A program made the translations under genes and the position numbers. A stretch of DNA of 64,000 nucleotides. Origin: Candidatus Harrisonbacteria bacterium. Lineage in GTDB: Bacteria; Patescibacteriota; Minisyncoccia; UBA6257; 1-14-0-10-44-23. The first letter of the stretch is position 1. The number at the start of each line of letters is the position of its first letter. The stretch spans positions 504,074-568,073 of the forward strand of contig JAHFLF010000001.1 in NCBI GenBank assembly GCA_023255625.1, in the 5' to 3' direction. The notes below the pieces were generated by a model that ran no database searches, was not told where the DNA came from, and saw only the letters and a list, made by a program, of their open reading frames with translations. Positions 1 through 64,000 of this stretch are shown here, piece after piece.

Positions 1-400
1 TTATGTTTACAGAGAGCAGGAAAAAGAAAAGGTGATTAAAGAATTGCTCGCGCTCAAAGCTGCGGCAAAAGCTGAAAAGACAAAAGGTAAGAAAGGAGAG
101 GTTGGTGAAGAAGGTCAGGAAATTGAAGCGGGTTTGCCCGCAGAGGCCGCCTCGGCTAAAGAGGGCGAGGGCGAGATGAAGGGTATCAAAATTCAGCGCT
201 TTAAGGGTCTTGGAGAGATGAACGCTGATCAGCTTGGCGACACGACTATGAATCCGATTAACCGCCGATTGAAAAAAATCACTGTTGCCGATACAAAAGA
301 GGCAGATCATTTGTTTGATGTGCTGATGGGCGCCGATGTCCCGCCGCGTGCGAAATTTATTCAGTCTCACGCCCAGTATGTGAAGAATTTGGATATTTAG
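1..400 (+). CDS. gyrB: DNA gyrase subunit B, C-terminal fragment (5' part lies upstream of window)
   Basis: The open frame runs in from the window edge. The tail ...[20 protein letters not shown]...[25 protein letters not shown] is the conserved GyrB C-terminus. Confidence 0.85.
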
Positions 401-407
401 AAATGGT

Positions 408-443
408 GAGAGGGCGGCGCGACGCGTGTCACGCTGCCCTCTC
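408..443. terminator. GC hairpin (GAGAGGGC...GCCCTCTC) between convergent gyrB and 429..713(-) gene; possible bidirectional terminator
   Basis: 8-bp GC stem seen directly; no clean U-run. Confidence 0.3.
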
Positions 444-713
444 TTGCGCTGCGGCCTCTGCTTCGGCCCGTTCGTCTTCGCGCTCGTCGAACTCCTCGTC
501 GTCATCTTCCCAGTGAGGGTGGTCACATTCGATGTGTTGTTTCCAAACCTGCAGTCTACGACCGTAGATCCAGACCTCCGCCTTGTATTCCTCACCTGGG
601 CTGATTCCGTACGGACAGTTGCAACAGTGGTGTTCTTCCTGCGCGATCCTGCAATAGGATCTAAGCAGGCGCTGTCGTGGCCTGCTGCGTTTGAGCTTGA
701 GAAGCTTAGGCAT
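429..713 (-). CDS. Small Cys/His-rich, acidic-tailed hypothetical protein, encoded in a GC-rich segment
   Basis: 94-aa ORF with AGGAGG 4 nt upstream of ATG on the minus strand; CCNCPYG / C..H.HW motifs; local GC is clearly higher than the flanks. Preferred over the overlapping plus-strand ORF 426..770, which has no RBS and a low-complexity translation. Confidence 0.5.
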   Translation of the reverse strand: MPKLLKLKRSRPRQRLLRSYCRIAQEEHHCCNCPYGISPGEEYKAEVWIYGRRLQVWKQHIECDHPHWEDDDEEFDEREDERAEAEAAAQERAA

Positions 714-862
714 ACGCCTCCTTTCGGGGTCATGGTACTAGTTTTCAGGACTTTTGACAATTCTGAATAGCTCATATATAATGCTTGTAATGAGCTGCGG
801 ACGGGAACCCGCAGTTTTTTAGAACCTTTTTGATTCATTCGTATATTACATCTCTAATTCGT

Positions 863-878
863 TCCGCCAGCTGGCGGA
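863..878. promoter_or_regulatory. Perfect 16-nt palindrome TCCGCCAGCTGGCGGA 15 nt upstream of secE start
   Basis: Seen directly; a near-identical inverted copy (TCCGCCGGCTGGCGGA) lies upstream of gatB at 5126..5141. Confidence 0.4.
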
Positions 879-892
879 TTCGGGAATACTCT

Positions 893-1072
893 ATGAATAA
901 AATCGCAGCATATTTTGCCGGTGCGCAGCAGGAATTTAAACTGATTAAGTGGCCGACATTTGCCGAAACCAGAAAGTTGACTATCGTGGTTATTGCGCTT
1001 TCTGTTCTTTTGGCCGTGTTTCTGGGCATCTTTGATTATTTGTTTACTTGGGGTCTTACAAGATTGATTTAG
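893..1072 (+). CDS. secE: Preprotein translocase subunit SecE
   Basis: 59-aa product MNKIAAYFAGAQQEFKLIKWPTF...one TM; SecE signature (E..KV.WP) and position immediately upstream of nusG. Internal Met chosen over the ORF-track start at 830. Confidence 0.8.
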   Translation: MNKIAAYFAGAQQEFKLIKWPTFAETRKLTIVVIALSVLLAVFLGIFDYLFTWGLTRLI

Positions 1073-1078
1073 AATCAT

Positions 1079-1645
1079 ATGGTTGCGGCAAACGACGAAA
1101 AACAAAAAATAAAAGCAGCTCCGCGGCACTGGTATGCGGTGCACACTTACTCTGGCTACGAAGACGCTGTGGCGCGTTATTTAAAGCAGCGCGTTGATTC
1201 GCTGGAAATGAGCGACAAGATTTTTAACATTACAGTGCCGCGCGAGAAAAAGATCAAGATAACTAATGGCCGGCGTAAAGAAATCGAAGAGAAAATTTAT
1301 CCGGGATATGTACTGGTGGACATGATTCTGACCGATGATTCCTGGTATGTTGTCCGTAACACGCCGCGCGTGACCGGTTTCGTCGGAAGCGACAGCACGA
1401 CGCCTACGCCGCTTAGTCAGCCAGAGGTAGATGCGCTAACCGCAAAGATGAGCGGTGGCCAGAAAAAGTTCACTGTTGACCTTAAGATCGGTGACATGGT
1501 CAAGATTACCGACGGTCCATTTAAGGACTATGACGGCAAGGTCAGCCAGGTGGATGAAAAGAGCGGCATGATCAAGGTGATTATCGCCATCTTCGGCCGC
1601 GATACGGTCATGGAGTTAGATTCGCTACAAGTGCAGAAGATGTAG
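1079..1645 (+). CDS. nusG: Transcription termination/antitermination factor NusG
   Basis: N-terminal NGN domain (WY.V.T.SG.E..V) and C-terminal KOW motif (GD.V.I..GPF.D..G.V); secE-nusG-rplK synteny. Confidence 0.9.
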   Translation: MVAANDEKQKIKAAPRHWYAVHTYSGYEDAVARYLKQRVDSLEMSDKIFNITVPREKKIKITNGRRKEIEEKIYPGYVLVDMILTDDSWYVVRNTPRVTGFVGSDSTTPTPLSQPEVDALTAKMSGGQKKFTVDLKIGDMVKITDGPFKDYDGKVSQVDEKSGMIKVIIAIFGRDTVMELDSLQVQKM

Positions 1646-1690
1646 CGAGTCAGTTATCAAGTTGTAAAGTTCATCAAGTTTATCAAGTCA

Positions 1691-2038
1691 ATGCCAGCGA
1701 TTGTTCGATTTGAAGATATTATTGCTTGGCAACGGGCCCAAGAATTTGCAGTTGTTGTTTACGATTTATTTAGAGCTAATAAGGATTATAGTTTTAAAGA
1801 TCAGATTGATCGGGCAGTGATCAGTATCTCAAATAATATTGCCGAAGGATATGAGCGTAGAAGTAATAATGAATTTAGGCAATTTCTGTATATTGCGAAG
1901 GGTTCTTGCGGCGAGGCGCGTTCAATGCTTTATATTGCAAAACGATTAGGGTATGCGAGTCAAAGTCAATTTGATAAACTGCAAGATGAGGGTATGCAAA
2001 TTTCAAAAATGCTCTCGGGCTTGATTAAAACACTGTAA
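1691..2038 (+). CDS. Four-helix-bundle protein (TIGR02436 / '23S rRNA intervening-sequence protein' family; Avd-like fold)
   Basis: 115 aa; the pattern AWQ.A..L...VY..F....+...Q..RA.+SI..NIAEG..R.S..EF.QFL.IA.GS..E....L.IA..LGY matches that family. Confidence 0.6.
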   Translation: MPAIVRFEDIIAWQRAQEFAVVVYDLFRANKDYSFKDQIDRAVISISNNIAEGYERRSNNEFRQFLYIAKGSCGEARSMLYIAKRLGYASQSQFDKLQDEGMQISKMLSGLIKTL

Positions 2039-2090
2039 TTCTGTATGCTTGATAAACTTTAGAACTTGATAAACTTGATGAACTAAATCC

Positions 2091-2519
2091 ATGGCATCCA
2101 AACCCGTAAAAGCCGTTGTAAAATTGCAAATCGAGGCCGGTAAGGCCAACCCGGCGCCGCCAATTGGTACTGCGCTCGGCCCGCAGGGTATTAATATCAT
2201 GAATTTTTGCAAGGAGTTTAACGCCGCCACGGCCAAGATGGCTGGCGATGTTATCCCGGCCGTGATCACTATTTACGAGGATCGCAGTTTTAGCTTTATC
2301 ATGAAGACCCCGCCGGCTTCTTCGCTTTTAAAAAAGGCCGCAGGAATTGAGAAGGGGGCTGGTAACCCATTATTGAATAAAGTTGGCAAGGTAACGAAAG
2401 CCGATGTGCGTAAGATTGCCGAGCAGAAGTTGGCAGATTTGAATACGACTGACATTGAAAAGGCCATGAAGACGGTTATGGGTACGGCGCGCAACATGGG
2501 GATTGAAATTGAGGGATAA
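2091..2519 (+). CDS. rplK: 50S ribosomal protein L11
   Basis: Highly conserved L11 sequence (KLQI.AG.ANPAPP.G.ALG..G.NIM.FCK.FNA.T...G..IPV.IT.Y.DRSF.F). Confidence 0.95.
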
Positions 2520-2523
2520 GATT

Positions 2524-2580
2524 TCCGCGCCCTGCTTATTTCGCGAGAACTGGACTCACATTCTCGCGATAACAAGCAGG
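2524..2580. other. Long imperfect hairpin (arms of about 24 nt) immediately after the rplK stop; not a canonical terminator because no U-run follows
   Basis: CGCGCCCTGCTTATTTCGCGAGA ... TCTCGCGATAACAAGCAGGGCGCG seen directly. Confidence 0.4.
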
Positions 2581-2716
2581 GCGCGAAAGCACAGCAAGTT
2601 ATATGAAGATAATGATTTCAAAAATAATGGCGATGCGTATGCAAAACTCAAGATTGCTTGAGGGCATTTGTCATTGCTTGTTTCAGTAAACTTTTTACGA
2701 AATGAACACTGTCAAA

Positions 2717-2747
2717 CGACCTCAAGCGAGGTCGTTTTGATTTTATT
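2717..2747 (+). terminator. Rho-independent terminator (CGACCTCAAGCGAGGTCG + T-run)
   Basis: Perfect 7-bp stem followed by TTTTGATTTTATTT. Confidence 0.6.
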
Positions 2748-2769
2748 TGGCTAACTGAACTAAAAAATT

Positions 2770-3609
2770 ATGAAAATAAAAAATGTACACATCTCGATAG
2801 TTACTGATTGCGGCCGGTCTGATGCTTTGCGCTATGAAATAGGCGCGGCAGCATGTTTTGCTGATGCGCGGTTTAGCATGGGATTCTTTGAAACCGAGAG
2901 CTTTAATACTCTACATGCCGGGTTTGTCGCCGGATCGCATGCTTACGCACCGATTGAGTATTTTTCAGATATTGCGCCACGGATGCAGTTTGGCATTTTG
3001 GTTAATGCGGCTCCAGGCGCAGCGGAGGGGCAGAAGCTGCGCGGTTTAGATAATAAAAGCGATGGTGGGCAAATCTATGCACTGGAACTTAAAAATGGTG
3101 TCTGTGTTGTTGGACCCAATGTTGGCTATAATTTATATTTTTTTCGCGATTTGATCGCGCGCTCTTTCCTTGTAACCGTGTCAAAGAATTCAGACACGCC
3201 GTATCGTTCTCTAGAAATCATGTTGCCGGCGCTTGCGCAGGTTATGGGTGTCAGGAATTTCCCTGGTTTTACGCTCACGCCTAAGAAACTTGATTTGCCC
3301 GAGGTGCAAAATGGGATATATGTTGGCGATAGCGATAGCCACGGCAATATCTATCTGGCTTCGATTGGTCAGGAGCAGGGATTTGTGCCGCGTGTTGGCG
3401 AGGTATTTACAGTGCAAATTGGCGATAAAAGTATCAAGGCGCGGTACACTGATCAATTTTTCGCTGCTCGCGCTGGCGAGTTTACGCTGACAACTGGCAG
3501 TCTTACGCTGGCCGGTAATCCGGTATATTATCTAATACAAATGGGCGGCAGCGCTTCGAATTTTTTCGGCAATCCTGCCGTTGGAACAAAGATTTTAGTT
3601 CAAAAATAA
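2770..3609 (+). CDS. SAM hydroxide adenosyltransferase-like protein (DUF62 / SalL-FlA fold), tentative
   Basis: 279 aa with a two-domain layout; a C-terminal beta-domain pattern (GNIYLASIG...G.V.RVGEVFTV.IGD) resembles DUF62 proteins. Called from memory of the motifs only. Confidence 0.45.
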   Translation: MKIKNVHISIVTDCGRSDALRYEIGAAACFADARFSMGFFETESFNTLHAGFVAGSHAYAPIEYFSDIAPRMQFGILVNAAPGAAEGQKLRGLDNKSDGGQIYALELKNGVCVVGPNVGYNLYFFRDLIARSFLVTVSKNSDTPYRSLEIMLPALAQVMGVRNFPGFTLTPKKLDLPEVQNGIYVGDSDSHGNIYLASIGQEQGFVPRVGEVFTVQIGDKSIKARYTDQFFAARAGEFTLTTGSLTLAGNPVYYLIQMGGSASNFFGNPAVGTKILVQK

Positions 3610-3610
3610 T

Positions 3611-4285
3611 ATGAAAAATTTATCATTTAGCGTTACTAAGGAGGTGCTTGATTTGGGCGTAAAAATTATTACCGCGCGGATTACAGGAGTTAAAAATATT
3701 GAATCAGATGCTGCTTTTGATTTATACAAAAATGCAGAGTTAGAAAAAGTAAAACAGGAGTGGGCCGGCAAAACATACAAAGATGATCCGGTGCTTGGTG
3801 GTTTTCGGGATCTGCATACTAAGGTTGGCAGGAGTAATCGTGAGTATGTTGCCTCGCCGGAAGCACTGCGGCGTTCGTTCTTAGAGCGCGACCGATTTCC
3901 GCACATCAACACCGTCGTAGATATATACAATTTAGTTTCGCTAAAGACAGGGTTGGCTTTGGGCGCACACGACATTGATAAGGTACAGGGAAATATCACG
4001 CTCCGGCTTACAAAAGGTGATGAAAAGTTTATGCCGCTTGGCAAGAGTGAGCCGGTTGCAGTTTTTCCTGGAGAGTATGGATATGTTGACGACGGCAATA
4101 GTGTCATCTGTCGCCTGGAGGTTTTACAAGTCGAGCCGACAAAAATTACTCCTGCTACAAATGATATTTTTCTGATCATTGAAGGCAACGCAAATACTGC
4201 AGCAGAATATGTAAAGCAAGTTGCGGATGAAGTTTGTGAATTAATAGTAAAATTTTGCGGCGGGAAGGTATTATTCCTTATTTGA
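3611..4285 (+). CDS. B3/B4 tRNA-binding domain protein
   Basis: HINTVVDIYNLVSLKTGLALGAHDIDKV.G.ITLRL resembles the B3/B4 domain (PheT-like). Confidence 0.5.
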   Translation: MKNLSFSVTKEVLDLGVKIITARITGVKNIESDAAFDLYKNAELEKVKQEWAGKTYKDDPVLGGFRDLHTKVGRSNREYVASPEALRRSFLERDRFPHINTVVDIYNLVSLKTGLALGAHDIDKVQGNITLRLTKGDEKFMPLGKSEPVAVFPGEYGYVDDGNSVICRLEVLQVEPTKITPATNDIFLIIEGNANTAAEYVKQVADEVCELIVKFCGGKVLFLI

Positions 4286-4410
4286 TTCAGGATGAAGTTC
4301 TTTTATTTTACATCAATCTTCCTTCAGTGCTTATTCGCACGAATAAGCACTGAAGGGCAGAGATTATTTTGAATTTGGGGAATTTCATGGACATTGGTAG
4401 AATAAGAGGC

Positions 4411-5106
4411 ATGGCAAAAGGTAAATTTATTGTAATTGAGGGTACGGACGGGAGCGGCAAGGCCACACAGACGAAGATGCTTGCTGACCGACTTACTGCC
4501 GAGGGATACCCGGTTGAGATGTTTGATTTTCCGCAGTATTTCAAGAGTTCGTCGGATTTTGTAAAAGCGTATCTGCAAGGCAGGTATGGCAGTATTAAAG
4601 AGGTCAGCGCGCAGAAGGCTTCGCTGCTGTACGCGCTCGACCGCTTCGAGGCGGCGCCAGATATTCGCGCCGCTCTTAATGCGGGCAAAATTGTTTTGGC
4701 AAATCGGTATGTGGCCAGTAATATGGGGCATCAAGGCGCAAAAATTAAACTTGCTGATGACAGGATGCGTTTCTTTTTATGGGTGCAGGATCTTGAGTTT
4801 AAAATTTTAGAGATTCCAAAGCCGGATTTAAATATTGTGCTGCATGTGCCGGCAAAGATTGCGCAGCAGCTCGTTGATCAAAAGACAGGCGCCGAGCGGG
4901 TCTATACGAAAGGGAAGTCGCGGGATTTGCACGAGGATAATTTGCAGCATTTAAAACGCGCTGAGCAGGTGTATCTGGAGCTGGCACGGCTTTTCCCCCG
5001 ACAGTTTACGCTTTTAGAGTGTTCTGACGGCAAACGGCTCAAGCCAATAGATCAGGTGGCCGAGCAGATTTGGACGCTCGTCAAAAAGAAAGTAGGATTA
5101 AAGTGA
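4411..5106 (+). CDS. tmk: Thymidylate kinase
   Basis: P-loop FIVIEGTDGSGKATQ and overall dTMP-kinase length; start placed at the Met preceded by AAGAGG. Confidence 0.85.
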   Translation: MAKGKFIVIEGTDGSGKATQTKMLADRLTAEGYPVEMFDFPQYFKSSSDFVKAYLQGRYGSIKEVSAQKASLLYALDRFEAAPDIRAALNAGKIVLANRYVASNMGHQGAKIKLADDRMRFFLWVQDLEFKILEIPKPDLNIVLHVPAKIAQQLVDQKTGAERVYTKGKSRDLHEDNLQHLKRAEQVYLELARLFPRQFTLLECSDGKRLKPIDQVAEQIWTLVKKKVGLK

Positions 5107-5125
5107 GCTACGAATAACGAATCAA

Positions 5126-5141
5126 TCCGCCGGCTGGCGGA
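5126..5141. promoter_or_regulatory. Palindrome TCCGCCGGCTGGCGGA 17 nt upstream of gatB start (inverted near-copy of 863..878)
   Basis: Seen directly. Confidence 0.4.
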
Positions 5142-5158
5142 ACGAAAGTACGAATAAG

Positions 5159-6634
5159 ATGAAAACCTACATTCCAGTCATCGGATTAGAAATACATGCG
5201 GAACTGAAGACGAAGACGAAGATGTTCTGCGGGTGTCTTAATGATCCGAATGAAACTAGGCCAAATATAAATATTTGCCCGGTCTGCATGGGCCATCCGG
5301 GTACACTGCCCGTTGCCAACAAGGCGGCGATTGAGCAGATGATTAAAATCGGCATGGCGGTTGGTGGCGAGATCCCGGCGACCTCCAAGTTTGATCGCAA
5401 GAATTATTTTTATCCGGATATTCCTAAAGGGTATCAAATTACGCAGTACGATGTGCCGTTTGTGTTCGGTGGTAATTTGAAGGGGGTGCAACTAACGCGA
5501 GTGCATTTGGAAGAGGATACCGCAAGTTCAATCCATCAGAAGGATGCGACCGGTAATGAGGTCTCGCTTATTGACTTCAACCGTGCCGGCGTGCCGCTCA
5601 TGGAGCTTGTTACCGAACCCTGTATTCGTGAAGTAAAGCAGATTGGGGAGTTTGGCCGCGAGCTACAACTGCTGCTGCGCTATCTTGGTGTCTCTGACGC
5701 GGATATGGAAAAAGGCCAGATGCGCGTGGAAGTAAATTTGTCGCTTGGCACTATAGTAGACGGCGAATTAAAGTTTGGTACAAAGGTGGAGGTAAAAAAT
5801 ATTGGCTCGTTTAACATGGCGGAGCGCGCGGCGGAGTATGAGATTAAACGACAGCGGGAGATTTTAGAAAAAGGCGGGGTGATTGACCAGGAGACGCGCG
5901 GGTGGAATGACCCCGGCCAAAAAACCGTGAGCCAGCGTAAAAAAGAATCCTCACACGATTATCGATATTTTCCGGAGCCGGACATCCCGCCGATTGATCT
6001 GGCGAAATTCGATTTGCGTAAGCTCAAGGCGGAACTGCCAGAATTGCCGGCACAAAAAAGGGTGCGGTTTGCGGATGAATACGGCTTAACGGCCGGCCAG
6101 GTTGAGGTGCTTGTGTTTGACCGCCCCTTGGCAGGATATTTTGAAGAAGTGGTTTCTGAACTGAAGACAGAAGTAGACGAGTCGCGAGTGGCGAGTCGCG
6201 AGTGGAAGAAGATGGTCCAACTAGCGGTGAACTATCTGACCAGTGATTTGAAAGGACTAATGATTTCGGCTGGCATTGATGATCCGGCGAAAACTAAAGT
6301 AACCGCAGAGAACTTAGCGGATTTAATTATTCTAGCGGCGGACGATAAGATCGGTAGCCGAGTGGCCAAGGATGTGCTCAAAAAAATGTTTGAAAGCGGC
6401 GGAGATCCGAATGTGATTATTAAAGAGCAGGGGCTGGAGCAGGTTTCCGATGAGGCCTTGCTCATCCCGGTTTGCCAGCAGCTGATTGATGCTAATCCCG
6501 GTCCGGCGGCTGACTTCAAAGAGGGCAAAGAGGCGGCACTTCAATTTTTCATCGGACGGGCCATGGGTGCACTAAAAGGAAAAGGGAATCCGGCTGTTTT
6601 ACAGAAACTATTTAGAGAATTATTGACTAAATGA
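5159..6634 (+). CDS. gatB: Asp-tRNA(Asn)/Glu-tRNA(Gln) amidotransferase subunit B
   Basis: N-terminus IGLEIHAEL.T..K+FCGC.....PN.N.CPVC.G.PG.LPV.N and C-terminal GatB/YqeY domain. It also contains a 14-nt perfect tandem duplication at 6178..6205. Confidence 0.9.
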   Translation: MKTYIPVIGLEIHAELKTKTKMFCGCLNDPNETRPNINICPVCMGHPGTLPVANKAAIEQMIKIGMAVGGEIPATSKFDRKNYFYPDIPKGYQITQYDVPFVFGGNLKGVQLTRVHLEEDTASSIHQKDATGNEVSLIDFNRAGVPLMELVTEPCIREVKQIGEFGRELQLLLRYLGVSDADMEKGQMRVEVNLSLGTIVDGELKFGTKVEVKNIGSFNMAERAAEYEIKRQREILEKGGVIDQETRGWNDPGQKTVSQRKKESSHDYRYFPEPDIPPIDLAKFDLRKLKAELPELPAQKRVRFADEYGLTAGQVEVLVFDRPLAGYFEEVVSELKTEVDESRVASREWKKMVQLAVNYLTSDLKGLMISAGIDDPAKTKVTAENLADLIILAADDKIGSRVAKDVLKKMFESGGDPNVIIKEQGLEQVSDEALLIPVCQQLIDANPGPAADFKEGKEAALQFFIGRAMGALKGKGNPAVLQKLFRELLTK

Positions 6635-6635
6635 T

Positions 6636-7244
6636 ATGAAAAAAGGAATTGTGCTTATCTCCAGTCTTGGCGTTATCATCATCGCGCTCCTCTGCGTCCT
6701 TTTGTTTGTCCCAGCAAAGAATGCTGGCGCTCCCGCCCCTGTAATCGGTGAAACCTATCTTAATAACGCATTTGATTTTTCATTGGTGTATCCGAAGGAG
6801 GCAACTGTGTATGAGGGGGATCCTCATGGGTTATATCTTGAGCCGGAAACCAGTAACGCCACAACGGCGGTTGCGATCGTTTTCCCTCGCGTTGACACAT
6901 TTTCAGAGAATGGGAGCCATGGATATTATGAATTTCGTGTTCATGTAGCTATTGCACCGATGAATACCTGCGAAACAAAAGATTCCGCCAATACCGGTGA
7001 ACACTTTGTTCAATTCGAGAATCTTAATGGGATAACATTCGCTGTTTTCGCAGGCGGCGGCGCTGCTGCCGGCAACCGGGTTTTATATACTCGCTATGGA
7101 ATATGTCGAGGGCCTATTCTTTTTTCAGTCTACGACATCTTAGCATCAGGCAGCGACGGCACACCGCTGACACCAAAGTTGGAGGCCGATATTGCAGCAG
7201 GAAAGATCCGCAATGAGCAGATCGTTAGAAGTTTTCAGTTCTAG
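6636..7244 (+). CDS. Membrane-anchored secreted hypothetical protein
   Basis: N-terminal TM/signal anchor; no recognisable domain. Confidence 0.45.
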   Translation: MKKGIVLISSLGVIIIALLCVLLFVPAKNAGAPAPVIGETYLNNAFDFSLVYPKEATVYEGDPHGLYLEPETSNATTAVAIVFPRVDTFSENGSHGYYEFRVHVAIAPMNTCETKDSANTGEHFVQFENLNGITFAVFAGGGAAAGNRVLYTRYGICRGPILFSVYDILASGSDGTPLTPKLEADIAAGKIRNEQIVRSFQF

Positions 7245-7279
7245 AAGGTTTGTGCGGTCGTGTTCTCTTGCATGATTGA

Positions 7280-7483
7280 TTGAAAATGCGCTACGCTCCT
7301 TGTATGTCTGCAAGAAATACTGTCCTGGCGTATGGTATCAGCACCGCTAATTTAGGCCGTTTTTTGGTCTATCGCCGACTGTGGCTTTTAATGCCGCTTA
7401 TCGCTCTTTTACTGGTATTTTTTGTCATCATTATTCTGGGTAGCACGACGCCGCTTGGGCCATTTATTTACACTATTTTTTAG
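7280..7483 (+). CDS. DUF5989-like small membrane protein
   Basis: 67 aa, one TM, C-terminal ...PFIYTIF resembles the DUF5989 family that accompanies carbamoyltransferases. Confidence 0.45.
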   Translation: MKMRYAPCMSARNTVLAYGISTANLGRFLVYRRLWLLMPLIALLLVFFVIIILGSTTPLGPFIYTIF

Positions 7484-7489
7484 TTTGTT

Positions 7490-7708
7490 ATGTGGGCTAA
7501 GATTTCAGCGGCATTCAAAAAATTTGGGTTAGTTGTCGGCTCTATAATTTCGACTGTTTTTTTGATCGTTTTTTACTACACTATTTTTGGGATTTACGCG
7601 ATTTTGGTGGGCGGGATCCGTTCTTTTGAGAAACCGGTGCGCGGCACTATTTGGCATTCAGCCGAGGTTGCTAAATATTCATTAAAAGATTTTGTCCGCG
7701 AATTTTAG
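7490..7708 (+). CDS. SxtJ-like small membrane protein
   Basis: 72 aa, one TM, immediately upstream of the carbamoyltransferase (typical SxtJ/SxtK-like arrangement). Confidence 0.45.
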   Translation: MWAKISAAFKKFGLVVGSIISTVFLIVFYYTIFGIYAILVGGIRSFEKPVRGTIWHSAEVAKYSLKDFVREF

Positions 7709-9536
7709 TATGAATTCTTCTCGCTCGATAATTCTTGGTCTTTCATTCTTTTATCATGACGCAGCGGCTGCGTTACTTATAGATGGAGTGCCGGTGGCCA
7801 TGGCGGAAGAAGAGCGTTTTAGCCGCAAAAAGCATGATTCGGGTTTTCCGGTTCAGGCGATTGAGTTTGTTTTGCGTACCGGTGGCGTTTCGGTAGGCGA
7901 TCTGACTGCCGTAGTATTTTATGAAAAGCCCCTGCTCAAGTTTGAGCGTATTTTAAAAAATGCTGTTTCTAATTTTCCCTTCGCGCCCTTTCTATTTGCA
8001 AGAAGTTTAAAAAGTCTCCTGGAGGATAAGATTTGGATCAGACCGCTGATTAGCCGCAAGCTAAATATCAGTCCGCGCAAAATTTATTTTTCTAATCACC
8101 ATCTTTCTCATGCCGCATCGTCTTTTTATCCTTCGCCTTATAAAAAGGCCGCGGTATTAACTCTTGATGGTGTCGGCGAATGGGCAACCTGCTCGCTCGG
8201 TCTGGGCGAGGGCACTCATCTCACAATGTTTAAAGAATTACATTTTCCAAATTCGCTTGGACTTTTATATTCGGCTTTTACTGCCTTTCTTGGTTTTGAG
8301 GTTAATGAGGGGGAATATAAGGTAATGGGTATGGCTCCCTACGGTAAGCCGCAGTATAAAAAATTAGTTGAGAAATTATTGATTACACACGGAGATGGAT
8401 CATGCGGGCTTAATCTAGAGTATTTCAGCTTTCATCGTTCCGGGCGGCGAACTTTTTCCCATAAATTCGTTCAGCTTTTCGGCAAGCCCCGCGAAACGGA
8501 ATCTCATTTTTGTACTCGTCAGACCGGTTGGCCATCTTACTTCGGTAAAAAGCCGGAAGGTGCGGAATACGAGAAGCTCGTTAATGAGCAGGAATATTAT
8601 GCAGATTTGGCGGCTTCAGTGCAGGCCGTACTCGAAGATTGTGTTGTTGCGATGGCTAACCATCTTCACTCGATTACTGGCGGAGACACTCTTTGTTTGG
8701 CGGGTGGAGTGGCCCTGAACTCGGTTATGAATTGGCGGCTTGCGGAACGGACGCCATTTAAACGGATTTTTGTGCAGCCGGCGGCGGGTGACGGAGGAGG
8801 TGCGCTTGGCGCAGCACTTGCCCTGCATCATTTGGCGCTTGGAGGAGCGCGGACTGCGCCGATGCGGCACGCATTTTATGGAGAAAATTACAGTGGCAAA
8901 GAAATTGAGTCGGCGCTTGATGAGCTTAGCGTTAGTTTTGTTAAAATGTCTTCAGAAGAAATTCTTGTTGAAAAAGTCGCTGAATTTTTGAAAAATGGTT
9001 CAGTGATTGGTTGGTATCAGGGCGCATTTGAGTGGGGGCCGCGTGCGCTCGGCAATCGTTCTATAATTGCCGACCCGCGCCGAAATGAGATGAAAGAGAT
9101 CGTAAATACTAAAATTAAGTTTCGAGAGCCATACCGTCCGTTTGCTCCATCAGTACTTGCAGAGTATGCCGATGCTTATTTTAATTTTGGCGATATATCC
9201 GAGAGAGAGCCGGCACGGTTTATGCTTTATGTTGTGCCGGTTAAATCTGACAAGCAGAAAGAGGTTCCGGCGATAACTCATGTTGATGGCTCGGCTCGGC
9301 CGCAGTTGGTCTTTGCGCAGGACTGCCCGCGCTACCATAAACTAATCAGTGCGTTTTATAAAAAAACCGCCGTGCCGATGCTACTGAACACATCTTTTAA
9401 TTTGCGCGGTGAGCCGATTGTAACAACTCCCCAGAATGCGCTAGCTACATTTGCCAAAAGCGGTATGGATTATCTTATTATGGATACTTATATTATTAGC
9501 CGAAAAGACCTTGCTAATTCAAAACTTTTCGCATGA
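7692..9536 (+). CDS. Carbamoyltransferase, NodU/CmcH (HypF-like) family
   Basis: N-terminal ILGLS.FYHD.AAALL.DG....A.EEERF.R.KH and the C-terminal carbamoyltransferase domain. An alternative start at 7710 (MNSSRS...) avoids overlap with the upstream gene. Confidence 0.85.
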   Translation: MSANFSMNSSRSIILGLSFFYHDAAAALLIDGVPVAMAEEERFSRKKHDSGFPVQAIEFVLRTGGVSVGDLTAVVFYEKPLLKFERILKNAVSNFPFAPFLFARSLKSLLEDKIWIRPLISRKLNISPRKIYFSNHHLSHAASSFYPSPYKKAAVLTLDGVGEWATCSLGLGEGTHLTMFKELHFPNSLGLLYSAFTAFLGFEVNEGEYKVMGMAPYGKPQYKKLVEKLLITHGDGSCGLNLEYFSFHRSGRRTFSHKFVQLFGKPRETESHFCTRQTGWPSYFGKKPEGAEYEKLVNEQEYYADLAASVQAVLEDCVVAMANHLHSITGGDTLCLAGGVALNSVMNWRLAERTPFKRIFVQPAAGDGGGALGAALALHHLALGGARTAPMRHAFYGENYSGKEIESALDELSVSFVKMSSEEILVEKVAEFLKNGSVIGWYQGAFEWGPRALGNRSIIADPRRNEMKEIVNTKIKFREPYRPFAPSVLAEYADAYFNFGDISEREPARFMLYVVPVKSDKQKEVPAITHVDGSARPQLVFAQDCPRYHKLISAFYKKTAVPMLLNTSFNLRGEPIVTTPQNALATFAKSGMDYLIMDTYIISRKDLANSKLFA

Positions 9537-10708
9537 TCATGTACTGGTTTAAAAAAATTGCTACCGTGCTCTTGTCCGTAATCATTGTCTTTGTGGCATT
9601 TGAGATATTGCTGCATATAGAGCAGCAGTTGAGTAATGCGCATCCGATTAACCAAAATTCGCCTTGGTATGAGAAACTTAATTTGTCGGTCGAGCCCTGG
9701 ATGCCGGAGTTGTATAAAGAAGCCAGCGCTGAAGTTCCTGGCAAGAGTGGACAGTTGTTTACACCTTATCTAATGTGGCGTTTTGCCACAACCACAACGG
9801 CTAAATATTTCAATATTGTTGCTCCGGGTGAGCGCAAGACTTGGAATCCGGAAAAATTCAGCGAACCACCCACAAAAATATTTATGATGGGCGCTTCTAG
9901 CTTAATGGCTTCCAGCGCGCGCGATAACGACACCATCCCGTCTTTTATTTCACAGGAGCTTAATTCAACCGTGCCGCGTTACGAAGTCCGTAATTTTGGA
10001 GAGCCCGGTTATGTTTTTGAACAAGAAGTTTTGAAGCTCACAGCATTACTGCGTGCCGGGGAGCGGCCGGATATTGTTCTATTTTATGATGGCCATAACG
10101 ATGTTGAAAATGCATATGATTTTGGATACCCCGGCAATCTTGGCTATCCGGAGTATTTAATGCGCGAGAAACTTGAGGGTGGTTTGGCGCAGGTCATTTT
10201 GCGCAAATCTCGAGATTTTATTCGGGATAATTGCATAACCTGTCGTTTAGTGTACGCCGCAATTCAGAAAATCAATCCGCAACTTTTTTATGGATATGAT
10301 CTACAGGGCTATTCGCTGCCAGATGAAGTACGCGAAAATTTGGCGCAGGCAACCGCAGACGATTATGCGCAAACATATAGTTTGCTGGAAAAGTTGGCCG
10401 GGGCATACCATTTTCGATTCATGGTTTTTTTGCAGCCATCACTGATGACCGAGACGAAATTGGTTGGCACCGAAGAGCAGATTGCAGAGTGGAACTGGCG
10501 TGTGCGGGATGAGCGGCAGAAGGCGTTTCATCTCCGTGTACGCGAGCTCTTAGCGCAAAAAAAGATTCCATATCTGGCCGATCTTGCGAACATTTTTGCC
10601 GATCGAACCACGGCGTATTATCATGACCATGTTCATGTTTGGTATAAGCCGAACAAGATTGCTGCCGAGCAGATCACAAAAAATTTACTCACTAAGTTCG
10701 GACTTTAG
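9533..10708 (+). CDS. Membrane-anchored SGNH/GDSL-like hydrolase family protein (putative)
   Basis: N-terminal TM; IFMMGASS...DGHNDVEN block pattern; frequent neighbour of this carbamoyltransferase. Confidence 0.45.
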   Translation: MIMYWFKKIATVLLSVIIVFVAFEILLHIEQQLSNAHPINQNSPWYEKLNLSVEPWMPELYKEASAEVPGKSGQLFTPYLMWRFATTTTAKYFNIVAPGERKTWNPEKFSEPPTKIFMMGASSLMASSARDNDTIPSFISQELNSTVPRYEVRNFGEPGYVFEQEVLKLTALLRAGERPDIVLFYDGHNDVENAYDFGYPGNLGYPEYLMREKLEGGLAQVILRKSRDFIRDNCITCRLVYAAIQKINPQLFYGYDLQGYSLPDEVRENLAQATADDYAQTYSLLEKLAGAYHFRFMVFLQPSLMTETKLVGTEEQIAEWNWRVRDERQKAFHLRVRELLAQKKIPYLADLANIFADRTTAYYHDHVHVWYKPNKIAAEQITKNLLTKFGL

Positions 10709-10812
10709 AGTAATGCAAACAAAAAAGTCGTACTAAGATGAGCACAGAAGACTTGATGCTCCCTATGGTGCCGGCTTTTTGCCTGAAACAGATGCGGGGC
10801 AAGCAATGATTT

Positions 10813-11025
10813 TTATAGACCCAGATTGCCAATATTCTGATACTGGCTTAGTGTGCCCAGGAATTGCGGGATAACAAAGACGAGTCCGATCATCGGTAGA
10901 ACGATTACGGCGACGCTGACAATCAGCGTCCACTTAAAATACTTTCTAGTTTTTTCAGCCGACTTGTAAGTCGCGTCAATTTTTTGTTCTAGCGTCGCGA
11001 GTCGTTTTTCTAAATCTTGATCCAT
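10813..11025 (-). CDS. Small coiled-coil/TM protein
   Basis: ORF with a C-terminal TM helix. Confidence 0.35.
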   Translation of the reverse strand: MDQDLEKRLATLEQKIDATYKSAEKTRKYFKWTLIVSVAVIVLPMIGLVFVIPQFLGTLSQYQNIGNLGL

Positions 11026-11079
11026 AGGTAAGAAGGTTATAGGTGATAGGTTATGGTGGGAGATCGGGGGATCAAAGAA

Positions 11080-11409
11080 CTATCGTTTCTGATTTTCCTT
11101 TGCGAATTTTACCTGGCATTCTTTGGCGAGTGTAATGCATTCCTCGGGGTCGTAGCCAAGCTCGTCGCAGTGCCTGATAGTTGAGAAGATGAGGTTGCCA
11201 AGTTCTTTTTTCAGCTCTGCGTCGGTATGAGTTTTGACATCTTTAGTGGCATTTCGCTCGTAGCGGCAGATGTCGCCGAAAACTTTACCAATGCGAACAA
11301 TGATTTGCGCGAGGGGCAGCTTCTTATCGCCCCAGATTGCGCGTGATTCTTTAAGCAATCCCTTTATTTCCATAAGTTTAAGTATATCAGAATCCTGAAA
11401 GTTATTCAC
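11080..11409 (-). CDS. MazG-like nucleotide pyrophosphohydrolase (small single-domain type)
   Basis: 109 aa with the EL.KELG.++......A..LG pattern of the MazG nucleotide pyrophosphohydrolase family. Confidence 0.6.
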   Translation of the reverse strand: MNNFQDSDILKLMEIKGLLKESRAIWGDKKLPLAQIIVRIGKVFGDICRYERNATKDVKTHTDAELKKELGNLIFSTIRHCDELGYDPEECITLAKECQVKFAKENQKR

Positions 11410-11423
11410 TGGGTCAGTTTGAC

Positions 11424-11445
11424 ATATACCCCCTAGGGGGTATAT
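11424..11445. promoter_or_regulatory. Putative CsoR operator: perfect 22-bp palindrome ATATACCCCCTAGGGGGTATAT
   Basis: Seen directly, ending 6 nt before the csoR start; CsoR operators are GC-core inverted repeats of the TACCC...GGGTA type. Confidence 0.55.
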
Positions 11446-11450
11446 ACATA

Positions 11451-11732
11451 GTGTATATGAAATACAGCATCAATAAAAAAGAGCCGCGGCTTATTCAACG
11501 ATTAAAAATTATTGAAGGGCAGATTCGCGGATTGCAGCGAATGGTTGAGGAGGGGAAATACTGCATTGATGTCATTGCCCAGACCTCGGCCGTGAAACAG
11601 GGGCTCTCCAATGTTGAAGATTTGCTTATGGAGGGGCATTTGAGCGGGTGCGTTGTCCACCAGATTCAGTCCGGTCAGATAGATAAGGCGAAGCGCGAAA
11701 TTTTGAAAGTGTATAGGTTGAAGCGTAAATAA
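11451..11732 (+). CDS. csoR: CsoR/RcnR-family metal-sensing transcriptional repressor
   Basis: 93 aa; RL.RIEGQ.RGL.+M......C.D...Q..AV..+L......++E.HL..C motif; precedes copA. Confidence 0.8.
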   Translation: MYMKYSINKKEPRLIQRLKIIEGQIRGLQRMVEEGKYCIDVIAQTSAVKQGLSNVEDLLMEGHLSGCVVHQIQSGQIDKAKREILKVYRLKRK

Positions 11733-11832
11733 AAATATGGCCGTACAAACATTCAAAATCAAAAGAATGCACCCCGGTACTAGAACCTGCTGGTTCAGTA
11801 CGGGGCAGGCTGTGCTTAACTTTCCATAAAAT

Positions 11833-14082
11833 ATGGTCACTCAAATTTATAAAATTCGCGGTATGCATTGTGCATCGTGCTCGGTGATTATTGAAAAGAC
11901 TTTGAAAAAGTTGGATGGAGTTAGTTCGGCGCAGGCAAATTACGGCACTGAATCCGTTAAAGTTAATTTTGACGAGGCGAAAATAAAACCCGAGGCGTTG
12001 TCAAAAAGTATTGAACCGCTCGGTTATTCGCTTGTTATGCCAGAGCCAGCACCCATGAATCATGGCAACATGACCTCTGCAGAAATGGGAATGTCTGAAA
12101 ATGAGCACGCAGAACATCTAGGCATCAATCAATCAAAAAAAGAGAAGTTAGCTGAGCTAGCGGCTTTACGAACGAAAGTCATTTCTGTGATTCCTCTGGC
12201 AGTCATCAGTATTTTTATTATGGCTTGGGACGCGCTCGCGCAGTTCAATATTATTTCTAGCATGACGCCGGTGTGGGAGGAATTTTTCCATCACCTTCTG
12301 CCGATCATGGCTACCTATACTCTTTTTGTCGTGGGTACGCCGTACCTGTTTGGCGTCTACCGATTTTTGCGTTATCGCAAAGCTAATATGGATACGCTTA
12401 TCGGTATCGGCACGCTGGCCGCGTTTATTTACAGCTTTGTGCTAACGGCATTTGAGGAGGCGCTCGCGCCGTTTTTGAATGTTAATCAGACTTATTATGA
12501 TGTGACGATTGTGGTTGTCGCGTTTATTACCTTTGGTAAATATTTGGAGATGAAGTCGAAGATTAAAACCGGCGACGCGATTGAGAAGCTACTGAATCTA
12601 CAAGCTAAAACAGCATTGGTGATCCGTAACGGCAAGGACCTGCCTGCCGGCAGGCAGGAGATAGAAATTCCGATTAACGAGGTGGTGAAAGGGGATATTC
12701 TGATTGTGAAATCCGGCACTAAAATTCCGGTTGATGGCGTGATTACCGATGGATCTTCATATGTTGATGAGTCCATGATGACGGGCGAACCGATTCCGGT
12801 GGAGAAGAAAGTGGGCGACCCGGTTGTCGCTGGTACCATGAACACGACCGGCAGTTTTTCGTTTCGCGCCACTAAAGTCGGCTCGGAGACATTACTTGCG
12901 CACATTATTAAAATGGTGGAGGAGGCGCAGGGGAGTAAGGCGCCGATTCAGGCGCTGGCGGATAAAATTTCCGGTGTGTTTGTGCCGATCGTTCTTGGTA
13001 TCGCGGCCCTGACACTGGCCACCTGGTTACTATTTGGATACGGTTCAATGGGGCTGACTTCTTTTGTCGCAATCCTGGTTATCGCCTGTCCGTGCGCGTT
13101 AGGGCTGGCAACGCCGACGGCGATTATTGTCGGCGTCGGTAAGGGCGCGCGCGAAGGGATTTTAGTTAAAGACGCGGCGACACTCGAAAAATTGCACAAA
13201 GTGAAAGTACTCGTTGTTGATAAGACCGGCACTATAACCAAAGGCAAGCCCGAGGTTACAAGTATCAAAAATTATTCCAAGTTAACCGATGGGAAAATTA
13301 TTGCAGTCATGGCTTCACTGGAAAGTAGGTCAGAGCATCCGATCGCGCACGCAATAATTACATACGCTAAACAAAATTCAATCCAAATTCCGACCGTTTC
13401 AAATTTTGAAATGCTAAAGGGCAGGGGAGTAAGTGGAACTGTTGATGGTATTGAATATTTTCTCGGGGGTGTGCCGATAATTCTTGCGGCAAAGAACGGT
13501 GAACCGATTGCGACGGTAACAGTCGCCGATGCCATCAAGCCGGAGGCAATTCAGGCGGTCAAAGATCTGCACACGCTCAATATTAGAGTGGTGATGCTTA
13601 CCGGTGACGGCAAAGACGCGGCGCAGGCGATTGCAAAAGAGGCAGGCATTGATGATTTTGTCGCGCAGGTTTTGCCGCAGGATAAACTTATAAAAATTAA
13701 AGAATTGCAATCGCAGGGGTTGTTCGTTGCCATGGCTGGTGATGGCGTTAACGACGCACCCGCGCTCGCGCAGGCCGATGTGGGTATCGCGATGGCCACC
13801 GGTACGGATGTGGCGATTGAGTCGGCCGGCATCACGCTGCTGCACGGTGATATCTCAAAGCTGGTCAAAGCGATCCGGCTGTCAAAGCTGACCATGCGCG
13901 GCATCAAGCAGAATTTGTTCTGGGCGTTTGTCTATAATATTGTTGGCATTCCGCTGGCCGCCGGCGTTTTTTATCCGATTTTTGGCTGGCTGCTTTCGCC
14001 GGTTTTTGCCGGTGCGGCGATGGCGCTTTCTAGCGTATCAGTTGTGGGCAACTCCCTCCGATTGAAAACTAAGAAACTATAA
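11833..14082 (+). CDS. copA: Copper-translocating P1B-type ATPase
   Basis: N-terminal HMA domain (GMHCASC), the CPC motif [17 protein letters not shown], and [10 protein letters not shown]. Confidence 0.9.
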
Positions 14083-14085
14083 TTT

Positions 14086-15114
14086 TTGTATATGACTGGG
14101 AAAACCGAACATCTGTTTCATATCACCGGCATGCACTGTGCCTCCTGCGTGGTTTTGATTGAGGAGCAAGTGAAGAATCATCCCGGTGTTGCGCAGGTCA
14201 AAGTAAGTTTGGCAGAGCGTACCGCAACTATAAGCGGCGAGTTCCCACATGACCGTGAAAAACTTGCAGGATTTTTTACCGAGCTAGTGAAGGAGCATGG
14301 GTACTCATTCTCACTTTCGCAGCAGAAGCCGCCGGTTAAGTGGGGTGAGTTTATATATGCACTGCCCATTGCGGTTGTGCTCATTGCTGGCTTTATCTTG
14401 CTGCAGCGGTTTGGCCTTGTAGATCTGATTGGCGGTGATGGAGTTACTTATGGTACCGCGTTTGTTGTGGGACTTATCGCCTCGGTTTCAACCTGCCTGG
14501 CGGTTGTTGGAGGACTCTTGCTCTCGCTTTCTGCGAGTTATGCAAAGAGTGGTCGTAAATGGCGTCCGCAGATTTTTTTTCATGTTGGTCGGCTTGTCGG
14601 ATTCTTTCTGCTCGGTGGAGCAATCGGCGCGCTTGGCACATCATTCACGCTCGGCAGTACCGGCAGTTTGATTCTCGGTATTATCGTGATGCTCGTCATG
14701 ATTATTCTCGGCATCAACCTGCTTGATGTATTTCACTTCACTAAACGATTGCAGCTGCGGATGCCCGGCGGTATTTCACGAATCCTTATGCGGCGAGAGG
14801 CGACGAATATGTTTGCACCTTTGCTGATTGGTGCTGCAACATTCTTCCTGCCCTGCGGATTTACCCAGTCAATGCAGGTGTACGCACTTTCCGCGGGCGG
14901 ATTTATTGCCGGCGGACTGACGATGCTGATATTTGCACTAGGGACCTTGCCGGTGCTTGCGCTTATCTCGTCGGGTGCGGCACGGATTGCACAGCTGTCG
15001 TGGAAGGGGATATTTTTTAAAACCGCAGGACTTGTAGTGATTGCACTTGCCGTGTTTAATGGTCTGGGAACATTAGCCGCGCTTGGCATTATTGATCCGA
15101 TATTTAATTTCTAA
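14086..15114 (+). CDS. HMA (GMHCASC) domain fused to a TauE/SafE-like multi-pass permease; putative metal-related membrane protein
   Basis: N-terminal HMA fold followed by about 8 TM helices. Confidence 0.5.
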   Translation: MYMTGKTEHLFHITGMHCASCVVLIEEQVKNHPGVAQVKVSLAERTATISGEFPHDREKLAGFFTELVKEHGYSFSLSQQKPPVKWGEFIYALPIAVVLIAGFILLQRFGLVDLIGGDGVTYGTAFVVGLIASVSTCLAVVGGLLLSLSASYAKSGRKWRPQIFFHVGRLVGFFLLGGAIGALGTSFTLGSTGSLILGIIVMLVMIILGINLLDVFHFTKRLQLRMPGGISRILMRREATNMFAPLLIGAATFFLPCGFTQSMQVYALSAGGFIAGGLTMLIFALGTLPVLALISSGAARIAQLSWKGIFFKTAGLVVIALAVFNGLGTLAALGIIDPIFNF

Positions 15115-15116
15115 CT

Positions 15117-15521
15117 ATGAATAGCAGCAGTAAACACATAGCGGTCTCAATCGTCATCAGTGTTCTGATTATTGCCGGGGCGATGGTGTATGTTGGGGCC
15201 GGTCGGGACGAAGGGGGAGAGCCGGCTGCAACCAATGTTGTTTCGGTTGTTGATGGAAGGCAGATCATTGATATTGCCGCCCGCGGCGGATATTCGCCGC
15301 GCAAAATTGCCGCAAAAGCGGGCATACCAACCGTCCTGCGCGTCACGACCAAAAATACCTACGACTGCTCTGTGGCGCTGACTATTCCGAAATTGGACTA
15401 TAAAAAATTCCTGGGTAGCACGGCGGTTACCGACATCCCAGTCTCCGCCGAGCAGGCAACTGGTACACTCCGCGGCCTGTGCAGTATGGGCATGTATAGT
15501 TTTAGCGTGGATTTCCAGTAG
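15117..15521 (+). CDS. Cupredoxin-like domain protein (secreted/membrane-anchored)
   Basis: Signal anchor plus a C-terminal ...GTLRGLCSMGMYSF motif typical of cupredoxin_1-like copper-binding domains found in copper operons. Confidence 0.5.
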   Translation: MNSSSKHIAVSIVISVLIIAGAMVYVGAGRDEGGEPAATNVVSVVDGRQIIDIAARGGYSPRKIAAKAGIPTVLRVTTKNTYDCSVALTIPKLDYKKFLGSTAVTDIPVSAEQATGTLRGLCSMGMYSFSVDFQ

Positions 15522-15522
15522 T

Positions 15523-15566
15523 TTTCTTATTCTCATGTTCTTAAGAACATGAGAATAAGAATTTTT
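15523..15566 (+). terminator. Rho-independent terminator of the copper operon
   Basis: Perfect 17-bp inverted repeat TCTTATTCTCATGTTCT/AGAACATGAGAATAAGA followed by ATTTTTTG. Confidence 0.75.
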
Positions 15567-15644
15567 TGATTGGGCGGGCGTTACCAAGCTTCCTATTGAA
15601 AAAAGACCTTCATAGTAGTAGTATTTACCAACAACTTAATAACA

Positions 15645-15720
15645 TTCCGGAGTAGTTCCCGCCCCAGAAGGGGCGAGGCTCGCTCAACAGTAGTTGAGCG
15701 GCAGTGGTTCTTACCGGAAG
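15645..15720. other. Structured segment sharing a 14-nt identity (TTCCGGAGTAGTTC) with the 5' end of the downstream tRNA; not a cloverleaf
   Basis: Direct comparison with 15760..15773; contains two hairpins (CGCCCC/GGGGCG; CGCTCAAC/GTTGAGCG). Confidence 0.3.
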
Positions 15721-15760
15721 CATTAGTTGCGTGTTAGTTGTCAGTAAAACTTAATATAAT

Positions 15761-16193
15761 TCCGGAGTAGTTCAGTGGTAGAACGCCTCGCTGTAAACAG
15801 GACCTACTGTCGAATATGCTTTTGAGGGATTTGGACCCAGATTGCGTGGCGGGTCGAAGTTACAAAAATTCAGTAATACCCAAGGGGTCTAGTGAATTTT
15901 CGTGACAAGACACCGACCGCAATACGGGACAAAGCACCAAAATCATATTCGACAGTAGGTCCAATAATTGCAGCTTTCAACCGAAAGGTTGATTGAAAAA
16001 TCTTGGGATAACGGTGAAACCCCCTTGGGGCAACACCGTGGGAACTCTGACATTAAGTCGGAGGACGCCGTAGAGACTAGATACCAAGAGACCTAAAGTG
16101 AAAACTATGGTCGTGATATAGTCCACCCCTTTCAGTAATGAGAGGACACGTGTAACGAGGATGTCGTAGGTCCGATCCCTACCTCCGGAGCCA
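15761..16193 (+). tRNA. tRNA-Asn(GUU) gene interrupted in the anticodon loop by a roughly 358-nt intron (exons 15761..15794 and 16153..16193 including encoded CCA)
   Basis: The two exons fold into a canonical cloverleaf (acceptor TCCGGAG/CTCCGGA; D-arm GTTCAGTGGTAGAAC; anticodon stem CCTCG/CGAGG; variable loop ATGTC; T-arm GTAGGTCCGATCCCTAC). Discriminator G and overall similarity to bacterial tRNA-Asn. The spliced anticodon loop CTGTTAA assumes the splice junction U|...G|. An alternative junction would give Thr(UGU). Confidence 0.65.
15795..16152 (+). ncRNA. Group I-like self-splicing intron within the tRNA-Asn anticodon loop
   Basis: R-like GAGACTAGA (16073..16081) and S-like GATATAGTCC (16115..16124) give a P7-type GACTA/TAGTC pairing. 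The 5' exon ends in U and the intron ends in G. A 19-bp perfect long-range stem pairs 15800..15818 with 15944..15962. A candidate internal guide sequence GCAGC at 15968 is complementary to the exon end GCTGT, with a U.G pair. Confidence 0.5.
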
Positions 16194-17792
16194 AGTGGGA
16201 TTTGCGAAGCCAAAAGCTTCGCTTTTCCTTTTCATTGCAGGGTTTGTAGAGGTTCGAGCGGAATCAGCTACTACTCCAACATAGTCATTGTTCTTGAATA
16301 TGCTTTGGAACGCGGGACGCAGCTCTATCCTCAATTTGCCTCTTTCAAGGAGGAGGTTCGAGCCAAGACAGCCCAGAATAGCTCTTCGGGTATCTGAATC
16401 ACCATTCAGAAACCAGAGGCGCGCATAGCGTGCGAAATTAAACGTTTTCTCGGTTAGCTCAATCCATTGCTCTAGTTGTTTTCCCTGGCCTTGTAAGTCA
16501 TTCTCGAGCGATTGCTTACGTTTTAGCAGCGTGCTCTTGAGTGCCTGGTACTCACCGTCAGAGATAAGCTGGCCATTTGTATTACTGCTTGATGTGTACT
16601 TTAGTAGTAATGATGCTAATTGCTCGGTTGCACCCTCCAGCTCCCTCTGCTTATTCTGAAAGGCGACTTGCTGTGTGATTGCTTCTCCCTGCCTAATCTC
16701 GTGCAAGTGTTTGATTGCCCAGGTTTTGAATCCTTCGGAAATAGTAACTCCTTGAAGCACAGAATCTATTTGACTATGCAACTTTTTAACCTCAATAGAT
16801 TTTTCTGTACAATCAGGGTTCTTTTTCTTTGTGCAATGATAGTAAATGTAATAGTGCACATTGCCATTTTTTTGATGTTTTATTTTTTCTTCTGCTGTAA
16901 TGCTAGAGCCGCAGCTCGCACAGCGCATTAAACCTGTGAAGGCAAATAGATGGCGTTTCGGGGCGGGCTTTCCTCGTTTCCCTAAGATTACTTGAACGTG
17001 TTGATATTCTTCTTCGGTAATCATTGGTTTGTGTTTCCCCTTAACCCAATTGCCGCTTCCGACAGGAAACTCAAAATATCCATAGTAGAAAGGATTGTTG
17101 AGAATCTTATAGATGGCACTGCGCGACATTGGGCTGCCGCCCAGTCGTTTACGTTGCACGGTTCGATAGCCCCATTCCTTGGTTGCAATTTTATGAATCC
17201 GTAATGGCGTATAGTTACCTGTAAGCATTAAGTCCCACATTCTGCGCACCAAATGAAACCTCTCTGGGTCTTCAACAAGTATTTTGTATCCTTTTTCCCT
17301 GTCTGGCGTATTTAAGTAGCCAGCAGGGGCAACGCCAGGTAGCCATCCGTCATTAACTTTCTTTCGTAAGCCTCTTTTTACATTGACGGATAGGTCTCGA
17401 ACAAATTGATTTGCCTGGCCGAACTCAACACCAATCAGAATACTGTTGTCTCCAGGGGTGTATTCCTTGCCATACGTTTGAATGCTTTGCAGTACGCTCC
17501 TTTGAAGCATCCAGCTAATTTGCCCACCATCTACGGGATTGCGCGCCAATCGGTCAAGCTTCCAGCACAATATGCCATTCGCTTCACCTTTATGGATACG
17601 TTGTAACATTTCAAGAAAGATTGGTCGGCCAGGCTCCTTAGCTGATTGAGATTCCGTAAATGTGCCGACAACATCCAATTTTGATTCGCTTGCAATCTTT
17701 TTGAGCTCATCAATCTGCGCATCAATTGATGCAACCTGCCTATCTTCCGTTTCACTCGACTTGCGAGCATAGATGAAGTACTTCATATTCAA
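16179..17792 (-). CDS. Large serine recombinase (phage-integrase type)
   Basis: N-terminal resolvase domain with catalytic Ser (YARKSS), a recombinase domain, a C-terminal Cys-rich zinc-ribbon/coiled-coil region; 3' end overlaps the tRNA 3' end. Confidence 0.85.
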   Translation of the reverse strand: MNMKYFIYARKSSETEDRQVASIDAQIDELKKIASESKLDVVGTFTESQSAKEPGRPIFLEMLQRIHKGEANGILCWKLDRLARNPVDGGQISWMLQRSVLQSIQTYGKEYTPGDNSILIGVEFGQANQFVRDLSVNVKRGLRKKVNDGWLPGVAPAGYLNTPDREKGYKILVEDPERFHLVRRMWDLMLTGNYTPLRIHKIATKEWGYRTVQRKRLGGSPMSRSAIYKILNNPFYYGYFEFPVGSGNWVKGKHKPMITEEEYQHVQVILGKRGKPAPKRHLFAFTGLMRCASCGSSITAEEKIKHQKNGNVHYYIYYHCTKKKNPDCTEKSIEVKKLHSQIDSVLQGVTISEGFKTWAIKHLHEIRQGEAITQQVAFQNKQRELEGATEQLASLLLKYTSSSNTNGQLISDGEYQALKSTLLKRKQSLENDLQGQGKQLEQWIELTEKTFNFARYARLWFLNGDSDTRRAILGCLGSNLLLERGKLRIELRPAFQSIFKNNDYVGVVADSARTSTNPAMKRKSEAFGFANPTWLRR

Positions 17793-18145
17793 CTTTTATG
17801 AAGACGAATGACAATGCCTAAGCTGACTACGCATAGGGCAGCTGCATAAAAAAATCGAAGCCAATCATGAGAGCTGAATGCGTTGATTCCTAGAATGATA
17901 GAAATAAGCGTAGCTCCTCCCAAAATGTGATTTAAATAACGTTCTTGTCTTTTGCTTCTTGACTGCGCTTTGACAAAAGATTTTGCTACTTCAAATAAAA
18001 CTTCCTCCTGCGAATAGTTAGGGTTATATTCTTTAACTAGCTCAACCTCATGCCGAGCATCAAAGTCGAGGCTAACCTTATCTACAAAGGCTTTACCTTG
18101 CTCTCGGACACTTTTCGCTTCTAGATTTTGATTGTGGGTAGTCAT
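17789..18145 (-). CDS. Hypothetical protein with C-terminal TM segment
   Basis: ORF translationally coupled to the recombinase (4-nt overlap). Confidence 0.4.
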   Translation of the reverse strand: MTTHNQNLEAKSVREQGKAFVDKVSLDFDARHEVELVKEYNPNYSQEEVLFEVAKSFVKAQSRSKRQERYLNHILGGATLISIILGINAFSSHDWLRFFYAAALCVVSLGIVIRLHKS

Positions 18146-18207
18146 AGTAGTAATTATTTATTAACTACAACTTTCCCAGAAATACAAAAAGGGACAGCCG
18201 TAGCCTG

Positions 18208-18334
18208 CGTCCCACAAGATTGAATGCACGAAGGCACCCAATTGCGGAGGTCGGCTGCCCCTTTCAGCCCGCAATTGGAGCCAAAAAAAGCAGAAACCCC
18301 CGTGCTTATATTCAATCTTGTAGGACGCAAATAA
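18208..18334. ncRNA. Candidate structured RNA of unknown family inside the integrative element
   Basis: Nested perfect stems: GTCCCACAAGATTGAAT/ATTCAATCTTGTAGGAC (17 bp, one G.U) enclosing CCAATTGCGG/CCGCAATTGG (10 bp), plus an upstream GGGAC..GTCCC hairpin. Confidence 0.3.
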
Positions 18335-18343
18335 AGCATAGCA

Positions 18344-19141
18344 CTACTGATTTGCTTTTTGAAGCAGGGTCTTAATAATCCCTTGCAGATAGGCGGGCTT
18401 ATTATCAATTGTTTTACGGCCTTGTACGTCTTCACGGTAAATGCCCCAAGCGCGTTCGATAATACTAATTCCTTGAGTTCGTAGTACGGACAGAAGAGGA
18501 TTCATAAATTGCTCTCCGACTTCTTGCGCTATTTGATAACACCTCGCTTCTTCCGTAGTCCGTGGTTCGTATTCCCTCACTAACGTTCCCTTAAAGGCCT
18601 CTTTGCCTAACGTAGATTTATTATCCTTGTGGGTATCCGTATCGTTATAGTGACTTCTGAATGACGGCGGAGCTGGATTGCCAGAAAATCCTTTAATCAC
18701 CTGAAGTTTTTTCTCCTGCAACTTCTGAATAGCACCCTCTGACTTCTGAGTAACCTCTGTTTCGGTAACTGTCTTGCTACGGCCTGGGGTAATCGCAGAA
18801 TCGTTGGTGAAGTAAGCGTCAAGATGCTTAATTTGCCCATTAGGAAGCAACCAGTCGTCGAAGTGAACATCGAAGGAGCCTCTGCGTCCCTGGCGAGATA
18901 GGTAGTGTACGTAGCGCTTCTTTTTCAGTGAGAGGAGCAAGTAATTTATGTGATTAGCCTCTACGTTTTCGTAAATGTCATCTCGAATTGCGATTAATGA
19001 CGTTGTTACTTTTCCATAGGGGTCTGCGTTATCTCGCAACCACTGATAAACTCTCCACTCACTACTCGTCATTTTTCCGCTACGAACATCGGAAGTGATG
19101 TAGCGCGGCGTAGTGGTATACGGCTTCGGCTTTTCTTTCAT
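18344..19141 (-). CDS. Hypothetical protein, basic, possible winged-helix DNA-binding N-terminus (replication/regulatory protein of the element)
   Basis: 265-aa ORF; no confident family assignment. Confidence 0.4.
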   Translation of the reverse strand: MKEKPKPYTTTPRYITSDVRSGKMTSSEWRVYQWLRDNADPYGKVTTSLIAIRDDIYENVEANHINYLLLSLKKKRYVHYLSRQGRRGSFDVHFDDWLLPNGQIKHLDAYFTNDSAITPGRSKTVTETEVTQKSEGAIQKLQEKKLQVIKGFSGNPAPPSFRSHYNDTDTHKDNKSTLGKEAFKGTLVREYEPRTTEEARCYQIAQEVGEQFMNPLLSVLRTQGISIIERAWGIYREDVQGRKTIDNKPAYLQGIIKTLLQKANQ

Positions 19142-19320
19142 AACTTTGGAATATCATTAGTTGGTTCGTCGAGCCACGCTTTTTTAAGTGGGCGATAAAT
19201 TACATCGAGCGACGTAAGCAGGCTTACTGCCTGCTCCATAGCAAACTCATCGGAGATTATCTCTCCGCGTTCTTCTTCCCATATTCGTTTGAACTCACGT
19301 AACGCTTTTTCGCTCAACAT
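19138..19320 (-). CDS. Small hypothetical protein
   Basis: 60-aa ORF coupled to the downstream gene. Confidence 0.3.
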   Translation of the reverse strand: MLSEKALREFKRIWEEERGEIISDEFAMEQAVSLLTSLDVIYRPLKKAWLDEPTNDIPKL

Positions 19321-19741
19321 AAAAGCCTGCTTGTGGCTTGGCGGGTTTCCGTTGGCGCGGCGACCCGCAAAGCCATAAACAGGCTATGCGTAATTTTTGC
19401 CAACGAAATTATCGCCGAGAATTGTAATTCTCATAGTTGAGTACGCAGTAATACAAAAGGCTACCACCGCATCACACACAACTGTGAGATGAAATGGTAG
19501 CCTCTCAATGATTCCTACCCAGCGGGCTCCCAAACCCGATACGCGCGCTCCCTCTTGCGAGAGCGTAGGCTCGAAGATGTTTTACGTGCCATCGACGAGC
19601 GGGGATTTATTAAGTTTTACTAACAAGATAACTGTAGCGCATCGAAAAGACCACGGCAATGCAAAGGCAGTTAGCATCTGTTATCTATAGTTATTAAATG
19701 TATACTATTGCTAGAGCTACTTATCCACAGTTTCAACGAAT

Positions 19742-22700
19742 ATGCACGGATTACATCAGGGATACTCATATCAAGACCTTCTTGCGGCTTTTCTTATCTC
19801 AGAAAATTTACATCGAAAGGATTTTAAAATTGCCGTTGAGCTTAAAGAGTGCGCAGGAGATGTATTTGATGACATAGTTTTCATCGCAGATAGTAGAAAA
19901 ACTAAAGTTCAAGTTAAGCACTCTGCTTCAAATACAGCATTAAATAAAAATAGTTTTCAAAACACTTCTAGCGACTTGAATCTTGATGGACTAGCTAAGC
20001 CTTTCAAGGCAAAAATTGAAGCTGATTATATTATTGCAACCAATCGTAAGGTAACCCCAGACCCTTTTTTTAAGGAAATAAAAGCCCCCAAAGTCTTTCG
20101 ATTAAAGTATAAATCTTTTTTAATTACTAACTCAGCTCAGAATAAGAAGTTCTTGGAAAAACTTGTTGTTGAATCGTCTTTACCCGACGCCTCATTTGAT
20201 TTAAATAAGCCAGGAAATTTAGAAAAGGAATTGCTAGGTTCTCTGCGCTCGCATGTAGGTATTGGATATTATCCCAACAATCAAGTGTCCGAACGCGATG
20301 TGGCTGGTCGCCTTATTCTACTAGCTTCCCAACTAAGGGGTGCTAAGGAGCATAATTTTGTAACTAGAGAAGAAATTTTTAAACATATAAATTTAAATGT
20401 TGAGTTCGGTCATATCGCCCAAGATTTTCCATTTATATCAACGGAGTATCGCCTCTATAGAAGTGAGATTACAGAAAAGCTCAGGAGACTGCTCTTAAAA
20501 GATACTTATGTTGTTCTTGAAGGGCCTCCAGGTAGTGGCAAGTCTCATATATTTGACGACCTACATTCGAAAATTTTTTCAGAGAAGATTATCGCCGTAC
20601 GACATTTTTGCTATTTGGAACCGACAGACAAGTTTGCCCAAGAACGGATAGTAGCAGAAACTTTGTATGGAAATTTTCTCCATCAGCTTGAACGTGCTGA
20701 GCCAAAGATTTCTGAAGAACTTCGGCCATATTTTGCTGCTACAAAAGTAAATCTTGAGAAATTCCTTGAAAAATTATGTGCTTCAGGAAAACGATTAGTG
20801 CTAATGGTAGACGGCCTAGACCATCTCAACCGAGTAGTTGCCCAGAATAAGTTGCCGCCAAGCCTGGTCCACGATTTCGTCGCCGAATTACTTGATTTGA
20901 AATTGCCGAAAGGATGTTCTCTTTTTATTGCCTCACAACCTGGAAACGAAATAAAAGAGATTATTGAAGAAAAAGGTGTAAAAGTTGTAGAACTGCCACC
21001 TTGGAATGAGAAGATGGTTGCTGAGTTTATAAAAAAACATAATGAACGCTCGGCTGGAACAAGACAAATTCCGATGAGTGATGAGATTATAGATACTTTT
21101 ACTCAGAAAACTGAAGGAAACCCGCTATATCTTACATACGTGTTGAAAGAGATACTGGGGTCTGGAAACGAAAATGATATTATTGCTTTCCTCAAGACAC
21201 TACCTCAACTTAGTAGCGACTTAAATAATTATTATAAATATCTTACGCACGACAGTGATATAAACGATTTTGCAGTGATTCAGACATTTGCTCTACTTGA
21301 TTTCAGCGTCTCTGCTGATGAGCTGAAGGAAATGTTTCCACCTATTCAAAAACGAGCTTTACAGCAAACAATTGCGAAGATACAGCCAATTCTAAAACCA
21401 GGACTTGTTCAGGGTGGTTTGCGTATTTATCACGAAAGTTTTAGAAGATTTATTATCGAGCAGAGCCATAAAAATAAACAGAAAGACAGTGAGCTCTATA
21501 GACACATCACGCAGTGGTTAAGCAGGAATGGATTTTATGCGTCTCAGAGAGCATATAGATATTTGATTCCGTACCTTATTCGTTCTGATGAATACCAACA
21601 AGCATATGAACTGCTAGCAGCAAATTTTGTTGCCCAAAGTCTATATTTTTTCCATTCTCCAGAAAGTATTAAAAATAATTTAAACAGAATTGCTGAATTA
21701 TCTGCCAGAGGTGGGCGTTGGGATATCTACTGTAAGTGCGTAGAGCTCCATCGCGCACTCCATACATACACCTGGGAACGTCAAGAATCAATTGACGATA
21801 TATACCACCAAGCAGTCTTGGATGTTCTTGGTACAGAAATCTTTTGCGAAAGAATGGTATTCGACGGCAAGGCAGTTTTTTCGAAGACTAATGGCATCCT
21901 GCTGTGCCAAATGGCGCAGCATAAGGGGGGAAATCCGCCCTGGGACCACTACAGTGTCGCTGGCGTTTCAATGAACGTTAGAGATGACTCACAAATTCGT
22001 TATTTTCAAGAGGTTGAAAGTGCGCATTATTTGAATCTTTGCCGCAATTCATCTCTGAAGGGCGCGCTAAATACTTTGCAGATGATGATAATTAGAAACA
22101 AATATAAAGGTACAGAAATGCGCCAGATAAGGCTGCTTCTGCGCGAATTTGATTACCTATTCGGTGTTGCGAAACGTAGTAAAGAATTGACAGCTTTTTC
22201 CGTGGCAATGGTTAAGAAAGTGCCTTTGTATATTGTAGTTGCGGAGTATTTGTACAAAGAAGGAATGAAAAAAGAAGCCGCAATGTTAGCCACCTTTGCT
22301 GGTCAACAAACCAAGAATAAAAGTTATATTACTCAGGCATTGCTTTGCGGCGGGAAGCCCGCAAGTTCAACTCGCTTGCCAGATTTTAAAAAATTAACGA
22401 AACAAGTTTTTGAATTTGAGAACCTTTATGATAAAGAGCGTCCCATATTTAGTGAATGGTACAAAACCCTTCTAATACAAGCCCGTATCAATCCTGGGGT
22501 AGTACAGGATGCAAAAAAGCTAGTTGTAAGAATTGATGGTTGGTATAGAGCTTGGATAAAGTTCTTGTTTGAATTGTCTCTGCTGGAAGCTTCAGATATA
22601 AAAAATTCTGGTAAAGCAAAATGGTTGCAAGACGCCTTGTCTGACTTGAATAAATATACACATCCATTCAAAGGTAAGCCACGAGCAATGGACTTATACG

Positions 22701-24388
22701 GGATTCGAGAAGATAGTACCGATTCTTTCCGAAGAACTCTTAATCTTGCAGCCAAATTAAACAATTACCAATCAGTAATATCACTATTGGGTGAGATTAG
22801 TCGTCGCACAACTTCATATCTGCAGGGCTCAAGCTCTGGCCCATTGGAGGGGGAAACATTAAATTCTTTACTAAAAGATACTTATTCGGATTTGAACATT
22901 ACGAACCGAAAAGTGGTTTTAAAGTTGCTTAGACAGAACGTGTTAGAACGCGCAGGTACATCACAATACTATGACTCATCTGCTTTTGAGTATTTAAAGT
23001 TAGGAAGTGTTCTCGCTCTGGCGGGAAATAATACTGAAGCAAAAAAGCGTTTTTTCGAGGGTTGTGTACACGTTGCAGCGTATGGTCATCGTAAGGACGT
23101 TACAATTTACGAGATTATTGACCCCGTTCCTTTTATCGCCGAGAAGGACATTCCTTTTGCGCAACAAGCATTAAAGAAACTTTATCCATTAGTAGAGACA
23201 GTATGGAGATACACCGACGGTAAATCAACTCAATACAGTCTTACTTACTGGCTTGAAGCGCTTGTTGACTCCGACTCTGTGGTTGCAGCTCAAGCAATTA
23301 CTGAACTTGTTACGAAAGACCCCAAACGAGATTGGAGAGTAGAAAGAGGAACAAATTATTTCTGTGATAAATTACTCGGAACAAGCCTTCCAAGAGAGCT
23401 GATTGCAGAATTATACGAAACAATCAACCAGATGAGGGATGTAGATTATGATGTTACTGTAGGACTGAAGATAGTAGAGTCCCTTCTTGCAGATGGGAAA
23501 AAGGAATATGCTGAAAAGCTGTTTGGTAGTATGAGTCATAATCTATACTACGCTTTAATTTTTGATGGCTATTTTAGGGAGCGTGATAACTTTCCCAAGA
23601 TGATTGCCTTTGCTAAGAAGTTCAATCTGATTATTCCAGAAGATGAACGAATGCGATTCGAGGCTGAGATAGAAAAGAAACCTATGGAGTTGCCTGGCGG
23701 TGTTCCTACCGAAAGTAAACCAATACCCAAATTCAAACTTAAAGGTATATCTCTAGAGAAACTACGTAGGTTGATGGACGAAAATCCTTCAAGTTACTTC
23801 TTTGAAACTACCAACAGGAAAGAGTTTGCTGAAGCGTTATTTAATCTTGATAAACAACATCCAGGGAAAGTACAGGAATTAATTCTTTCAGCATTTCGAA
23901 ATGGATATTTCAGAGATGCAGACATCGAGAATCTAATTAAATTGCAAGAATTTTTTATTAAGAAAAAGAAACCTGAAATTGTCGCCTTCATAGGAGTGCT
24001 TTGTTTTGTGTATGCGCGCGGTGGAAATGGCTGGCACTCTCTCGCTGATAGTAAATACAACCACTTGCTCAAAGATGCATTTAGGCTTTCTAGGGCTACT
24101 GCGGAGGATGTTCTAGCGGTTGAGATGTCATATGTGTTCACAAAGCAAGGATACTATACTGGCCCAACGCGACATTTTATTGAGTTCTTTGCATTGAATT
24201 CTGGCGTAAAAATGGCTGAGCTAATATGGAGAGAAGCATTTGATGTAATCAAGTTTCGGTTGCCCACGCCCAAAGAGCTTGATGAAATCTTAAACGCAGA
24301 AACTCCGACTTTTAACTACAATTCATCGAAATCTCTTAATGCCTCGCTCAAAAAATTGATTATTGCTCGTAAGGCAATAACGGGTTAG
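19742..24388 (+). CDS. STAND-class P-loop NTPase, 1548 aa: putative nuclease-like effector N-domain, NTPase, long helical-repeat C-terminal region (antiviral Avs-like architecture)
   Basis: Walker A LEGPPGSGKSH (about 20521..20547) and Walker B LVLMVDGLDHL. About 230-aa N-terminal domain with a D...(Q/E)xK-like signature (FDDIVFIADSRKTKVQVKHS). About 1000 aa of C-terminal alpha-helical repeats. Very AT-rich (about 37% GC) compared with the flanks. Confidence 0.65.
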   Translation: MHGLHQGYSYQDLLAAFLISENLHRKDFKIAVELKECAGDVFDDIVFIADSRKTKVQVKHSASNTALNKNSFQNTSSDLNLDGLAKPFKAKIEADYIIATNRKVTPDPFFKEIKAPKVFRLKYKSFLITNSAQNKKFLEKLVVESSLPDASFDLNKPGNLEKELLGSLRSHVGIGYYPNNQVSERDVAGRLILLASQLRGAKEHNFVTREEIFKHINLNVEFGHIAQDFPFISTEYRLYRSEITEKLRRLLLKDTYVVLEGPPGSGKSHIFDDLHSKIFSEKIIAVRHFCYLEPTDKFAQERIVAETLYGNFLHQLERAEPKISEELRPYFAATKVNLEKFLEKLCASGKRLVLMVDGLDHLNRVVAQNKLPPSLVHDFVAELLDLKLPKGCSLFIASQPGNEIKEIIEEKGVKVVELPPWNEKMVAEFIKKHNERSAGTRQIPMSDEIIDTFTQKTEGNPLYLTYVLKEILGSGNENDIIAFLKTLPQLSSDLNNYYKYLTHDSDINDFAVIQTFALLDFSVSADELKEMFPPIQKRALQQTIAKIQPILKPGLVQGGLRIYHESFRRFIIEQSHKNKQKDSELYRHITQWLSRNGFYASQRAYRYLIPYLIRSDEYQQAYELLAANFVAQSLYFFHSPESIKNNLNRIAELSARGGRWDIYCKCVELHRALHTYTWERQESIDDIYHQAVLDVLGTEIFCERMVFDGKAVFSKTNGILLCQMAQHKGGNPPWDHYSVAGVSMNVRDDSQIRYFQEVESAHYLNLCRNSSLKGALNTLQMMIIRNKYKGTEMRQIRLLLREFDYLFGVAKRSKELTAFSVAMVKKVPLYIVVAEYLYKEGMKKEAAMLATFAGQQTKNKSYITQALLCGGKPASSTRLPDFKKLTKQVFEFENLYDKERPIFSEWYKTLLIQARINPGVVQDAKKLVVRIDGWYRAWIKFLFELSLLEASDIKNSGKAKWLQDALSDLNKYTHPFKGKPRAMDLYGIREDSTDSFRRTLNLAAKLNNYQSVISLLGEISRRTTSYLQGSSSGPLEGETLNSLLKDTYSDLNITNRKVVLKLLRQNVLERAGTSQYYDSSAFEYLKLGSVLALAGNNTEAKKRFFEGCVHVAAYGHRKDVTIYEIIDPVPFIAEKDIPFAQQALKKLYPLVETVWRYTDGKSTQYSLTYWLEALVDSDSVVAAQAITELVTKDPKRDWRVERGTNYFCDKLLGTSLPRELIAELYETINQMRDVDYDVTVGLKIVESLLADGKKEYAEKLFGSMSHNLYYALIFDGYFRERDNFPKMIAFAKKFNLIIPEDERMRFEAEIEKKPMELPGGVPTESKPIPKFKLKGISLEKLRRLMDENPSSYFFETTNRKEFAEALFNLDKQHPGKVQELILSAFRNGYFRDADIENLIKLQEFFIKKKKPEIVAFIGVLCFVYARGGNGWHSLADSKYNHLLKDAFRLSRATAEDVLAVEMSYVFTKQGYYTGPTRHFIEFFALNSGVKMAELIWREAFDVIKFRLPTPKELDEILNAETPTFNYNSSKSLNASLKKLIIARKAITG

Positions 24389-24727
24389 TTTTTCGTAAAA
24401 ATATCTCAACTTGAAGAGCCTGTCCCCGCCAAAAGCGCCAAGTTAAAAAGGGAAACTACCACCACCCGAAAATCGGAAAAAGGACAGACTATAGCTTTCT
24501 ATTGATAACTAGGGATAACTACTGCTAACATCGGATAGCTCTGGTTATGAATTGTTAGCTCATCAGTACGGGCCTGAAGAGATATGTATAGTCAGCACCT
24601 GTACGGATACGATTATATCTATATCAGTACTAATTGATTACAGCTACGTCTACTGATAGTCTTGGTATGAAGAAGTATTCGGGGTTGTTCTGGTAATAGG
24701 TTCTAACCTCGTCTACGACTCGGAGCC

Positions 24728-25429
24728 ATGGATGTACATTTTGATATTCACAAAATTTTTGATGTAATACTAAAAATAGGTTCAGTCGCAGGTTTACTAT
24801 CTTTGGTATTTAGCCTTAGAGATCAAATTAAAAAGCGTTCAAAATTTAAGTTTGATTTTCGTGGTTCTAGCGGGAAAATAGATACCAGGGACAATTTGGA
24901 TTTTTACGATATCGCATTTGATGGCTATGTAAAAAATCAAAGTAACGAGCAAAATTCAATAACTGAGATTTATTATCAGATTTGGGGTAATAAAGGCAGG
25001 ACAAAAACCTTAGCTAGCGGGATGGGCGCAGAAATTTTTGACGCTAGCGATAAGTCTAAAAAGATTTCCTTACCAATCCTTTTTGAAGCAAAAGAAGGAA
25101 AACATTTAATTATTCGATTTAGCGTTTGCCTTACCGGTACACATGTCAATGAATTAGTCCGGGCGCTCAAGCCAGTGCAGACCGGTTCTCCATTTATGCT
25201 TCCCAAGCATGAATTCTCTTTGTCATTCAAGGACGTGGATGAGGTTTTGTTCGATGATAAAGGTAAAATTAGAAGTCAAAGATTAATAGATCTTTGGTGG
25301 ACACTGCCAAACACTTTCAGCGCTTTAAAGGTTGGTAATCCATTGCCATATCTCTGGCATATGTTTAAAATATTTTTTGTATACTTTTTTTATAAGATAT
25401 TTTCAGTCATTCAACGAATTGGATTTTAA
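24728..25429 (+). CDS. Hypothetical membrane-anchored protein (AT-rich island cargo)
   Basis: 233-aa ORF with an N-terminal TM; same low GC as the STAND gene. Confidence 0.4.
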   Translation: MDVHFDIHKIFDVILKIGSVAGLLSLVFSLRDQIKKRSKFKFDFRGSSGKIDTRDNLDFYDIAFDGYVKNQSNEQNSITEIYYQIWGNKGRTKTLASGMGAEIFDASDKSKKISLPILFEAKEGKHLIIRFSVCLTGTHVNELVRALKPVQTGSPFMLPKHEFSLSFKDVDEVLFDDKGKIRSQRLIDLWWTLPNTFSALKVGNPLPYLWHMFKIFFVYFFYKIFSVIQRIGF

Positions 25430-25513
25430 ATAAGGGAGTACCAATTTTAGCTAGCATTAACCCGGGTTAATTTTGTACCTGCGGTGGGGGTGGAATTTTG
25501 CTATACTTGCGGT

Positions 25514-26086
25514 ATGAAAAAAGCAGTTCTCTTATACGGCAGATTTTCAGAAAAAATTGCCACCCTTCCTGAATGCAACCCCAACGATGAGCGTAATTGG
25601 ATGGGTTGGACCAAAAAGCAGCTTATTGAGCGTGGCTATCAAGTGGTCTGTCCGACTATCCCAAAGGTTTGGGAAGCTCCTTACGGAGAATGGAAGAAAG
25701 CCCTTGGCGACGCTGCGATTGATGCAGATACAGTTTTGGTTGGACTGAGTGCTGGCGGTGCGGCTTGTGTACGGTATCTTGCCGAAGAGAAGAGGGCTAT
25801 CAATAAGCTCATCCTTGTCGCACCAGCACGATACGCTGAGGGAGAAGAACCTCTTTCCGCTGCTGCCGACTTCTACAATTTTCAGCTTAGCGATAGCGTT
25901 AAGCAGCAAATCAAGAATGGGACAACGATTTTCGTTTCCAATGATGAACCGCTAGCTGGCATTCAAGGGTCAGTAAAAATATACGAGAAAGAGCTCGGTG
26001 CGAAAGTAATTCGTTTTGAAGATAGAGGTCATTTTTCGTTTTTGATTAAAACCTTCCCAGAATTGGTTGAGGAAGTAGCTACCTAA
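25514..26086 (+). CDS. Alpha/beta-hydrolase, YdeN/RBBP9-like serine hydrolase
   Basis: GxSxG nucleophile elbow GLSAGG, about 190 aa, start at MKKAVLLYG. Confidence 0.5.
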   Translation: MKKAVLLYGRFSEKIATLPECNPNDERNWMGWTKKQLIERGYQVVCPTIPKVWEAPYGEWKKALGDAAIDADTVLVGLSAGGAACVRYLAEEKRAINKLILVAPARYAEGEEPLSAAADFYNFQLSDSVKQQIKNGTTIFVSNDEPLAGIQGSVKIYEKELGAKVIRFEDRGHFSFLIKTFPELVEEVAT

Positions 26087-26224
26087 CACTTGCCGTTTGC
26101 CGTAGCTTCAAAATACCGCTAAACTCTAGTTCTTCACGAATATGCTTCCAATCAAGGGTTCTAAACTTGTTCAATAGAGGGAGTCAAAGTTCTAATCAGT
26201 TTCATTACGGGGTATACTTTCGAT

Positions 26225-26845
26225 ATGCTGCTTTTTCTCAATTCCAATAGCTATCTCGGCCTCTCTCTTGCTCATTGGCTCGTAGTTGTATCCGCAGTTT
26301 TAAGTCTTAGCGGAGCCTTCGCTTATATTCGCGACATGCTCCGTGGGAAATCAACGCCCAATCTCGTAACATGGGGATTATGGGCATTCGCTCCCTTAGT
26401 CGCAACAGGTGCGGCGCTCTCCGCGTATGCTGATGGATGGTCCACTGTACGTATTTTCATGACTGGTTTTGGGCCACTTCTTATAACGATCACCGCACTC
26501 TTCGTTTCCAAGCGTTATTGGAAGTTGTCATTTTTTGATTACGCCTGTGGCGCGCTTTCTATAATTGCCCTTGGCGTATGGCTTATAGCTGGTTCACCGG
26601 TGTTAGCGATACTGCTGGCAGCAACAGCGGATTTGTTTGCCACGCTTCCAACTATCATTAAGGCATGGAAATATCCAGAAACAGAGACCCTCTATACCTA
26701 CTTCGTGGGGCTATTTACTGCCAGCATTATTATTCCCGCGATACCTGTTTGGAATATAGAGAACTCCGCTTTCCAAATATATGTCCTAATAGCTAATGCA
26801 GCCCTTTTCATCGCTGTATTTCGCAAACGTGTAAAGTGGTTCTAA
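26225..26845 (+). CDS. Integral membrane protein (about 6 TM), unknown function
   Basis: Hydrophobicity pattern. Confidence 0.4.
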   Translation: MLLFLNSNSYLGLSLAHWLVVVSAVLSLSGAFAYIRDMLRGKSTPNLVTWGLWAFAPLVATGAALSAYADGWSTVRIFMTGFGPLLITITALFVSKRYWKLSFFDYACGALSIIALGVWLIAGSPVLAILLAATADLFATLPTIIKAWKYPETETLYTYFVGLFTASIIIPAIPVWNIENSAFQIYVLIANAALFIAVFRKRVKWF

Positions 26846-26901
26846 TCTTCTGCACCAGCCGGAGCTTTCAAAAACAGAAAATGCGCTATAATGCGTAGTA
26901 T

Positions 26902-27237
26902 ATGCGTATTTCCAGAACAAAATTCGTTATCATCTTCATCGTTTCTGGGTTTGTTTTTCTTTTTATCACCACTTCACTCTTGGGGTCAACGGGGCCGCGG
27001 GGCTTTCCTAAGCCGCCAGACTCTTTGTTGCTCATAGACTCACCGGTGGTCTGGAAGAGCACCGTATCCGCAATCATATCGCCCATCAAAATTGTTTTGA
27101 TAGGACCCTTACTGCTGCCTAGTATTAATTTTTTGAAAGACGATCCACCGCCGCCATTTGTTGGCATCTACTTCATTTTCTACTGGAGTATTCTCGCTTC
27201 AATTATTCATTACCTTCTCGGTAAATTAAAACGCTAA
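26902..27237 (+). CDS. Small membrane protein, unknown function
   Basis: ORF with two or three TM helices. Confidence 0.3.
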   Translation: MRISRTKFVIIFIVSGFVFLFITTSLLGSTGPRGFPKPPDSLLLIDSPVVWKSTVSAIISPIKIVLIGPLLLPSINFLKDDPPPPFVGIYFIFYWSILASIIHYLLGKLKR

Positions 27238-27245
27238 TCGGGCCA

Positions 27246-27467
27246 ATGCATACAATACCAGTGGATTTACGAGAAGTCCTTGCTTCTTCGCCCAAGGCTC
27301 TTGCAGTATGGGAGGATATTACGCCGCTCGCGCGCAATGAGTGGATCTGCTGGGTTACATCCGGAAAAAAAGCGGAAACGAGGAGTATTCGCATACAGAA
27401 GGCACTCTCTAAACTTAGCGGTGGCATGCGCCGGCCGTGCTGCTGGGCGGGTTGCACTCATCGTTAA
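27246..27467 (+). CDS. YdeI/OmpD-associated family-like small protein
   Basis: WI..AKK.ETR..RI.+....L..G pattern. Confidence 0.45.
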   Translation: MHTIPVDLREVLASSPKALAVWEDITPLARNEWICWVTSGKKAETRSIRIQKALSKLSGGMRRPCCWAGCTHR

Positions 27468-27513
27468 GTAAAAGTCGCAGAAATAATCGGGGCCGTTTGG
27501 TATACTGTGCTAT

Positions 27514-28125
27514 ATGAGAATAGCCGTACCATTTTATAGCCAGCATTGGGATTTGGATGCGTGGCAGGCGATGGGGTACAAAAATAGAGAAGAGGCGCAG
27601 TATTGGGAGCGTTCCTGCTGCGGTATTTTATGCATCAAAATGGTGATGGATGCTTTTTTGCGGCAACATGATAAGCCGCTGACGCCGACCATCAAAGAGA
27701 TTATTGATATAGGCGTTAATCAGGGTGCATATGAAGATATATCTGGTTGGAGTCATCACGGTTTAGCCGCTCTGGTTAAGAGTTTTGGATTTCGTGGAGA
27801 GGCGATACCCATGACCACGCAGGATTTGAAAAATTATTTGAACAATAACAGCTTGGCTATTGTATCAATAAAGTGGGGTTTTGATACGGCTAATAAAAGT
27901 CTCAAAGAAATGATTCTTTTTTGGAAAAAATACGGTGGTCATTTAGCTGTAGTGACCGGCTTTGAAGAGGAGAACGGGGGCATCACAGGTTTTTATGTCC
28001 ATCACACCTCAAAAATAAAAGAGCAAAATTGGCAGGATAGATTTATAGAGATAGAAAAGTTCAAGAAGGGGTATACGGGTAGAGGTATTCTTATACAGCC
28101 ATACAGATCCACGACAAGGATCTAA
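27514..28125 (+). CDS. Peptidase C39-like (papain-fold cysteine peptidase) domain protein
   Basis: VPFYSQ...SCCGILC catalytic Cys context and a downstream His. Confidence 0.55.
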   Translation: MRIAVPFYSQHWDLDAWQAMGYKNREEAQYWERSCCGILCIKMVMDAFLRQHDKPLTPTIKEIIDIGVNQGAYEDISGWSHHGLAALVKSFGFRGEAIPMTTQDLKNYLNNNSLAIVSIKWGFDTANKSLKEMILFWKKYGGHLAVVTGFEEENGGITGFYVHHTSKIKEQNWQDRFIEIEKFKKGYTGRGILIQPYRSTTRI

Positions 28126-28136
28126 CCATTACCGGT

Positions 28137-28541
28137 TTATATTCTAGATTCTTGTTTTTCCTTAAACGATTGGCAGTATTTGTCGTTTCCGAAGAGGGCG
28201 ATAGCGAGCGTAGCAAAACTCAAGCCGAAATCGCGCACACCTATAGCACTTAAGCCAAGATGCGAGGTGATGACAAAAAGGTGCAGGGCCAGGATTGCCG
28301 CGACATAGCGGACGAAAAATCCCGTACCAAGCAGCAGTGCGCCGACAATTTCTAGAATACCGTTAATGTGTACGATATTGACGGCGCTTAGCCCGAAGAT
28401 GCCGGTTGCCCAGACGGGAACTAATCCGACCCATGCGCCGGTATTAACAATTTGCGAGACTCCGAACCATGTGAAGACAGCGGTCAGTCCTAGTCGCAGC
28501 ACTATTGGTGCATAGTTTGGCCAATTTTGTGTATTGATCAT
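28137..28541 (-). CDS. DoxX family membrane protein
   Basis: 134 aa, four TM, typical DoxX pattern. Confidence 0.65.
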   Translation of the reverse strand: MINTQNWPNYAPIVLRLGLTAVFTWFGVSQIVNTGAWVGLVPVWATGIFGLSAVNIVHINGILEIVGALLLGTGFFVRYVAAILALHLFVITSHLGLSAIGVRDFGLSFATLAIALFGNDKYCQSFKEKQESRI

Positions 28542-28548
28542 TTGATTA

Positions 28549-28917
28549 TTATTGCATTACTGCGACTGCGCCGATTTTAAATCCGGCTAATTCATCTGCC
28601 GGCCGGCGCTGATTGGCGTGCTGGTCATTAAATGCAGATGATCCGTCTTTACCGCAAATGCTCAAGATAGCTTGCTCGCCGCCAGGATGCTGTGCAATCC
28701 AGCCGGTAACATCATAGACATTACCGTTAACCGCCGTCCAGCAGCTGTTCAGATCAGAATGCATGGCGACCTGGGCAAGAGTGTATCCATCTGCTGTAGG
28801 GGTTGGCGTTACCGGTGGAACATCATTTTTTCCGCGCGGTTGATTTAATGCAACTATGCCAGCGATCAGAACGACTGCAAGTCCGAGAGTGATAGAGATA
28901 ATTTTATTTTTTTGCAT
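28549..28917 (-). CDS. Secreted cytochrome b5-like heme-binding domain protein
   Basis: Signal anchor plus VYDVTGW...HPGG......CGKD.S..F. Confidence 0.65.
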   Translation of the reverse strand: MQKNKIISITLGLAVVLIAGIVALNQPRGKNDVPPVTPTPTADGYTLAQVAMHSDLNSCWTAVNGNVYDVTGWIAQHPGGEQAILSICGKDGSSAFNDQHANQRRPADELAGFKIGAVAVMQ

Positions 28918-28976
28918 AGCTGATTTTTATGTAATACTACTACAATTCGTAAGAAATTGCATTTCAGAGCGTCCTC

Positions 28977-29333
28977 ATGTATATGAGAGCTCTAACTTAC
29001 AAACAATTTCAAAAAATAGCGCTTGGCTTCGCTAGTTTTGTGCTTATTGTTGGCGGAGCGATTATACTCTGGCCAGATCACACAGGGGCAACCGCTAACT
29101 CCTGCGAGATAGGTCATTGCCCCAAAGAGATCAGGATGATTGATAACGGAGGTATTTTTTCGTACAAGTTGGGCAGTCGCTTTAATATAGTTTTAGATAA
29201 ACAAAAGTATCCCGCCAAGCAGGTAGGGTGTATTGGCGGCGAGGGATTGCTCGAAGAGAAATTAGTTTTAGCCGATCTTTTTACCCGAATTATGCAAAAA
29301 GGTTTGAGGCAAAGAATGCTGGGCGGTGCGTAG
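28977..29333 (+). CDS. Membrane-anchored hypothetical protein
   Basis: ORF with an N-terminal TM. Confidence 0.35.
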   Translation: MYMRALTYKQFQKIALGFASFVLIVGGAIILWPDHTGATANSCEIGHCPKEIRMIDNGGIFSYKLGSRFNIVLDKQKYPAKQVGCIGGEGLLEEKLVLADLFTRIMQKGLRQRMLGGA

Positions 29334-29401
29334 TTCAGCATGGGGATTTTGCAGTAACCGTAGTGGTATACTAGATATATAATTAAGATAAATTAAAAAT
29401 T

Positions 29402-29794
29402 ATGAATAGAGTTGTTCATTTTGAGATTCAGGCCGATAAGCCAGAGCGAGCTATGCAATTTTACAAAGCTGTATTTGGTTGGAGTTTCACGCAGTGGGGC
29501 GAGAAAGAATATTGGATGCTGATGACGGCGGAGAAGGAAAGTAAAGAGCCGGGGATTAACGGCGGTCTGTTGCCGCGTCCGTGTCCTGCGCCGGCGATTG
29601 GGCAGGGAACAAATGCTTTTGTCTGCACGGTACAGGTTGATAATTTCGATGAGACGGCGGTAAAGATAACGGCTGCAGGAGGAATTGTGGCGATGCCAAA
29701 GTTCGCTTTGCCGGGCATGGCCTGGCAGGGATACTTTCTTGACACTGAAGGAAATACTTTTGGCGTGCACCAGACAGACCCGAATGCAAAGTGA
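29402..29794 (+). CDS. VOC (glyoxalase/bleomycin-resistance fold) family protein
   Basis: VHFEI.......FY..VFGW..., 130 aa. Confidence 0.6.
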   Translation: MNRVVHFEIQADKPERAMQFYKAVFGWSFTQWGEKEYWMLMTAEKESKEPGINGGLLPRPCPAPAIGQGTNAFVCTVQVDNFDETAVKITAAGGIVAMPKFALPGMAWQGYFLDTEGNTFGVHQTDPNAK

Positions 29795-29806
29795 GTCGGA
29801 TAATTT

Positions 29807-30766
29807 ATGCAGAATTCGCGGCAGGGTAGAGCTAGTATTAGCTTAGTCATCGGTTGGGTGATTGTGCTTGGCGGCTTCGGCTATTATTTTCGTGCGCCGC
29901 TATCTGATATCTGGCAACGGATTCAGAGCGGGGTACTGCCATGCGTGCAGCCGATTACATATTCGATTGGTACATTTGATCCGAAGTTTAACATTAGTAA
30001 ATCTGATTTTATTGCTTCGATTAAACAGTCCGAGCAGATTTGGGAGAGCCAAGTAGATAAACAACTTTTTGAATATCAAGAAAACGGCGGTAGTTTAACA
30101 GTCAATCTGATTTATGATGAGCGTCAGGCGGCCACGCAAAAGTTGCAGAAGATTGGCGTCGTGATTAACGATAATCAAAGCACATATAATTCTCTGAAAG
30201 CGAAGTACGATTCGCTGAAAAGTCAGTATGCGCAGCAACGGGTAAAGTATGAAGCGCTTGAGAATTCATATCAGAGCGCAAAAGTGCAATACGAAAGTCA
30301 GGTTGACTATTGGCAAGCTCGCGGCGGCGCACCACGGGCCGAGTATAATAAATTAGAGCAGCAACGGGAGAGTTTAAATTCTCAAGTTTCCATTCTTAAC
30401 TCTGAACAACAGAAAATAAATGAGATGGTGGAAACTATTAATGCGCTCGCGACTAGTCTGAATCAACTGGCGGCGGAATTAAATTTGACAGTCGAAAAAT
30501 ACAATACAGTCGGTTCACAAAACGGCGGTGAGTTTCAGGAGGGCGAGTATCGCGCGGACATCCAAGGCAGGGAGATTACGGTTTATCAGTTTGATGACCG
30601 CGCAAAGTTGGTGCGCGTACTAGCGCATGAATTTGGCCATGCGCTTGGGCTAGAGCATGTTGAAGATCCAAAGGCGATTATGTATCGTTTAAATCAGGCG
30701 AGCAATGACCGGTTGAGCGCTGTAGATCTGGTTGCGCTTAAAAAGCGATGCAATATTTTGGAATAA
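29807..30766 (+). CDS. Membrane-anchored matrixin-like zinc metalloprotease with a coiled-coil insert
   Basis: HEFGHALGLEHV (HExxHxxGxxH) plus a Met-turn region. Confidence 0.65.
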   Translation: MQNSRQGRASISLVIGWVIVLGGFGYYFRAPLSDIWQRIQSGVLPCVQPITYSIGTFDPKFNISKSDFIASIKQSEQIWESQVDKQLFEYQENGGSLTVNLIYDERQAATQKLQKIGVVINDNQSTYNSLKAKYDSLKSQYAQQRVKYEALENSYQSAKVQYESQVDYWQARGGAPRAEYNKLEQQRESLNSQVSILNSEQQKINEMVETINALATSLNQLAAELNLTVEKYNTVGSQNGGEFQEGEYRADIQGREITVYQFDDRAKLVRVLAHEFGHALGLEHVEDPKAIMYRLNQASNDRLSAVDLVALKKRCNILE

Positions 30767-30911
30767 AATATATCTGGCTTTGAGCGTATTGCGCTGACTT
30801 TTTGAACTGGCGGGGCGATTTTTTGACAAACATAATATGTGTGTGTTTACATATGTGAGTGGATTTCTGTTCGGACAAGGTTGATGCCCTAGGGCATCTC
30901 GGAGGTGCAAG

Positions 30912-31346
30912 ATGCTGCTCGTGATTGGAAGTATTCTGATACTGGCCAGTCTGGTAATCGCCCAGGTGGCCGCAGTGGCGCTCAAAGACCAGAAGAAGAC
31001 CGGTGAGAAGGTTGCTGCCAATGTCATCGTTCTCTTGATGGGGTTTCTCGGGGCGCTGTTCTTCTACGGGAGCGGGTATGAAAGTGGCATTGGTGTGTGC
31101 GACACGGCGCCACTCGTGGGCACCGTGTACCAGGTGCGAGGTCTCGTTGCCAACCCCGCAGTCAAGGATAGGGCGGCGCTCCTCGTTCTGACGCCTGCAG
31201 AGGAGGAGGTCCGGGCCATCTCGGTTCAACTCCGGGCCGGACTCACTCCGGAATCCGCTGTTCCACAGTGGATTCGGGTTGGCCATGACGACGCAGGTTA
31301 CTTCGCTGTTCCTCTGGACAGCAAGGAGGCGAAGCCAGAAAAGTAG
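30912..31346 (+). CDS. GC-rich hypothetical protein with N-terminal TM
   Basis: GGAGGTG ribosome-binding site 5 nt upstream; palindrome GATGCCCTAGGGCATC just upstream; local GC well above the backbone. Confidence 0.45.
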   Translation: MLLVIGSILILASLVIAQVAAVALKDQKKTGEKVAANVIVLLMGFLGALFFYGSGYESGIGVCDTAPLVGTVYQVRGLVANPAVKDRAALLVLTPAEEEVRAISVQLRAGLTPESAVPQWIRVGHDDAGYFAVPLDSKEAKPEK

Positions 31347-31366
31347 TTGCGGTACGCGCGAGGCGG

Positions 31367-31410
31367 TAGACAGAAGCGGTGAGCTCTGTCGCCGCCTCTG
31401 TCTATTTTTA
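31367..31410 (+). terminator. Rho-independent terminator after the GC-rich gene
   Basis: TAGACAGAAGCGG/CCGCCTCTGTCTA stem followed by TTTTTA. Confidence 0.55.
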
Positions 31411-31487
31411 CGGATGATAAAATATATCTCTTTGGGCTTGTACCGAGCGGATTTGACTATTTTTCTCAAATAGTGTATTTTTAGATA

Positions 31488-32807
31488 ATGACTTCACAAC
31501 CCAGCCAGCCAATCCAGCCGGTGCAGCCCGCCACAAAAAGTTTTTATGGACTTGGGATCGCACCGAAACTTTTAGAAATTTTGACGAGCAAAAAATTTAC
31601 AATTCCAACGCCGATTCAGGAGCGGTGTATTCCGTCGGCTCTCGAAGGAAAGGATTTAGTCGGTATTGCACAGACGGGAACCGGCAAAACTTTAGCTTTT
31701 TCTATCCCGCTTGTTCAGCGGCTGGCCTCAACTCCAAATGCCCGCGGACTGATTTTGGTGCCAACGCGTGAATTAGCTCTCCAAGCTGATGAGACGCTCA
31801 AAACTATCGGCGGCCCGCTGGGAATGAAGACCGCTGTAGTTATCGGAGGGGCCTCAATGTACGCACAAGTCCAGCAGCTTCGCCGCAACCCGCATGTGAT
31901 TATCGCCACCCCAGGGCGACTGAATGATCACTTGGCGTCTAAATCGGTGAATTTGGCAGGTGTAAAAATTTTAGTTCTGGACGAGGCGGATCGTATGCTG
32001 GACATGGGCTTTGAGCCGCAGATTAGTAAAATTTTAGCGTTGATTCCAAAAGAACGCCAGACACTTTTGTTCTCGGCGACGATGCCGGATCAGATTGTGA
32101 AAATTGCCAACAAATATATGCAACTGCCGCTACGCGTTGAGGTGGCGCGGGCCGGAACTGCCGCTGAAAAAGTTGTGCAGGAATTATTTTTTGTGGCCAA
32201 ACCGGCCAAGACGCAACTGCTGGCCTCGCTGCTTGCGCAATACCGCGGCACGGTATTAGTTTTCGTGCGCACAAAACATGGCGCGCACCGTCTCTCGCGG
32301 GATTTGAAAGCTTTAAATTGTAGTGCGGCTGAAATTCACGGCGATCGCTCTTTGAGCCAGCGTAAGGAGGCGCTGGAGGGTTTTAAAACCGGCCGGTATC
32401 GCGTGCTCGTTGCAACCGATATCGCCGCCCGTGGTATTGATGTTACTGGTATCGAGCTAGTGCTGAATTTTGACCTGCCGATGAACCCAGAGGATTATGT
32501 GCACCGCATCGGCCGCACTGGCCGTGCCGGAATGGCCGGTCGGGCGATTTCATTTGCAACTCCGGATCAACGCAATGATGTGCGCGATATTGAACGACTA
32601 GTGCGTTATGCTTTGCCAATTTCTCGTCTGCCGATGAATATGCCGGTTTTGCCAGAACTTCCTAAACATACCTATATTGAGCCGACTCCGCGGCAATTCC
32701 ACCGTCGTCCGTCGTCCGGCGCACAGAGTTCCGGAGGGTTTGGCAGCCAGCGTCGTTTTGGCAGCAATCGTGGCCAGAGTCGCGGCGGATTTAGCGGCCG
32801 GCGTTAA
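31488..32807 (+). CDS. DEAD-box ATP-dependent RNA helicase with C-terminal RGG-rich tail
   Basis: Q-motif, AQTGTGKT, PTRELA, DEAD, SAT, HRIGRTGRAG. Confidence 0.9.
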   Translation: MTSQPSQPIQPVQPATKSFYGLGIAPKLLEILTSKKFTIPTPIQERCIPSALEGKDLVGIAQTGTGKTLAFSIPLVQRLASTPNARGLILVPTRELALQADETLKTIGGPLGMKTAVVIGGASMYAQVQQLRRNPHVIIATPGRLNDHLASKSVNLAGVKILVLDEADRMLDMGFEPQISKILALIPKERQTLLFSATMPDQIVKIANKYMQLPLRVEVARAGTAAEKVVQELFFVAKPAKTQLLASLLAQYRGTVLVFVRTKHGAHRLSRDLKALNCSAAEIHGDRSLSQRKEALEGFKTGRYRVLVATDIAARGIDVTGIELVLNFDLPMNPEDYVHRIGRTGRAGMAGRAISFATPDQRNDVRDIERLVRYALPISRLPMNMPVLPELPKHTYIEPTPRQFHRRPSSGAQSSGGFGSQRRFGSNRGQSRGGFSGRR

Positions 32808-32813
32808 TCTTTT

Positions 32814-33452
32814 TTATCTTTTTTTGAAATCAGCCAGCAGTTTTTTCTGTTCCTTTGCGCTAAATAAATATTCAGTCGGATTTTTTGTGCTGCGCTGCGG
32901 GCTTGCCCGCCTCTGGCGGGCAATTTCATACAAAAAAAGTGCGGCGCTGACCGAGACATTGAAACTTTCCACAAAGCCGGCCATAGGCAGGTAAAGGAGT
33001 CGGTCAGCAAGTTTGGCCACTTCCGGAGATATACCGCGGTGTTCGTTGCCAACAACAAGCGCAATTTTTTTGGCAGTTAAATCTGCTCGCGATGCGTCCT
33101 CGGCGTCTTTATTTAAAATTGTCGCGCAGATCTGATATTTTTGTTTTTTGAGTTCCGTAAAGCATTCTTTAGTTGAACTGAAAATATGAAATGTTAGCCA
33201 CTTATTAGCTGATGATGAGGTAACTTTGCCGACGCGCCGCGGGTTGTAGCGTTTCTCCTGCGCGAAAATAAAATATATTTCCTGAATGCCCAGACCCTCG
33301 CAGGTACGCAATATCGCTGCCGCGTTGTGTGGGTCGTGGATGTCTTCAAGCACCAGGGCAAGCCCGGCCTGCCGGTTTTCTGCAACATTTTTGAATCTAG
33401 CGAGGCGTTTGGTACTTATCATGTGGGGGGATTGTAGCATATTTTCTAGCAT
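32814..33452 (-). CDS. TrmH/SpoU-family RNA 2'-O-methyltransferase
   Basis: SpoU motifs (LVLE.I.DP.N.GAI.RT; VVGNE..G.S.E....D..L.IPM.G...S.NVSV). Confidence 0.8.
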   Translation of the reverse strand: MLENMLQSPHMISTKRLARFKNVAENRQAGLALVLEDIHDPHNAAAILRTCEGLGIQEIYFIFAQEKRYNPRRVGKVTSSSANKWLTFHIFSSTKECFTELKKQKYQICATILNKDAEDASRADLTAKKIALVVGNEHRGISPEVAKLADRLLYLPMAGFVESFNVSVSAALFLYEIARQRRASPQRSTKNPTEYLFSAKEQKKLLADFKKR

Positions 33453-33471
33453 AGAGAATAGACCATTTTTT

Positions 33472-33517
33472 ACGATGTTATAGTAATTCTACGGTCGTAG
33501 AATTACTATAACATCGT
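33472..33517. promoter_or_regulatory. 46-bp near-perfect palindrome (22-nt arms) in the divergent trmH/eamA promoter region
   Basis: ACGATGTTATAGTAATTCTACG-GT-CGTAGAATTACTATAACATCGT seen directly. Confidence 0.5.
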
Positions 33518-33549
33518 GTTTTGCTGGCATTTATTCGCTTTTTGATGAT

Positions 33550-34461
33550 ATGCTTACTGTAATGAAATTCTCTGGACCATTTTTGATTTTTATTGCCGCT
33601 ATTCTCTGGGGTATTGACGGCATTCTGCGCCGCTCGCTGTATAGTCTGCCGCCGATTACGATTGTATTTCTTGAACACCTGATTGGCGCAATTATTCTGT
33701 TGCCGTTTTTCCTACGAATTTTTCGCAAAGAGCACCTGACAAAAAAGGAGTGGTGGGCGCTCGCCGTTATTGCGCTGTTTAGTGGCGTGCTTGGTACTTT
33801 GTTTTTTACGACCGCACTCGCGAAAATTCATTTTATTTCCTTCTCCGTTGTTTTTCTTTTGCAAAAGCTGCAGCCGATTTTTACGGTTGCCACGGCGGCG
33901 GTCGTGCTTAAAGAACGGCCGGCAAAGCAATATTGGATTTGGGCCGGGGTTGCCGTTGTTGCGGCATATTTTGTAACTTTCCCGAGCGGAGTCGTTAACC
34001 TTGCGACTGGCTCGGGGACTATTATTGCCGCCCTATTTGCCGTTGCTGCTGCGCTGTGTTGGGGATCAACCACGGCGTTTTCGCGGTACACGCTGCTCAA
34101 CCACTCCAACACATTTATCGTGGGGATGCGGTTTTTGCTCACGACCCTCATCGCAATTCCATTTCTCTTTGCACTTGGCGGGGGAGAGTCAGCGCTAACG
34201 ATTGGCACTGGGCAGATCTGGAAGCTGGTTGCAATAGCACTGACGAGCGGGATGGTGGCGCTGTGGATTTATTACCGCGGGCTAAAATCAACACCGGCTA
34301 GTGTTTCAACCATTGTTGAGCTTGCTTTTCCGCTGACCGCCGTGATTATTGATTATTTTTTGTACGACACCGCGCTCGCTGCGAGTCAGTACGCCGCCGC
34401 AGTTGTCTTGTTGTTTGCCGTGTATAAAGTTTCGCGGCTAAGTAGAAAGATAATAAACTAG
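33550..34461 (+). CDS. EamA/DMT-superfamily transporter
   Basis: 10 TM with duplicated EamA domains. Confidence 0.8.
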   Translation: MLTVMKFSGPFLIFIAAILWGIDGILRRSLYSLPPITIVFLEHLIGAIILLPFFLRIFRKEHLTKKEWWALAVIALFSGVLGTLFFTTALAKIHFISFSVVFLLQKLQPIFTVATAAVVLKERPAKQYWIWAGVAVVAAYFVTFPSGVVNLATGSGTIIAALFAVAAALCWGSTTAFSRYTLLNHSNTFIVGMRFLLTTLIAIPFLFALGGGESALTIGTGQIWKLVAIALTSGMVALWIYYRGLKSTPASVSTIVELAFPLTAVIIDYFLYDTALAASQYAAAVVLLFAVYKVSRLSRKIIN

Positions 34462-34494
34462 AAACAATAAGCAAGGAGATGGCAGAGAGCGGAT

Positions 34495-34530
34495 TTTGCG
34501 GGTTTTGGCGAGTACGCCAAAACCCGCAAA
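34495..34530 (+). terminator. Strong hairpin (16-bp perfect stem TTTGCGGGTTTTGGCG/CGCCAAAACCCGCAAA) after the transporter gene
   Basis: Seen directly; the downstream U-tract is loose. Confidence 0.5.
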
Positions 34531-34795
34531 TGATTCTAAAGATTTTTAATATTTCTAATTTTTCTTTCGGTCATTTTCACCATGTTGCAGCGTACTAGTA
34601 CACTGTAACGATAGTCAGAATGATATTTTTTTAGTACGAGCGAGGGCTTTGCCGCATCCCGAGCGAGCGCTTGCATTCTCTCTCTCTTTGTTGCAGGGTA
34701 AAGAAGAATGTGTCCTGGTAGGGCATGTTGAGCCGGCGGTACGGGTTCCGCTGGTTTTGTGTAAATTCAACCCGAGGGAAGAGGAGTATCTTGGC

Positions 34796-35566
34796 ATGCG
34801 CGTCGTAGACATGAGCCCCGCAGAACGACTCACGGTGGCGGCTGACTTCAAGCCCGCTGACTGGGGCGGGCGCAGGGGGGTCAGAGACAAGGTGGTAAGT
34901 CTGGCGCAATCGTTGCGAGGAACCGGCGTGACATTCAAGGTCAACACGATCCTGCGCGCGATCGGCTACGGCCTGCTCGAGGAGATCTCCGAGCAGGGGC
35001 TGGTGCCGTGGGCGGATCTCAAACTCTCCGACACCAAGGACACCGACCAGAGCGACATCGATTTCCTGGCGGAGGTCCAGGTGCCGAAGCTGCTGGTCAC
35101 GGTCAAGTGTGACAGCGGAGCAGGCACGCTCAGACACCTGGTGGCGAAGCTTCCGAGGCACATCGAACTCATCGGCATCACCGTCCTCTCGGACATGACG
35201 GAGGACGACTGCCAAGTCGTGTTCGGGCGGGAGATCCACATCGCCATCGACAACTTCTTCGCCATGGCCGGCGAGTGTGGCCTGGGCGGGATCGTCTGCT
35301 CGGGCAAGGACGCAGCCAAGGTCAACGCTGGCAGGACCAGGGTCTCGGACAAGTTCACGATCAACACCCCGAACATCCGGCCCGCCTGGGCCGAGGTCAA
35401 GGGCGACGGCCAGAACGTGAAGCGAGCAGCGACCATCGCGGAGGCACTCGCATACGCCGACCGGGTCGTCATCGGCCGGCCGATCACACAGCAGGAAGAC
35501 GTGCTCGGCGCGACAAGAAGATGTCTGGAAGAAGTCTACACCTGTTGCGGCGGCCTCCCGGACTAG
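34796..35566 (+). CDS. pyrF: Orotidine-5'-phosphate decarboxylase-like protein (high-GC island)
   Basis: FKVN..L....G..LLEEI...G..+.ADLKLSDTKDT (DxKxxD active-site motif) and the C-terminal VIGRPI motif; about 64% GC. Confidence 0.55.
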   Translation: MRVVDMSPAERLTVAADFKPADWGGRRGVRDKVVSLAQSLRGTGVTFKVNTILRAIGYGLLEEISEQGLVPWADLKLSDTKDTDQSDIDFLAEVQVPKLLVTVKCDSGAGTLRHLVAKLPRHIELIGITVLSDMTEDDCQVVFGREIHIAIDNFFAMAGECGLGGIVCSGKDAAKVNAGRTRVSDKFTINTPNIRPAWAEVKGDGQNVKRAATIAEALAYADRVVIGRPITQQEDVLGATRRCLEEVYTCCGGLPD

Positions 35567-35595
35567 GCAACAGAACAAGGAAGGAGAAGGGCAAC

Positions 35596-36393
35596 ATGGA
35601 CATGCGCAAGAGTATCGCCGATCTTCACAGTCTCGGCGATCTGCTCCGGATTCCGCCGGAGCGTTGCTACGACATCGCGTACGACAGCATGGGACTCACA
35701 TCTGAAGAGTTCCGGCACCTCCTCGAGCTGTGCGGGGAATTCTGGCAGCACGACGGCTACATGAACCGGCCGCATGCGAAGCTCACGAGTGGCAAGCACA
35801 GCGACGGATTCGTGAATGTGCTGGGAGGCCTCCGCTTCCCGGTGTTCGCGCAGCTTGTCGCCTGCCATCTGTCGGCCGTGATCGCAAGGTCGTGGAAGCC
35901 ACGGCAGGAGGGCCTTGTGGTCATCGGTTCGAGTTACGCGGCGCTTTGTCTGGCTCACGATGTGGGCCGGCTGCTGCGCGCGGAGTCGACCGGCTTCACG
36001 GAGAAGGGGCCGGAAGTCGAGGAGGGCGGCAAGAAGCGCAAGACCCAGGTGTGGGATCGCTTCGCGATCCGGCCCGGCAAGGTCGTGCTCAATGTGGAAG
36101 ACCTCGTGACGACTTCCAGCACCTGTGTGGAGGTGCGGCGGGGGATTCGCGAGGGCAACGCGAACAAGTTCGGGGTGGCCGAGCCCGTGCAGTTCGCACC
36201 TCTCTTGGCGACGGTGGTGAATCGCTCGCCGGACGAGAAGTTCGAGGGCGCGCCGATCTTCTGCGTGGCGCGTTACAACATGGGCCAGTGGACGCCCGAC
36301 GAGTGTCCGCTCTGTCAGCAGGGTTCGCCGCTCATCGAGCGGCCCAAGAAGCAGTGGAAGGAGCTCACCGGCAGAGACCTTCCGATTCTCTAG
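35596..36393 (+). CDS. pyrE: Type-I phosphoribosyltransferase, orotate-PRTase-like (high-GC island)
   Basis: AAGGAG ribosome-binding site; KLTSGKHSDGFVNV (flexible-loop region) and the PRPP-binding motif VLNVEDLVTTSST; N- and C-terminal extensions including CPLCQ. Confidence 0.5.
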   Translation: MDMRKSIADLHSLGDLLRIPPERCYDIAYDSMGLTSEEFRHLLELCGEFWQHDGYMNRPHAKLTSGKHSDGFVNVLGGLRFPVFAQLVACHLSAVIARSWKPRQEGLVVIGSSYAALCLAHDVGRLLRAESTGFTEKGPEVEEGGKKRKTQVWDRFAIRPGKVVLNVEDLVTTSSTCVEVRRGIREGNANKFGVAEPVQFAPLLATVVNRSPDEKFEGAPIFCVARYNMGQWTPDECPLCQQGSPLIERPKKQWKELTGRDLPIL

Positions 36394-36431
36394 CCCGCGC
36401 CGCCTGACTAGCGACGCGGGTATCAGCAAAT

Positions 36432-36495
36432 CAGGGGTGGTGCGCATGAACCTCGAGTTCAAAAGCACCGCCCCTGACGCATTTTTATTTTTGAG
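36432..36495 (+). terminator. Rho-independent terminator closing the high-GC pyrF/pyrE-like island
   Basis: CAGGGGTGGTGC/GCACCGCCCCTG stem followed by ATTTTTATTTTT. Confidence 0.7.
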
Positions 36496-36688
36496 CTTGA
36501 TACTGCTCGTACTGCTGCTCAATCAAGGTTCTTTTTTTGATCCAAAAATGATAGCCACTCCAGCCGAGTCCAAGAATGATTAAAAATCCAATTAGAACTT
36601 TTAAAAAATGCGGATGTTCAATACTTTTTCTAAATCCATCGCCGATATGAGACATTTCTCTAGTATACTCTAATCTTCCCACAAGCAA
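36485..36688 (-). CDS. Small membrane protein (tentative)
   Basis: 67-aa ORF with one TM. Confidence 0.25.
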   Translation of the reverse strand: MLVGRLEYTREMSHIGDGFRKSIEHPHFLKVLIGFLIILGLGWSGYHFWIKKRTLIEQQYEQYQAQK

Positions 36689-36778
36689 AAATTTGTCGGT
36701 TTAATCCTCTCAAGGTTTATTCGTCTTTACTAATACAAGGTCGAATACTTGTAATAACGACATATATACATTACTGCT

Positions 36779-37732
36779 ATGCCAATTATCTTAATTGTTG
36801 CAGTTCTGCTTACCGGTGGTGTGACGGTCGCTGCAGAAAATTCAGTGCCGGGTAATCTGCTGTATCCGGTGAAGATTGAGGTGAACGAATCAGTGCGCGG
36901 TGCGCTCACTCTGACCGCGCAGGGTAAGGCGCAGTGGGAGGCGGATCAGGCGATTCGTCGTCTAGAAGAGGCGGCGGAATTAAGTGCCGAGCAGAAATTA
37001 GACGCACAGGCAAAAGTTGATTTAGAGAATGCATTTGTGGTGCATGAAAAGGCGGCCGAGGATAGAATTGTTGCATTATCAGAAGATGGCGATAATGAAG
37101 CAGCGGCGGAGGTGAGTGCGGATTTTGAGGCGCGGCTTAAGGCAAATGCCGATATCTTGAATCGGCTTGCTCAAAAAAGCCAGCCAGATGCAGCGGGTAA
37201 TGTTATTCTTCGTGTTAATGCGGCTATCGGTGCGCTAGGCCAGTTGCGGCTGGCTAGTGAAGCTGCTGTTGGCGCGCAGCCGGATGTTGATGTTGCGGCG
37301 CAGGGTGCTGCAAAGGCGGCGCGCAATAAGCTAGATGAGGCCAAATGGTTTATTGATCGGCGATCTGCACAGGTTAGCGCCGAGGTTAAGACGAAGGCGT
37401 ATGCAAAGCTAGATGCGGCCGAGCATGCTTATGTCGCAGCACAGGCGAAGTTTGATGCTAAGGCGTATGCTGATGCGTTTATCGAGTTTCGTTCAGCAAG
37501 CCGGCTGGCGCAGGAGGCCCAGGAATTTATTTCTGGCGAGCAGGAGCTTGAGGTCAAGCTGGATTTTGACGCCCGCAGCGATTTTCAGTCAGATGTTCAG
37601 GAAGACAATGCTAACGACGACGATCGCGATGACGCCCGGGTTGATCTTTCTGCTGGTGCTGATGCGAAAGCAGATGATAATGCGTTAAATGGCAGGGCTG
37701 ATGGTCAGATGAAGATTGATCTCGGGTACTAA
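36779..37732 (+). CDS. Secreted DUF5667-like protein, Ala-rich with acidic C-terminal tail
   Basis: N-terminal PGNLLYPVKI...E..R..L motif characteristic of DUF5667. Confidence 0.55.
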   Translation: MPIILIVAVLLTGGVTVAAENSVPGNLLYPVKIEVNESVRGALTLTAQGKAQWEADQAIRRLEEAAELSAEQKLDAQAKVDLENAFVVHEKAAEDRIVALSEDGDNEAAAEVSADFEARLKANADILNRLAQKSQPDAAGNVILRVNAAIGALGQLRLASEAAVGAQPDVDVAAQGAAKAARNKLDEAKWFIDRRSAQVSAEVKTKAYAKLDAAEHAYVAAQAKFDAKAYADAFIEFRSASRLAQEAQEFISGEQELEVKLDFDARSDFQSDVQEDNANDDDRDDARVDLSAGADAKADDNALNGRADGQMKIDLGY

Positions 37733-37747
37733 GTTGTATTTGACTGG

Positions 37748-37786
37748 TCAACGAGCCCGCATGGTGCGGGCTCGTTGAGTTTTCTG
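37748..37786 (+). terminator. Rho-independent terminator
   Basis: CAACGAGCCCGCA/TGCGGGCTCGTTG stem followed by AGTTTTCTG. Confidence 0.65.
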
Positions 37787-37822
37787 GTCGCTTTATGTTA
37801 TTCTGCAGCTACAAAATCAAAT

Positions 37823-38485
37823 ATGAAGAGTGTTCAAATCAAGAATTCAATTAATAAAAGAGTCGGTGTTTCGAGCGATCCTGTTCCCACTTGGCTTGCC
37901 TGTACCTGGCTGCGAACCCCCTGCGGTAAGAAGAGTTGTGCCGTCTGCGGTGTTTTAGCAGACGAGCGGGTGCGGCTTATGACCCAGGGCATGCACGAGG
38001 AGGAAATGCTTGATATTTTAGACGATCTGCGCGAGAGCGTGGCCGATGCTTTTTTGCTGCTGGCTGACAAGATTGATTTGAAAAGGAGCAGTAATCGAAT
38101 TTATTCTACCCGCAGTCCGCACCGTTTTTCAATTTTCCGTTTGCTGGACAGCTGGCACGAGCTTCTGCACGATATTTTTGATGAGGCGGAGATTAATGCC
38201 AGTTGGTGGCTAGAGAGCAGCGACGCTGCAGATGCGGATTGGTATACGCATGTGTTACTAGAATATTTGTATCGCTTGCTTTCATATCGTTGCAGTAGCA
38301 AGTTTTCAGTCAGAAGCAAGCCGACATTCGGAAATATATATGCGCAGTCAGTTGTCATTACTGCGTCAGAAATTGTTGCGAAGTGTTTGCATTCACTGGC
38401 CCTGCTCGATTCGTCAGAAAAAGGATCGCTGCTGCGAATGAGCGGACGGTTCGATGAGTTGCACTCTAAACTTTTACTTTTATGA
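37823..38485 (+). CDS. Hypothetical protein (CxxC pair near N-terminus)
   Basis: ORF; start moved downstream of the terminator hairpin. Confidence 0.4.
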   Translation: MKSVQIKNSINKRVGVSSDPVPTWLACTWLRTPCGKKSCAVCGVLADERVRLMTQGMHEEEMLDILDDLRESVADAFLLLADKIDLKRSSNRIYSTRSPHRFSIFRLLDSWHELLHDIFDEAEINASWWLESSDAADADWYTHVLLEYLYRLLSYRCSSKFSVRSKPTFGNIYAQSVVITASEIVAKCLHSLALLDSSEKGSLLRMSGRFDELHSKLLLL

Positions 38486-39210
38486 CCGCAGCGACTGTTC
38501 AGCGCAAGTTGCGCGAATTTGCTAGCCCGCGGCGAGCTAATATGGCCCGGCGGTATTTCAAGCCCGGTCTCGGAGGATATGGCGAGGGAGATAAATTTAT
38601 TGGTGTATCTCTGCCGAACTTGCGTCGAGTTGCCCATGATTACCTACTGCTTTCCCGAACAGAGCTTCGAGAATTGCTACATTCTAGAATTCACGATGAA
38701 CGGTGTCTGGCGCTGATTATTTTAACCGAGCAGTTTGCCCGCGCCGGTGAGCATGACCGAGAGGCGATTTACAATTTATATCTACTGAATACGAAATATA
38801 TTAATAATTGGGATTTGGTGGATATTTCGGCGACTAAGATTGTCGGCGAGTACCACTATGCCCTTATTCGAACGAATAAGGGCATAGTTTCGGATGTGTT
38901 TTTGCGTTTGGCCAGGTCAAAAAATATTTGGGAACGGCGCATTGCTATGCTCGCAACATTTGCCTTCATAAAGCGCAAAGAGGCAACTCAAGCCCTGGCC
39001 ATTGCCGATATTCTGCGCCACGACACGCACCATCTTATCCACAAAGCAGTTGGTTGGATGCTACGCGAGGTCGGCAAGAACTGTTCTATGGCAACCCTTG
39101 AGCGCTACCTCAAGCCCCGTTACAAGCGCATGCCCCGTACCATGCTCCGCTACGCCATCGAGCGCTTGCCATCTCGCCGCCGTGCGCAGTATTTGGAAGG
39201 TAAAGTATAA
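38482..39210 (+). CDS. DNA alkylation repair protein (AlkD/AlkC-like HEAT-repeat glycosylase family)
   Basis: 242 aa, all-helical, matching the DNA_alkylation family pattern. Confidence 0.65.
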   Translation: MTAATVQRKLREFASPRRANMARRYFKPGLGGYGEGDKFIGVSLPNLRRVAHDYLLLSRTELRELLHSRIHDERCLALIILTEQFARAGEHDREAIYNLYLLNTKYINNWDLVDISATKIVGEYHYALIRTNKGIVSDVFLRLARSKNIWERRIAMLATFAFIKRKEATQALAIADILRHDTHHLIHKAVGWMLREVGKNCSMATLERYLKPRYKRMPRTMLRYAIERLPSRRRAQYLEGKV

Positions 39211-39231
39211 ATATCAGGATTAATATCCGAC

Positions 39232-39876
39232 TTGCCATCGGTTCAGTCGTGGCGCTACAATCAATTTATGGATAATCCGCAGCAAGAAATTATAGTTGAG
39301 CCGTCGCAGCCGCGCCGAGCATCATTTTTGGTGAAAACAGTTCTTGGTATCGTTATTTTTATCGGTTTGGCCTGGGGCTTGAGCGCTCTGCGCGAGAAGC
39401 CGCCGCAGCAATTCGTAGAAAATGAATTAAGTGAAACGGCTATTTCTTCGGCGAATAGCTATAGCTTATTCCAGCCAATAGCTGCCGGCGGAGAAAAATA
39501 TACACTCGAGGGCGTTGACTGGAGTTTTGAAGATCAGGGCGCTACAGAACAAGGATTACCGATTACAAAGGTGCGGTTGCAGCTGATTGGTTTGAAACGC
39601 GGTTCAGTTGCGATTGATGTTGCTAAGTACCGCCTCGGCACATATCGAGGCAGCTGTGCCTCTGTAGATCCTGTTGTTTATTCTTCGTCGACTGCTGATC
39701 GCGGCGCGTTAGCATTCGCAGAGTGCCGGTTTGGAGGAGTCGGCAGACAACTCGGTGTTTTTCAGGGCGGGAATTTTTTGTTAGTCAAAGCCCGGGCTGA
39801 TGAAAAAGAGGGCGGAATGAATGATCAGATGACAACGATTTTGACTATAGATGTGCCGAATATTGTTGAGCGCTAG
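39232..39876 (+). CDS. Membrane-anchored hypothetical protein
   Basis: ORF with an N-terminal TM. Confidence 0.4.
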   Translation: MPSVQSWRYNQFMDNPQQEIIVEPSQPRRASFLVKTVLGIVIFIGLAWGLSALREKPPQQFVENELSETAISSANSYSLFQPIAAGGEKYTLEGVDWSFEDQGATEQGLPITKVRLQLIGLKRGSVAIDVAKYRLGTYRGSCASVDPVVYSSSTADRGALAFAECRFGGVGRQLGVFQGGNFLLVKARADEKEGGMNDQMTTILTIDVPNIVER

Positions 39877-39927
39877 CGATTATTTTATGGTATCATTCGC
39901 ATTATTAGCTATATTTGCATTTATTTT

Positions 39928-40569
39928 ATGAAAAGATACGCACTACCAATCAGCATTCTAGTTGTGATTATCATTTTGATTGGGCTCACTTTTTTGGGCG
40001 GTTCAAGCGCACCAGATTACACAAGCGGCATCGCTACAGAGCCGGAGTTATCGCAGGAGTGGGTGCGTGGCAATCCCAATGCAGCCGTGAAATTAATCGA
40101 ATATAGTGATTTTCAGTGTCCGGCCTGCCGTAGTTATTACGGACTCGTGAAACAACTCGAGACAGAATATGGAGATAGAGTCGCTTTCGTCTACCGCCAT
40201 TATCCTTTATATCAGATTCATGCTAACGCCGATTATGCCGCCAGAGTTTCCGAGGCCGCCGGAGTGCAGGGCAAGTTTTGGGAAATGCACGATCAGCTTT
40301 TTGAATCCCAGGGGGATTGGGACAAGCTGCTTGATCCAGGCAAGACATTTGCCAAGTATGCGACCGAGCTCGGTTTAGACGCGGATAAGCTGATGAGCGA
40401 TAGTGAAAGCACCGAGGTTCGCCAAGAGGTTGCAAATGATTATCAACGCGGGCAGCGAATCGGTGTTGCAGGTACGCCCACCTTTATTGTCGGCGGTGCG
40501 AAGATTTCGAATCCCGGCTCGCTCGAGGAATTTCAAGCTGTCTTGAATTTGGTTTTAGGAACCAAATAA
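39928..40569 (+). CDS. DsbA-like thioredoxin-fold thiol:disulfide oxidoreductase
   Basis: Signal anchor plus the CPAC active site (DFQCPACRSYY). Confidence 0.75.
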   Translation: MKRYALPISILVVIIILIGLTFLGGSSAPDYTSGIATEPELSQEWVRGNPNAAVKLIEYSDFQCPACRSYYGLVKQLETEYGDRVAFVYRHYPLYQIHANADYAARVSEAAGVQGKFWEMHDQLFESQGDWDKLLDPGKTFAKYATELGLDADKLMSDSESTEVRQEVANDYQRGQRIGVAGTPTFIVGGAKISNPGSLEEFQAVLNLVLGTK

Positions 40570-40585
40570 TCATTCTTATATTGCA

Positions 40586-41164
40586 ATGCAATTTAAACGA
40601 CCAGAGCCAGGGCAGAGGCGTCCGGCGGATGCGGAGCGCGTTTTTAAGGGCATTATTTTTGATGTGTATCAGTGGCGGCAGAAGATGTTTGACGGTTCGC
40701 TGGCAACTTTTGAACAATTGAGCAGGCCAGATACAACCGAGGTCATCTCTGTACTGCCAAACGGAAAAATCTTAGTAATTGAAGAGGAGCAGCCGGGCAA
40801 GCCGCCATTTTTATCGTTGCCTGGCGGTCGGCTTGAACTGGGCGAGGATCCAGCTGCTGCCGCGCTCCGCGAGCTTCACGAAGAAACCGGATATACGGCC
40901 AAGGAGATCGCGCTTTGGACCGCAGTGCAGCCAGTCGGTAAAATTGACTGGGCAATTTTTACTTTTATTGCGCGAGGAGTTGCTAAGGAGGGCCTGCCAC
41001 ATCTTGATGTGGGCGAAAAGATAACCGTGCACGAAATGAGTTTTGACGAGTTTTTGGAGGCGGCGCGTCAGGGCCGACTGTGGGATCACCTTGCTCTGCA
41101 TGCGTATCGTGCCGCCGACGACCCCGCCTACTACACCGAGCTAAAAAAGCTATTTGGAGTATAA
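40586..41164 (+). CDS. NUDIX hydrolase
   Basis: Nudix box GGRLELGEDPAAAALRELHEETG. Confidence 0.8.
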   Translation: MQFKRPEPGQRRPADAERVFKGIIFDVYQWRQKMFDGSLATFEQLSRPDTTEVISVLPNGKILVIEEEQPGKPPFLSLPGGRLELGEDPAAAALRELHEETGYTAKEIALWTAVQPVGKIDWAIFTFIARGVAKEGLPHLDVGEKITVHEMSFDEFLEAARQGRLWDHLALHAYRAADDPAYYTELKKLFGV

Positions 41165-41381
41165 TATAGATACGCTTACGAGTAGCGCACGCGAATCTTA
41201 TATGAGTTGGAAACTTGGCGTTCAGAAAAATCCGAAAATTATAGTTTTAGTAATTATTTTCGTTGCCTTGGGATTTGTGGCAACATTGCTGGCCAGCCAG
41301 TGTTCTTTTTTTGAGAAATGTATTGCGCCGAACTACGATCCAGCGCTTGTTTTGAATCAGCAGTGGCCCGCTTCTTTTTAA
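41154..41381 (+). CDS. Small membrane protein (tentative)
   Basis: ORF with one TM. Confidence 0.25.
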   Translation: MEYNIDTLTSSARESYMSWKLGVQKNPKIIVLVIIFVALGFVATLLASQCSFFEKCIAPNYDPALVLNQQWPASF

Positions 41382-41415
41382 TTACACCGGCTCGTGTTAG
41401 GGTAATTAAAGTTTT

Positions 41416-43380
41416 ATGTATTCGCATAAAAAATTTGAACTTGTATCAGATTATGTTCCATCGGGTGACCAGCCCGGGGCTATTCAGCAATTAGTAAGCG
41501 GTTTAGAAAAAGGCAAGCGTTATCAAACGCTTCTTGGGGTAACCGGCTCGGGCAAGACCTTTACCATGGCGAATGTCATTGAAAAGATTCAGAAGCCGAC
41601 GCTCGTTATCGCGCCGAACAAAACTTTAGCAGCGCAGCTGTATCAGGAGTATCAGGCATTTTTTCCGCACAACAAAGTTTGCTATTTTGTGAGCTACTAC
41701 GATTACTACCAGCCAGAGGCGTATTTGCCGGTTACTGACACCTACATTGAAAAAGAGGCGATGATCAACGAGGAGATTGACCGCTTCCGCCATGTTGCGA
41801 CCTCTTCGCTTTTAACGCGCAGCGATGTCATCGTTGTTGCCTCGGTCTCCTGTATCTATAACCTCGGCGTGCCGGAAAACTATTTTGATTCCATTATTGG
41901 GCTTGAGGTTGGGCGCGCAATCACGAGGGGAGACTTAATGAAATGGTTAATTAAAATCGGATTTACGCGCAACAACATTGGTGCCAAGCGCGGCACATTT
42001 CGTATCCGCGGGGATGTGTTTGAGGTCTATCCGGCAGCCGAAGCAGTGACTTATAAAATTACGCTTTCGCCGGAACAAGCCGTGACCGAACTCGCCGTCG
42101 TGGATACGCTCACGCGTAAAGTCAAAGAACAATTAAAAGATTTAATCATCTTCCCGCCAAAACATTTTGTTACAACGATGCCAGAGCGGGAGCGTGCCAT
42201 AAAAGATATTAAGGCCGAGTTGAAAGAACGGCTGAAATATTTAGAAAAAAATAAGTTGCTGCTGGAAGCGGAGCGGCTACAGCGGCGCACAAAATATGAT
42301 GTTGAGATGATCGGAACACTTGGCTTTTGCCACGGTATTGAAAATTATTCACGGCACTTGTCTGGCAAGCCGCCTGGATCGCCGCCCGATTCTTTGATGT
42401 CGTACTTTCCGAAAGATAAGAACGGCAAGCCGGATTTTTTGACTATTATTGATGAAAGTCATATCGCCGTGCCGCAGATTGCAGGCATGTACGCCGGCGA
42501 CCAGGCGCGTAAAAAAACGCTGGTTGAATTTGGCTGGCGTCTGCCATCCGCCATGGATAACCGCCCGCTTTCATTTAAGGAAATTTTTGGGCAGGAGTTT
42601 TCCGCCGGAGGCGGATCCGCCTCCGGCGGAGAGGAGCGCATCGGCCAGACGATTTTTACTTCCGCCACGCCGGCGCAGTATGAAAAAGAGCATGCATCAC
42701 AAGTCGTTGAGCAGATCGTCCGCCCGACTGGGCTTGTTGATCCGCCGATTGAGGTGCGCCCGGTTTATTCTCCCTTTCCTAAAGGGAGTACCGCACAAGC
42801 GGGGAGGGATTTAAATCCTCCGTCCGGAGTACCGGCCACCTCCTTTAAGAAAGGAGGAATAAAACAGTGGACCCAGATCGACGATGTCATCGCTGAAACC
42901 ACCGCGAATATTAAAAAAGGCGAGAAGACCTTAATTATCACGCTGACCAAAAAACAGTCCGAGGAGCTAGCGCAGTTTTTAACTGACAAAGGATTCCGTG
43001 CCAAATTTATGCATTCAGATACGCTTACTATGGAACGCACCGAAATTTTGAAAGGCCTACGCAGCAACGAGTTTGATGTATTGATCGGCGTGAACTTATT
43101 GCGTGAAGGGTTAGACTTGCCCGAAGTTTCGCTCGTGGCAATTTTAGACGCCGACCGCGAAGGATTTTTGCGCTCCGAAGTCTCGCTCATCCAAACCATG
43201 GGCCGTGCTGCGCGTAACCTTGGTGGCCGCGTTATTTTGTATGCTGATACCATGACCGGCTCCATGAAACGGGCGATGGACGAGTGCACCCGCCGCCGAG
43301 CAATCCAGCTGGAATACAACCGCAAACATAAGATAACACCTAAGTCTATTAAAAAAGAAATAAGAGAGTTTGGTCAGTAG
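41416..43380 (+). CDS. uvrB: Excinuclease ABC subunit B
   Basis: GVTGSGKTF, beta-hairpin region, DESH, helicase motifs and overall collinearity with UvrB; carries two in-frame palindromic insertions (42601..42630 and about 42762..42860). Confidence 0.9.
   Translation: MYSHKKFELVSDYVPSGDQPGAIQQLVSGLEKGKRYQTLLGVTGSGKTFTMANVIEKIQKPTLVIAPNKTLAAQLYQEYQAFFPHNKVCYFVSYYDYYQPEAYLPVTDTYIEKEAMINEEIDRFRHVATSSLLTRSDVIVVASVSCIYNLGVPENYFDSIIGLEVGRAITRGDLMKWLIKIGFTRNNIGAKRGTFRIRGDVFEVYPAAEAVTYKITLSPEQAVTELAVVDTLTRKVKEQLKDLIIFPPKHFVTTMPERERAIKDIKAELKERLKYLEKNKLLLEAERLQRRTKYDVEMIGTLGFCHGIENYSRHLSGKPPGSPPDSLMSYFPKDKNGKPDFLTIIDESHIAVPQIAGMYAGDQARKKTLVEFGWRLPSAMDNRPLSFKEIFGQEFSAGGGSASGGEERIGQTIFTSATPAQYEKEHASQVVEQIVRPTGLVDPPIEVRPVYSPFPKGSTAQAGRDLNPPSGVPATSFKKGGIKQWTQIDDVIAETTANIKKGEKTLIITLTKKQSEELAQFLTDKGFRAKFMHSDTLTMERTEILKGLRSNEFDVLIGVNLLREGLDLPEVSLVAILDADREGFLRSEVSLIQTMGRAARNLGGRVILYADTMTGSMKRAMDECTRRRAIQLEYNRKHKITPKSIKKEIREFGQ
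42601..42630. repeat. 30-bp perfect palindrome TCCGCCGGAGGCGGATCCGCCTCCGGCGGA, in-frame in uvrB (encodes SAGGGSASGG)
   Basis: Seen directly; identical copy in dus (60020..60049) and a near-identical copy in nfo (56058..56087). Confidence 0.85.
42762..42860. repeat. Roughly 100-nt in-frame insertion in uvrB made of three consecutive small palindromes
   Basis: Hairpins CTCCC..GGGAG, GGAGGGATTTAAATCCTCC, CCTCCTTTAAGAAAGGAGG; insertion of about 33 aa between the conserved IEVRPV and TQIDDV blocks relative to canonical UvrB. Confidence 0.4.
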
Positions 43381-43623
43381 CATAAAACCTGCCCCGTAAT
43401 GAATCAGCAGATTCTACTACCGGGGTTACCCCGCGTGGTATCACAAAGGGGATTCGGGAGTTTGGGGCGTAATTTGTTTGACAAGTTTTAACGAGGGTGT
43501 ATTATATTCTCTACATGTTTAGATCAATAATCACTACTAAGTGTACGACTACCAAGACTCTCTCCTGCGAGTGGGTGGTTATTTCTATGGTTTAACATTT
43601 TTAGAACCAACGAAATTTTTTAA

Positions 43624-43656
43624 AACCGCTCTATCGCCGAGAGCGGTTTTTGTTTG
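43624..43656 (+). terminator. Rho-independent terminator
   Basis: AAACCGCTCT/AGAGCGGTTT stem followed by a T-run. Confidence 0.6.
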
Positions 43657-43733
43657 CGTGCTGGATTCTGTCTCTCGCTGGAGCGAGAGACAAGGCGGGA
43701 GACAGAATCAGTTCGTGAAATAGGAGGTTCAGC

Positions 43734-44543
43734 ATGTCTGGTGAACGGTTTTATGTCGATCAAGATGCCGCAGCAGAGATGCTGCGCACCCGCACCCCAC
43801 TCCGGGATCGGGTGGAGTGCTGGTGGGCACAGCAGGGGTTCGCCTTCCCCGATGTCTTCGCTCGTCATCATCAGATCGGCTTCGTTTCGCGACACCTGGC
43901 CACGGCGCGGTTTGAGGACGCGGCCTTCGTCGTGATGGCGGAGCTGATGGGGCTGCGGCCCGTCTGGTCCACCTACATCGGTGATGAGTTCGTCACCTTC
44001 TCGCCGGTCAAGTGCTCGTATGTGCAGCCCCTCGTGTTCGATCGGTTCGCCGGCAAGCCCGATAAGCCAGAACCGGTTCTTCGCAAGGTTCGTCTTGCGA
44101 ATCCAGAGTGCTGTCAGGGCGAGCGACTCAACAGGATCATGGTGCAGGGCGGCAGTTCGCTCGTCGCGTGGCACCAGAACCGGCTTCTCACGATGTACCC
44201 AGGTGCGCTCGTCACGGATCCGACCGAGATCTATCGGCGTCTCGGTGGTGCGCGCAACTACTATGTCTTCCTCCTGTCGCTCGCGGCGGCGCATGGCGTC
44301 CTCTTCGAGGATTTCCATGGAGGCGAGACGGGGGAGCCACTGATGAAGTTCACGCGGGAGATCTTTGAACCCGCGTTCGACAAGGTCGCCGAGCTGTTTG
44401 GCGCACCACCGGTGGTGGTCCGGCTCCCGTGGTGGCGCGAACTCGGTTACTATGTGTCTGAAGCAGATCTCGTGAACGGATGGAGAGACAGCCCGGCGCT
44501 CAAGCATCTCGCCAGGGCGCACAGCCCTTGCGCTCGGATGTAG
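43734..44543 (+). CDS. GC-rich hypothetical protein (269 aa), unknown function
   Basis: AGGAGG ribosome-binding site; nested inverted repeats in the 5' leader; about 62% GC. Confidence 0.5.
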   Translation: MSGERFYVDQDAAAEMLRTRTPLRDRVECWWAQQGFAFPDVFARHHQIGFVSRHLATARFEDAAFVVMAELMGLRPVWSTYIGDEFVTFSPVKCSYVQPLVFDRFAGKPDKPEPVLRKVRLANPECCQGERLNRIMVQGGSSLVAWHQNRLLTMYPGALVTDPTEIYRRLGGARNYYVFLLSLAAAHGVLFEDFHGGETGEPLMKFTREIFEPAFDKVAELFGAPPVVVRLPWWRELGYYVSEADLVNGWRDSPALKHLARAHSPCARM

Positions 44544-44595
44544 CGGACTCGCACGAGGGGCGGTTACGGCCGCCCCTCAAAAAATAATTCATATT

Positions 44596-45558
44596 ATGCG
44601 GTATTATACATCTATGGCTTACACCATGATTGAATTCATAAAAAAGTTGTATGCGCTTGGGGAGCGGCAGTTTGAGAAAGAGCAACAGGCAGCTGTTTTA
44701 ATTCGAAAAGAGCTTGAGGCGTATCATGTACCATATCGGACTGAACATTTTACGATGAATCTGCCCCGTTTCAAGAAGGCAGAGTTGTCTGTTGATGGAC
44801 ATACTATTCCGTGTGTAGCCACCTCACTCGTATCTGGCAAGATCACATCGCCTAATCCGTTGATTAGTTCGCTCACCAGTTCTCAGAATTTTCTACATAA
44901 CTCAAATATTAATTTTAATCAGCTTTGCAGGTCTATATCGCGCAGCAATCATTATTTTGCGCCTTCAGTGGCCGTACATGCGCATGATGTAAAACATTTT
45001 TTGGGAGCAGAGTCTGTTCAGGGAACAGTTATAGTTCATAAAGTCAGACATACGGCTACCAACATACTGGTGGGTAATAGTAAAAATCCTCGCTATGTTG
45101 TTTTTTCGCATTTTGACTCTCTGTATGGGGGTGCGGTTGATAATGCGAGCGGTACAGCGCTGTCTTTGTATCTTGCTACGCAGCACAAAGAGCTTTTGGC
45201 GCATACACTTTTTGTTTTCAGCGGTAACGAAGAACTTTCATATGACGAACCCATTTACTGGGGGCATGGCTATCGGGTTTTTGAAGCTAAACACGGGAGC
45301 GCTCTCAAGCGGGCAAAACATATATTTGTTATCGATTGCATTGGCTTTTCCAAAACAAATTTTGTTAGAGATCAGAAGGTCGTTATATTGGGTTTCCCGG
45401 TCAAATCACTTAGCACTATTATCAATAAAACTACATTAGTGATAGGTGATTACCAAAAGATGATGACTTTTTATCACAGCGATTTAGATACGCCCGAACT
45501 GATTACGGAAGCAGAGATGCGGCGAGCGGCGCAGGCAATGATTAAAAAATTATCATAA
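44596..45558 (+). CDS. M28-like zinc peptidase family protein
   Basis: HFDS...GAVDNASGTA metal-binding block. Confidence 0.5.
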   Translation: MRYYTSMAYTMIEFIKKLYALGERQFEKEQQAAVLIRKELEAYHVPYRTEHFTMNLPRFKKAELSVDGHTIPCVATSLVSGKITSPNPLISSLTSSQNFLHNSNINFNQLCRSISRSNHYFAPSVAVHAHDVKHFLGAESVQGTVIVHKVRHTATNILVGNSKNPRYVVFSHFDSLYGGAVDNASGTALSLYLATQHKELLAHTLFVFSGNEELSYDEPIYWGHGYRVFEAKHGSALKRAKHIFVIDCIGFSKTNFVRDQKVVILGFPVKSLSTIINKTTLVIGDYQKMMTFYHSDLDTPELITEAEMRRAAQAMIKKLS

Positions 45559-45561
45559 TAT

Positions 45562-45984
45562 ATGGCACAAGATTTTTCACGGCGGTTGGCGATCGTAGTC
45601 CGCAGGGATATTGAGAGCTGGCAGACGACTAATACCATCGCGCACATTGCGGGGCGGCTAGGGCATGACATTAAAGAGTATTTGACCGGCAAAATCTTTA
45701 CCACAAAGGACGGCATGAGTGTGCCGCGCAATTCGCAGTATCCGATTATTGTGTTCCAGACAGAGGGGATTGAGAAATTACGAGTTTTCCTCGGCGAAGT
45801 GCGGGTCGCTCAACTGCCGCATCTTGCGTATATTCGAGAGATGATTGATTTTGAAGACGATGACCAGCTCCAGGCCGCGCTCGGACAAAAGAATGACGCA
45901 GAGGTTGAGTATCTTGGCGTTGGCGTATTTGGCGACAACGACACTCTCAAAAAGCTGACCAAGAAGTTTAGTTTGTGGAAATAA
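45562..45984 (+). CDS. DUF2000-like small protein (tentative)
   Basis: 140-aa ORF; weak family resemblance only. Confidence 0.35.
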   Translation: MAQDFSRRLAIVVRRDIESWQTTNTIAHIAGRLGHDIKEYLTGKIFTTKDGMSVPRNSQYPIIVFQTEGIEKLRVFLGEVRVAQLPHLAYIREMIDFEDDDQLQAALGQKNDAEVEYLGVGVFGDNDTLKKLTKKFSLWK

Positions 45985-46062
45985 ACTTTTTGTAGTAAAG
46001 TCCTATTTGTATCGTATACCCCCTTATATTCAAAAAGGCGGGCGTTCTGCATTATGAACTCT

Positions 46063-46134
46063 TTGTCATTCTGACGTACGCGGAAGAATCTCGCCGAAAG
46101 ACGGGTCGAGATCCCTCGGCTTCGGGATGACAAC
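46063..46134. repeat. MITE-like palindromic element, intergenic copy upstream of uvrA
   Basis: TGTCATTCTGACGTACGCGGAAGAATCTCGCC-GAAAGAC-GGGTCGAGATCCCTCGGCTTCGGGATGACAA; imperfect inverted repeat about 72 nt. Confidence 0.7.
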
Positions 46135-46139
46135 TAGAT

Positions 46140-48833
46140 ATGAAAAAACCAAACGAATTCATTAACAAAATTGTTATCAAGGGCGCGCGGGTTCACAACT
46201 TGAAGGATGTGAATTTGGAGTTGCCCAAAAATGAGCTGATTGTTTTTTCGGGGTTGTCGGGGAGTGGAAAAAGTTCGCTTGCATTTGATACGATTTTTGC
46301 GGAGGGGCAGCGCCGGTATGTTGAGTCTCTTTCGCCATATGCGCGGCAATTTTTGGGCCAGATGGAGAAGCCGGATGTGGACGAGATTACCGGGCTCTCA
46401 CCGGCCATTGCCATTGATCAAAAGGCGCACTCGCATAATCCGCGCTCAACCGTGGCAACGCTTACCGAAATTTATGATTACATGCGCGTATTGTTTGCCC
46501 GTGCTGGCGTGGCGTACTGCCCAACCTGTGGTCGCGCTATTCGTAAAATGGCGCCAGAAGAAATTGTAGACACTATTCGCGACGAGGCGGCGAAGCGTAA
46601 GGTGCAGCATGTCACGATCATGGCCTCAATGGTGCGTGGACGAAAAGGCGAGTACTTTCAACTGCTTCAGGATTTGTTTCGCGATGGATTTAACGAGGCG
46701 CGGATTGATGGCAAGACGGTTTCGCTGCACGAAAAAGTTGAGCTGAAGCGATATGGTGCGCACACGATTGATCTGGTTGTAGACAAGGTCATGCCCTCGG
46801 ACAAGTCTCGATTATTTGAGGCGGTGGAGACGGCGCTGACCAAAGGCAAGGGGTTAATTTCAGTTGCGTTTGGGGATCCGGCAACCGTTCGTCATTCTGA
46901 GCGCAGCGAAGAATCTCGCCGGAAAAAGGGGCGAGATCCTTCGGGCATACCTCAGGATGACAAAGGGGAGGATGTGCCGCAGTGGGAGCATGACCTTGAG
47001 GCGTCAAAAAAATTAGACAGCGAGATCCTTCGGCTTCAGGATGACAAGCAGGGAAACGAACAAATGTTTTCGGCGCACTGGAGCTGCCCGCACGACGGAT
47101 TTTCGTTTCCGGAGATTGAGCCGCGCCTGTTTTCATTCAACAGTCCATTTGGCGCGTGTGAGGAGTGCCATGGCATTGGGCATGATTTTTTTGACTCGGC
47201 AAAGGTCTGTGCAAGGTGTAATGGCGCGCGGCTGCGCCCCGAGGTACTATGCATCCGGCTCGGCGGTAAAAATATTGACGAGATTGTGTCGCTGACAATT
47301 GACGAGGCCTATGAATTTTTTGCGGACATTGAGCAACACTTGTCTACGAGCCAAAAAGTAATTGCCAAAAATGCTCTGAAAGAGATTACTGACCGTTTGG
47401 AATTTTTGCTGGAGGTTGGGCTGGATTATATAACGCTCAAGCGCGAGAGCGGCACCCTCTCTGGCGGCGAGGCGCAGCGTATTCGGCTGGCATCGCAGAT
47501 CGGCAGCAAACTTTCCGGCACGCTGTATGTTCTGGACGAACCAACGATTGGTTTGCACGAGCGCGACAATGAGCGGCTCATTAAGATTATGAAGGAGCTG
47601 CGCGACCTGGGCAATACGCTGATTGTGGTTGAGCATGACGAGCGAGTCATTCGCGAAAGCGATTATTTTGTGGATATTGGCCCGGGGCCGGGAGTGCACG
47701 GCGGGCAGATTGTGGCGGCCGGAGAGATGCCAGGAATTTTAAAAACTGCAGGCAAGGAATCTTTGACAGCGCGGTATTTGAGAGGTGAGGAGGAGATTGT
47801 AATTCCAAAAACACGGCGCGAGAAAGATAAGGGCTGGCTCAAGATTATTGGCGCAACTGCCAACAATATTCAAAATTTAAATGTAGAAATTCCGCTGGGA
47901 CGGCTGGTCTGCGTGACGGGTGTATCAGGTAGTGGGAAATCAACGCTGCTAGAGGAAGTTTTGTATCGCAACACGCAGAAGATGCTTGGCGGGTTTCAAA
48001 ATCTTGTAGGAGTGTCAAAAATACTCGGCGTTGAGTTTATCCGCCACATTATTGAGATTGACCAGTCGCCGATTGGCAAGACGCCGCGGAGCAACCCGGC
48101 AACTTACACCGGCGTGTTTGGCCCGATTCGTGATTTGTTTTCAATGCTTCCTGAAGCCCAGGAGCGGGCCTACGGCGCCGGCCGGTTTAGTTTTAATGTG
48201 CCTTCGGCGCGTGGCGGTGGGCGGTGTGAGGCCTGTGAAGGTGCTGGAGCCAAGATTATTGAGATGCACTTTTTGCCGGATGTTTTAGTAACCTGCGATG
48301 TCTGCCGCGGTAAGCGGTTTAATGCCGAGACACTGGAGGTGAAATATAAAAATAAAAGCATTTCACAGGTTTTAGACATGACGGTTGAGGAGGCGCTTAC
48401 GCACTTTGACGGCGTGTACCGCATTACCGATCACTTGCGGGTCATGAACGAAGTGGGACTTGGGTACATTAAGCTCGGCCAATCAGCGACAACGCTCTCG
48501 GGCGGTGAGGCCCAGCGCATTAAGCTGGCAAAAGAGCTCGCTCGGCCCATGGCACGCCATGATTTGTTTATTTTAGACGAGCCGACGACCGGACTGCATT
48601 TTGAAGATGTTAAGATGCTGCTGGAAGTTTTACAAAAGTTAGTTGAAAAGGGGAACACCGTGATTTTAATTGAGCACAATATGCATGTGATTAAAGTGGC
48701 GGATTATTTGATTGACATGGGGCCGGAGGCGGGCGTGCGTGGCGGCAAGGTGATTGCGGAGGGGACGCCGGAAGAAGTGGCGAGAAGTGCAAAATCAATC
48801 ACGGGGAAATATTTGAAAGAGTATTTGAGGTAG
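46140..48833 (+). CDS. uvrA: Excinuclease ABC subunit A
   Basis: Two ABC ATPase modules (GLSGSGKSSL; GVSGSGKSTL), zinc-finger Cys clusters, LSGGE signatures; contains a full and a half MITE-like element in-frame (46891..46973; 47020..47048). Confidence 0.9.
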   Translation: MKKPNEFINKIVIKGARVHNLKDVNLELPKNELIVFSGLSGSGKSSLAFDTIFAEGQRRYVESLSPYARQFLGQMEKPDVDEITGLSPAIAIDQKAHSHNPRSTVATLTEIYDYMRVLFARAGVAYCPTCGRAIRKMAPEEIVDTIRDEAAKRKVQHVTIMASMVRGRKGEYFQLLQDLFRDGFNEARIDGKTVSLHEKVELKRYGAHTIDLVVDKVMPSDKSRLFEAVETALTKGKGLISVAFGDPATVRHSERSEESRRKKGRDPSGIPQDDKGEDVPQWEHDLEASKKLDSEILRLQDDKQGNEQMFSAHWSCPHDGFSFPEIEPRLFSFNSPFGACEECHGIGHDFFDSAKVCARCNGARLRPEVLCIRLGGKNIDEIVSLTIDEAYEFFADIEQHLSTSQKVIAKNALKEITDRLEFLLEVGLDYITLKRESGTLSGGEAQRIRLASQIGSKLSGTLYVLDEPTIGLHERDNERLIKIMKELRDLGNTLIVVEHDERVIRESDYFVDIGPGPGVHGGQIVAAGEMPGILKTAGKESLTARYLRGEEEIVIPKTRREKDKGWLKIIGATANNIQNLNVEIPLGRLVCVTGVSGSGKSTLLEEVLYRNTQKMLGGFQNLVGVSKILGVEFIRHIIEIDQSPIGKTPRSNPATYTGVFGPIRDLFSMLPEAQERAYGAGRFSFNVPSARGGGRCEACEGAGAKIIEMHFLPDVLVTCDVCRGKRFNAETLEVKYKNKSISQVLDMTVEEALTHFDGVYRITDHLRVMNEVGLGYIKLGQSATTLSGGEAQRIKLAKELARPMARHDLFILDEPTTGLHFEDVKMLLEVLQKLVEKGNTVILIEHNMHVIKVADYLIDMGPEAGVRGGKVIAEGTPEEVARSAKSITGKYLKEYLR
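46891..46973. repeat. MITE-like palindromic element, full copy in-frame within uvrA (encodes ..RHSERSEESRRKKGRDPSGIPQDDK..)
   Basis: Near-identical to the uvrC copy at 51058..51130. Confidence 0.7.
47020..47048. repeat. Half-copy (right arm) of the MITE-like element in uvrA (encodes SEILRLQDDKQ)
   Basis: GCGAGATCCTTCGGCTTCAGGATGACAAG. Confidence 0.5.
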
Positions 48834-48843
48834 CGGCGGTATC

Positions 48844-48968
48844 GGTTCCTGGTTTTTGGTTTGCCCCAGACCGGCCCCGTCTATCTGCGCGCGGCTCGCG
48901 CAGCGACTCCTCTCGGCCTCCTCGGCCTGCGAGAGGGCCGCCTTGCGTCAAACCAAAAACCAGGAACC
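48844..48968. repeat. Perfect 20-bp inverted repeats (GGTTCCTGGTTTTTGGTTTG / CAAACCAAAAACCAGGAACC) flanking an 85-nt GC-rich spacer, between the uvrA stop and the GC-rich Cys-repeat gene
   Basis: Seen directly. Confidence 0.5.
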
Positions 48969-49082
48969 TCAATATTTAGTTTGATAATTTTATATAGGTG
49001 GAGTAGGGTAGAAAAATGACTGTGTGCAGAGTCCCTGCGCAGGTCAAGCCGGCTACGAGCTGGCGGAAGGAGAGAGGAAATC

Positions 49083-50210
49083 ATGGCGAGGACATTGTCT
49101 CGGTCGCACCTATCGCGATCGTCGCTCGGATCAAGGTGTTTCGGCGGGGGCGTCAGCATGCGTTTCTGCTGTACATCGGGTCGGCCCGGAGTGGTCAAGA
49201 AGGCGAAGCCGCCTGTGGAGGCCGCCCCTCCGAAGCCCACAATGACTTTCAGCCCGGAGCCTTCTGGCATTCTGTGCGGTGAGTGCGGCAAGCTGAAGGC
49301 GACTCGCCGAGTGGCGTGGGACGGCAAGTTCGTGGGTCGTATCTGCGAGCAGGTCGCCTGCGAATGGAAGGCCATCGAGGACGGCAGTTCCTGGAGGCCG
49401 CGGGTTCCGGCCCCGGCCAGGAAGCCGCAGCCGGCGGTATCCGCCCCGACGGCCAGCCGTGAAGACACGGAGCGGGCCGCTGCTGGGAGGTTCGTTCGTG
49501 AGGGCAGGAGACCCATGCGGCCGGGCAGCGTCGTTCAGCCGAGTTCCCGGGCGACGACGCCCGCACCAGCGGCTGGCATCGATTCCAGTCGGATCAAGGC
49601 GGGTGTGAGGGGATACATGGATGCGTCCAAGAGATGCGTCTGCGGAGGGCATGCGTTCTACGACATCTCTCTCGACGGCGTCCTCATCGGGCAGGCGTGC
49701 TGGGATTCCGCATGCCACAGGAAGTTGGCCACGCAGCATGAGGCAGGGAGCAGCGTGCCGACCGCTGCTGCGACGCCTGCTGTCGCTGACCGGTGGTTCA
49801 CGAAGCCGTTGTCGGCCCGCTCGAGTGGTCTCAAGTGTGCAGTCTGCGGAGCACTCGCGCACTACGAGCTTCTACGCAATGATCGGCCAGTCGGTCTTCT
49901 GTGCTGGCTGGACATCTGCGAGACGACGCTCAAGGAGAGCATCGCCTCCAACAAGCCGCAGGCGGTATCCACCGCGAGCGTCCAGCCCGCGCCCGTGGAC
50001 ATGCGGCATTCGGTGGGGACAGCCGGTTTGTGCAACTTCTGTGGCCGTAGGCACTGGCTGGATATGTCGTTCTACGCGCCTAACGGCGAACTGCTCGGTA
50101 CTAGCTGCATCGAACCTGCCTGCGTCGCCAATGCGAAGGCGAGGGCCCGTCTGGGCGAGAGCTGGACCCAGAAGCAGCCGGCGGCTTCTGGAGGAGGCGG
50201 GCCCCACTAG
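49083..50210 (+). CDS. High-GC protein with four tandem Cys-ribbon-like repeats (CxxCG-x15-19-C-x4-6-C) separated by Pro/Ala-rich linkers
   Basis: Repeats CGECGK..GRICEQVAC / CVCGGH..GQACWDSAC / CAVCGA..GLLCWLDIC / CNFCGR..GTSCIEPAC; GGAGAGAGG ribosome-binding site; about 65% GC; the exact start is uncertain. Confidence 0.5.
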   Translation: MARTLSRSHLSRSSLGSRCFGGGVSMRFCCTSGRPGVVKKAKPPVEAAPPKPTMTFSPEPSGILCGECGKLKATRRVAWDGKFVGRICEQVACEWKAIEDGSSWRPRVPAPARKPQPAVSAPTASREDTERAAAGRFVREGRRPMRPGSVVQPSSRATTPAPAAGIDSSRIKAGVRGYMDASKRCVCGGHAFYDISLDGVLIGQACWDSACHRKLATQHEAGSSVPTAAATPAVADRWFTKPLSARSSGLKCAVCGALAHYELLRNDRPVGLLCWLDICETTLKESIASNKPQAVSTASVQPAPVDMRHSVGTAGLCNFCGRRHWLDMSFYAPNGELLGTSCIEPACVANAKARARLGESWTQKQPAASGGGGPH

Positions 50211-50266
50211 GGGCTCACACTCGCTGGAGTTCCGTGGGATTCCAGCTACAACTACGGGGCGCGCTC

Positions 50267-50309
50267 GGACACCATGCCGAGCGCGCCCGCAATTTTTTTG
50301 GATTTTTTA
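50267..50309 (+). terminator. Rho-independent terminator of the Cys-repeat gene
   Basis: GGGCGCGCTCGG/CCGAGCGCGCCC stem followed by GCAATTTTTTT. Confidence 0.7.
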
Positions 50310-50327
50310 CATATTATCTATAACTGT

Positions 50328-50361
50328 ACTAGTCGCTTATTCGCGCGAATTAGAGACTAGT
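50328..50361. promoter_or_regulatory. ACTAGT-flanked palindromic motif with ATTCGCGCGAAT core in the uvrC upstream region; an inverted 24-nt copy lies inside uvrC (51265..51288)
   Basis: TCGCTTATTCGCGCGAATTAGAGA is the exact reverse complement of 51265..51288. Confidence 0.45.
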
Positions 50362-50639
50362 TGTTTTTGGGTCGGAGTATCAGCTATACTAACCGCTCAC
50401 GGGTTCTTCTGCTTTTGAAAAATTAAAGTTGTTCGGGTATGGTATAAGCGGCTCCGCAGTGCTTTGAGGGAGCACCGAAGTACAAAGATGCCAGGGTGTT
50501 GTTGATAGGATTCTGAGCCAGCGAACTCGCCGTTTTTATCTTTTCCGGCGACGGAGGCGAAAGAATTATTCAATGACCAGTTCCCTCGTTGCAGTCGTGT
50601 CCGGGCGCGGCGCACTCGTCGCGCCCGGAATATACTTGT

Positions 50640-52118
50640 ATGAACTTGGCGATTTATGAAAAATTAAAGAAAATTAGTAAAAAATTTCCGAACAAGCCAG
50701 GGGTTTATTTCTGGCGAAATAAAAAAGGTGCGCCGCTGTACATTGGCCGGGCGGGGAGTTTAAAAAAGCGGATTGCGAATTACTTCGTCACGCCGAAGCT
50801 CGGCGAAGGCGGATCTAGATTAGACCCGCGGATTCGCGAGATGACGCAGGTGGCGCATTCGCTGGATTTTGAAGAGACGGATTCTTTGCTTGAGGCGATT
50901 GTGCTTGAAGCGAATTTAATCAAGCAATACTGGCCCAAATACAATATCTTGGAAAAGGACGGCAAGTCGTTCATTTATCTAGTTATCACCGACGAAGAAT
51001 TTCCAAGACTGCTTCTTGTCCGCGGCCGTGAGTTGGATAAATATTCCGTTAGCTTACGTCATTCTGAGCGCAGCGAAGAATCTCGCCTCAAAACGGAGCG
51101 AGATCCTTCGGGCGTACCTCAGGATGACAAACAAAAAAAGAAAAGGAAGCAGTACGGTACTTTGGGCGTATTTGGACCGTACCAAAGTTATTATCTATTG
51201 CGCAAAGCTTTAGAGATTGTCCGCAAAATTTTCCCGTATTCAAATTGTCGTCCCCCTGACTATTCTCTAATTCGCGCGAATAAGCGAATAGTCAGTAAGC
51301 CCTGCTTTCACTATCAGATCGGCTTATGCCCGGGCGTGTGCGTTGGCGCGATTGATGCAAAGACATACCGTAATAATATCCGTAATTTAATATTGTTTTT
51401 CCGCGGTGAGAAAAAGCAACTGCTCAAAAAATTGCAGAAAGAAGAAGCTTTACCCTCCAAAACTTTTGGGAAAAGTTTGGGAGGGCGAGACGCTATCTTG
51501 GCGCTTAAGCAGGTTCGGGACACGGCGCTTTTGGCTGATTCTGATGTTTTGCTGCGTGGTAATCAGCTCACTGACCGACGGATTGAGGGGTATGACATCA
51601 GCCACTCCGGTGGCAAACAGCCGGTGGGGGCAATGGTGGTGTTTGAGAATGGCGAGCCGGCGCGCGATCAGTATAGGTTGTTTAATATCCGTGGCCCTGC
51701 ATCCTCTTCCGCTATCAACTATAAACTATCAACTATAAACTCCTCCGATGATTTGGCCATGTTGCAGGAAGTTTTGGGGCGGCGGCTCAAACATTCCGAG
51801 TGGCCGTTGCCGCAGATTGTGTTTGTTGACGGTGGCGTAAATCAGGTACGGCGGGTGAATGCCGTGCTTAAGCGGCATAATTTGACATTGCCGGTCGTTG
51901 GATTAGGAAAAGCTGGCCAGCATGCCGCATCGTCGGCCGGGCAGGACAAGTTGGTCGTAGCAAATGCAAAAAAAACCGGTAAAGAATTAATAATTGCGTC
52001 ACGGAATCTATTTCAGCAAGTGCGTAACGAAGCGCACCGGTTTGCAATCAGTGCGCAGCGCCGGCGCGGCAAAAATACTTTCTTGCCGCGCCGACTGCCA
52101 CCTATCTATCCGTCTTAA
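50640..52118 (+). CDS. uvrC: Excinuclease ABC subunit C (short form; ends after the RNase-H-like endonuclease domain, with no C-terminal helix-hairpin-helix (HhH) tail)
   Basis: GIY-YIG N-domain (PGVYFW...PLYIGRAG.LKKR...YF), the UvrBC-interaction region, the C-terminal endonuclease motif EAHRFAI; contains an in-frame MITE-like element (51058..51130) and a palindrome (51257..51298). Confidence 0.85.
   Translation: MNLAIYEKLKKISKKFPNKPGVYFWRNKKGAPLYIGRAGSLKKRIANYFVTPKLGEGGSRLDPRIREMTQVAHSLDFEETDSLLEAIVLEANLIKQYWPKYNILEKDGKSFIYLVITDEEFPRLLLVRGRELDKYSVSLRHSERSEESRLKTERDPSGVPQDDKQKKKRKQYGTLGVFGPYQSYYLLRKALEIVRKIFPYSNCRPPDYSLIRANKRIVSKPCFHYQIGLCPGVCVGAIDAKTYRNNIRNLILFFRGEKKQLLKKLQKEEALPSKTFGKSLGGRDAILALKQVRDTALLADSDVLLRGNQLTDRRIEGYDISHSGGKQPVGAMVVFENGEPARDQYRLFNIRGPASSSAINYKLSTINSSDDLAMLQEVLGRRLKHSEWPLPQIVFVDGGVNQVRRVNAVLKRHNLTLPVVGLGKAGQHAASSAGQDKLVVANAKKTGKELIIASRNLFQQVRNEAHRFAISAQRRRGKNTFLPRRLPPIYPS
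51058..51130. repeat. MITE-like palindromic element, full copy in-frame within uvrC (encodes ..RHSERSEESRLKTERDPSGVPQDDK..)
   Basis: GTCATTCTGAGCGCAGCGAAGAATCTCGCC-TCAAAACGGA-GCGAGATCCTTCGGGCGTACCTCAGGATGACAA. Confidence 0.7.
51257..51298. repeat. 42-bp imperfect palindrome inside uvrC (CTGACTATTC...ATTCGCGCGAAT...GAATAGTCAG)
   Basis: Seen directly; its core is shared with the promoter-region copy. Confidence 0.45.
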
Positions 52119-53205
52119 AGTTCAGAATACTGCCGCGCGCCTCGCCCAATTGGTTACTGGCAACAATGCGGTAGTAATACCGAGTATTTCTACTTAGGCC
52201 TGTGGCTTGTAAATTCACATCCAGATTATCGTAGCCATTACCGGCGGAGCCAAGCGGCGAGGTTGAGCCGATTATGGTCCCAAGTAGTGAGTCGGTGCCA
52301 TACTCAAACCGATAGGTTGTATTAGCTCCATTCGGATTAACTGTTCCGTTAAAGGTAACGGTGGAGGTGGCAATCGCCGTTGCTGGCTTTGTTTGTGCGG
52401 TTGGCTTTGCTGGTGCCGGCGGGCCATTGGTCGTGAAGTTCATGATTGCGCCATTAATCGTGCCGTACTGGTTTTGCCCATTAAGACGGAAGTAGTATTT
52501 TGTACTTGGCGCAAGATTTGAGATTGAGATTGCGACATCCTGCATGCCACTACTATTACCCGCAGACTGCACGGCGGTGATTGTGCCGAGCGATTGGCTG
52601 TCGCCATATTCAAACCAATACGAAGTTTGCACTCCGTTTGGGTTAATCTGTCCGCGCAAGTTGGCGGTGGTGCGGGAGACATCTACCGCCGTTAGAGTTT
52701 TCGTGGTCGGCGCATTGCCTTGTGGTGGCTGGCCGGTTGGCGTGGTCATAAAGCTATATGTATTGCCGTAAGTCGTGCCAAAGCCGTTCTGTGCTGCTAC
52801 ACGGAAAAAGTAGCTAGTGCTTGGCGCGAGCCCAGTGATGTATCCTGGTGCTGAAATATTGCCGAACCCTGAACCAATTGCTGCGCCGGGAGTTCGTGCG
52901 CCGAAAGATGTGTTCTGGCCATACTCATACCAATAAGTTGTCTGTGCGCCATTTGCGCTGACGATGCCCGTTACAATCGCGGTTGTATTTGTAACATGCG
53001 TTTCTGCGTCTGAAGCAGCAACCGGCAAACCGGCTTTTCGCACCGGCGGATTTTGTGTAACCGGTTTGGTTTGCGCAGTCGGCGAGGTGCTCGTTGCCGA
53101 CGGCGTAGTTGTATTTGTGCTGACGGCGCTCATGAGCGCTATAATGCCAGCGAGTACAGCTATTGCCACAAGTCCGGCGGTAATCGCGCTTGTATTTTTT
53201 GTCAT
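52102..53205 (-). CDS. Secreted cell-surface protein with three tandem Fn3/Ig-like repeats of about 85 aa (T..NG.VNPNG..T.Y.FEYG)
   Basis: Signal anchor; Thr/Pro-rich linkers; internal triplication obvious in the translation. Confidence 0.6.
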   Translation of the reverse strand: MTKNTSAITAGLVAIAVLAGIIALMSAVSTNTTTPSATSTSPTAQTKPVTQNPPVRKAGLPVAASDAETHVTNTTAIVTGIVSANGAQTTYWYEYGQNTSFGARTPGAAIGSGFGNISAPGYITGLAPSTSYFFRVAAQNGFGTTYGNTYSFMTTPTGQPPQGNAPTTKTLTAVDVSRTTANLRGQINPNGVQTSYWFEYGDSQSLGTITAVQSAGNSSGMQDVAISISNLAPSTKYYFRLNGQNQYGTINGAIMNFTTNGPPAPAKPTAQTKPATAIATSTVTFNGTVNPNGANTTYRFEYGTDSLLGTIIGSTSPLGSAGNGYDNLDVNLQATGLSRNTRYYYRIVASNQLGEARGSILNFKTDR

Positions 53206-53303
53206 AATGTTAATGTATTAATTAATAATGCGTATACAAATATAGACGGTCTGCAAGACAGAATATTTCAAAGTTTGCTTGTAGGCGCTGGCTCGGGTAG
53301 TAT

Positions 53304-54260
53304 GTGGCTATGGAAATAAATCCGAAAAGTAAACAGGGAGTTGCGCCAAAGAAGCTATCTCACAAGGGCCGGGCCGGGTTTTTACTGCGTAAAAAATGGT
53401 CGGAGGAGGCGGGGAGGCAAAGCGCAAAGCGAACGATGCCAAATCCGACTGTAGGCAAAGAACTACCTTCAAGGCGCGAGACAGGTTGGGGCGGTGTTGC
53501 GCAGTGGTATCACGAGACCGTAGAGGATAGCGCCAGCTATCAGTCAAGTTTAATTTTGCCGAACATCATTCGTTTGCTAGATATTAAAAAAGGCGAGATG
53601 ATTTTGGATTTGGCCTGCGGCGAGGGATTTTTTGCGCGACGGTTTGCCAAAAATGGCGCCAAAGTTATCGGCGTAGATATAGCGAAGGAGCTAATTGAAA
53701 TCGCCCAGAAGCAGTCGCCAGAGATTAAATATCATGCTGCGGCTGCAGATAAAATTCCTTTTATTGCCAGTCAGAGCATTGATAAGCTGACAATTATTTT
53801 AGCATTACAGAATATTGAAAATGTCGCTGGAGTTTTTCAGGAATGCGCTCGCGTATTAAAGCCGGCAGGGAAGATGTTGATTGTTTTAAATCATCCGGCT
53901 TTTCGGATTCCGAAAGTCAGCAGTTGGGGTTGGGAGACGAGTACGAGTAACGAGTCACGAGTAGCGAATGGGGAGCCAGTACAATACCGACGGATTGATA
54001 AATATATGTCGGAGTTGCGGGAGAAGATTGATATGGCTCCCGGGAGTAAGATGAGCGAACATACAATTTCCTTCCACCGGCCGCTGCAATATTTTATTAA
54101 AGCGATCGGTAAGCAAGGATTAGTAGTTGCGAATATGGAGGAATGGGTGAGTAACAAAAAAAGCCAGCCTGGGCCGCGGGCTTTGGCTGAAGATGTTGCC
54201 CGCGGAGAGATTCCGCTTTTTATGATGTTAGAGTGCCGTAGATCTGAAGCTAAGCTCTAA
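53304..54260 (+). CDS. Class I SAM-dependent methyltransferase
   Basis: Motif I ILDLACGEGFF, post-I D, LKPAGKMLI. Contains a run of CGAGT-type short repeats (53937..53972); the start could instead be an internal Met. Confidence 0.65.
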   Translation: MAMEINPKSKQGVAPKKLSHKGRAGFLLRKKWSEEAGRQSAKRTMPNPTVGKELPSRRETGWGGVAQWYHETVEDSASYQSSLILPNIIRLLDIKKGEMILDLACGEGFFARRFAKNGAKVIGVDIAKELIEIAQKQSPEIKYHAAAADKIPFIASQSIDKLTIILALQNIENVAGVFQECARVLKPAGKMLIVLNHPAFRIPKVSSWGWETSTSNESRVANGEPVQYRRIDKYMSELREKIDMAPGSKMSEHTISFHRPLQYFIKAIGKQGLVVANMEEWVSNKKSQPGPRALAEDVARGEIPLFMMLECRRSEAKL

Positions 54261-54272
54261 TTGATGAGCGGT

Positions 54273-54821
54273 CTACCCTTTTTTTTCCCCGCCTTCAGAA
54301 ACAAGGTTGACTTTGAACATCTGCGATACAACATTGCCGCTATTGTCTAACAAAGCTGGGTCTTGCTGTGGGTTGGTAAAAATTCCGTTACCGTCATCGC
54401 CGTGGAGCATGGCGTGATAGCTAGCTCCGGGAGTCAGCGTCATGATTAGCGAGGTGTTTGCGTACTCGCCTGGTTGATACAATTTGCTGGTGGCTACAAT
54501 TGGCCCCAGCTGCCCGCTATTATCTGCGTGGATTTCTACAAAACAGGAGACACGACAGGAAAATTTTTTGATGAGCACTGCGACACTATCCGGGTCCTGA
54601 TTATCGAGTGCTATGCTGTTGTCGATATTAGTGAGCGCGGTTGCTGGTGTCGGCGGTGTGCTTGCCGGCCAGAAGATGACTGCACCGAGAATCAGCAAAA
54701 TGATTGCTATGGCAATGCCGATAGCTATAGCTTTTTTGCTTTTGGCAGGTTCGACTTGGCTCGGCGAGACAGGCATACCGGAGTTTCCGGGAGTCCACGG
54801 GCTATTTTTTGTTTCGTCCAT
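54273..54821 (-). CDS. Membrane-anchored hypothetical protein
   Basis: ORF with a TM near the N-terminus. Confidence 0.4.
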   Translation of the reverse strand: MDETKNSPWTPGNSGMPVSPSQVEPAKSKKAIAIGIAIAIILLILGAVIFWPASTPPTPATALTNIDNSIALDNQDPDSVAVLIKKFSCRVSCFVEIHADNSGQLGPIVATSKLYQPGEYANTSLIMTLTPGASYHAMLHGDDGNGIFTNPQQDPALLDNSGNVVSQMFKVNLVSEGGEKKG

Positions 54822-54840
54822 ATTTTTGTTTTAATTTTTT

Positions 54841-55176
54841 TTAGGAGAGCGCTTTTTTTGCTGCTCTGGTTTTCTTACGATTTTTTTCCTGTCCCGCCAG
54901 AAGATTTGCTATTTTTTGATCCAGCAGGTCGTATGCCGCCTGCCTTATTGTATCGCGTGGAACATTTGCGAACTTTGAATCCGGCTGGCGGTCAACAGTT
55001 CTATCGATGGCGCTTTTGGCATTTTCTGTCCGTTCGTGGACCGTTCCTATGCCGTATGTTTCTGTAAATACAGTGAAACAGGTTTCTGCTATGTCGCCAG
55101 CCAGCCGCCTTAATTCGGCACTTTCATCACGGGCGCTCACTTCTTGTTTTGCAGGGTCAATTCCTTCGGATGTCAT
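54841..55176 (-). CDS. Hypothetical protein
   Basis: 111-aa ORF. Confidence 0.3.
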   Translation of the reverse strand: MTSEGIDPAKQEVSARDESAELRRLAGDIAETCFTVFTETYGIGTVHERTENAKSAIDRTVDRQPDSKFANVPRDTIRQAAYDLLDQKIANLLAGQEKNRKKTRAAKKALS

Positions 55177-55235
55177 GCTGCTATTATGACAGCAGTAGTA
55201 ATCTCAAAGCAAGCCCGCTATTATATACAGACGAT

Positions 55236-56150
55236 ATGGCTAAGTCCTTATTACATAGGCCGCTGCTTGGTGCCCATGTGTCTGCCGCGGGCGGACTGTG
55301 GAATGCAATTGATAACGGCGAGAAGCTTGGCGCGGAGTGCATTCAAATTTTTGGCGCCAGTCCGCGGAGTTATACAGCTAAACTCCCGACAGCTGAAACA
55401 ATCGTGCGTTTTCAGCAGCGGCTCAAAGAGAGTCCAATCAAAAAAGTGTATCAGCACGGGGCGTATCTGGTGAATCTTGGGAGCGCTGATACGGCGACCC
55501 TGAAGCGGTCAATTGGAAATCTAGCAGCACATCTAGAAATCGCAAACTTGATTGGTTCTGAAGGAGTTATTTTTCATGTGGGTTCGCCTAACGGCGGTGA
55601 TCGTCCGGCGGCGCTTGCAAGCGCCGCCGGAGCAATGAAAGAAATTTTGGGAAAAATAAAAGGCCCGGCGCAGCTCATTATGGAAAATTCCGGCAGCGTG
55701 AAAAAGATCGGCGGGAGTATCGCAGATCTAGAATGGATTTTCAAAAAAGTAAATGATCCGCGGCTCAAAATTTGCATTGATACCGCGCACGCGTTTGAAG
55801 CGGGCTTAATCGAGGCATACACACCGGCGAATATAAAAAAGTTTTTTGGCGCATGGGATGAAGCGGTCGGGTTAGAGAATGTAGTTGCGCTGCATGCGAA
55901 TGATTCAAAGACGCTCTATAATTCGCAAAACGATAAGCATGAGAATATCGGGCAGGGGTATATTGGTATTGCCGGGTTTCGGGCTTTGGCCGGTTTTGCG
56001 GCGAAGCCGCAAAACCGGCTGACCCACACCAGCTGGTTTTTAGAAGTTCCCGGGTTTCCCGCCGGAGGCGGGTCCGCCTCCGGCGGAGACGGGAAACAAA
56101 ACGGTCCGGATAAGCAGAATATGGATTTGCTGAAGAGCTGTTTTGGCTGA
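55236..56150 (+). CDS. nfo: Endonuclease IV (AP endonuclease family 2) with C-terminal in-frame palindromic insertion
   Basis: LLGAHVS..GG, the characteristic His/Glu/Asp metal ligands (HG.YL.NL; H.NDSK), start at MAKSLL. Confidence 0.85.
   Translation: MAKSLLHRPLLGAHVSAAGGLWNAIDNGEKLGAECIQIFGASPRSYTAKLPTAETIVRFQQRLKESPIKKVYQHGAYLVNLGSADTATLKRSIGNLAAHLEIANLIGSEGVIFHVGSPNGGDRPAALASAAGAMKEILGKIKGPAQLIMENSGSVKKIGGSIADLEWIFKKVNDPRLKICIDTAHAFEAGLIEAYTPANIKKFFGAWDEAVGLENVVALHANDSKTLYNSQNDKHENIGQGYIGIAGFRALAGFAAKPQNRLTHTSWFLEVPGFPAGGGSASGGDGKQNGPDKQNMDLLKSCFG
56058..56087. repeat. 30-bp palindrome CCCGCCGGAGGCGGGTCCGCCTCCGGCGGA, in-frame in nfo (encodes PAGGGSASGG)
   Basis: Differs from the uvrB/dus copies only at the outer positions of the left arm. 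Confidence 0.8.
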
Positions 56151-56164
56151 TAAACTAACGGTGT

Positions 56165-56980
56165 ATGAAAAAATATTTTTATTTTATCGGAATAGCCGTA
56201 ATTTTATTTTTTGCTGCACTTCTAATCTCGCGGCAGCCGAGTCGAGGGCTGATTGTAGATGAAATTAATAATATCCGCATTTATGAACCGCAGCCGGGTG
56301 ACACAGTCGGCCAGCCGCTTATTATTGTTGGTAAGGTGCGCGAGCCGGAAAATAATTTTAACTATCGTTTGTTGGATTCCGAAGGGCATCAGCTGGCTGG
56401 TAGTTTTGCTACCGCGGTCGCTATTGATGTCGGGAAATTTGGAGCATTCAGCGTAGTTTTAAATTACGGCGAGCCAGCCGGTAGCTCCGGTACTGTAGAA
56501 GTTTTTTCTCATTCTGCAAAAGATGGTGCCGTGATTGATCTGGTCCGGATACCGGTGAAATTAAAAAAAGAAGCGCGAACAGTCATCAAAGCATATTTTG
56601 ATTTACCGGCGACAAAAATTTCCAGCAATCCAAGTTTAATTATCGAGCAATGCGAGGGCGTCTATCCGGTGATGCGAGTTGTGCCAAAAACAACTGCAGT
56701 GGCCAGGGCCGCCCTGGAAGAGCTTTTCCAGGGTCCAAATTTGGCGGAACAGCGAGCCGGTTATACGACTCTGATTAATAAGGGGGTAAAGGTGAAAAGT
56801 TTAAATATTGAGAGTGGACTAGCAACAGTTGATTTGAGTAGCGATCTAATGTATCAAGTTGGTGGATCCTGCCGGGTCGGCATGATGATAGACCAAATCG
56901 AGTCAACGCTTCGGCAGTTCTCGAGTGTGCAGTCAGTTAAGATTTTAGTTGATGGGAATGCCGATGCCTTGCAGCCCTAA
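56165..56980 (+). CDS. Membrane-anchored Gmad2 Ig-like plus GerMN domain protein
   Basis: C-terminal GerMN-type pattern (...A.LEELF.GP...E...G..T.I..G..V.S..I..G.A.VDLS). Confidence 0.55.
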   Translation: MKKYFYFIGIAVILFFAALLISRQPSRGLIVDEINNIRIYEPQPGDTVGQPLIIVGKVREPENNFNYRLLDSEGHQLAGSFATAVAIDVGKFGAFSVVLNYGEPAGSSGTVEVFSHSAKDGAVIDLVRIPVKLKKEARTVIKAYFDLPATKISSNPSLIIEQCEGVYPVMRVVPKTTAVARAALEELFQGPNLAEQRAGYTTLINKGVKVKSLNIESGLATVDLSSDLMYQVGGSCRVGMMIDQIESTLRQFSSVQSVKILVDGNADALQP

Positions 56981-57060
56981 TTTGCAATTGTCAGTTTTGA
57001 CATGGCGGATTGAGATGTTATGCTGAATAGAACATTATTCAATATAAGTTTATAGTTTTT

Positions 57061-58287
57061 ATGTTTAAAAAAATATTGTTGGCGGTCGGGATACTGGCCG
57101 TAGCGTTTCCGGTCGCTGTTTTTGCGCAGGAAGTCGAAACACCAAAAGCGCAACTGCAACTGCAGATGGAAAATCTTAAGGCGCAGGTTGAAGCGATGAA
57201 TAAAGCAAAACTGGAGAAACAGGTAGAAGAGTTAAATGCTCGATTGAAGGCGACTCCTCCTACGGCTAGGCCAGATACGAATAAAGTACCACCACCTCCG
57301 AACATTGGTGTAAATGCAACTGTCGGTGTTGGCGCGGACGCTGTTTTACAGAACGGAACTGTTTCGAAGCCCCCGGCTATTCGTGGCGAAGTTCGTAAGG
57401 AGGTTCAGCAAGAGCGTCAAGAAATTAAAGATGTTCGTCAGGACGCGCGTCAGGAGATTAAAGAAATTCGAACTGAAAATCGCGGCGAAATAAAGGAACT
57501 TCGGCAGGGCGTAATGCAGGAGGTGAAAGAAAATCGCCAGGAGTTTCGTGAAGAGCAAAAAAATAATAAGCAGGAGTTACAACAGGATCGCAAAGATGGT
57601 CGCGTTGAGGTTCAGGTAGAGGTTCAGAAAATTCGCGCTGACGCATCTTTGACCGCAGAGCAGAAAGAAGAAAAATTACAGGAATTGCGGCGGCAGTTTG
57701 ATGAGCAGCGAAAGGCGGAAATGGAAAAGTTTCAAGAGGAGCGCAAGCAAGAGATGGATAAATTTCAAGCTGCGCAAAAGATAGCGCGGCAGCAGTTTGA
57801 AGTTAAGCGGGTGGCTGCACAGCAGGAATTTCAGGCCAGCTTGAAGGTGGTCAAAGATGAGCGGAAGAAAGAAGTTGCCGGTCGGGTTGTCGAAAACTTT
57901 AATGCAATTAATGCGAAGTTGACCGGGCAGATGGCTGAAACTGTTGGGAAGATTGATGCCGTTCTTGCCAAAATTGTTGCCCGCGCTGATGAGTTGGGCG
58001 GAGCGGGGAGAGATGTAGCCGCGGCCCGTACTGCAATCGAAAATGCCCAGTTAGCGATCAGTGCGGCGCGTACCGCAATTACTACGCAGACTGCCCGTTC
58101 ATATACGGTTGAGGTTACAACTGAAGCGAATCTAAAAACTGATTTTGGCGCAGTTCGAGTTCGACTGGAAGCCGACTTGAAGATTGTTCGCGTGGCTGTT
58201 GACGCCGCCCGCGATGCGGTCAAACTTGCCGGGGCGGCATTGCCCGGCGTAACCATAACTGCAACGACGAACGCGGTAGTTCAGTAA
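57061..58287 (+). CDS. Secreted coiled-coil protein with EIKE/RQE-rich repeats
   Basis: Signal peptide; low-complexity charged heptads. Confidence 0.5.
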   Translation: MFKKILLAVGILAVAFPVAVFAQEVETPKAQLQLQMENLKAQVEAMNKAKLEKQVEELNARLKATPPTARPDTNKVPPPPNIGVNATVGVGADAVLQNGTVSKPPAIRGEVRKEVQQERQEIKDVRQDARQEIKEIRTENRGEIKELRQGVMQEVKENRQEFREEQKNNKQELQQDRKDGRVEVQVEVQKIRADASLTAEQKEEKLQELRRQFDEQRKAEMEKFQEERKQEMDKFQAAQKIARQQFEVKRVAAQQEFQASLKVVKDERKKEVAGRVVENFNAINAKLTGQMAETVGKIDAVLAKIVARADELGGAGRDVAAARTAIENAQLAISAARTAITTQTARSYTVEVTTEANLKTDFGAVRVRLEADLKIVRVAVDAARDAVKLAGAALPGVTITATTNAVVQ

Positions 58288-58305
58288 TAATATATAAAAT
58301 ATTTT

Positions 58306-58542
58306 ATGGATAAAAAAATACCGACTTGGATTTTAGTAGTCGTTCTCGTTGTGGCCGCGGCCCTGCTTGTCTGGTGGATTTTGATGCAAAAACAGGAAGC
58401 TGCTTCGATTGCGAATCGCAGTTCTGAAAATGTTTCCAGTAATGTTCCTCAAAATGAATACGCGCAGGAACTTGATGGGCTGAATGAAGCCGAAGTTAGC
58501 GCCGAGTTTCAGCAAGTAGACGCTGATCTGCAGACCCTATAA
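58306..58542 (+). CDS. Small membrane-anchored protein (tentative)
   Basis: ORF. Confidence 0.3.
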   Translation: MDKKIPTWILVVVLVVAAALLVWWILMQKQEAASIANRSSENVSSNVPQNEYAQELDGLNEAEVSAEFQQVDADLQTL

Positions 58543-58588
58543 CGGATATTTTTCTGGGCCACTGTAATTTTGTGGTACAGTAAATTAT

Positions 58589-59068
58589 ATGTCTGTAAAA
58601 ATGTCGATCGCTGTTCTTGCAGTATTTGTTGTTCTTTCAGCAAACAATTTATACGCCAAGGAGACTGCTTCAATTTCTGATTCCGCACCGGTGCGGCTGG
58701 CGACGGCCGTGCTTACCGCCATCAACTCTTTTGCTAAAGGACAGGCGGAAAATTTGTCAAAAATCAAACAGAAAGTTGATGCAGAGGTAGCAGTCTTAAT
58801 CGCGCAAGAAAACGCCAGCACGACCAAGCCATTTGCTGCGGGTCAGCACATTGATAACCTCAATGATGCCGGCGGTGGTAGTATTGCAACCTCATCACCT
58901 ACCGCCGCACCCTCTTTAGAGCGATTGTCCAAACAGGCCTATTCTTGGCTTTTGTATGCGCTTATTTATATTTTGAGTACACCATGGCTGCTCTATAGTG
59001 TACTAGTAATTATTCTGTATTGGATTTATCGTTTCCACAGGCGGCGGCGGTTTGAGCGCGCTGGTTAA
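58589..59068 (+). CDS. Hypothetical protein with signal peptide and C-terminal TM
   Basis: ORF. Confidence 0.4.
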   Translation: MSVKMSIAVLAVFVVLSANNLYAKETASISDSAPVRLATAVLTAINSFAKGQAENLSKIKQKVDAEVAVLIAQENASTTKPFAAGQHIDNLNDAGGGSIATSSPTAAPSLERLSKQAYSWLLYALIYILSTPWLLYSVLVIILYWIYRFHRRRRFERAG

Positions 59069-59077
59069 ATCTAACTT

Positions 59078-60145
59078 ATGCAGCAAGGATTTTGGGCAAA
59101 GTTACAAAAGCCAATTTTTGCGCTTGCGCCGATGGCCAATGTTACGGACGCGGCTTTTCGGCGCATCATCGCGAAGTACAGCCGGCCGGCTGGGCCAGCG
59201 GTTTTTTGGACAGAGTTTGTCTCGGTAGAAGGATTATTATCACGCGGGCGCGAAAAGTTGCTGCCGGATTTTTGGTTCACGGAAGCCGAAAGGCCAATCG
59301 TGGCGCAGATTTTTGGCGGTAAGCCGGAGCAATTTTATGAAGTTGCCAAACTGATTGTTTCTCTTGGCTTTGATGGGATTGATATTAATATGGGTTGTCC
59401 AGACAAAGGCGTAGAAAAATCCGGCGGCGGAGCGGCATTAATAAAAAATCCGAAGCTCGCGCAAAAAGTTATTTTAGAAACTAAGCGGGGAATAGCTGAT
59501 GCGTCCGCCAGTGGACGGAGTTCAATTCCGGTTTCAGTAAAAACGCGTCTCGGATATAATAAAGATGAAATAGAAACCTGGTTGCCAGCGCTGTTTGAAA
59601 CTGGTTTGGCGGCGCTCACAATTCACCTGCGCACGCGCAAGGAGATGAGTTTGGTGCCCGCGCACTGGGAATGGGCGAGCCGGGCCGTCGCACTACGCGA
59701 TAAATATGGTCCGGAAACTTTGCTACTCGGAAACGGCGATATTCCGAATCTTACTGTCGGCCGTCAACTGTCCGCTGACCACGGACTTGATGGCGTCATG
59801 CTCGGCCGCGCTATTTTTGGCAATCCGTGGTTGTTTGCCGAAAAAATTCCAACCACCGAAGAAAAATTGAGCGTCTGCGTAGAGCATACAAAATTATTTG
59901 AGGAATTGTATGGTGCAGGCACCGTCCAGTCCGTCATCCCGAAGCCGAGGGATCTCACCCCTCGCATCAAGCCCTTTGACTTGATGAAAAAGCATTTTAA
60001 GGCCTATGTCAGCGGTTTTTCCGCCGGAGGCGGATCCGCCTCCGGCGGAGATGGTGGAGCATTAAAGGTACTGCGCATGAAAATGATGGAAGCGGAGACC
60101 GCGCAAGAGATTGAAAAGATTGTTGCGAATTTTTTTAAAAAATGA
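59078..60145 (+). CDS. dus: tRNA-dihydrouridine synthase
   Basis: N-terminal LAPMA..TD..FR, the catalytic-Cys region, the FMN-binding TIM-barrel pattern; carries a half MITE-like element (59933..59958) and the 30-bp palindrome (60020..60049) in-frame near the C-terminus. Confidence 0.8.
   Translation: MQQGFWAKLQKPIFALAPMANVTDAAFRRIIAKYSRPAGPAVFWTEFVSVEGLLSRGREKLLPDFWFTEAERPIVAQIFGGKPEQFYEVAKLIVSLGFDGIDINMGCPDKGVEKSGGGAALIKNPKLAQKVILETKRGIADASASGRSSIPVSVKTRLGYNKDEIETWLPALFETGLAALTIHLRTRKEMSLVPAHWEWASRAVALRDKYGPETLLLGNGDIPNLTVGRQLSADHGLDGVMLGRAIFGNPWLFAEKIPTTEEKLSVCVEHTKLFEELYGAGTVQSVIPKPRDLTPRIKPFDLMKKHFKAYVSGFSAGGGSASGGDGGALKVLRMKMMEAETAQEIEKIVANFFKK
59933..59958. repeat. Half-copy of the MITE-like element, inverted orientation, in-frame in dus (encodes SVIPKPRDLTPR)
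   Basis: GTCATCCCGAAGCCGAGGGATCTCAC. Confidence 0.55.
60020..60049. repeat. 30-bp perfect palindrome TCCGCCGGAGGCGGATCCGCCTCCGGCGGA, in-frame in dus (encodes SAGGGSASGG)
   Basis: Identical to the uvrB copy. Confidence 0.85.
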
Positions 60146-60166
60146 GCCCACGCGCCGCCACAGGGG

Positions 60167-60637
60167 CTAGCAGATGGGCTCAACGATTTCGTAGATCGCC
60201 CAGACGATCCAGAAAATGATTCCGAACAAGACGACCGCAGACCAGAACAGCGTGTAGCCGTTCAGATGATCGGACCAGGTCACCTTTTCGGGAGACTGCG
60301 CGTCCTCGTCCCCAGGGTCTTCCTCCTCTGATTCGTCGGGATCAGAGGCGAAGTCGTCCTCGCCATCGTCCTCGCAGTCCTGCGGATCACAGAACGATGC
60401 GTGCCTCATGTGCTCTATGAAGAGGTCTAGTTGGCTGGACGAGAGGGGAAGGTTCTCGCCAGGTTTTAGTCTCGCGGCATGCATCCAGAGGAATTCTATC
60501 CTCAGCTCGGCGGTACTTCTTGAGTCTCCGTTGCTCGTGAAGTAGCCGAGGACCAGATTGTAAGTCTCCTCGGCAGCGTCTCTGCCAAGGCCGCAATCCG
60601 GACACGCGTCCGGATCATCGTCCACATCATGCGACAT
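60167..60637 (-). CDS. High-GC acidic protein (CPDC pair near N-terminus, poly-acidic stretch, C-terminal TM)
   Basis: 156-aa ORF; about 60% GC. Confidence 0.45.
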   Translation of the reverse strand: MSHDVDDDPDACPDCGLGRDAAEETYNLVLGYFTSNGDSRSTAELRIEFLWMHAARLKPGENLPLSSSQLDLFIEHMRHASFCDPQDCEDDGEDDFASDPDESEEEDPGDEDAQSPEKVTWSDHLNGYTLFWSAVVLFGIIFWIVWAIYEIVEPIC

Positions 60638-60771
60638 GGGATTCTCCTTCTGCGTGAGGGGTTTAGGGTCAATAAGACAATATCAAAATTGCATTTTCCC
60701 GTCCGTTCGTCAAATGTGACTCGGGCCGCCGACAGGGTGTGTCGGCGGCCCGAAGCGGGTGCGCGATGGCT

Positions 60772-60915
60772 TCATCGCGCGTCCGAATCATCTTCCACTC
60801 GTTGCGGAAATTGATCCGGTTGATCGCTGTCGCGTCCGTAGGAACGCGTTGGCGGTGGATATTGCGGTTCCCGGTCTTCGTCGCGCCAGACCGGCAGCTC
60901 GAACGGTTCGGCCAT
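60772..60915 (-). CDS. 47-aa acidic, proline-rich small protein (tentative)
   Basis: GGAGGG ribosome-binding site 5 nt upstream; 1 nt after the stop of the upstream small ORF (translational coupling). Confidence 0.3.
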   Translation of the reverse strand: MAEPFELPVWRDEDREPQYPPPTRSYGRDSDQPDQFPQRVEDDSDAR

Positions 60916-60916
60916 C

Positions 60917-61015
60917 TCACCCTCCGTTCATGTGGACGCCTTCGCATCCGGTGAAGCATGCGACGATGATCAGGGCGATGGTCCAGATGATCGCGAAAAT
61001 GTCTCGTTTGCTCAT
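60917..61015 (-). CDS. 32-aa membrane peptide MSKRDIFAIIWTIALIIVACFTGCEGVHMNGG (tentative)
   Basis: AGGAG ribosome-binding site; single TM helix. Confidence 0.3.
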   Translation of the reverse strand: MSKRDIFAIIWTIALIIVACFTGCEGVHMNGG

Positions 61016-61025
61016 TCTGAAACTC

Positions 61026-61415
61026 CTACCTGGTCTGACTTCCGATTCGTTGCGCCCGCAGCTCCATGCGGATTGCGTAGACCCGTTCGAGCAGAGCGAG
61101 GCGTGAGAGGGGGCGACCCTTCTCGTCGCAGAGAAGCAGGCGTCGCGCCGACATCTCTTGCTGATAGAAGCGCTTGAATGAACTATTCCGGGCTTGGTGT
61201 TGCAGCATCTCCTTGATGCCGATCCACGCCCAGAATGCATTCAGGCCGACGAATACCCATGTTCTGCTAAGCGTAGCGCTGATGGATAGGAGGAGTGCCC
61301 CCATTCCGTTCATGCTCGCGAGCAGGAGTTGTCGCTTGTCGCCCCGACTTGCCAGCCAGTAGGCGACCAAGAGCATGGTTGCGCCGCAAATGCCGGCAAG
61401 ATCTCCTATCCCCAT
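61026..61415 (-). CDS. High-GC membrane protein (3-4 TM), unknown function
   Basis: AAGGAGG ribosome-binding site 8 nt upstream. Confidence 0.45.
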   Translation of the reverse strand: MGIGDLAGICGATMLLVAYWLASRGDKRQLLLASMNGMGALLLSISATLSRTWVFVGLNAFWAWIGIKEMLQHQARNSSFKRFYQQEMSARRLLLCDEKGRPLSRLALLERVYAIRMELRAQRIGSQTR

Positions 61416-61566
61416 GTGTGCCGCCTCCTTGTTGCGGTACTTTCTTTATATTCTCTTGTTATGATTTGGTCAAATGTCTTAGCTTGGTCTATTCTGTAAG
61501 CATGAACCGGGCAGTGAAAATGCGAGTAGTGCCCGGAAATATTAACACTCGCATTTCTACTGCCCG

Positions 61567-64000
61567 GTGAACTTTGCCCAAGAACTAAAAAAATTAAACC
61601 CCAAGCAGCGGCAGGCCGTTCTAGCCATTGAGGGGCCGGTGATGGTTGTGGCGGGACCGGGCACGGGCAAGACGCAGATTTTGACGCTGCGGATTGCTAA
61701 CATTTTAAAGACGGCTCAAGTCGAGCCGGAGAATATTCTGGCGATCACTTTCACCGAGTCGGGCGTTGCAGCGATGCGCAAGCGGCTGGCCGAGCTCATT
61801 GGCAGCGAGGCGTATGGTGTAACGATCACAACCTTTCACGCATTCTGCAATAACATCATCCGTGAGCACCCCGAGAGCTTTCCGCGGATTATCGGCTCTA
61901 CGCCGATGACGGAGGTGGATCAAATGAAGGTGTTAGAAGCGCAAATCGCAAAGCGCAAAGCGCCAATTTTGAAACCGTTTGGTGAGCCATTGTTCTACGT
62001 AAAGGACATTGCTAAGGCGATTGACGAGTTAAAGCGCGAAAATATTTCGCCGGAGCAGTTTGCAAAAATTGCTAAGCAGGAACTAAAAGATGCCGAGAAT
62101 GATCCCGAGGCGTATCACGCAAAAGGCAAATTTAAGGGGCGGCTCAAGGGCGAGTACGCGCGAGCAATAAAGCACGCGCAGAAGAATATTGAACTTGCGC
62201 AGATTTACGAGGCATATCAGCAGGCGCTTACTAAACAGAAACGGTATGACTACACTGACATGATCATGGAGGCGGTTAAGGTTCTGGGAAGTAAGGAGGG
62301 GGTGCGTTTTGGCTTATTATTTGAGTTGCAGGAAAAGTATCAATATGTGCTAGTTGACGAGCATCAGGACACCAACAACGCGCAGAATAAGTTGCTGGAG
62401 CTCATCATGAGTTTTCACAAAGACCCGAATTTGTTTGTGGTCGGTGATGCCAAGCAGGCGATTTACCGTTTCCAGGGTGCCTCACTGGAAAACTTTTTGT
62501 ACTTTAAGAAATTGTATCCGCGCGCGAAGTTGATTGAGCTAACCGACAACTATCGCAGCACACAACATATCCTGGACGCCGCACATTCCATTACGAGAGT
62601 GGACGAAATCAAGCTGATCGCCCGCGCAGACCATCCGAAGCGAGAGATTTTGACCGCTGCGCTTTCCAGTGATGTCGCCGAACAATATTTCGTCGCTAAA
62701 CATGTTAGCGAGAGGTTGGCCTCTGGCGTGAGCCCGCACGAGATTGCAGTGCTGTATCGCAATAACAAAGATGTGCTGCCTATCGCCATGATGCTGGAGC
62801 GGTTGAATATTCCGTTTACCATTGAATCTGCGCAAAACATTTTTGATGATCCGGAGATAAAAAAATTGCGCACACTTTTGACTGCAATCGCCAAGTTTGG
62901 CAATCACGAGTTTTTGGCCGTCTTACTCTATGCTGATTTTCTGGGAATTGATGCTCTCGACGCCCACCGAGTGATTGCGTATGCGCGCCGCCCTCGGCCC
63001 CAGTCTGTCATTGCGAGTACTCGAAGCAATCCATCTCCGCATCCCACCCGCCCACTTTCCATTTATGATGTCCTAAAATCCCCGCAACTCCTGAAAGCAG
63101 CCGGAGTAGAAAATCCGCAGCCATTCCTAAAACTCTACGAAAATCTTTCCCGCTGGCGAAGTGCGGCGCAGTATCACGGCGCTGGCGAGGTCTTTGAGAT
63201 TGCGGTGCAAGAGAGCGGTTTTTTGGCGCATATTCTTTCAAAACAAAACGGCGTAGATATTTTGCATAAATTAAATGTATTTTTTGACGAGCTTAAGGAT
63301 TTAACCGAACAAAGAGGATCGCTTGTGCTCCAGGAATTTGTTGAGTACTTAGATATGCTGGATGAGCACGAGTTACTAATTAAACGAGTACCCGCCGCCC
63401 ATCGCCAGATTGGCCGCGTTCGGCTCATGACCGCGCACGCCAGCAAAGGGCAGGAGTTTGATTATGTCTATATTATCGGGGCGGTAGATGGCCATTGGGG
63501 GAATAAGCGGAAAGTGGAGATGCTCAAGCTGCCTCGTAGTATCTACTCTCCCTCCGTCATCCCGAAGCCGAGGGATCTCGCCCCATCCGACTCCGACGAC
63601 GATCGCAACCTTTTCTATGTTGCTTTGACCCGTGCCCGCAAAGAGGTAGTGATTAGTTATGCCGAGGCAGCAGCAAGTGGTAAGGAGCAGCTGCCAAGCG
63701 AGTTTGTGGCTGACATTAAATCAGAACTTATTGAACAGGTGAGCGTTGAGTCGTATGAGGGAGATTTAGTAACTATGCCGCAGCTTATTTACCAAAAGCC
63801 AACTGCCGGGCAGCATAGGATCAAAGAAAAAGAGTTTGTCAGTGAGCTATTCCTGGAGCGCGGTCTTTCGGTTACGCATCTTAACAATTATTTAGACTGC
63901 CCGTGGAAATATTTCTTTGTTAATTTATTGCGTATTCCGGAGCATAAGAATAAGCACATGATGTATGGAAGCGCCGTGCACGAGGCGCTTGAAGTGTTTT
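61567..64000 (+). CDS. UvrD/PcrA/Rep-family ATP-dependent DNA helicase, N-terminal about 810 aa (runs off window end); probable GTG start
   Basis: LNPKQRQAV......P.MVVAGPGTGKTQ.LT.RIA, AITFTE.....M+.RL, TFHAFC, VDEHQDTN, GD..Q.IY.FQGA; absent from the ORF track because it is unterminated; contains MITE-like fragments at 63006..63032 and 63556..63582. Confidence 0.8.
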   Translation, partial: MNFAQELKKLNPKQRQAVLAIEGPVMVVAGPGTGKTQILTLRIANILKTAQVEPENILAITFTESGVAAMRKRLAELIGSEAYGVTITTFHAFCNNIIREHPESFPRIIGSTPMTEVDQMKVLEAQIAKRKAPILKPFGEPLFYVKDIAKAIDELKRENISPEQFAKIAKQELKDAENDPEAYHAKGKFKGRLKGEYARAIKHAQKNIELAQIYEAYQQALTKQKRYDYTDMIMEAVKVLGSKEGVRFGLLFELQEKYQYVLVDEHQDTNNAQNKLLELIMSFHKDPNLFVVGDAKQAIYRFQGASLENFLYFKKLYPRAKLIELTDNYRSTQHILDAAHSITRVDEIKLIARADHPKREILTAALSSDVAEQYFVAKHVSERLASGVSPHEIAVLYRNNKDVLPIAMMLERLNIPFTIESAQNIFDDPEIKKLRTLLTAIAKFGNHEFLAVLLYADFLGIDALDAHRVIAYARRPRPQSVIASTRSNPSPHPTRPLSIYDVLKSPQLLKAAGVENPQPFLKLYENLSRWRSAAQYHGAGEVFEIAVQESGFLAHILSKQNGVDILHKLNVFFDELKDLTEQRGSLVLQEFVEYLDMLDEHELLIKRVPAAHRQIGRVRLMTAHASKGQEFDYVYIIGAVDGHWGNKRKVEMLKLPRSIYSPSVIPKPRDLAPSDSDDDRNLFYVALTRARKEVVISYAEAAASGKEQLPSEFVADIKSELIEQVSVESYEGDLVTMPQLIYQKPTAGQHRIKEKEFVSELFLERGLSVTHLNNYLDCPWKYFFVNLLRIPEHKNKHMMYGSAVHEALEVF
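63006..63032. repeat. Variant palindromic fragment TGTCATTGCGAGTACTCGAAGCAATCC in-frame in the helicase gene
   Basis: Related to the GTCATTCTGAGCG...GAAGAATC arm of the MITE-like family. Confidence 0.35.
63556..63582. repeat. Half-copy of the MITE-like element, inverted orientation, in-frame in the helicase gene (encodes SVIPKPRDLAP)
   Basis: GTCATCCCGAAGCCGAGGGATCTCGCC. Confidence 0.55.

What the first reader, a model, noticed from the sequence alone, without database searches (positions are those of the whole stretch)
15761..19532. tRNA-Asn with integrase-type serine recombinase inserted at its 3' end: a small integrative element
A 537-aa large serine recombinase (catalytic Ser in YARKSS, a C-terminal zinc-ribbon/coiled-coil region) ends 14 nt inside the tRNA 3' end. 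It is followed on the same strand by a membrane protein, a basic protein that may bind DNA, and a 60-aa protein. A degenerate copy of the tRNA 3' region (GATTCCTACCCAGCGGGCTCCCA, about 19509..19532) may mark the distal attachment site. A 14-nt exact copy of the tRNA 5' end (15645..15658) lies 115 bp upstream of the tRNA. Together these point to recurrent recombination at this locus. The element is the likely vehicle or neighbour of the STAND gene.
Basis: partly seen in the sequence, partly recalled or inferred. Interest (0 to 1): 0.6.

Follow-up and report, generated by a model that had tools for sequence, protein, structure and literature searches.

The report
Serine-integrase defence island at tRNA-Asn
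An 8.5-kb mobile element that carries an antiviral STAND gene is inserted by a large serine integrase exactly at the 3' end of an intron-containing tRNA-Asn gene of a Patescibacteria (CPR) genome, and it belongs to a large family, not described in the papers I could search, whose own attachment site lies inside the integrase gene and imitates a tRNA T-arm.

Summary
tRNA-Asn(GUU) at 15761-16193 is split by a 358-nt group I intron. A 535-aa large serine recombinase (LSR) ends 15 nt inside its 3' end.

The true right end is 24699-24728: a conserved P arm plus the 8-bp core CGGAGCCA, which is also the tRNA 3' end (16186-16193). The element therefore spans 16194-24728: LSR, four small genes and an Avs-type STAND defence gene, 41% GC against 47% in the flanks.

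Main evidence:
- 53 of 84 related loci, almost all Patescibacteria, have the LSR stop inside a convergent tRNA.
- In 13 of 13 loci with both ends, the T-loop-like GAACC motif lies exactly 5 bp further from the core in the P arm than in the tRNA. That is the published attP/attB signature.
- The 29 codons beyond the core are conserved as protein, so integration swaps the LSR C-terminus.
- Strain variants L094 and L154 break identity exactly at the core.
- Two decayed right ends follow at 26157-26186 and 26838-26867, indicating tandem accretion.

No empty site or excised circle was found. I rate it a new variant of a known kind.

The parts
15761..15794 (+). tRNA-Asn(GUU) 5' exon (host)
   Evidence: ARAGORN with introns enabled. 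Read directly. Identical in strain variant L094.
15795..16152 (+). Group I intron at anticodon-loop position 35/36 (host side of the junction). Includes a long extra hairpin at 15800-15962.
   Evidence: RF00028 42.3 bits, E 3e-9. The 5' exon ends in U and the intron ends in G. Inverted repeat I1. This intron class is described by Nakagawa et al. 2026, PMC13011429.
16153..16193 (+). tRNA-Asn 3' exon. The T-arm at about 16164-16185 serves as the B arm of attL.
16186..16193 (.). attL core CGGAGCCA: tRNA acceptor 3' strand, discriminator base and CCA.
   Evidence: 8-bp identity with 24721-24728. Identity to strain variant L094 ends at 16191. Identity to variant L154 ends at this core.
16194..16232 (+). 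P' arm of attL. It contains an element-supplied terminator hairpin (16204-16222) plus a T-tract for the tRNA, dual-coded with the LSR C-terminal codons KRKSEAFGFA.
   Evidence: Terminator scan. Fold -16.2 kcal/mol, z -3.1. An equivalent hairpin plus T-tract is present in all 22 relatives inspected.
16179..17786 (-). Large serine recombinase, 535 aa in the integrated form. Its last codons W-L-R-R-stop are antisense of the tRNA 3' end.
   Evidence: Pfam PF00239, PF07508, PF13408. PHROG 95 'integrase', E 1e-63. Invariant R8/S10 and the Cys cluster are kept in the 25-sequence alignment.
17789..18145 (-). 118-aa protein with a hydrophobic C-terminus. It is specific to this element.
   Evidence: no homologue in 84 related loci.
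18154..18339 (-). 61-aa ORF, homologous to the N-terminal part of the ~160-aa gene that precedes the LSR in relatives.
   Evidence: tblastn hits in 10 loci. Called as a gene in L001.
18344..19141 (-). 265-aa basic accessory protein, function unknown. The N-terminal ~120 aa look like a winged helix by eye only.
   Evidence: Homologues in 14 loci. No Pfam, PHROG, PADLOC or PDB match. The AlphaFold2 single-sequence model is unusable, pLDDT 37.
19138..19320 (-). 60-aa protein, the most conserved partner of the LSR. Candidate regulator or directionality factor; this role is inferred.
   Evidence: Found in 52 loci, nearly always (50 of 52) 1-3 kb upstream of the LSR on the same strand. 170 cluster representatives at E<1e-3.
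19321..19741 (.). Intergenic region between the divergent integration module and the cargo. The HTH_17 gene that 17 relatives carry here is absent.
19742..24388 (+). Cargo: 1548-aa STAND NTPase of Avs type, with an LmuA/HamA-like (Cap4-type nuclease) N-terminus.
   Evidence: Pfam NACHT, E 1e-12. PADLOC Avs1b 3.8e-18, LmuA 2e-10, HamA 2e-5. GC 38.9%.
24630..24728 (-). Detached C-terminal tail of the LSR: WLR+VVDEVRTYYQNNPEYFFIPRLSVDVAVIN, then stop. It is in frame with the LSR only in the excised circle.
   Evidence: the same 27-codon open frame in the 8 closest elements, with synonymous-biased variation.
24699..24720 (+). P arm of attR: GGTTCTAA plus a 14-nt spacer. It mimics a tRNA T-arm but sits 5 bp further from the core.
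24721..24728 (.). attR core CGGAGCCA
24729..26186 (+). Remnant of an older element: a 233-aa gene and a 200-aa Ser-hydrolase gene, ending in a degenerate P arm plus core at 26157-26186 (GGTTCTAA-N14-GGGAGTCA).
   Evidence: GC 39.9%. Motif search. The 233-aa gene sits in variable defence-type contexts elsewhere.
26187..26867 (+). Remnant of an oldest element: a 206-aa gene ending in a third P arm plus core at 26838-26867 (GGTTCTAA-N14-CGGAGCTT). The core matches the L094-type junction.

Best explanation
Window 16194-24728 is an 8.5-kb integrative element. Its large serine recombinase (LSR) inserted it by attP x attB recombination into the 3' end of the host tRNA-Asn gene.

Shown by sequence:
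- The crossover lies within the 8-bp core CGGAGCCA, that is the acceptor 3' strand, the discriminator base and CCA.
- Left of the core, the tRNA T-arm is the attB half-site.
- Right of the core, the element supplies a terminator for the tRNA, written on the opposite strand to the last LSR codons.
- At the far end, the element's own P arm (GGTTCTAA-N14-core) copies the T-loop motif but places it 5 bp further out.
- attP lies inside the 3' end of the LSR gene. The excised circle would therefore encode a 563-aa LSR with a conserved 29-aa tail, whereas the integrated copy encodes 535 aa ending in tRNA-antisense codons.

Inferred:
- The zinc-ribbon domain reads the T-loop-like motif, and the 5-bp offset is how the enzyme tells attP from attB.
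- The cargo is an Avs-type STAND antiphage protein.
- New elements insert at the tRNA-proximal position and push older ones outward. Two decayed right ends remain downstream, and in one strain another element sits between the tRNA and this one.
- The element is one member of a clade of at least ~600 LSR loci, almost all in Patescibacteria, that target tRNA 3' ends and carry variable defence cargo.
For: - LSR domains and conserved catalytic residues.
- In 53 of 84 related loci the LSR stop lies 12-117 nt inside a convergent tRNA: Asn most often, also Ser, Gln, Thr and others. The family C-termini P(S/T)WL(R/P)(G/R) are antisense of GAGCCA.
- The conserved motif [WL]LR.VDD(V/I)RTY continues the LSR ORF in loci that have no tRNA. 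In tRNA-adjacent loci, including the window, it lies 5.5-10 kb upstream, beyond the cargo.
- In 13 of 13 loci with both ends, GAACC starts 17-19 nt after the core in the P arm and 12-14 nt after it in the tRNA arm, always a 5-bp difference. This matches the ZD-motif shift reported by Rutherford et al. 2013, PMC3783163.
- Tail coding constraint in the 8 closest elements: all have 27 open codons; third-position differences number 391 against 201 and 194 at positions 1 and 2; there are 167 synonymous codon pairs against 31-34 in shifted frames.
- Strain variant L094 is 100% identical to window 5117-16191 and then carries a different LSR.
- Strain variant L154 is 99.6% identical from the right flank through the element to the core, then switches to another P-type arm, giving a 563-aa LSR, P0412.
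- GC is 41.2% in the element against 47.2% and 47.3% in the flanks.
- The motif GGTTCTAA-N14-18-SGGAGYCA occurs twice against 0.00 expected by chance.
- Cargo varies among relatives (STAND, type I and type II R-M, AbiEii) while the integration module is conserved. The STAND gene matches Avs1b and LmuA.
Against: - No unoccupied attB and no excised circle of this particular element was found. All 5 contigs with the identical right flank carry it. Two junction searches in JGI metagenomes found nothing. No related short contig is circular.
- The nearest LSR relative is only 77% identical, so no second copy shows recent transposition.
- The HTH_17 gene present in 17 relatives is missing here, and no directionality factor was identified, so the copy may no longer excise.
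- attL and attR share only 8 bp, which alone is weak. The 8-mer occurs 3 times on the + strand of the window.
- L094 and L154 come from the same sample but do not overlap, so the tRNA|X|element arrangement is reconstructed, not read on one molecule.
- Several attP-type LSRs lie in long chromosomal contigs such as L074, L064 and L076. 'attP-type' therefore does not always mean excised.
Confidence: 0.85

Rival explanations
1. One reading: a 3.7-kb element (15761-19532) bounded by a degenerate tRNA 3' copy at 19509-19532, with the STAND gene only a neighbour.
For: The LSR and the small genes do lie in this span.
Against: - The 19509-19532 match is at chance level.
- The family P-arm motif and the core are at 24699-24728.
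- The low-GC block includes the STAND gene.
- Relatives have cargo between the module and the P arm.
Confidence: 0.03
2. A fixed, no longer mobile island: the architecture is that of an LSR element, but this copy cannot excise and is now inherited vertically.
For: - No empty site or circle was found.
- The HTH_17 gene is missing.
- The element is present in all contigs of the population that carry the right flank.
Against: - The LSR is intact, with all family-invariant residues.
- The detached tail is still open for exactly 27 codons and its P arm fits the consensus. The two older right ends, by contrast, are visibly decayed.
- The locus is still recombining in the population.
Confidence: 0.3
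3. Invertible segment: the 19-nt inverted repeat 15738-15756 / 19608-19626 marks a segment (tRNA plus LSR module) that the serine recombinase flips.
For: The inverted repeat is 18/19 identical, E 0.004. AACTTAATA occurs 3 times against 0.64 expected.
Against: - Only 1 of 40 other loci has any comparable inverted copy, and that one is a marginal 13 nt.
- No inverted variant was seen in L001, L085, L086, L094, L151-L154.
- 2 of 100 shuffles reach 3 copies of the 9-mer.
- The domain architecture is that of an integrase, not a small invertase.
Confidence: 0.03
4. Prophage or phage satellite remnant, rather than an autonomous integrative defence island.
For: LSRs are typical phage integrases, and the LSR matches PHROG 95.
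Against: - None of the other six proteins tested matches any PHROG.
- The clade is nearly absent from IMG/VR: one hit at 48% identity, the rest below 40%.
- Elements are only 5.5-10 kb and consist of the module plus defence cargo.
Confidence: 0.07

Closest known systems
Phage and ICE serine integrases (A118/LI, Bxb1, phiC31, SPbeta SprA)
   Same: - Same three-domain architecture.
- Short core.
- P and B half-sites carry the same outer motif, shifted by 5 bp, as described by Rutherford et al. 2013.
- The integrase gene sits next to attL.
   Different: - The target is a tRNA 3' end. Mageeney et al. 2020 state that S-Ints had not been known to target tRNA genes.
- attP lies inside the integrase ORF, so integration changes its C-terminus.
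- The carrier is a small defence island in Patescibacteria, not a phage or conjugative element.
- No known directionality factor.
tRNA-targeting genomic islands with tyrosine integrases (Islander-type islands, tycheposons)
   Same: - Integration at the tRNA 3' end, with the gene restored by element sequence.
- The integrase gene adjoins the tRNA.
- Tandem accretion, with the newest element nearest the tRNA.
- Defence or adaptive cargo. 27 of 937 tycheposon-like elements carry an LSR.
   Different: - The recombinase family and mechanism are different.
- Only 5-8 bp are shared between the ends, instead of a displaced tRNA fragment of 20-50 bp.
- The element end mimics the T-arm rather than copying it.
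SSV-type archaeal integrases and integration-dependent immunity of mycobacteriophages
   Same: attP lies inside a gene of the element, so integration changes the encoded protein.
   Different: In those systems a tyrosine integrase gene is split (SSV), or a repressor is truncated (cluster G and related phages). Here only the last ~29 residues of a serine integrase are exchanged.
Avs (antiviral STAND) defence proteins
   Same: The cargo protein has an Avs1b-like NTPase core and a nuclease-type N-terminus.
   Different: The match covers only the NTPase core, residues 239-580 of 1548. The sensor region has no match. No function was tested.
Group I introns at position 35/36 of Patescibacteria tRNA-Asn and tRNA-Asp (Nakagawa et al. 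2026, PMC13011429)
   Same: Same tRNA, same insertion position, same phylum, and the same failure of default annotation tools.
   Different: That paper does not mention recombinases or islands next to these tRNAs. The intron here carries an extra ~160-nt hairpin.

Membership tests
Large serine recombinase (serine integrase) | N-terminal resolvase catalytic domain with the Ser nucleophile | tested here: met
   PF00239, E 2e-18. YARKSS, with R8 and S10 invariant in 25 homologues.
Large serine recombinase (serine integrase) | Recombinase domain plus zinc-ribbon domain | tested here: met
   PF07508 1e-7 and PF13408 1e-9. Cys289, 292, 318 and 326 are invariant.
Large serine recombinase (serine integrase) | Coiled-coil motif inserted in the zinc-ribbon domain | not tested
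   Residues ~350-450 are helical-looking and conserved, but no coiled-coil prediction was run.
Large serine recombinase (serine integrase) | attP and attB half-sites share an outer (ZD) motif that lies 5 bp closer to the centre in attB | tested here: met
   13 of 13 loci: GAACC is 17-19 nt after the core in the P arm and 12-14 nt after it in the tRNA arm. Criterion taken from PMC3783163.
Large serine recombinase (serine integrase) | Catalyses attP x attB integration with a 2-bp crossover | not testable with these tools
   Natural junction polymorphisms place the exchange within CGGAGC(CA). The dinucleotide itself is unknown.
Large serine recombinase (serine integrase) | Cognate recombination directionality factor | tested here: inconclusive
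   The conserved 60-aa partner (52 loci) and the HTH_17 gene (17 loci, absent here) are candidates only.
tRNA-integrating genomic island (Islander type) | Tyrosine integrase | tested here: not met
   The only recombinase is of the serine type.
tRNA-integrating genomic island (Islander type) | Intact tRNA at one end and a displaced tRNA 3' fragment at the other | tested here: inconclusive
   Only the 8-bp core is repeated. The adjacent arm is a T-arm mimic, not a copy.
Avs antiviral STAND | STAND NTPase core related to Avs families, with an N-terminal effector | tested here: met
   Avs1b 3.8e-18, LmuA 2e-10, NACHT 1e-12.
Avs antiviral STAND | Protection against phage | not testable with these tools
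Prophage / phage satellite | Structural, packaging or phage replication genes | tested here: not met
   No PHROG hits other than the integrase. The clade is nearly absent from IMG/VR.
Patescibacteria tRNA group I intron at 35/36 | Group I fold inserted between anticodon positions 35 and 36 of tRNA-Asn | tested here: met
   ARAGORN reports i(35,358). RF00028 E 3e-9, but 42.3 bits is below the gathering score of 50. The exon ends in U and the intron ends in G.

The most novel reading that the evidence does not exclude
Placing attP inside the integrase gene may be a built-in state switch. The excised circle makes a 563-aa integrase with a conserved 29-aa tail (VVD(D/E)VRTY(Y/W)Q...FFIP(K/N)LS...). 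The integrated copy makes a tail-less 535-aa enzyme. The tail would then control directionality or activity, for example by making only the circular form competent for integration and so partly replacing a separate directionality factor. In tandem arrays the tail of an older integrase is replaced by the one encoded in the newcomer's P arm, as seen in P0412.
Probability: 0.3. Interest if true: 0.8.

Novelty: new variant of a known kind. Interest (0 to 1): 0.66.

Why it matters
- Serine integrases are generally thought not to use tRNA genes. The one large survey I read found 14 of 297 cases and asked for experimental proof. Here a clade of at least ~600 loci does so systematically.
- The natural sequences show how. 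The element's site imitates the tRNA T-arm with the 5-bp offset that structural work proposed as the attP/attB discriminator. That gives dozens of ready-made natural attP/attB pairs for testing that model and for use as integrase tools.
- It identifies a vehicle for defence genes in Patescibacteria, whose mobile elements are poorly known.
- It shows a gene arrangement in which integration rewrites the integrase's own C-terminus.
- Practical point: genome annotators miss both the intron-bearing tRNA and, as a result, the island.

Tried and rejected
- Aligning the tRNA 3' half to 19300-19760 gave only chance-level scores.
- A search for a displaced tRNA fragment anywhere in the window found none beyond the 8-mer.
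- Empty-site tests failed:
  - The identical right-flank proteins always co-occur with the element.
  - Orthologues of the 233-aa right-flank gene lie in unrelated, defence-like contexts.
  - The nearest left-flank orthologue is only 63% identical, so no sister species is available.
  - Two predicted empty-junction patterns are absent from JGI metagenomes.
- Circular contigs: none of 23 complete short contigs has terminal overlaps.
- The IMG/VR scan gave almost no close relatives.
- The 265-aa protein has no match in Pfam, PHROGs, PADLOC or a PDB profile search.
- My exact predicted 563-aa excised-form protein is not in the collection. The 563-aa protein that is there (P0412) has another element's tail.
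- A longest-common-substring search for cores picked spurious k-mers. I replaced it with anchoring on the tRNA end, with five loci re-anchored by hand.
- The invertible-segment idea was rejected because the inverted repeat is not a family feature.

Full report
**1. What is at the coordinates**

Default ARAGORN and Rfam at gathering thresholds find no RNA gene in the whole window. Read directly, the sequence shows the two halves of a tRNA about 360 nt apart. ARAGORN with intron detection calls tRNA-Asn(gtt) at 15761-16193 with a 358-nt intron at position 35. A sensitive Rfam scan finds a group I intron (RF00028, 42.3 bits, E 3e-9, below the gathering score of 50) at 15953-16145. The 5' exon ends in U and the intron ends in G. 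This is the class of position-35/36 introns recently described and shown to splice in Patescibacteria tRNA-Asn and tRNA-Asp (PMC13011429).

ORF 16179-17792 (-) has Resolvase, Recombinase and Zn_ribbon_recom domains. It is a large serine recombinase (LSR). The real start is probably the ATG at 17786, giving 535 aa. Its stop codon lies inside the tRNA, an overlap of 15 nt. ORFs of 118, 61, 265 and 60 aa follow on the same strand.

**2.

The proposed distal site 19509-19532 does not score above chance. The upstream '14-nt copy' is really a 26-nt repeat, 15633-15658 versus 15748-15773, 24/26 identical. It lies in DNA that is identical in a strain carrying a different element. It is therefore host sequence and not a product of this element.

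**3. The family**

The LSR has thousands of homologues, the nearest only 77% identical. Three close relatives share a layout:
- variable defence cargo (STAND, type I R-M plus AbiEii, or type II R-M) on one strand, headed by a small HTH_17 gene;
- divergently, a 50-60-aa gene, a 260-307-aa gene, a ~160-aa gene and the LSR.

In L003 the LSR stop lies 15 nt inside an intron-less tRNA-Asn. In L004 it abuts an intron-bearing tRNA-Asn.

The best 80 are almost all from Patescibacteria MAGs. In 53 of 84 loci the LSR stop lies 12-117 nt inside a convergent tRNA. The tRNA is Asn in 26 loci. In 7 more it is called 'Thr(tgt)+intron'; at least one of these (L004) I read as Asn with a shifted splice call. 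The others include Ser and Gln. The family C-termini ...P(S/T)WL(R/P)(G/R) are the antisense of a tRNA 3' end, GAGCCA.

**4. The attachment sites**

Loci with no tRNA after the LSR continue the ORF with a conserved tail...[WL]LR.VD(D/E)(V/I)RTY.... In tRNA-adjacent loci the same motif lies 5.5-10 kb upstream, beyond the cargo. In the window it is at 24630-24728, reading WLRVVDEVRTYYQ... on the LSR strand. Similarity to the LSR end begins exactly at WLR, which is CGGAGCCA. So the attL core is 16186-16193, the attR core is 24721-24728, and the element spans 16194-24728 (8,535 bp).

In all 13 loci that hold both ends, the T-loop-like GAACC begins 12-14 nt after the core in the tRNA arm and 17-19 nt after it in the distal arm. 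The difference is always 5 bp (five loci were re-anchored by hand on the conserved GCGG, CGG or CTC of the tRNA end). Rutherford et al. 2013 proposed exactly this for serine integrases: the zinc-ribbon-domain motif is 'shifted by 5 bp toward the center' in attB relative to attP. The element's P arm is thus a T-arm mimic placed at attP spacing.

GC supports the boundaries: 41.2% in the element, 47.2% on the left and 47.3% beyond 26190.

**5. attP is inside the integrase gene**

In the eight closest elements the frame after the core stays open for exactly 27 codons. It encodes D(D/E)VRTY(Y/W)Q....(Y/W)FFIP(K/N)LS.......stop. Differences are biased to third positions (391 against 201 and 194). 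Synonymous codon pairs number 167, against 31-34 in the shifted frames. The pattern persists more than 45 nt beyond the DNA motif, which is outside any plausible half-site.

In the integrated state this segment has no start codon, and two loci have a stop immediately before it. It must therefore be translated as the LSR C-terminus when attP is intact. The excised form would be 563 aa, and integration replaces the tail by 'R-stop'. The functional meaning of the swap is inferred, not shown.

On the other side of the core, the element supplies a hairpin plus T-tract for the tRNA (16204-16232). This is conserved across the family and dual-coded with the LSR codons K(R/G)K..AF...

**6. Population evidence**

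No empty site was found, but two strain variants from one ENA sample are informative.
- L094 is 100% identical to window 5117-16191. It then carries a different LSR (495 aa, 26% identity, tail ...KLRR-stop that also reads into the tRNA) and an HTH_17 gene.
- L154 is 99.6% identical to the window from the right flank through the whole element up to the core. It then switches to another P-type arm (GAACC 17 nt after the core) followed by other cargo. This gives a 563-aa LSR, P0412, with the tail WLDTFRTLDW....

Together they fit tRNA|X|this element. A newcomer has inserted at the tRNA-proximal position, with the junction exactly at the core. The two contigs do not overlap, so this arrangement is reconstructed rather than read directly.

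**7. Tandem accretion**

The composite motif GGTTCTAA-N14-core occurs three times on the + strand:
- 24699-24728, the intact attR;
- 26157-26186, with the degenerate core GGGAGTCA;
- 26838-26867, with the core CGGAGCTT, which matches the L094-type junction.

The segment 24729-26190 is also AT-rich, at 39.9% GC. Its 233-aa gene occurs elsewhere inside R-M operons, beside NERD and Fic genes, or downstream of a tRNA-Trp next to an LSR fragment. The locus is therefore a stack of at least three elements, of which only the newest keeps its integrase.

**8. Cargo and accessory genes**

- The 1548-aa protein matches NACHT, Avs1b (3.8e-18) and LmuA/HamA at its N-terminus. It is an Avs-type antiphage STAND protein.
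- The 60-aa protein accompanies the LSR in 52 loci. It is my candidate for a regulator or directionality factor, by inference only.
- The 265-aa protein occurs in 14 loci but matches nothing known.
- The HTH_17 gene of 17 relatives is absent here, which leaves open whether this copy can still excise.

**9. Rivals**

- A 3.7-kb element is contradicted (section 2).
- An invertible segment bounded by the 19-nt inverted repeat is unlikely, because the repeat is not a family feature.
- A prophage or satellite is unlikely: there are no phage genes and the clade is nearly absent from IMG/VR.
- A fixed, immobile island remains possible at about 0.3.

**10. Novelty**

LSR integrative elements are a known kind. 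Mageeney et al. [quoted passage not shown] The tycheposon work notes only a minority of LSR-bearing elements. Searches of the paper library found no description of this Patescibacteria clade, of T-arm mimicry by attP, or of a C-terminal swap in a serine integrase. I rate it a new variant of a known kind, with interest about 0.66.

Noticed in passing
window 15795-16152: Group I intron at position 35/36 of tRNA-Asn. It hides the only tRNA in the 64-kb window from default ARAGORN and Rfam. It carries an extra, very stable ~160-nt hairpin (arms 15800-15824 / 15938-15962; the part folded, 15797-15945, gives z -4.45). The class is already published (PMC13011429). About 15 of the 53 LSR-adjacent tRNAs in relatives also carry introns of 206-582 nt.
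   Followed up: partly
window 15633-15747: A 26-nt repeat of the tRNA leader plus its first 14 nt heads a 77-nt sequence (15646-15722). This folds into an acceptor-like closing stem with two GC-rich hairpins (-37.6 kcal/mol, z -4.4) and ends ...CCGGAAGCA. There is no Rfam or ARAGORN hit. It is host DNA. It could be a tRNA-like RNA or a decayed tRNA duplicate; unexplained.
   Followed up: partly
window 15738-15756 and 19608-19626: A 19-nt inverted repeat (18/19), with one arm just upstream of the tRNA (host) and the other in the element's 420-nt intergenic region. It is not found in relatives (1 marginal case in 40), so it is probably chance or a shared promoter-like motif.
   Followed up: yes
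window 16204-16232 and the equivalent position in L003-L061: A rho-independent-type terminator for the tRNA, supplied by the element and encoded on the strand opposite to the last LSR codons. It is conserved across the family.
   Followed up: partly
L094 11063-12727: A second, unrelated LSR lineage (495 aa, 26% identity) ends ...KLRR-stop inside the same tRNA-Asn 3' end and is followed by an HTH_17 gene. This suggests the geometry is either convergent or very ancient.
   Followed up: partly
L053, L064, L074, L076, L081 (Verrucomicrobiota, Latescibacterota): LSRs of the clade with an intact attP-type tail lie inside long chromosomal contigs (up to 2.2 Mb) with no tRNA next to them. They may be internal junctions of tandem arrays, or elements integrated in some other way. 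Not examined.
   Followed up: no
P0262 (5046 aa) and P0270 (2322 aa): The ~50-aa domain of the LSR-associated 60-aa protein is repeated 12-14 times in two giant proteins of unknown origin.
   Followed up: no
L002 10404-12020: A 538-aa fusion of reverse transcriptase and trypsin-like protease lies between two LSR genes in the closest relative's locus. It is probably defence cargo of a neighbouring element.
   Followed up: no
window 35001-36000 and 49001-50000: Two 1-kb bins with 63-65% GC in a window that averages 48%. Rfam finds no RNA gene there. Not examined.
   Followed up: no
window 15524-15561: A perfect 38-nt palindrome followed by a T-run. It is the terminator of the heavy-metal transport operon (P-type ATPase, HMA-DsbD_2 protein, cupredoxin-like protein) that forms the left host flank.
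   Followed up: no

What the first reader, a model, noticed from the sequence alone, without database searches (positions are those of the whole stretch)
15761..16193. Group I-like intron in the anticodon loop of tRNA-Asn(GUU)
The two exons (15761..15794 and 16153..16193) assemble into a textbook tRNA-Asn with discriminator G and encoded CCA. The intervening 358 nt carry group-I core signatures. These are an R-like GAGACTAGA and an S-like GATATAGTCC that form a P7 GACTA/TAGTC pairing, a 5' exon ending in U, and an intron ending in G. An internal guide candidate GCAGC is complementary to the exon end GCTGT with a U.G wobble at the splice site. A 19-bp perfect long-range stem (15800..15818 with 15944..15962) encloses 125 nt, which looks like an extra peripheral insertion. 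Group I introns in tRNA-Asn are not among the classic bacterial cases (Leu-UAA, fMet, Arg, Ile), and the splice position U35|U36 is unusual.
Basis: partly seen in the sequence, partly recalled or inferred. Interest (0 to 1): 0.6.

Follow-up and report, generated by a model that had tools for sequence, protein, structure and literature searches.

The report
Group I intron splitting tRNA-Asn gene

Summary
Observation confirmed. Intron-aware ARAGORN calls tRNA-Asn(GUU) at 15761..16193 with a 358-nt intron after U35. A covariance model built only from ten related introns, without this window, matches 15970..16152 end to end (167 bits, E about 2e-52). The Rfam group I model scores 42.3 bits, below its cut-off of 50.

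The P2-P9 pairings can be drawn and are backed by compensatory changes in nine relatives. It is not new: group I introns at 35/36 of tRNA-Asn were mapped by Williams (2020). Nakagawa et al. (2026) described them, mainly in Patescibacteria, and showed in vitro self-splicing for one. My scan of species-representative genomes stopped at its 120-locus limit.

This copy has the compact core variant without the extra helices that most members carry between P3' and P8.

Unusual points:
- A 163-nt, ORF-less, near-palindromic hairpin (15800..15962) sits in the P1 loop, where relatives carry an HNH homing-endonuclease gene. No other copy was found anywhere searched.
- The T-loop has C55, against U55 in all 88 other resolved family tRNAs.

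Side findings: the tRNA 3' end is the junction of a serine-recombinase island, and a partial copy of exon 1 lies upstream.

Verdict: new member of a known kind; modest interest.

The parts
15761..15794 (+). tRNA-Asn exon 1 (positions 1-35, ends C32 U33 G34 U35)
   Evidence: ARAGORN with introns allowed. The exon end ..GCTGT matches the other resolved family members.
15795..16152 (+). Group I intron, 358 nt, inserted between anticodon positions 35 and 36
   Evidence: U at -1 and G at the last position.
15790..15796 (+). P1 5' strand: GCUGU|AA (5' splice site after 15794)
   Evidence: Pairs with 15968..15974. Predicted in the MFE fold of the precursor.
15800..15962 (+). 163-nt imperfect palindrome forming a long hairpin inside the P1 loop (L1). 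The base is a 19-bp perfect stem. No ORF of note.
   Evidence: 75% self-complementary over 163 nt; -82.7 kcal/mol, z -11.8. Removing it leaves L1 = AAACA+AATAATT, which is family-typical.
15968..15974 (+). P1 3' strand / internal guide sequence UUGCAGC (G15970 forms the U.G wobble with U35)
   Evidence: GCAGC is invariant in 78/78 aligned introns.
15977..15992 (+). P2 hairpin with GAAA tetraloop (15983..15986)
   Evidence: 6/6 pairs show compensatory changes in relatives.
16001..16006 (+). P3 5' strand (UCUUGG), pairs with 16084..16089
   Evidence: 4/6 pairs covary; 100% of cells paired.
16012..16038 (+). P4 (16012..16016 / 16034..16038) enclosing P5 (16021..16023 / 16028..16030, CUUG loop)
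   Evidence: P4 is 100% paired and almost invariant.
16040..16069 (+). P6/P6a
   Evidence: The distal part is less well aligned.
16073..16079 (+). P7 5' strand GAGACUA (bulged A16074; G16075 is the inferred guanosine-binding pair with C16123)
   Evidence: Invariant in the family. Pairs with 16119..16124. Assignment of the G-binding pair is by analogy with Azoarcus (own knowledge).
16084..16089 (+). P3 3' strand (CCAAGA)
16090..16112 (+). P8 with CCUAAA...UAUGG, resembling the 11-nt GAAA-tetraloop receptor
   Evidence: 3/4 proximal pairs covary. The receptor reading is from own knowledge of the Azoarcus intron.
16119..16124 (+). P7 3' strand UAGUCC
   Evidence: Invariant ATAGTCC.
16128..16145 (+). 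P9 hairpin with GUAA tetraloop (16135..16138)
   Evidence: 5/7 pairs covary.
16152..16152 (+). Terminal G (omega G), 3' splice site after it
   Evidence..TG at the intron end is invariant in the family.
16153..16193 (+). tRNA-Asn exon 2 (U36 to discriminator G at 16190, then CCA). The T-loop reads TCCGATC, with C55 at 16172.
   Evidence: all 88 other resolved genes have GGTTC. Bases 16192..16193 differ in L001.

Best explanation
This is a tRNA-Asn(GUU) gene interrupted between U35 and U36 by a group I intron. The intron belongs to the family already described at that site, which is commonest in Patescibacteria.

Inferred mechanism:
- The precursor is transcribed, possibly from a promoter-like site at 15596..15624.
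- The exon end GCUGU plus the first two intron bases pairs with the guide UUGCAGC to form P1, with a U.G wobble at the splice site.
- The compact core (P3-P4-P5-P6, P7-P3'-P8, P9) folds. It is probably braced by the L2 GAAA loop docking on a receptor-like motif in P8, and by the L9 GUAA loop, as in the Azoarcus intron.
- A free guanosine cleaves after U35. The terminal G16152 then takes its place and the exons are joined, giving the anticodon loop CUGUUAA.

The 163-nt hairpin is a discrete, non-coding insertion in the loop of P1. Relatives carry an HNH homing-endonuclease gene in that same peripheral slot. Its tightly paired base holds the two strands of P1 close together, so it is most likely tolerated cargo rather than part of the catalyst.

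What is shown: the exon and intron boundaries, family membership, the pairings and their covariation. What is inferred: actual self-splicing, the tertiary contacts, and the neutrality and origin of the hairpin.
For: - tRNA and intron call: ARAGORN gives tRNA-Asn i(35,358).
- Rfam: Intron_gpI E = 3.9e-9.
- Independent model: a model built from 10 related cores without the window gives a single full-length hit at 15970..16152, 167.3 bits, E = 1.9e-52.
- Pairing: my P2-P9 structure is 91.2% paired across 10 sequences, against 32-45% when partners are slid. 24 pairs have changes on both sides. The covariation score of 0.467 exceeded all 500 shuffles.
- Conserved residues: every column that is invariant across the 78 aligned family members (the window is one of the 78) therefore carries the family residue here too.
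- Literature: the same compact core appears in published Patescibacteria entries (GCA_030583765.1 Asn, GCA_023898525.1 Asp, GCA_016699995.1 Tyr). In vitro self-splicing with junction sequencing at 35/36 was shown for a family member (PMC13011429).
- P1 loop: it is 5-20 nt in most members and holds the HNH gene in the 520-600-nt members, including the close relative L097.
- P1 forms in the MFE fold of the full precursor despite the hairpin.
Against: - No splicing evidence exists for this copy or for the compact sub-type; the tested relatives are of other core variants.
- The Rfam score is below the gathering threshold (42.3 vs 50).
- C55 in the T-loop is unique among 89 resolved family tRNAs and could mean a weakened or decaying gene.
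- A 175-nt P1 loop without an ORF is the longest in the sample and could slow P1 formation.
- No convincing P10 pairing can be drawn (read directly from the sequence).
Confidence: 0.88

Rival explanations
1. The gene is a decaying copy. The intron core is still recognisable, but the tRNA (C55) and/or the intron (large P1-loop insertion) no longer work, and another tRNA-Asn gene elsewhere serves the cell.
For: - C55 instead of the otherwise universal U55 in 88 other family tRNAs.
- The longest ORF-less P1 loop in the sample.
- The locus is littered with mobile-element traces: a partial exon-1 copy upstream and an island downstream.
Against: - All columns that are invariant across the 78 aligned family members, the window included, carry the family residue here, and all helices pair.
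- All four tRNA stems are perfect.
- The sequence is identical in two assemblies that carry different downstream islands, so it has been kept while the neighbourhood changed.
- In Patescibacteria the intron-bearing copy is often the only tRNA-Asn gene (PMC13011429).
- No other tRNA is found in 64 kb.
Confidence: 0.08
2. The 163-nt hairpin is a miniature mobile element (MITE-like, with 19-25-bp terminal inverted repeats) that transposed into the P1 loop.
For: - Perfect 19-bp terminal inverted repeats around a less perfect interior.
- Precise excision would restore a family-typical short P1 loop.
- No similarity to the homing-endonuclease genes that normally occupy this slot.
Against: - No second copy in the 64-kb window, in 120 related loci, in JGI metagenome contigs (two chance 19-mer hits in unrelated DNA) or in viral contigs.
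- No clear target-site duplication (flanks AAACA / AATAA).
- Shorter hairpins in the P1 loop are common in the family, so a local origin is equally possible.
Confidence: 0.2
3. The hairpin is a functional extension of P1, a structural or regulatory domain, for instance controlling folding or splicing rate, or a separate stable RNA released with the intron.
For: - Very stable fold (z = -11.8).
- The perfect base stem next to P1 could be under selection.
- Structured P1-loop hairpins recur in other members (L002, L020, L053, L098).
Against: - No homologue to test for covariation.
- Absent from all nine closest relatives, whose P1 loops are short or hold an endonuclease gene.
- No Rfam match in that stretch at E up to 10.
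Confidence: 0.15
4. The true splice boundary lies two bases upstream (exon ..CGCU | intron ..CACG | UGUAACG), giving tRNA-Thr(UGU) with the intron at 33/34.
For: That boundary also has U at -1 and G at the intron end (read). ARAGORN made this call for many relatives, and the ambiguity is discussed in PMC13011429.
Against: - The invariant guide GCAGC places the U.G wobble at U35, while U33 would pair with A.
- ARAGORN calls Asn here.
- U1-A72 and discriminator G are Asn-like (own knowledge).
- Sequenced splice products of a relative gave 35/36.
Confidence: 0.02

Closest known systems
Group I introns at position 35/36 of tRNA-Asn(GUU) in Patescibacteria and other phyla (Williams 2020, bioRxiv 10.1101/2020.01.27.920355; Nakagawa et al. 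2026, PMC13011429), e.g. GCA_030583765.1 (Paceibacteria)
   Same: - Same host tRNA and same insertion site.
- Same guide GCAGC and same ..GTG|TAAC 3' junction.
- Same compact core (GGGATAACGGTGAA ... CGCCGTAGAGACTAGATACC ... GATATAGTCC).
- 167-bit match to a model built from these relatives.
   Different: - The P1 loop is 175 nt, with a 163-nt palindromic hairpin, instead of 5-20 nt or an HNH gene.
- The tRNA T-loop has C55.
- The core, 183 nt from guide to terminal G, is among the shortest.
HNH-endonuclease-bearing members of the same family (e.g. L097 Patescibacteria REEB69; four cases in PMC13011429)
   Same: Same core and site. The extra sequence sits in the same place, the P1 loop.
   Different: They encode a roughly 100-aa HNH protein whose reading frame runs into the guide sequence. 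The window insert has no ORF and no tblastn similarity to these proteins.
Azoarcus sp. BH72 tRNA-Ile(CAU) group I intron (subgroup IC3; structure recalled from own knowledge)
   Same: - Small core without P5abc or P7.1/P7.2.
- GAAA loop on P2 and a CCUAA..UAUGG receptor-like P8.
- GNRA loop on P9.
- GUAGAGACUAGA ... AUAGUCC around P7.
   Different: Different tRNA and site (36/37 in tRNA-Ile), short P1 loop, no sequence-level family relationship tested here. Nakagawa et al. assign nearly all Patescibacteria tRNA introns to subgroup IA with subgroup models that I could not run.
Cyanobacterial tRNA-Asn(GUU) 35/36 introns (GCA_022701255.1, GCA_022701275.1, GCF_016446395.1; Microcoleus, Tychonema and Phormidium loci L003, L009, L010, L044)
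   Same: Same site, guide, P2 and P9 layout. The P1 loop carries a 40-50-nt hairpin.
   Different: They have the longer core, with an extra insertion between P3' and P8 (257-280 nt from guide to end). The window lacks it.

Membership tests
Group I intron | [quoted passage not shown] | tested here: met
   GCUGU|AA pairs with UUGCAGC. This 7-bp helix is in the MFE fold. The guide is invariant in 78 relatives.
Group I intron | G as last intron nucleotide (omega G) | tested here: met
   G16152. The intron end TG is invariant in the family alignment.
Group I intron | Conserved core P3-P8 with a P3/P7 pseudoknot and a P7 guanosine-binding helix | tested here: met
   Pairs were drawn and counted: 91.2% paired, P3 and P8 covary, P4, P6 and P7 are invariant. 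The Rfam alignment covers model positions 1-253.
Group I intron | Score at or above the Rfam RF00028 gathering threshold | tested here: not met
   42.3 bits against 50; E = 3.9e-9 in a 1.2-kb search. Bacterial tRNA introns are known to score low with this model (bioRxiv 10.1101/2020.01.27.920355).
Group I intron | Guanosine-dependent self-splicing | not testable with these tools
   Shown in vitro only for a relative with the other core variant (PMC13011429).
tRNA-Asn 35/36 intron family (compact-core sub-type) | Match to a covariance model built from other members only | tested here: met
   R1 gives 167.3 bits, E = 1.9e-52, model positions 1-195 of 195, at 15970..16152, the only hit in 64 kb.
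tRNA-Asn 35/36 intron family (compact-core sub-type) | Insertion between U35 and U36 of a tRNA whose spliced form is tRNA-Asn(GUU) | tested here: met
Subgroup IA (as most 35/36 introns are classed in PMC13011429) | Extra helices P7.1/P7.2 between P3' and P8 | tested here: not met
   The window and nine relatives go straight from P3' (CCAAGA) into P8. Most of the other aligned members carry a 40-80-nt insertion there. Subgroup-specific models were not available.
Canonical elongator tRNA | Cloverleaf with 7-bp acceptor, D, anticodon and T arms after splicing | tested here: met
   ARAGORN drawing.
Canonical elongator tRNA | T-loop T54-U55-C56 | tested here: not met
   TCCGATC, with C55 at 16172. 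The other 88 resolved family genes all have GGTTC. The base is the same in the second assembly.
Miniature inverted-repeat transposable element (for the hairpin) | Multiple dispersed copies and target-site duplication | tested here: not met
   No other copy in the window, the loci, JGI metagenomes or viral contigs. The rest of the source genome could not be searched.

The most novel reading that the evidence does not exclude
The 163-nt perfect-ended palindrome is a new kind of small mobile or structured element that has taken over the homing-endonuclease slot (P1 loop) of a group I intron. More broadly, the tRNA-Asn gene of these small-genome bacteria would be a shared landing pad for three unrelated selfish elements: the HNH intron in the anticodon loop, GIY-YIG cassettes at the 5' end, and serine-recombinase islands at the 3' end. 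The odd C55 and the upstream exon-1 fragment would then be by-products of that traffic.
Probability: 0.15. Interest if true: 0.55.

Novelty: new member of a known kind. Interest (0 to 1): 0.28.

Why it matters
In practice, this tRNA gene is invisible to default annotation: default ARAGORN and Rfam at gathering thresholds both return nothing. The genome would therefore look as if it lacked tRNA-Asn. The 2026 paper raises exactly this problem for completeness estimates of Patescibacteria.

Biologically, this copy adds a data point on what the P1 loop of these introns can carry: 175 nt of non-coding hairpin in place of an endonuclease gene.

It also shows a tRNA with C55 that has been kept unchanged in two strain variants.

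The neighbourhood suggests that tRNA-Asn is a hot spot for several mobile elements, which may merit a study of its own.

Tried and rejected
- Default ARAGORN and Rfam at gathering thresholds gave nothing. Only the intron-aware and E-value modes see the element.
- Phage record search with 15600..16300 gave no match.
- Group II intron or IS as the intervening sequence: no such Rfam hit at E up to 10, and the only ORFs of 40 aa or more that overlap the intron are short mechanical ones. Rejected.
- Hairpin as a decayed HNH endonuclease gene: tblastn with 20 intron-encoded HNH proteins gave only noise (best E about 0.1 against 358 nt), and there was no nucleotide similarity. Rejected as far as it can be detected.
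- Hairpin as a repeated mobile element: searched for the 19-nt arm with up to 3 mismatches in the window, by blastn-short against the window and all loci, by exact scan of JGI metagenome contigs and of viral contigs. The two metagenome hits are single arms in unrelated, eukaryote-like DNA with no tRNA and no other similarity. No support.
- Displaced tRNA 3' end further downstream, as a tyrosine-integrase island would leave: none within 3 mismatches of the last 28 nt.
- Source organism: protein cluster look-up and contig look-ups gave only sample accessions (ENA ERZ27280176, ERZ27297344, ERZ27296333; Logan SRR14366769 and SRR14366772) and a longest contig of 601,890 bp. A literature search for DUF5667 found nothing. 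Patescibacteria is inferred from the intron's nearest relatives, the best protein matches among the fetched loci, the DUF5667 hit and the one-strand gene layout. It is not proven.
- Alternative splice boundary giving tRNA-Thr(UGU): rejected (see rivals).

Full report
**Observation.** The region was read directly. Exon 1 (15761..15794) and exon 2 (16153..16193) join into a 75-nt tRNA with perfect acceptor, D, anticodon and T stems, anticodon GUU and discriminator G. ARAGORN calls the spliced sequence tRNA-Asn. With introns allowed it calls tRNA-Asn [15761,16193] i(35,358) on the raw window. Default ARAGORN and Rfam at gathering thresholds report nothing in the whole 64 kb, so standard annotation would miss this gene. 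The 19-nt arm GGACCTACTGTCGAATATG occurs exactly twice, in inverted orientation, at 15800 and 15944 (0.01 expected by chance).

**Is it a group I intron?**
- A permissive Rfam scan of 15400..16600 gives Intron_gpI at 15953..16145: 42.3 bits (gathering score 50), E = 3.9e-9, covering the full model.
- For an independent test I collected relatives. A pattern joining the P7 3' strand, the 3' junction and a tRNA T-arm (ATAGTCC..TGTAAC..GGTYCNANNCC) was scanned against one genome per prokaryotic species. It stopped at its 120-locus limit.
- In 88 of these loci I could resolve a tRNA-Asn(GUU) gene split after U35.
- All 78 aligned cores share the guide GCAGC, AGAGACT, ATAGTCC and a terminal TG.
- Nine loci (L012, L016, L026, L036, L043, L070, L097, L109, L113) share the window's compact core. 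Five carry Patescibacteria-lineage names outright; L043, L109 and L113 are labelled uncultured Candidatus Saccharibacteria (a Patescibacteria lineage, own knowledge); L016 and L026 carry uninformative bin labels. The match includes GGGATAACGGTGAA, ACCGTGGGAAC and CGCCGTAGAGACTAGATACC.
- A covariance model was built from these nine plus one published Paceibacteria intron, without the window. It finds a single hit in the window, exactly 15970..16152, end to end: 167.3 bits, E about 2e-52.
- The hand-drawn structure (P2, P3, P4, P5, P6/6a, P7, P8, P9, with the P3/P7 pseudoknot) was counted on the MAFFT alignment. 91.2% of cells pair, against 32-45% when partners are slid by one to three columns. 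24 pairs change on both sides. The covariation score of 0.467 exceeds all 500 shuffles.
- Compensatory changes are seen in P2 (6/6 pairs), P3 (4/6), P8 (3/4), P9 (5/7) and P6a. P4, P6 and P7 are invariant and so uninformative.

**Splice site.** A boundary two bases upstream would also have U at -1 and G at the intron end, and would give tRNA-Thr(UGU). ARAGORN made that call for many relatives, and the 2026 paper discusses the ambiguity. The invariant guide puts the U.G wobble at U35, with U33 facing an A. The tRNA body is Asn-like, and sequenced splice products of a relative gave 35/36. I take 35/36.

**Anatomy and likely mechanism.**
- P1 is GCUGU|AA paired with UUGCAGC (15968..15974). It forms in the minimum-free-energy fold of the whole precursor, together with the tRNA acceptor and anticodon stems.
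- The core from guide to terminal G is 183 nt. This is the shortest but one among those resolved; L070 has 172 nt.
- It lacks the 40-80-nt insertion between P3' and P8 that most of the other aligned members carry.
- P2 ends in GAAA, P8 contains CCUAAA...UAUGG, and P9 ends in GUAA. From my own knowledge of the Azoarcus tRNA-Ile intron, this is the layout in which tetraloop-receptor contacts brace a minimal core.
- Splicing by the usual two guanosine-dependent steps is inferred, not shown.

**The insertion.**
- The loop of P1 is 175 nt here. In the family it is usually 5-20 nt, sometimes a 30-110-nt hairpin or a gene remnant.
- In the 520-600-nt introns it is about 300-350 nt and encodes a roughly 100-aa HNH endonuclease. 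This includes L097, which has the window's core type. The insertion therefore sits in the family's cargo slot.
- It is a 163-nt imperfect palindrome (75% self-complementary along its length) that folds into one long hairpin (-82.7 kcal/mol, z -11.8).
- Its 19-bp perfect base stem is the longest in any P1 loop of the sample. Cutting it out leaves AAACA+AATAATT, a typical short loop.
- It has no similarity to the HNH genes and no Rfam match.
- No other copy was found in the window, the 120 loci, JGI metagenome contigs or viral contigs.
- Its origin remains open: a mobile palindrome, a local inverted duplication, or a selected P1 extension.

**Prior knowledge.**
- Williams (2020) expanded intron-split bacterial tRNA types from 4 to 21.
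- Nakagawa et al. (2026) report 15 tRNA-Asn 35/36 introns in 95 complete Patescibacteria genomes. In 4,934 complete bacterial genomes they report 28 introns at 35/36, including three cyanobacterial tRNA-Asn cases. They report HNH genes in four, and in vitro self-splicing with a G-to-C control.
- Their tables contain the same compact core in tRNA-Asn, tRNA-Asp and tRNA-Tyr of Patescibacteria.
- The tRNA-Asn intron they tested is of the longer core type.
- The finding is therefore a new member of a known kind.

**Host.** The proteins of the window are singletons at 90% identity, present in NCBI and ENA, on contigs up to 601,890 bp. Several lines point to Patescibacteria, though this is an inference:
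- the intron's nearest relatives;
- the best protein matches among the fetched loci;
- a DUF5667 protein;
- genes running almost all on one strand.

**Oddities of the tRNA.** The T-loop reads TCCGATC, with C55 at 16172. All 88 other resolved family tRNAs have U55. The base is the same in a second assembly, so it is not a sequencing error. Whether it impairs the tRNA is unknown.

**Surroundings.**
- A second assembly (L001) is identical to the window through 16191 and unrelated after it.
- In both assemblies the divergent DNA begins with a large serine recombinase gene on the opposite strand. Its last four codons and its stop codon (16179..16181) lie inside the tRNA.
[quoted passage not shown] Several read through the whole 3' exon.
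- The tRNA 3' end is therefore an attachment point for recombinase-borne islands. Here the island carries a 1,548-aa NACHT protein.
- Upstream, 15645..15725 is a partial copy of exon 1 with a GC-rich hairpin at the D-loop position. Similar fragments occur in about eight other loci. In two of these (L042, L094) a small GIY-YIG gene lies between the fragment and the tRNA, and such genes abut the tRNA 5' end in five further loci.
- These points are outside the finding but bear on the 'encoded CCA': its last two bases are island DNA.

**Verdict.** The observation and the interpretation are correct. Novelty is low because the class is published and widespread. The P1-loop hairpin and C55 are the only unusual features, and neither has a demonstrated function.

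Noticed in passing
window 16179..17792 (-) and junction at 16191/16192; L001 7063..8550: A large serine recombinase gene (Resolvase, Recombinase and Zn_ribbon_recom domains) converges on the tRNA, and its stop codon lies inside the tRNA T-stem. A second assembly is identical up to 16191 and then carries a different recombinase and different DNA. The tRNA-Asn 3' end therefore looks like an integration site used by at least two different islands.
   Followed up: partly
L002, L006, L007, L016, L030, L036, L038, L065, L068, L106, L111, L112, L114, L118 (next to their tRNA-Asn): Homologous large serine recombinase genes abut the 3' end of intron-bearing tRNA-Asn genes in at least 14 other genomes, always convergent. 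Several ORFs read through the whole 3' exon (C-termini such as ..WL..DSN..P.GY, the reverse-strand translation of CCA, acceptor and T-arm) and stop in the last bases of the intron.
   Followed up: partly
window 15633..15725: There is a partial copy of the tRNA 5' end. The 26 nt AACTTAATAACATTCCGGAGTAGTTC are 92% identical to 15748..15773. They are followed by a GC-rich hairpin where the D-loop should be, then by AGGCTCGCT (like the anticodon-stem 5' strand), a second hairpin, and CCGGAAGCA, which closes a 6-bp stem with the start. The fold is -46 kcal/mol (z -5.6). ARAGORN and Rfam see nothing there.
   Followed up: partly
L034, L040, L042, L054 (two copies), L094, L111, L059; GIY-YIG ORFs in L042 7437..7682, L094 1450..1211, L016, L035, L046, L075, L093: Similar exon-1 fragments with a palindromic hairpin at the D-loop lie 90-300 nt upstream of the intron-bearing tRNA-Asn in several genomes. 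In L042 and L094 an 80-aa GIY-YIG nuclease gene (Pfam E about 1e-16) fills the gap. Such genes abut the tRNA 5' end in five more loci. This suggests a GIY-YIG cassette that targets the 5' part of tRNA-Asn. The window has the fragment but no such gene.
   Followed up: partly
window 16172: The T-loop has C at position 55 (TCCGATC), whereas all 88 other resolved family tRNA-Asn genes have U. The 11-mer GTAGGTCCGAT of the T-arm resembles GTAGGTCCAAT at the 3' end of the P1-loop hairpin (15955..15965), possibly by chance.
   Followed up: partly
window 16192..about 26200: A low-GC stretch (0.39-0.44 against 0.45-0.49) holds the recombinase, several small ORFs without Pfam hits, a 1,548-aa NACHT NTPase (19742..24388) and a 200-aa serine-hydrolase/TIR_2-like protein (25484..26086). 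It looks like a small defence island. Another sample's contig breaks inside the ORF at 26225..26845, which may mark the right end.
   Followed up: partly
window 16204..16222: A terminator-like hairpin plus T-run lies 11 nt after the tRNA. It sits in island DNA and inside the C-terminal coding region of the recombinase on the other strand. A promoter-like TTGAAA-17-TAGTAT at 15596..15624 lies upstream of the exon-1 fragment. Both are consensus matches only.
   Followed up: no
window 15524..15561: A perfect 19-bp palindrome with no loop, followed by a T-run, lies after the copper-ATPase / DsbD_2 / cupredoxin-like operon. It is probably a bidirectional terminator, and it produced the spurious microRNA hits in the Rfam E-value scan.
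   Followed up: no
intron-encoded HNH ORFs in L018, L054, L075, L084, L097, L103, L106 and others: In several endonuclease-bearing relatives the reading frame appears to run on through the guide sequence GCAGC. The proteins carry ..TQLP.. near the C-terminus, matching ACGCAGCTTCC in L097. Protein coding and the P1 guide would then overlap. This was judged by eye and not measured.
   Followed up: no
L013, L082, L105, L115, L096 (records labelled archaeal): A few pattern hits lie in bins labelled Pacearchaeota, Woesearchaeota, Methanosarcinales or Halogranum. The DPANN-labelled ones carry bacterial-type tRNA-Asn introns and are probably mis-binned bacterial contigs, as Williams (2020) suspected for similar cases.
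   Followed up: no

Follow-up and report, generated by a model that had tools for sequence, protein, structure and literature searches.

A Harrisonbacteria-like genome can probably form UMP from orotate by means of a laterally acquired operon of two genes, a pyrF and a divergent Thermus-type pyrE, which lie in a GC-rich island of the 64-kb stretch of DNA analysed here (the window). The predicted phosphoribosyltransferase (PRTase) would join orotate and PRPP to give OMP and pyrophosphate, and the predicted decarboxylase would then turn OMP into UMP and CO2. We consider it likely that the pair has this function and came from a high-GC donor. Homology, fold and conserved active-site residues support this reading, as do the operon structure and the gene context across the family, and from them we infer the substrate and activity of both enzymes.

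Composition, boundaries and assembly of the island

The island at 34636-36480 has a GC content of 62.8% against 47.4% for the rest of the window (z = 3.7 relative to all other 1845-nt windows), and the span of the two genes, 34796-36393, reaches 63.5%. The GC3 of both genes (0.83-0.85) stands against 0.47-0.53 in the six neighbouring genes and a mean of 0.50 (sd 0.09) in the other ORFs of the window, which bears out the high-GC two-gene island reported in the preliminary description. Both edges are abrupt, such that GC jumps at ~34636-34650 on the left and drops at ~36450-36490 on the right. The accompanying statement that all six frames are open across the island was an overstatement, as every frame contains stops. 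Flanking DNA has 7-30 of them per frame, whereas the island is depleted at 3-24 per frame and shows spurious ORFs of 173-319 aa.

Table 1. Features of the island and its left flank, in window positions
Feature	Position	Strand	Evidence or remark
Perfect 16-bp-stem hairpin	34495..34530	+	Folding: dG -30.6, z -5.6
GC-richer leader, ~55% GC	34636..34795	+	Left edge of island
RBS GAGGAG	34781-34786	+	9 nt 5' of pyrF-like ATG
pyrF-like gene, predicted OMP decarboxylase, 256 aa	34796..35566	+	Pfam, conserved residues, fold; GC3 0.85
RBS AAGGAG	35581..35586	+	9 nt 5' of second ATG, inside 29-nt intergenic spacer
Thermus-type pyrE-like gene, predicted type-I PRTase, 265 aa	35596..36393	+	Profile comparison, fold; GC3 0.83
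GC-rich hairpin, 13-bp stem, then UUUUUAUUUUU	36431..36495 (hairpin 36431-36478)	+	Folding: z -5.1

Folding confirmed both of the hairpins said to bound the island (Table 1). The left hairpin, located 3' of the stop of an EamA-family transporter gene (33550-34461), has a host-like GC content and a stem without a directly adjacent U-tract; it belongs to the host sequence at the left junction and lies outside the acquired DNA. The right hairpin together with UUUUUAUUUUU is likely the intrinsic terminator of the pyrF-pyrE operon and forms the right edge of the island. A simple terminator scan missed both, the first because it has no adjacent T-run and the second because of its large loop. The ribosome-binding sites described earlier are in place before both genes, and the true starts at 34796 and 35596 agree with the N-termini of homologues and with an independent gene call. 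The leader showed neither a promoter-like site nor an Rfam RNA; a sigma-70 promoter scan of 33400-37000 found none, and the whole window gave no match to a regulatory RNA in Rfam.

Could the island be a chimera, assembled with DNA of a co-occurring high-GC organism? The abrupt shift in composition at both edges would fit such an artefact, as would a break within the island, at window position 35876, in one ENA assembly from this population. However, an independent 9.2-kb Logan contig spans both junctions and carries SpoU-EamA-OMPdecase-PRTase-DUF5667 and the following genes with identical proteins, and a contig from ENA, identical (100%) to the window over 10.5 kb, starts within the PRTase gene and crosses the right junction into host DNA. 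The operon layout is also clean, with its own likely terminator. The preliminary description had named misassembly as an outcome that would overturn it; with these contigs covering the junctions, a chimeric assembly is unlikely, and we give almost no credence to admixture from a co-occurring organism.

Two predicted enzymes and the family of the second

The first gene is identified as an OMP decarboxylase by its sequence and modelled fold. It scores 67.3 bits against Pfam PF00215 (OMPdecase; cut-off 27) and falls below the NCBIfam equivalog cut-offs (NF001273, 95.1 versus 193; TIGR01740, 62.4 versus 92.3). Its NCBIfam matches are to PyrF models alone, plus a negligible argininosuccinate-synthase match (E 0.15, 10.8 bits), and all 10 of its 10 PDB sequence matches are OMP decarboxylases. 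The best 50 PDB folds for its structure model (pLDDT 94.1) are all OMP decarboxylase chains, those of 8dop, 8doq and 8ek7 being identified as OMPDC through PDB sequence matches. An HPS or KGPDC identity, which would have contradicted the earlier PyrF-like assignment, finds no NCBIfam match (UlaD/SgbH, HxlA) at E<=1; weak cross-matches to UlaD/SgbH or HxlA models are present for a canonical PyrF control (P0034). Alignment places D17, K48, D74-x-K76-x-x-D79, T83, S132, Q206 and G227-R228 on residues of E. coli PyrF, and among 23-27 aligned sequences these catalytic and ligand-binding positions are invariant or almost invariant. The catalytic constellation that the preliminary description proposed for verification, consisting of Asp, Lys and the D-x-K-x-x-D array, is thus kept. 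An apparent replacement of the base-binding Ser by Asp (LTS to LSD) was rejected, since the position is kept as Ser132 in the alignment; the base-binding residue is the Thr/Ser right after Leu, as in the enzymes of yeast and M. thermautotrophicus.

By sequence profile and structure model, the second gene is a clear homologue of Thermus-type PyrE. Its motifs are PHAKLTSGKHS, FTEK, VEDLVTTSST (the PRPP loop), NRS and CPLC, and every motif named earlier for the two proteins was recovered (FKVN, DLKLSDTKDT, VIGRPI, VLNVEDLVTTSST and CPLCQQG). The top NCBIfam model is pyrE_Therm (TIGR01367) at 50.5 bits, under the cut-off of 150.25, and the score against Pfam PF00156 is likewise under threshold (11 bits versus 26); TIGR01367 gives bona fide pyrE_Therm proteins 214 bits (locus L082) and 192 bits (locus L084). 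Comparison of the gene 2 family with bona fide pyrE_Therm by hhalign gives a probability of 99.9% and an E of 5.4e-32 over 188 columns, and K137, R155, E168, T172, T173, T176, R210, C237 and C240 are invariant across the PRTase family. The structure model (pLDDT 91) has OPRTases as its top PDB folds (4PAW, which is HP1257; 4OHC; 4RV4; human UMPS), at a moderate similarity of TM 0.55-0.72. The best models and folds are those of orotate PRTases rather than purine or uracil PRTases, in agreement with the original PyrE-like assignment. Two details of that assignment were revised. The N-terminal extension of ~40 aa is real, whereas CPLC is not an extension and belongs to the conserved motifs of Thermus-type PyrE; the PRPP loop is present, as the variant TTSST in place of the TTGGS of bona fide PyrE.

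A genome scan returned 472 relatives of the PRTase, nearly all from Patescibacteria MAGs, and 827 representative clusters matched the family. In public collections, the members that were checked have neither a Pfam annotation nor a name, and for this reason pipelines relying on Pfam or NCBIfam models would probably score the OPRT step as missing. The family probably consists of PyrE relatives that the Pfam and NCBIfam cut-offs miss. Among 80 fetched PRTase loci (L010-L089), the PRTase adjoins pyrF in ~55 (~70%); the neighbour is a type-1 OMPdecase in ~40 of the 80 and a type-2 pyrF (TIGR02127, 207 bits) in 15. A PyrD gene adjoins in at least 11, operons of pyrC-like, pyrD, pyrF and PRTase genes occur in 4, and four metagenomic proteins are natural OMPdecase-PRTase fusions. 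Neither pyrB nor carAB lies within 6 kb of the PRTase in loci with scanned neighbours; large neighbours considered as CarB or PyrB candidates were identified as NrdD, an intein-containing GyrB and Cas9. The closest relative, P0002, has 47% identity and shares two insertions with the window copy, and at its locus a 65% GC pair adjoins a 50% GC gene. A search of the literature on orotate, pyrE or pyrF in CPR/Patescibacteria found nothing specific.

Origin of the pair and source of orotate

Horizontal acquisition from a high-GC donor, as put forward in the preliminary description, is the most likely origin of the pair. The identity of the host, a Harrisonbacteria-like member of the Patescibacteria, is taken from GatB. 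GC3 jumps from ~0.50 to ~0.84 at the island, and the pair is missing beside EamA in related loci, with 0 of 65 metagenome loci carrying it within 7 kb of EamA relatives (49-69% identity); synteny at these 65 loci is too eroded for a true empty site to be defined. The transfer would be recent enough for the codon composition not yet to have shifted towards that of the host. The donor would carry the same Patescibacteria-type PRTase family, and it cannot be named, all homologues being at 47% identity or below. The island lacks the hallmarks of mobility, namely an integrase, a tRNA gene or flanking direct repeats; the window holds no tRNA gene, and a recombinase is encoded no closer than 17 kb. 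Searches for att-like direct or terminal inverted repeats round the island gave chance-level matches only, short or AT-rich, such as D7 (13 nt) and the AT-rich inverted repeat I1 (73% complementary).

This lack of mobility genes and att-like repeats on the flanks would also suit native genes, inherited vertically and raised in GC by, for example, selection on codon use. In 77% of 61 Patescibacteria loci the module has a GC3 above that of its neighbours, with a median excess of +0.056, and such a recurrent excess could stem from gene-intrinsic bias. However, the excess in the window is +0.28 to +0.34, far above that median, locus L051 is opposite in sign (-0.26), and GC shifts sharply at either edge of the island. 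An unsupported neighbour-joining tree places the window PRTase apart from that of L043, the sole Harrisonbacteria PRTase sampled, and the OMPdecase and PRTase clades of the window are unpaired in every other sampled locus. We therefore regard vertical descent as improbable. A GC3 excess of z>2 is seen in 30% of module loci versus 5% for control genes, and the raised GC3 of the module in many genomes points to frequent exchange of the cassette among CPR lineages.

A further question is where the orotate would come from. It could be taken up from the host or environment, or other genes of the genome could make it, and we favour salvage somewhat over own synthesis. As noted previously, the window has no further de novo pyrimidine genes: pyrB, pyrC, pyrD and carAB were searched and none was found in the 34 kb upstream and 28 kb downstream of the pair. 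This absence counts against a functional pyrF/pyrE at the end of a full or late-stage de novo pathway, for which the contig (at least 602 kb) would hold at least pyrD, and perhaps pyrC, pyrB and carAB, outside the window. The lack of pyrB or carAB near the PRTase at other scanned loci argues in the same direction, as do published surveys, in which complete pyrimidine pathways are generally missing in CPR (PMC8407418, PMC11974145). However, the gene scan covered 64 kb of the genome, and in other Patescibacteria the PRTase family occurs in pyrD-pyrF-PRTase and pyrC-like-pyrD-pyrF-PRTase operons, so we hold a de novo role to be a lesser possibility. Operons of this kind also hold the genes that make orotate, for PyrD and a dihydroorotase-like protein, and they speak against the notion that the pair has been repurposed, with the PRTase acting on a non-orotate base and the decarboxylase on its product to yield a modified or non-canonical nucleotide. 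The distance of the PRTase from curated PyrE models would be in keeping with repurposing, as would the family's W-x-H...PH motif, N-terminal helical extension and altered PRPP loop, and the two insertions common to the window copy and P0002 only. However, conservation extends to the segments aligned to the base-binding region of bona fide Thermus-type PyrE, namely LTSG-x-HS and the Arg in (D/N/H)-R-S/T, and the decarboxylase keeps every OMP-binding residue. The nucleotide-modifying pair once offered as an alternative thus gains no support, and we judge it highly improbable.

What would an operon for forming UMP from orotate mean for these organisms? In the usual description, CPR (Patescibacteria) genomes lack the capacity to make nucleotides (PMC8407418, PMC11974145). 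We tentatively hypothesize, as an idea that may well prove wrong, that the pair forms a self-contained 'UMP from orotate' cassette, repeatedly exchanged among CPR, that feeds otherwise pyrimidine-auxotrophic episymbionts on an intermediate leaked by the host, and that its PRTase represents an unrecognised PyrE subfamily. If this is true, exchange of the cassette would usually run from higher-GC to lower-GC genomes, and the pyrimidine capacity of CPR genomes would be systematically under-called. The biochemistry of both steps is textbook and the function ordinary; the value lies in improved annotation and in a testable idea on the metabolites that episymbionts draw from their hosts.

Comparison with known systems

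The product of gene 1 shares the (beta/alpha)8 barrel of type 1 PyrF (PF00215, NF001273 / TIGR01740), and its modelled fold matches the OMP decarboxylases of C. jejuni, K. pneumoniae and E. coli with TM 0.87-0.89 (normalised to target). Common to both are the Asp, the Lys, D-x-K-x-x-D, the ribose-binding Thr, the base-binding Ser/Thr and Gln, and the phosphate-binding G-R. Unlike typical type 1 PyrF, gene 1 falls in a separate clade of ~20 mostly metagenomic proteins at 39-46% identity, marked by an N-terminal 'ERLIVAADFKP' and by a GDDQN loop that carries an insertion of 2 residues; gene 1 deviates even from this clade in reading DT for DI, LSD for LTS and DGQN for DDQN.

Gene 2 has the type-I PRTase core in common with Thermus-type PyrE (TIGR01367; 4PAW, H. 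pylori HP1257), and 4PAW is its best PDB structural match. The two share H-x-x-LTSG-x-HS, the F-x-E-K/R loop, the V-E-D/E-hydrophobic-TT PRPP loop, (D/N/H)-R-S/T and the C-terminal E-CPLC-x-x-G, as well as adjacency to pyrF. In contrast to Thermus-type PyrE, the N-terminal extension of gene 2 forms three helices, a 7-residue W-x-H-x-G...P insertion precedes LTSG, the PRPP loop of the family reads TTxxT instead of TTGGS, and the C-terminal tail is longer, with RPK-x-NW-x-x-LTGR; the insertions of the window copy and P0002 are two further differences. The bifunctional OMPDC-OPRT UMP synthase (NF004034; Leishmania donovani UMPS, 3QW4) combines the two activities predicted for the pair, in the order of the window genes, decarboxylase and then PRTase. 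The window pair differs from it in consisting of separate genes, 29 nt apart, whereas the four metagenomic fusions join an OMPdecase to this PRTase family much as the bifunctional enzyme does.

The GC-rich island and its assembly

GC content rises from about 0.40-0.45 to 0.55-0.67 across ~34640-36480 and then falls back to 0.30-0.42. The segment 34636-36480 reaches 62.8% GC versus 47.4% in the remaining window (z = 3.7 against all other 1845-nt windows), which bears out the GC-rich two-gene island of the preliminary description, and the sole other stretch approaching this value in 1845-nt windows lies at ~48.5-50.3 kb. The island is filled by two genes in the same direction, whose starts were chosen on the basis of GAGGAG or AAGGAG 9 nt before each ATG, the same N-terminal positions in homologues and equal lengths when genes were called independently on a Logan contig. 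In gene 1 the GC values of codon positions 1/2/3 are 0.63/0.44/0.85 and in gene 2 they are 0.64/0.44/0.83, whereas third-position GC (GC3) is 0.47-0.53 in six genes neighbouring the island; the anomaly therefore resides in synonymous positions and not in amino-acid composition. The earlier statement that all six frames are open holds insofar as stops are depleted (3-24 per frame over 1.6 kb versus 7-30 in the DNA on either side) and spurious ORFs, 173-319 aa long, occur, but is overstated, as no frame is stop-free.

Features of the window and their coordinates
Feature	Position	Strand	Length	Remarks
NodU/CmcH-type carbamoyltransferase	7692-9536		614 aa	25 kb upstream of island
Low-GC stretch	16179-25500			GC 0.39
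Large serine recombinase	16179-17792	-
NACHT-domain NTPase	19742-24388		1548 aa	~2 kb from large serine recombinase
Upstream hairpin	34495-34530			perfect 16-bp stem
Gene 1, pyrF-like	34796-35566	+	256 aa
Gene 2, PyrE-like phosphoribosyltransferase (PRTase)	35596-36393	+	265 aa
Downstream hairpin	36431-36478			GC-rich 13-bp stem
Palindromic element, partial copy	46083-46119
Palindromic element	46890-46964		75 nt
Second high-GC island	49000-50250			GC 0.63-0.70; GC3 ~0.77; between uvrA and uvrC
ORF in second high-GC island	49083-50210	+	375 aa	no Pfam match
Palindromic element	51057-51131		75 nt

Both hairpins claimed at the island edges fold strongly. The upstream one lies directly 3' of the stop codon of an EamA-family transporter gene, is host-like in composition and has no U-tract directly after its stem. 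The downstream stem is followed by UUUUUAUUUUU and is a credible terminator of the two-gene operon. Could the island be a chimeric misassembly, as the preliminary description allowed? This is unlikely, since a Logan contig encoding identical proteins crosses both junctions, and an ENA contig, 100% identical over 10.5 kb, crosses the right one. The latter comes from a separate MEGAHIT assembly for the same population and starts within the PRTase gene at 35876, a break that could be caused by a coverage or GC effect, or by strain heterogeneity for the island.

Host genome and origin of the pair

The window has a gene content typical of small bacterial genomes (NusG, GatB, Tmk, UvrABC, a DEAD-box helicase, SpoU and DUF5667). 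The window GatB is 59-71% identical to the named Candidatus Harrisonbacteria proteins among the matches listed and at most 84% identical to other relatives; the best homologues of the island proteins reach 46-47% identity at most. The window OMP decarboxylase (OMPdecase) is closest to a clade with more canonical PRTase partners (loci L001, L085 and L070), the clade nearest to the window PRTase has OMPdecase partners of other types, and this combination is absent from all sampled loci. The nearest PRTase, P0002 (47% identity), is encoded together with a type-2 pyrF in a pair of 65% GC that adjoins a 50% GC gene. In an unsupported neighbour-joining tree P0002 is the partner of the window PRTase, which lies apart from the Harrisonbacteria copy at L043. 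Of 65 metagenomic loci with EamA relatives, none carries the pyrF/PRTase pair, and synteny in them has decayed too far for an empty site to be recognised. Around the island there is neither an integrase nor a tRNA, and none of the flanking repeats is convincing.

Across Patescibacteria, the module has a higher GC3 than its flanking genes in 77% of the 61 loci with enough neighbours (median excess +0.056), and its z-score is greater than 2 in 30% of loci versus 5% of leave-one-out control genes (Mann-Whitney p = 6e-9), in a comparison of phylogenetically non-independent loci with crude ORF calls; one locus, L051, deviates oppositely (-0.26). This recurring compositional foreignness, a side result of modest interest, suggests that, among Patescibacteria genomes, the module moves more often than the genes around it.

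Other elements in the window

The second high-GC island is probably another foreign insertion; its ORF contains four repeats of a zinc-ribbon-like CxxC...C..xxC motif. The low-GC stretch may be a mobile element with a defence-type STAND NTPase. The palindromic element, whose 75-nt copies are 93% identical and fold at ~-39 kcal/mol, lies in frame within both uvrA and uvrC and adds the peptide RHSERSEESR..K..RDPSG.PQDDK to both proteins. It was seen in none of the fetched loci and is similar to mobile palindromic repeats that insert in frame, such as the Rickettsia palindromic elements.

Assignment and function of the two proteins

Gene 1 is an OMP decarboxylase. Its protein scores 67 bits against Pfam OMPdecase (cut-off 27) and 95, 62 and 57 bits against NCBIfam PyrF models, all below equivalog cut-offs; the lone non-PyrF NCBIfam match, to argininosuccinate synthase, is negligible (E 0.15, 10.8 bits), and hexulose-phosphate synthase and keto-gulonate-phosphate decarboxylase models gave no match at E<=1. 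The ten PDB sequence matches are without exception OMP decarboxylases, and so are the best 50 PDB matches of its AlphaFold model (pLDDT 94; target-normalised TM <=0.89). Alignment with its own clade (~20 chiefly metagenomic proteins, 39-46% identity), more canonical PyrFs and E. coli PyrF reveals that D17, K48, D74-x-K76-x-x-D79, T83, S132, Q206 and G227-R228 are kept.

Gene 2 encodes a divergent PyrE of the Thermus type, and the homology is clear despite weak scores with standard models (11 bits for Pfam Pribosyltran, cut-off 26; 50.5 bits for NCBIfam pyrE_Therm, cut-off 150). Its closest relatives lack Pfam annotation. Comparison of the family profile with bona fide pyrE_Therm proteins (192-214 bits) gave an hhalign probability of 99.9% (E 5e-32, 188 columns). 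Orotate PRTases are the best matches of the confident structure model (pLDDT 91): H. pylori HP1257 comes first, then the enzymes of Burkholderia and B. anthracis and human UMPS, with adenine and hypoxanthine PRTases ranked below.

The gene-2 family comprises 827 representative clusters at E<=1e-3 in an exhaustive search and 472 relatives when one genome per species was scanned; the best 80 of these relatives nearly all belong to MAGs of Patescibacteria (Paceibacteria, Jorgensen-, Uhr-, Nealson-, Magasanik-, Gribaldo- and Harrisonbacteria, and Kazan). In these 80 loci the PRTase adjoins a type-1 OMPdecase in about 40 and a type-2 pyrF in 15 more (TIGR02127, 207 bits versus cut-off 111); dihydroorotate dehydrogenase is close by in at least 11, and four Nealsonbacteria-like loci hold a dihydroorotase-like/PyrD/PyrF/PRTase operon. 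In four proteins of 466-486 aa, a PRTase of this family is joined to an OMPdecase domain; one of the four is named in IMG only 'orotidine-5'-phosphate decarboxylase'. Gene order, operon partners and fusions support action at the PyrE step. That curated models overlook this large Patescibacteria family is likewise of modest interest.

The dihydroorotase-like proteins heading the Nealsonbacteria-like operons (L053 3309-4250, also L054, L057 and L061) are short (313-351 aa); the L053 type scores 156 bits against NCBIfam pyrC_multi (cut-off 279), shows no Pfam match and could be a truncated form of PyrC peculiar to this group. On Patescibacteria contig L005 (6984-9369), two OMPdecase-family genes lie beside the PRTase, and the divergently oriented copy (6984-7745, minus strand), with D-T-E-L-K-S in place of the catalytic D-x-K-x-x-D, may, judging by sequence, be inactive or repurposed. 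An IS200-like transposase separates pyrD and pyrF at L056 (4127-4978), and the pair at L001 has a LAGLIDADG endonuclease nearby (12064-12501).

The best-supported reading, from homology, conserved residues, fold and context, is that the operon would make UMP from orotate and PRPP, with substrate and activity predicted on these grounds. Where would the orotate come from? Salvage, as proposed earlier, is plausible because no pyrB, pyrC, pyrD or carAB lies within the 64-kb window, as the preliminary description had noted, and published surveys report that complete pyrimidine pathways are generally missing from candidate phyla radiation (CPR) genomes (PMC8407418, PMC11974145); alternatively, pyrD may be present elsewhere in the genome. 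The window's carbamoyltransferase could be mistaken for a pathway gene and is unrelated to aspartate carbamoyltransferase. The literature searched contained no paper describing the gene-2 family or an orotate-salvage role in CPR.

The earlier interpretation is largely correct. The island is real, its function is ordinary, and the pyrF/pyrE pair belongs to a known kind. The gene-2 family has in common with Thermus-type PyrE the H-x-x-LTSG-x-HS motif, the F-x-E-K loop, E-CPLC, an acidic pair and threonines in the PRPP loop, and the Arg of a (D/N/H)-R-S/T motif; the CPLCQQG previously described as a C-terminal extension is actually a motif conserved in the Thermus-type family. In contrast to Thermus-type PyrE, gene 2 has an N-terminal extension of three helices, a W-x-H...P insertion ahead of the LTSG motif, a PRPP loop that reads TTSST rather than TTGGS, a longer C-terminal tail and two insertions common only to gene 2 and P0002.
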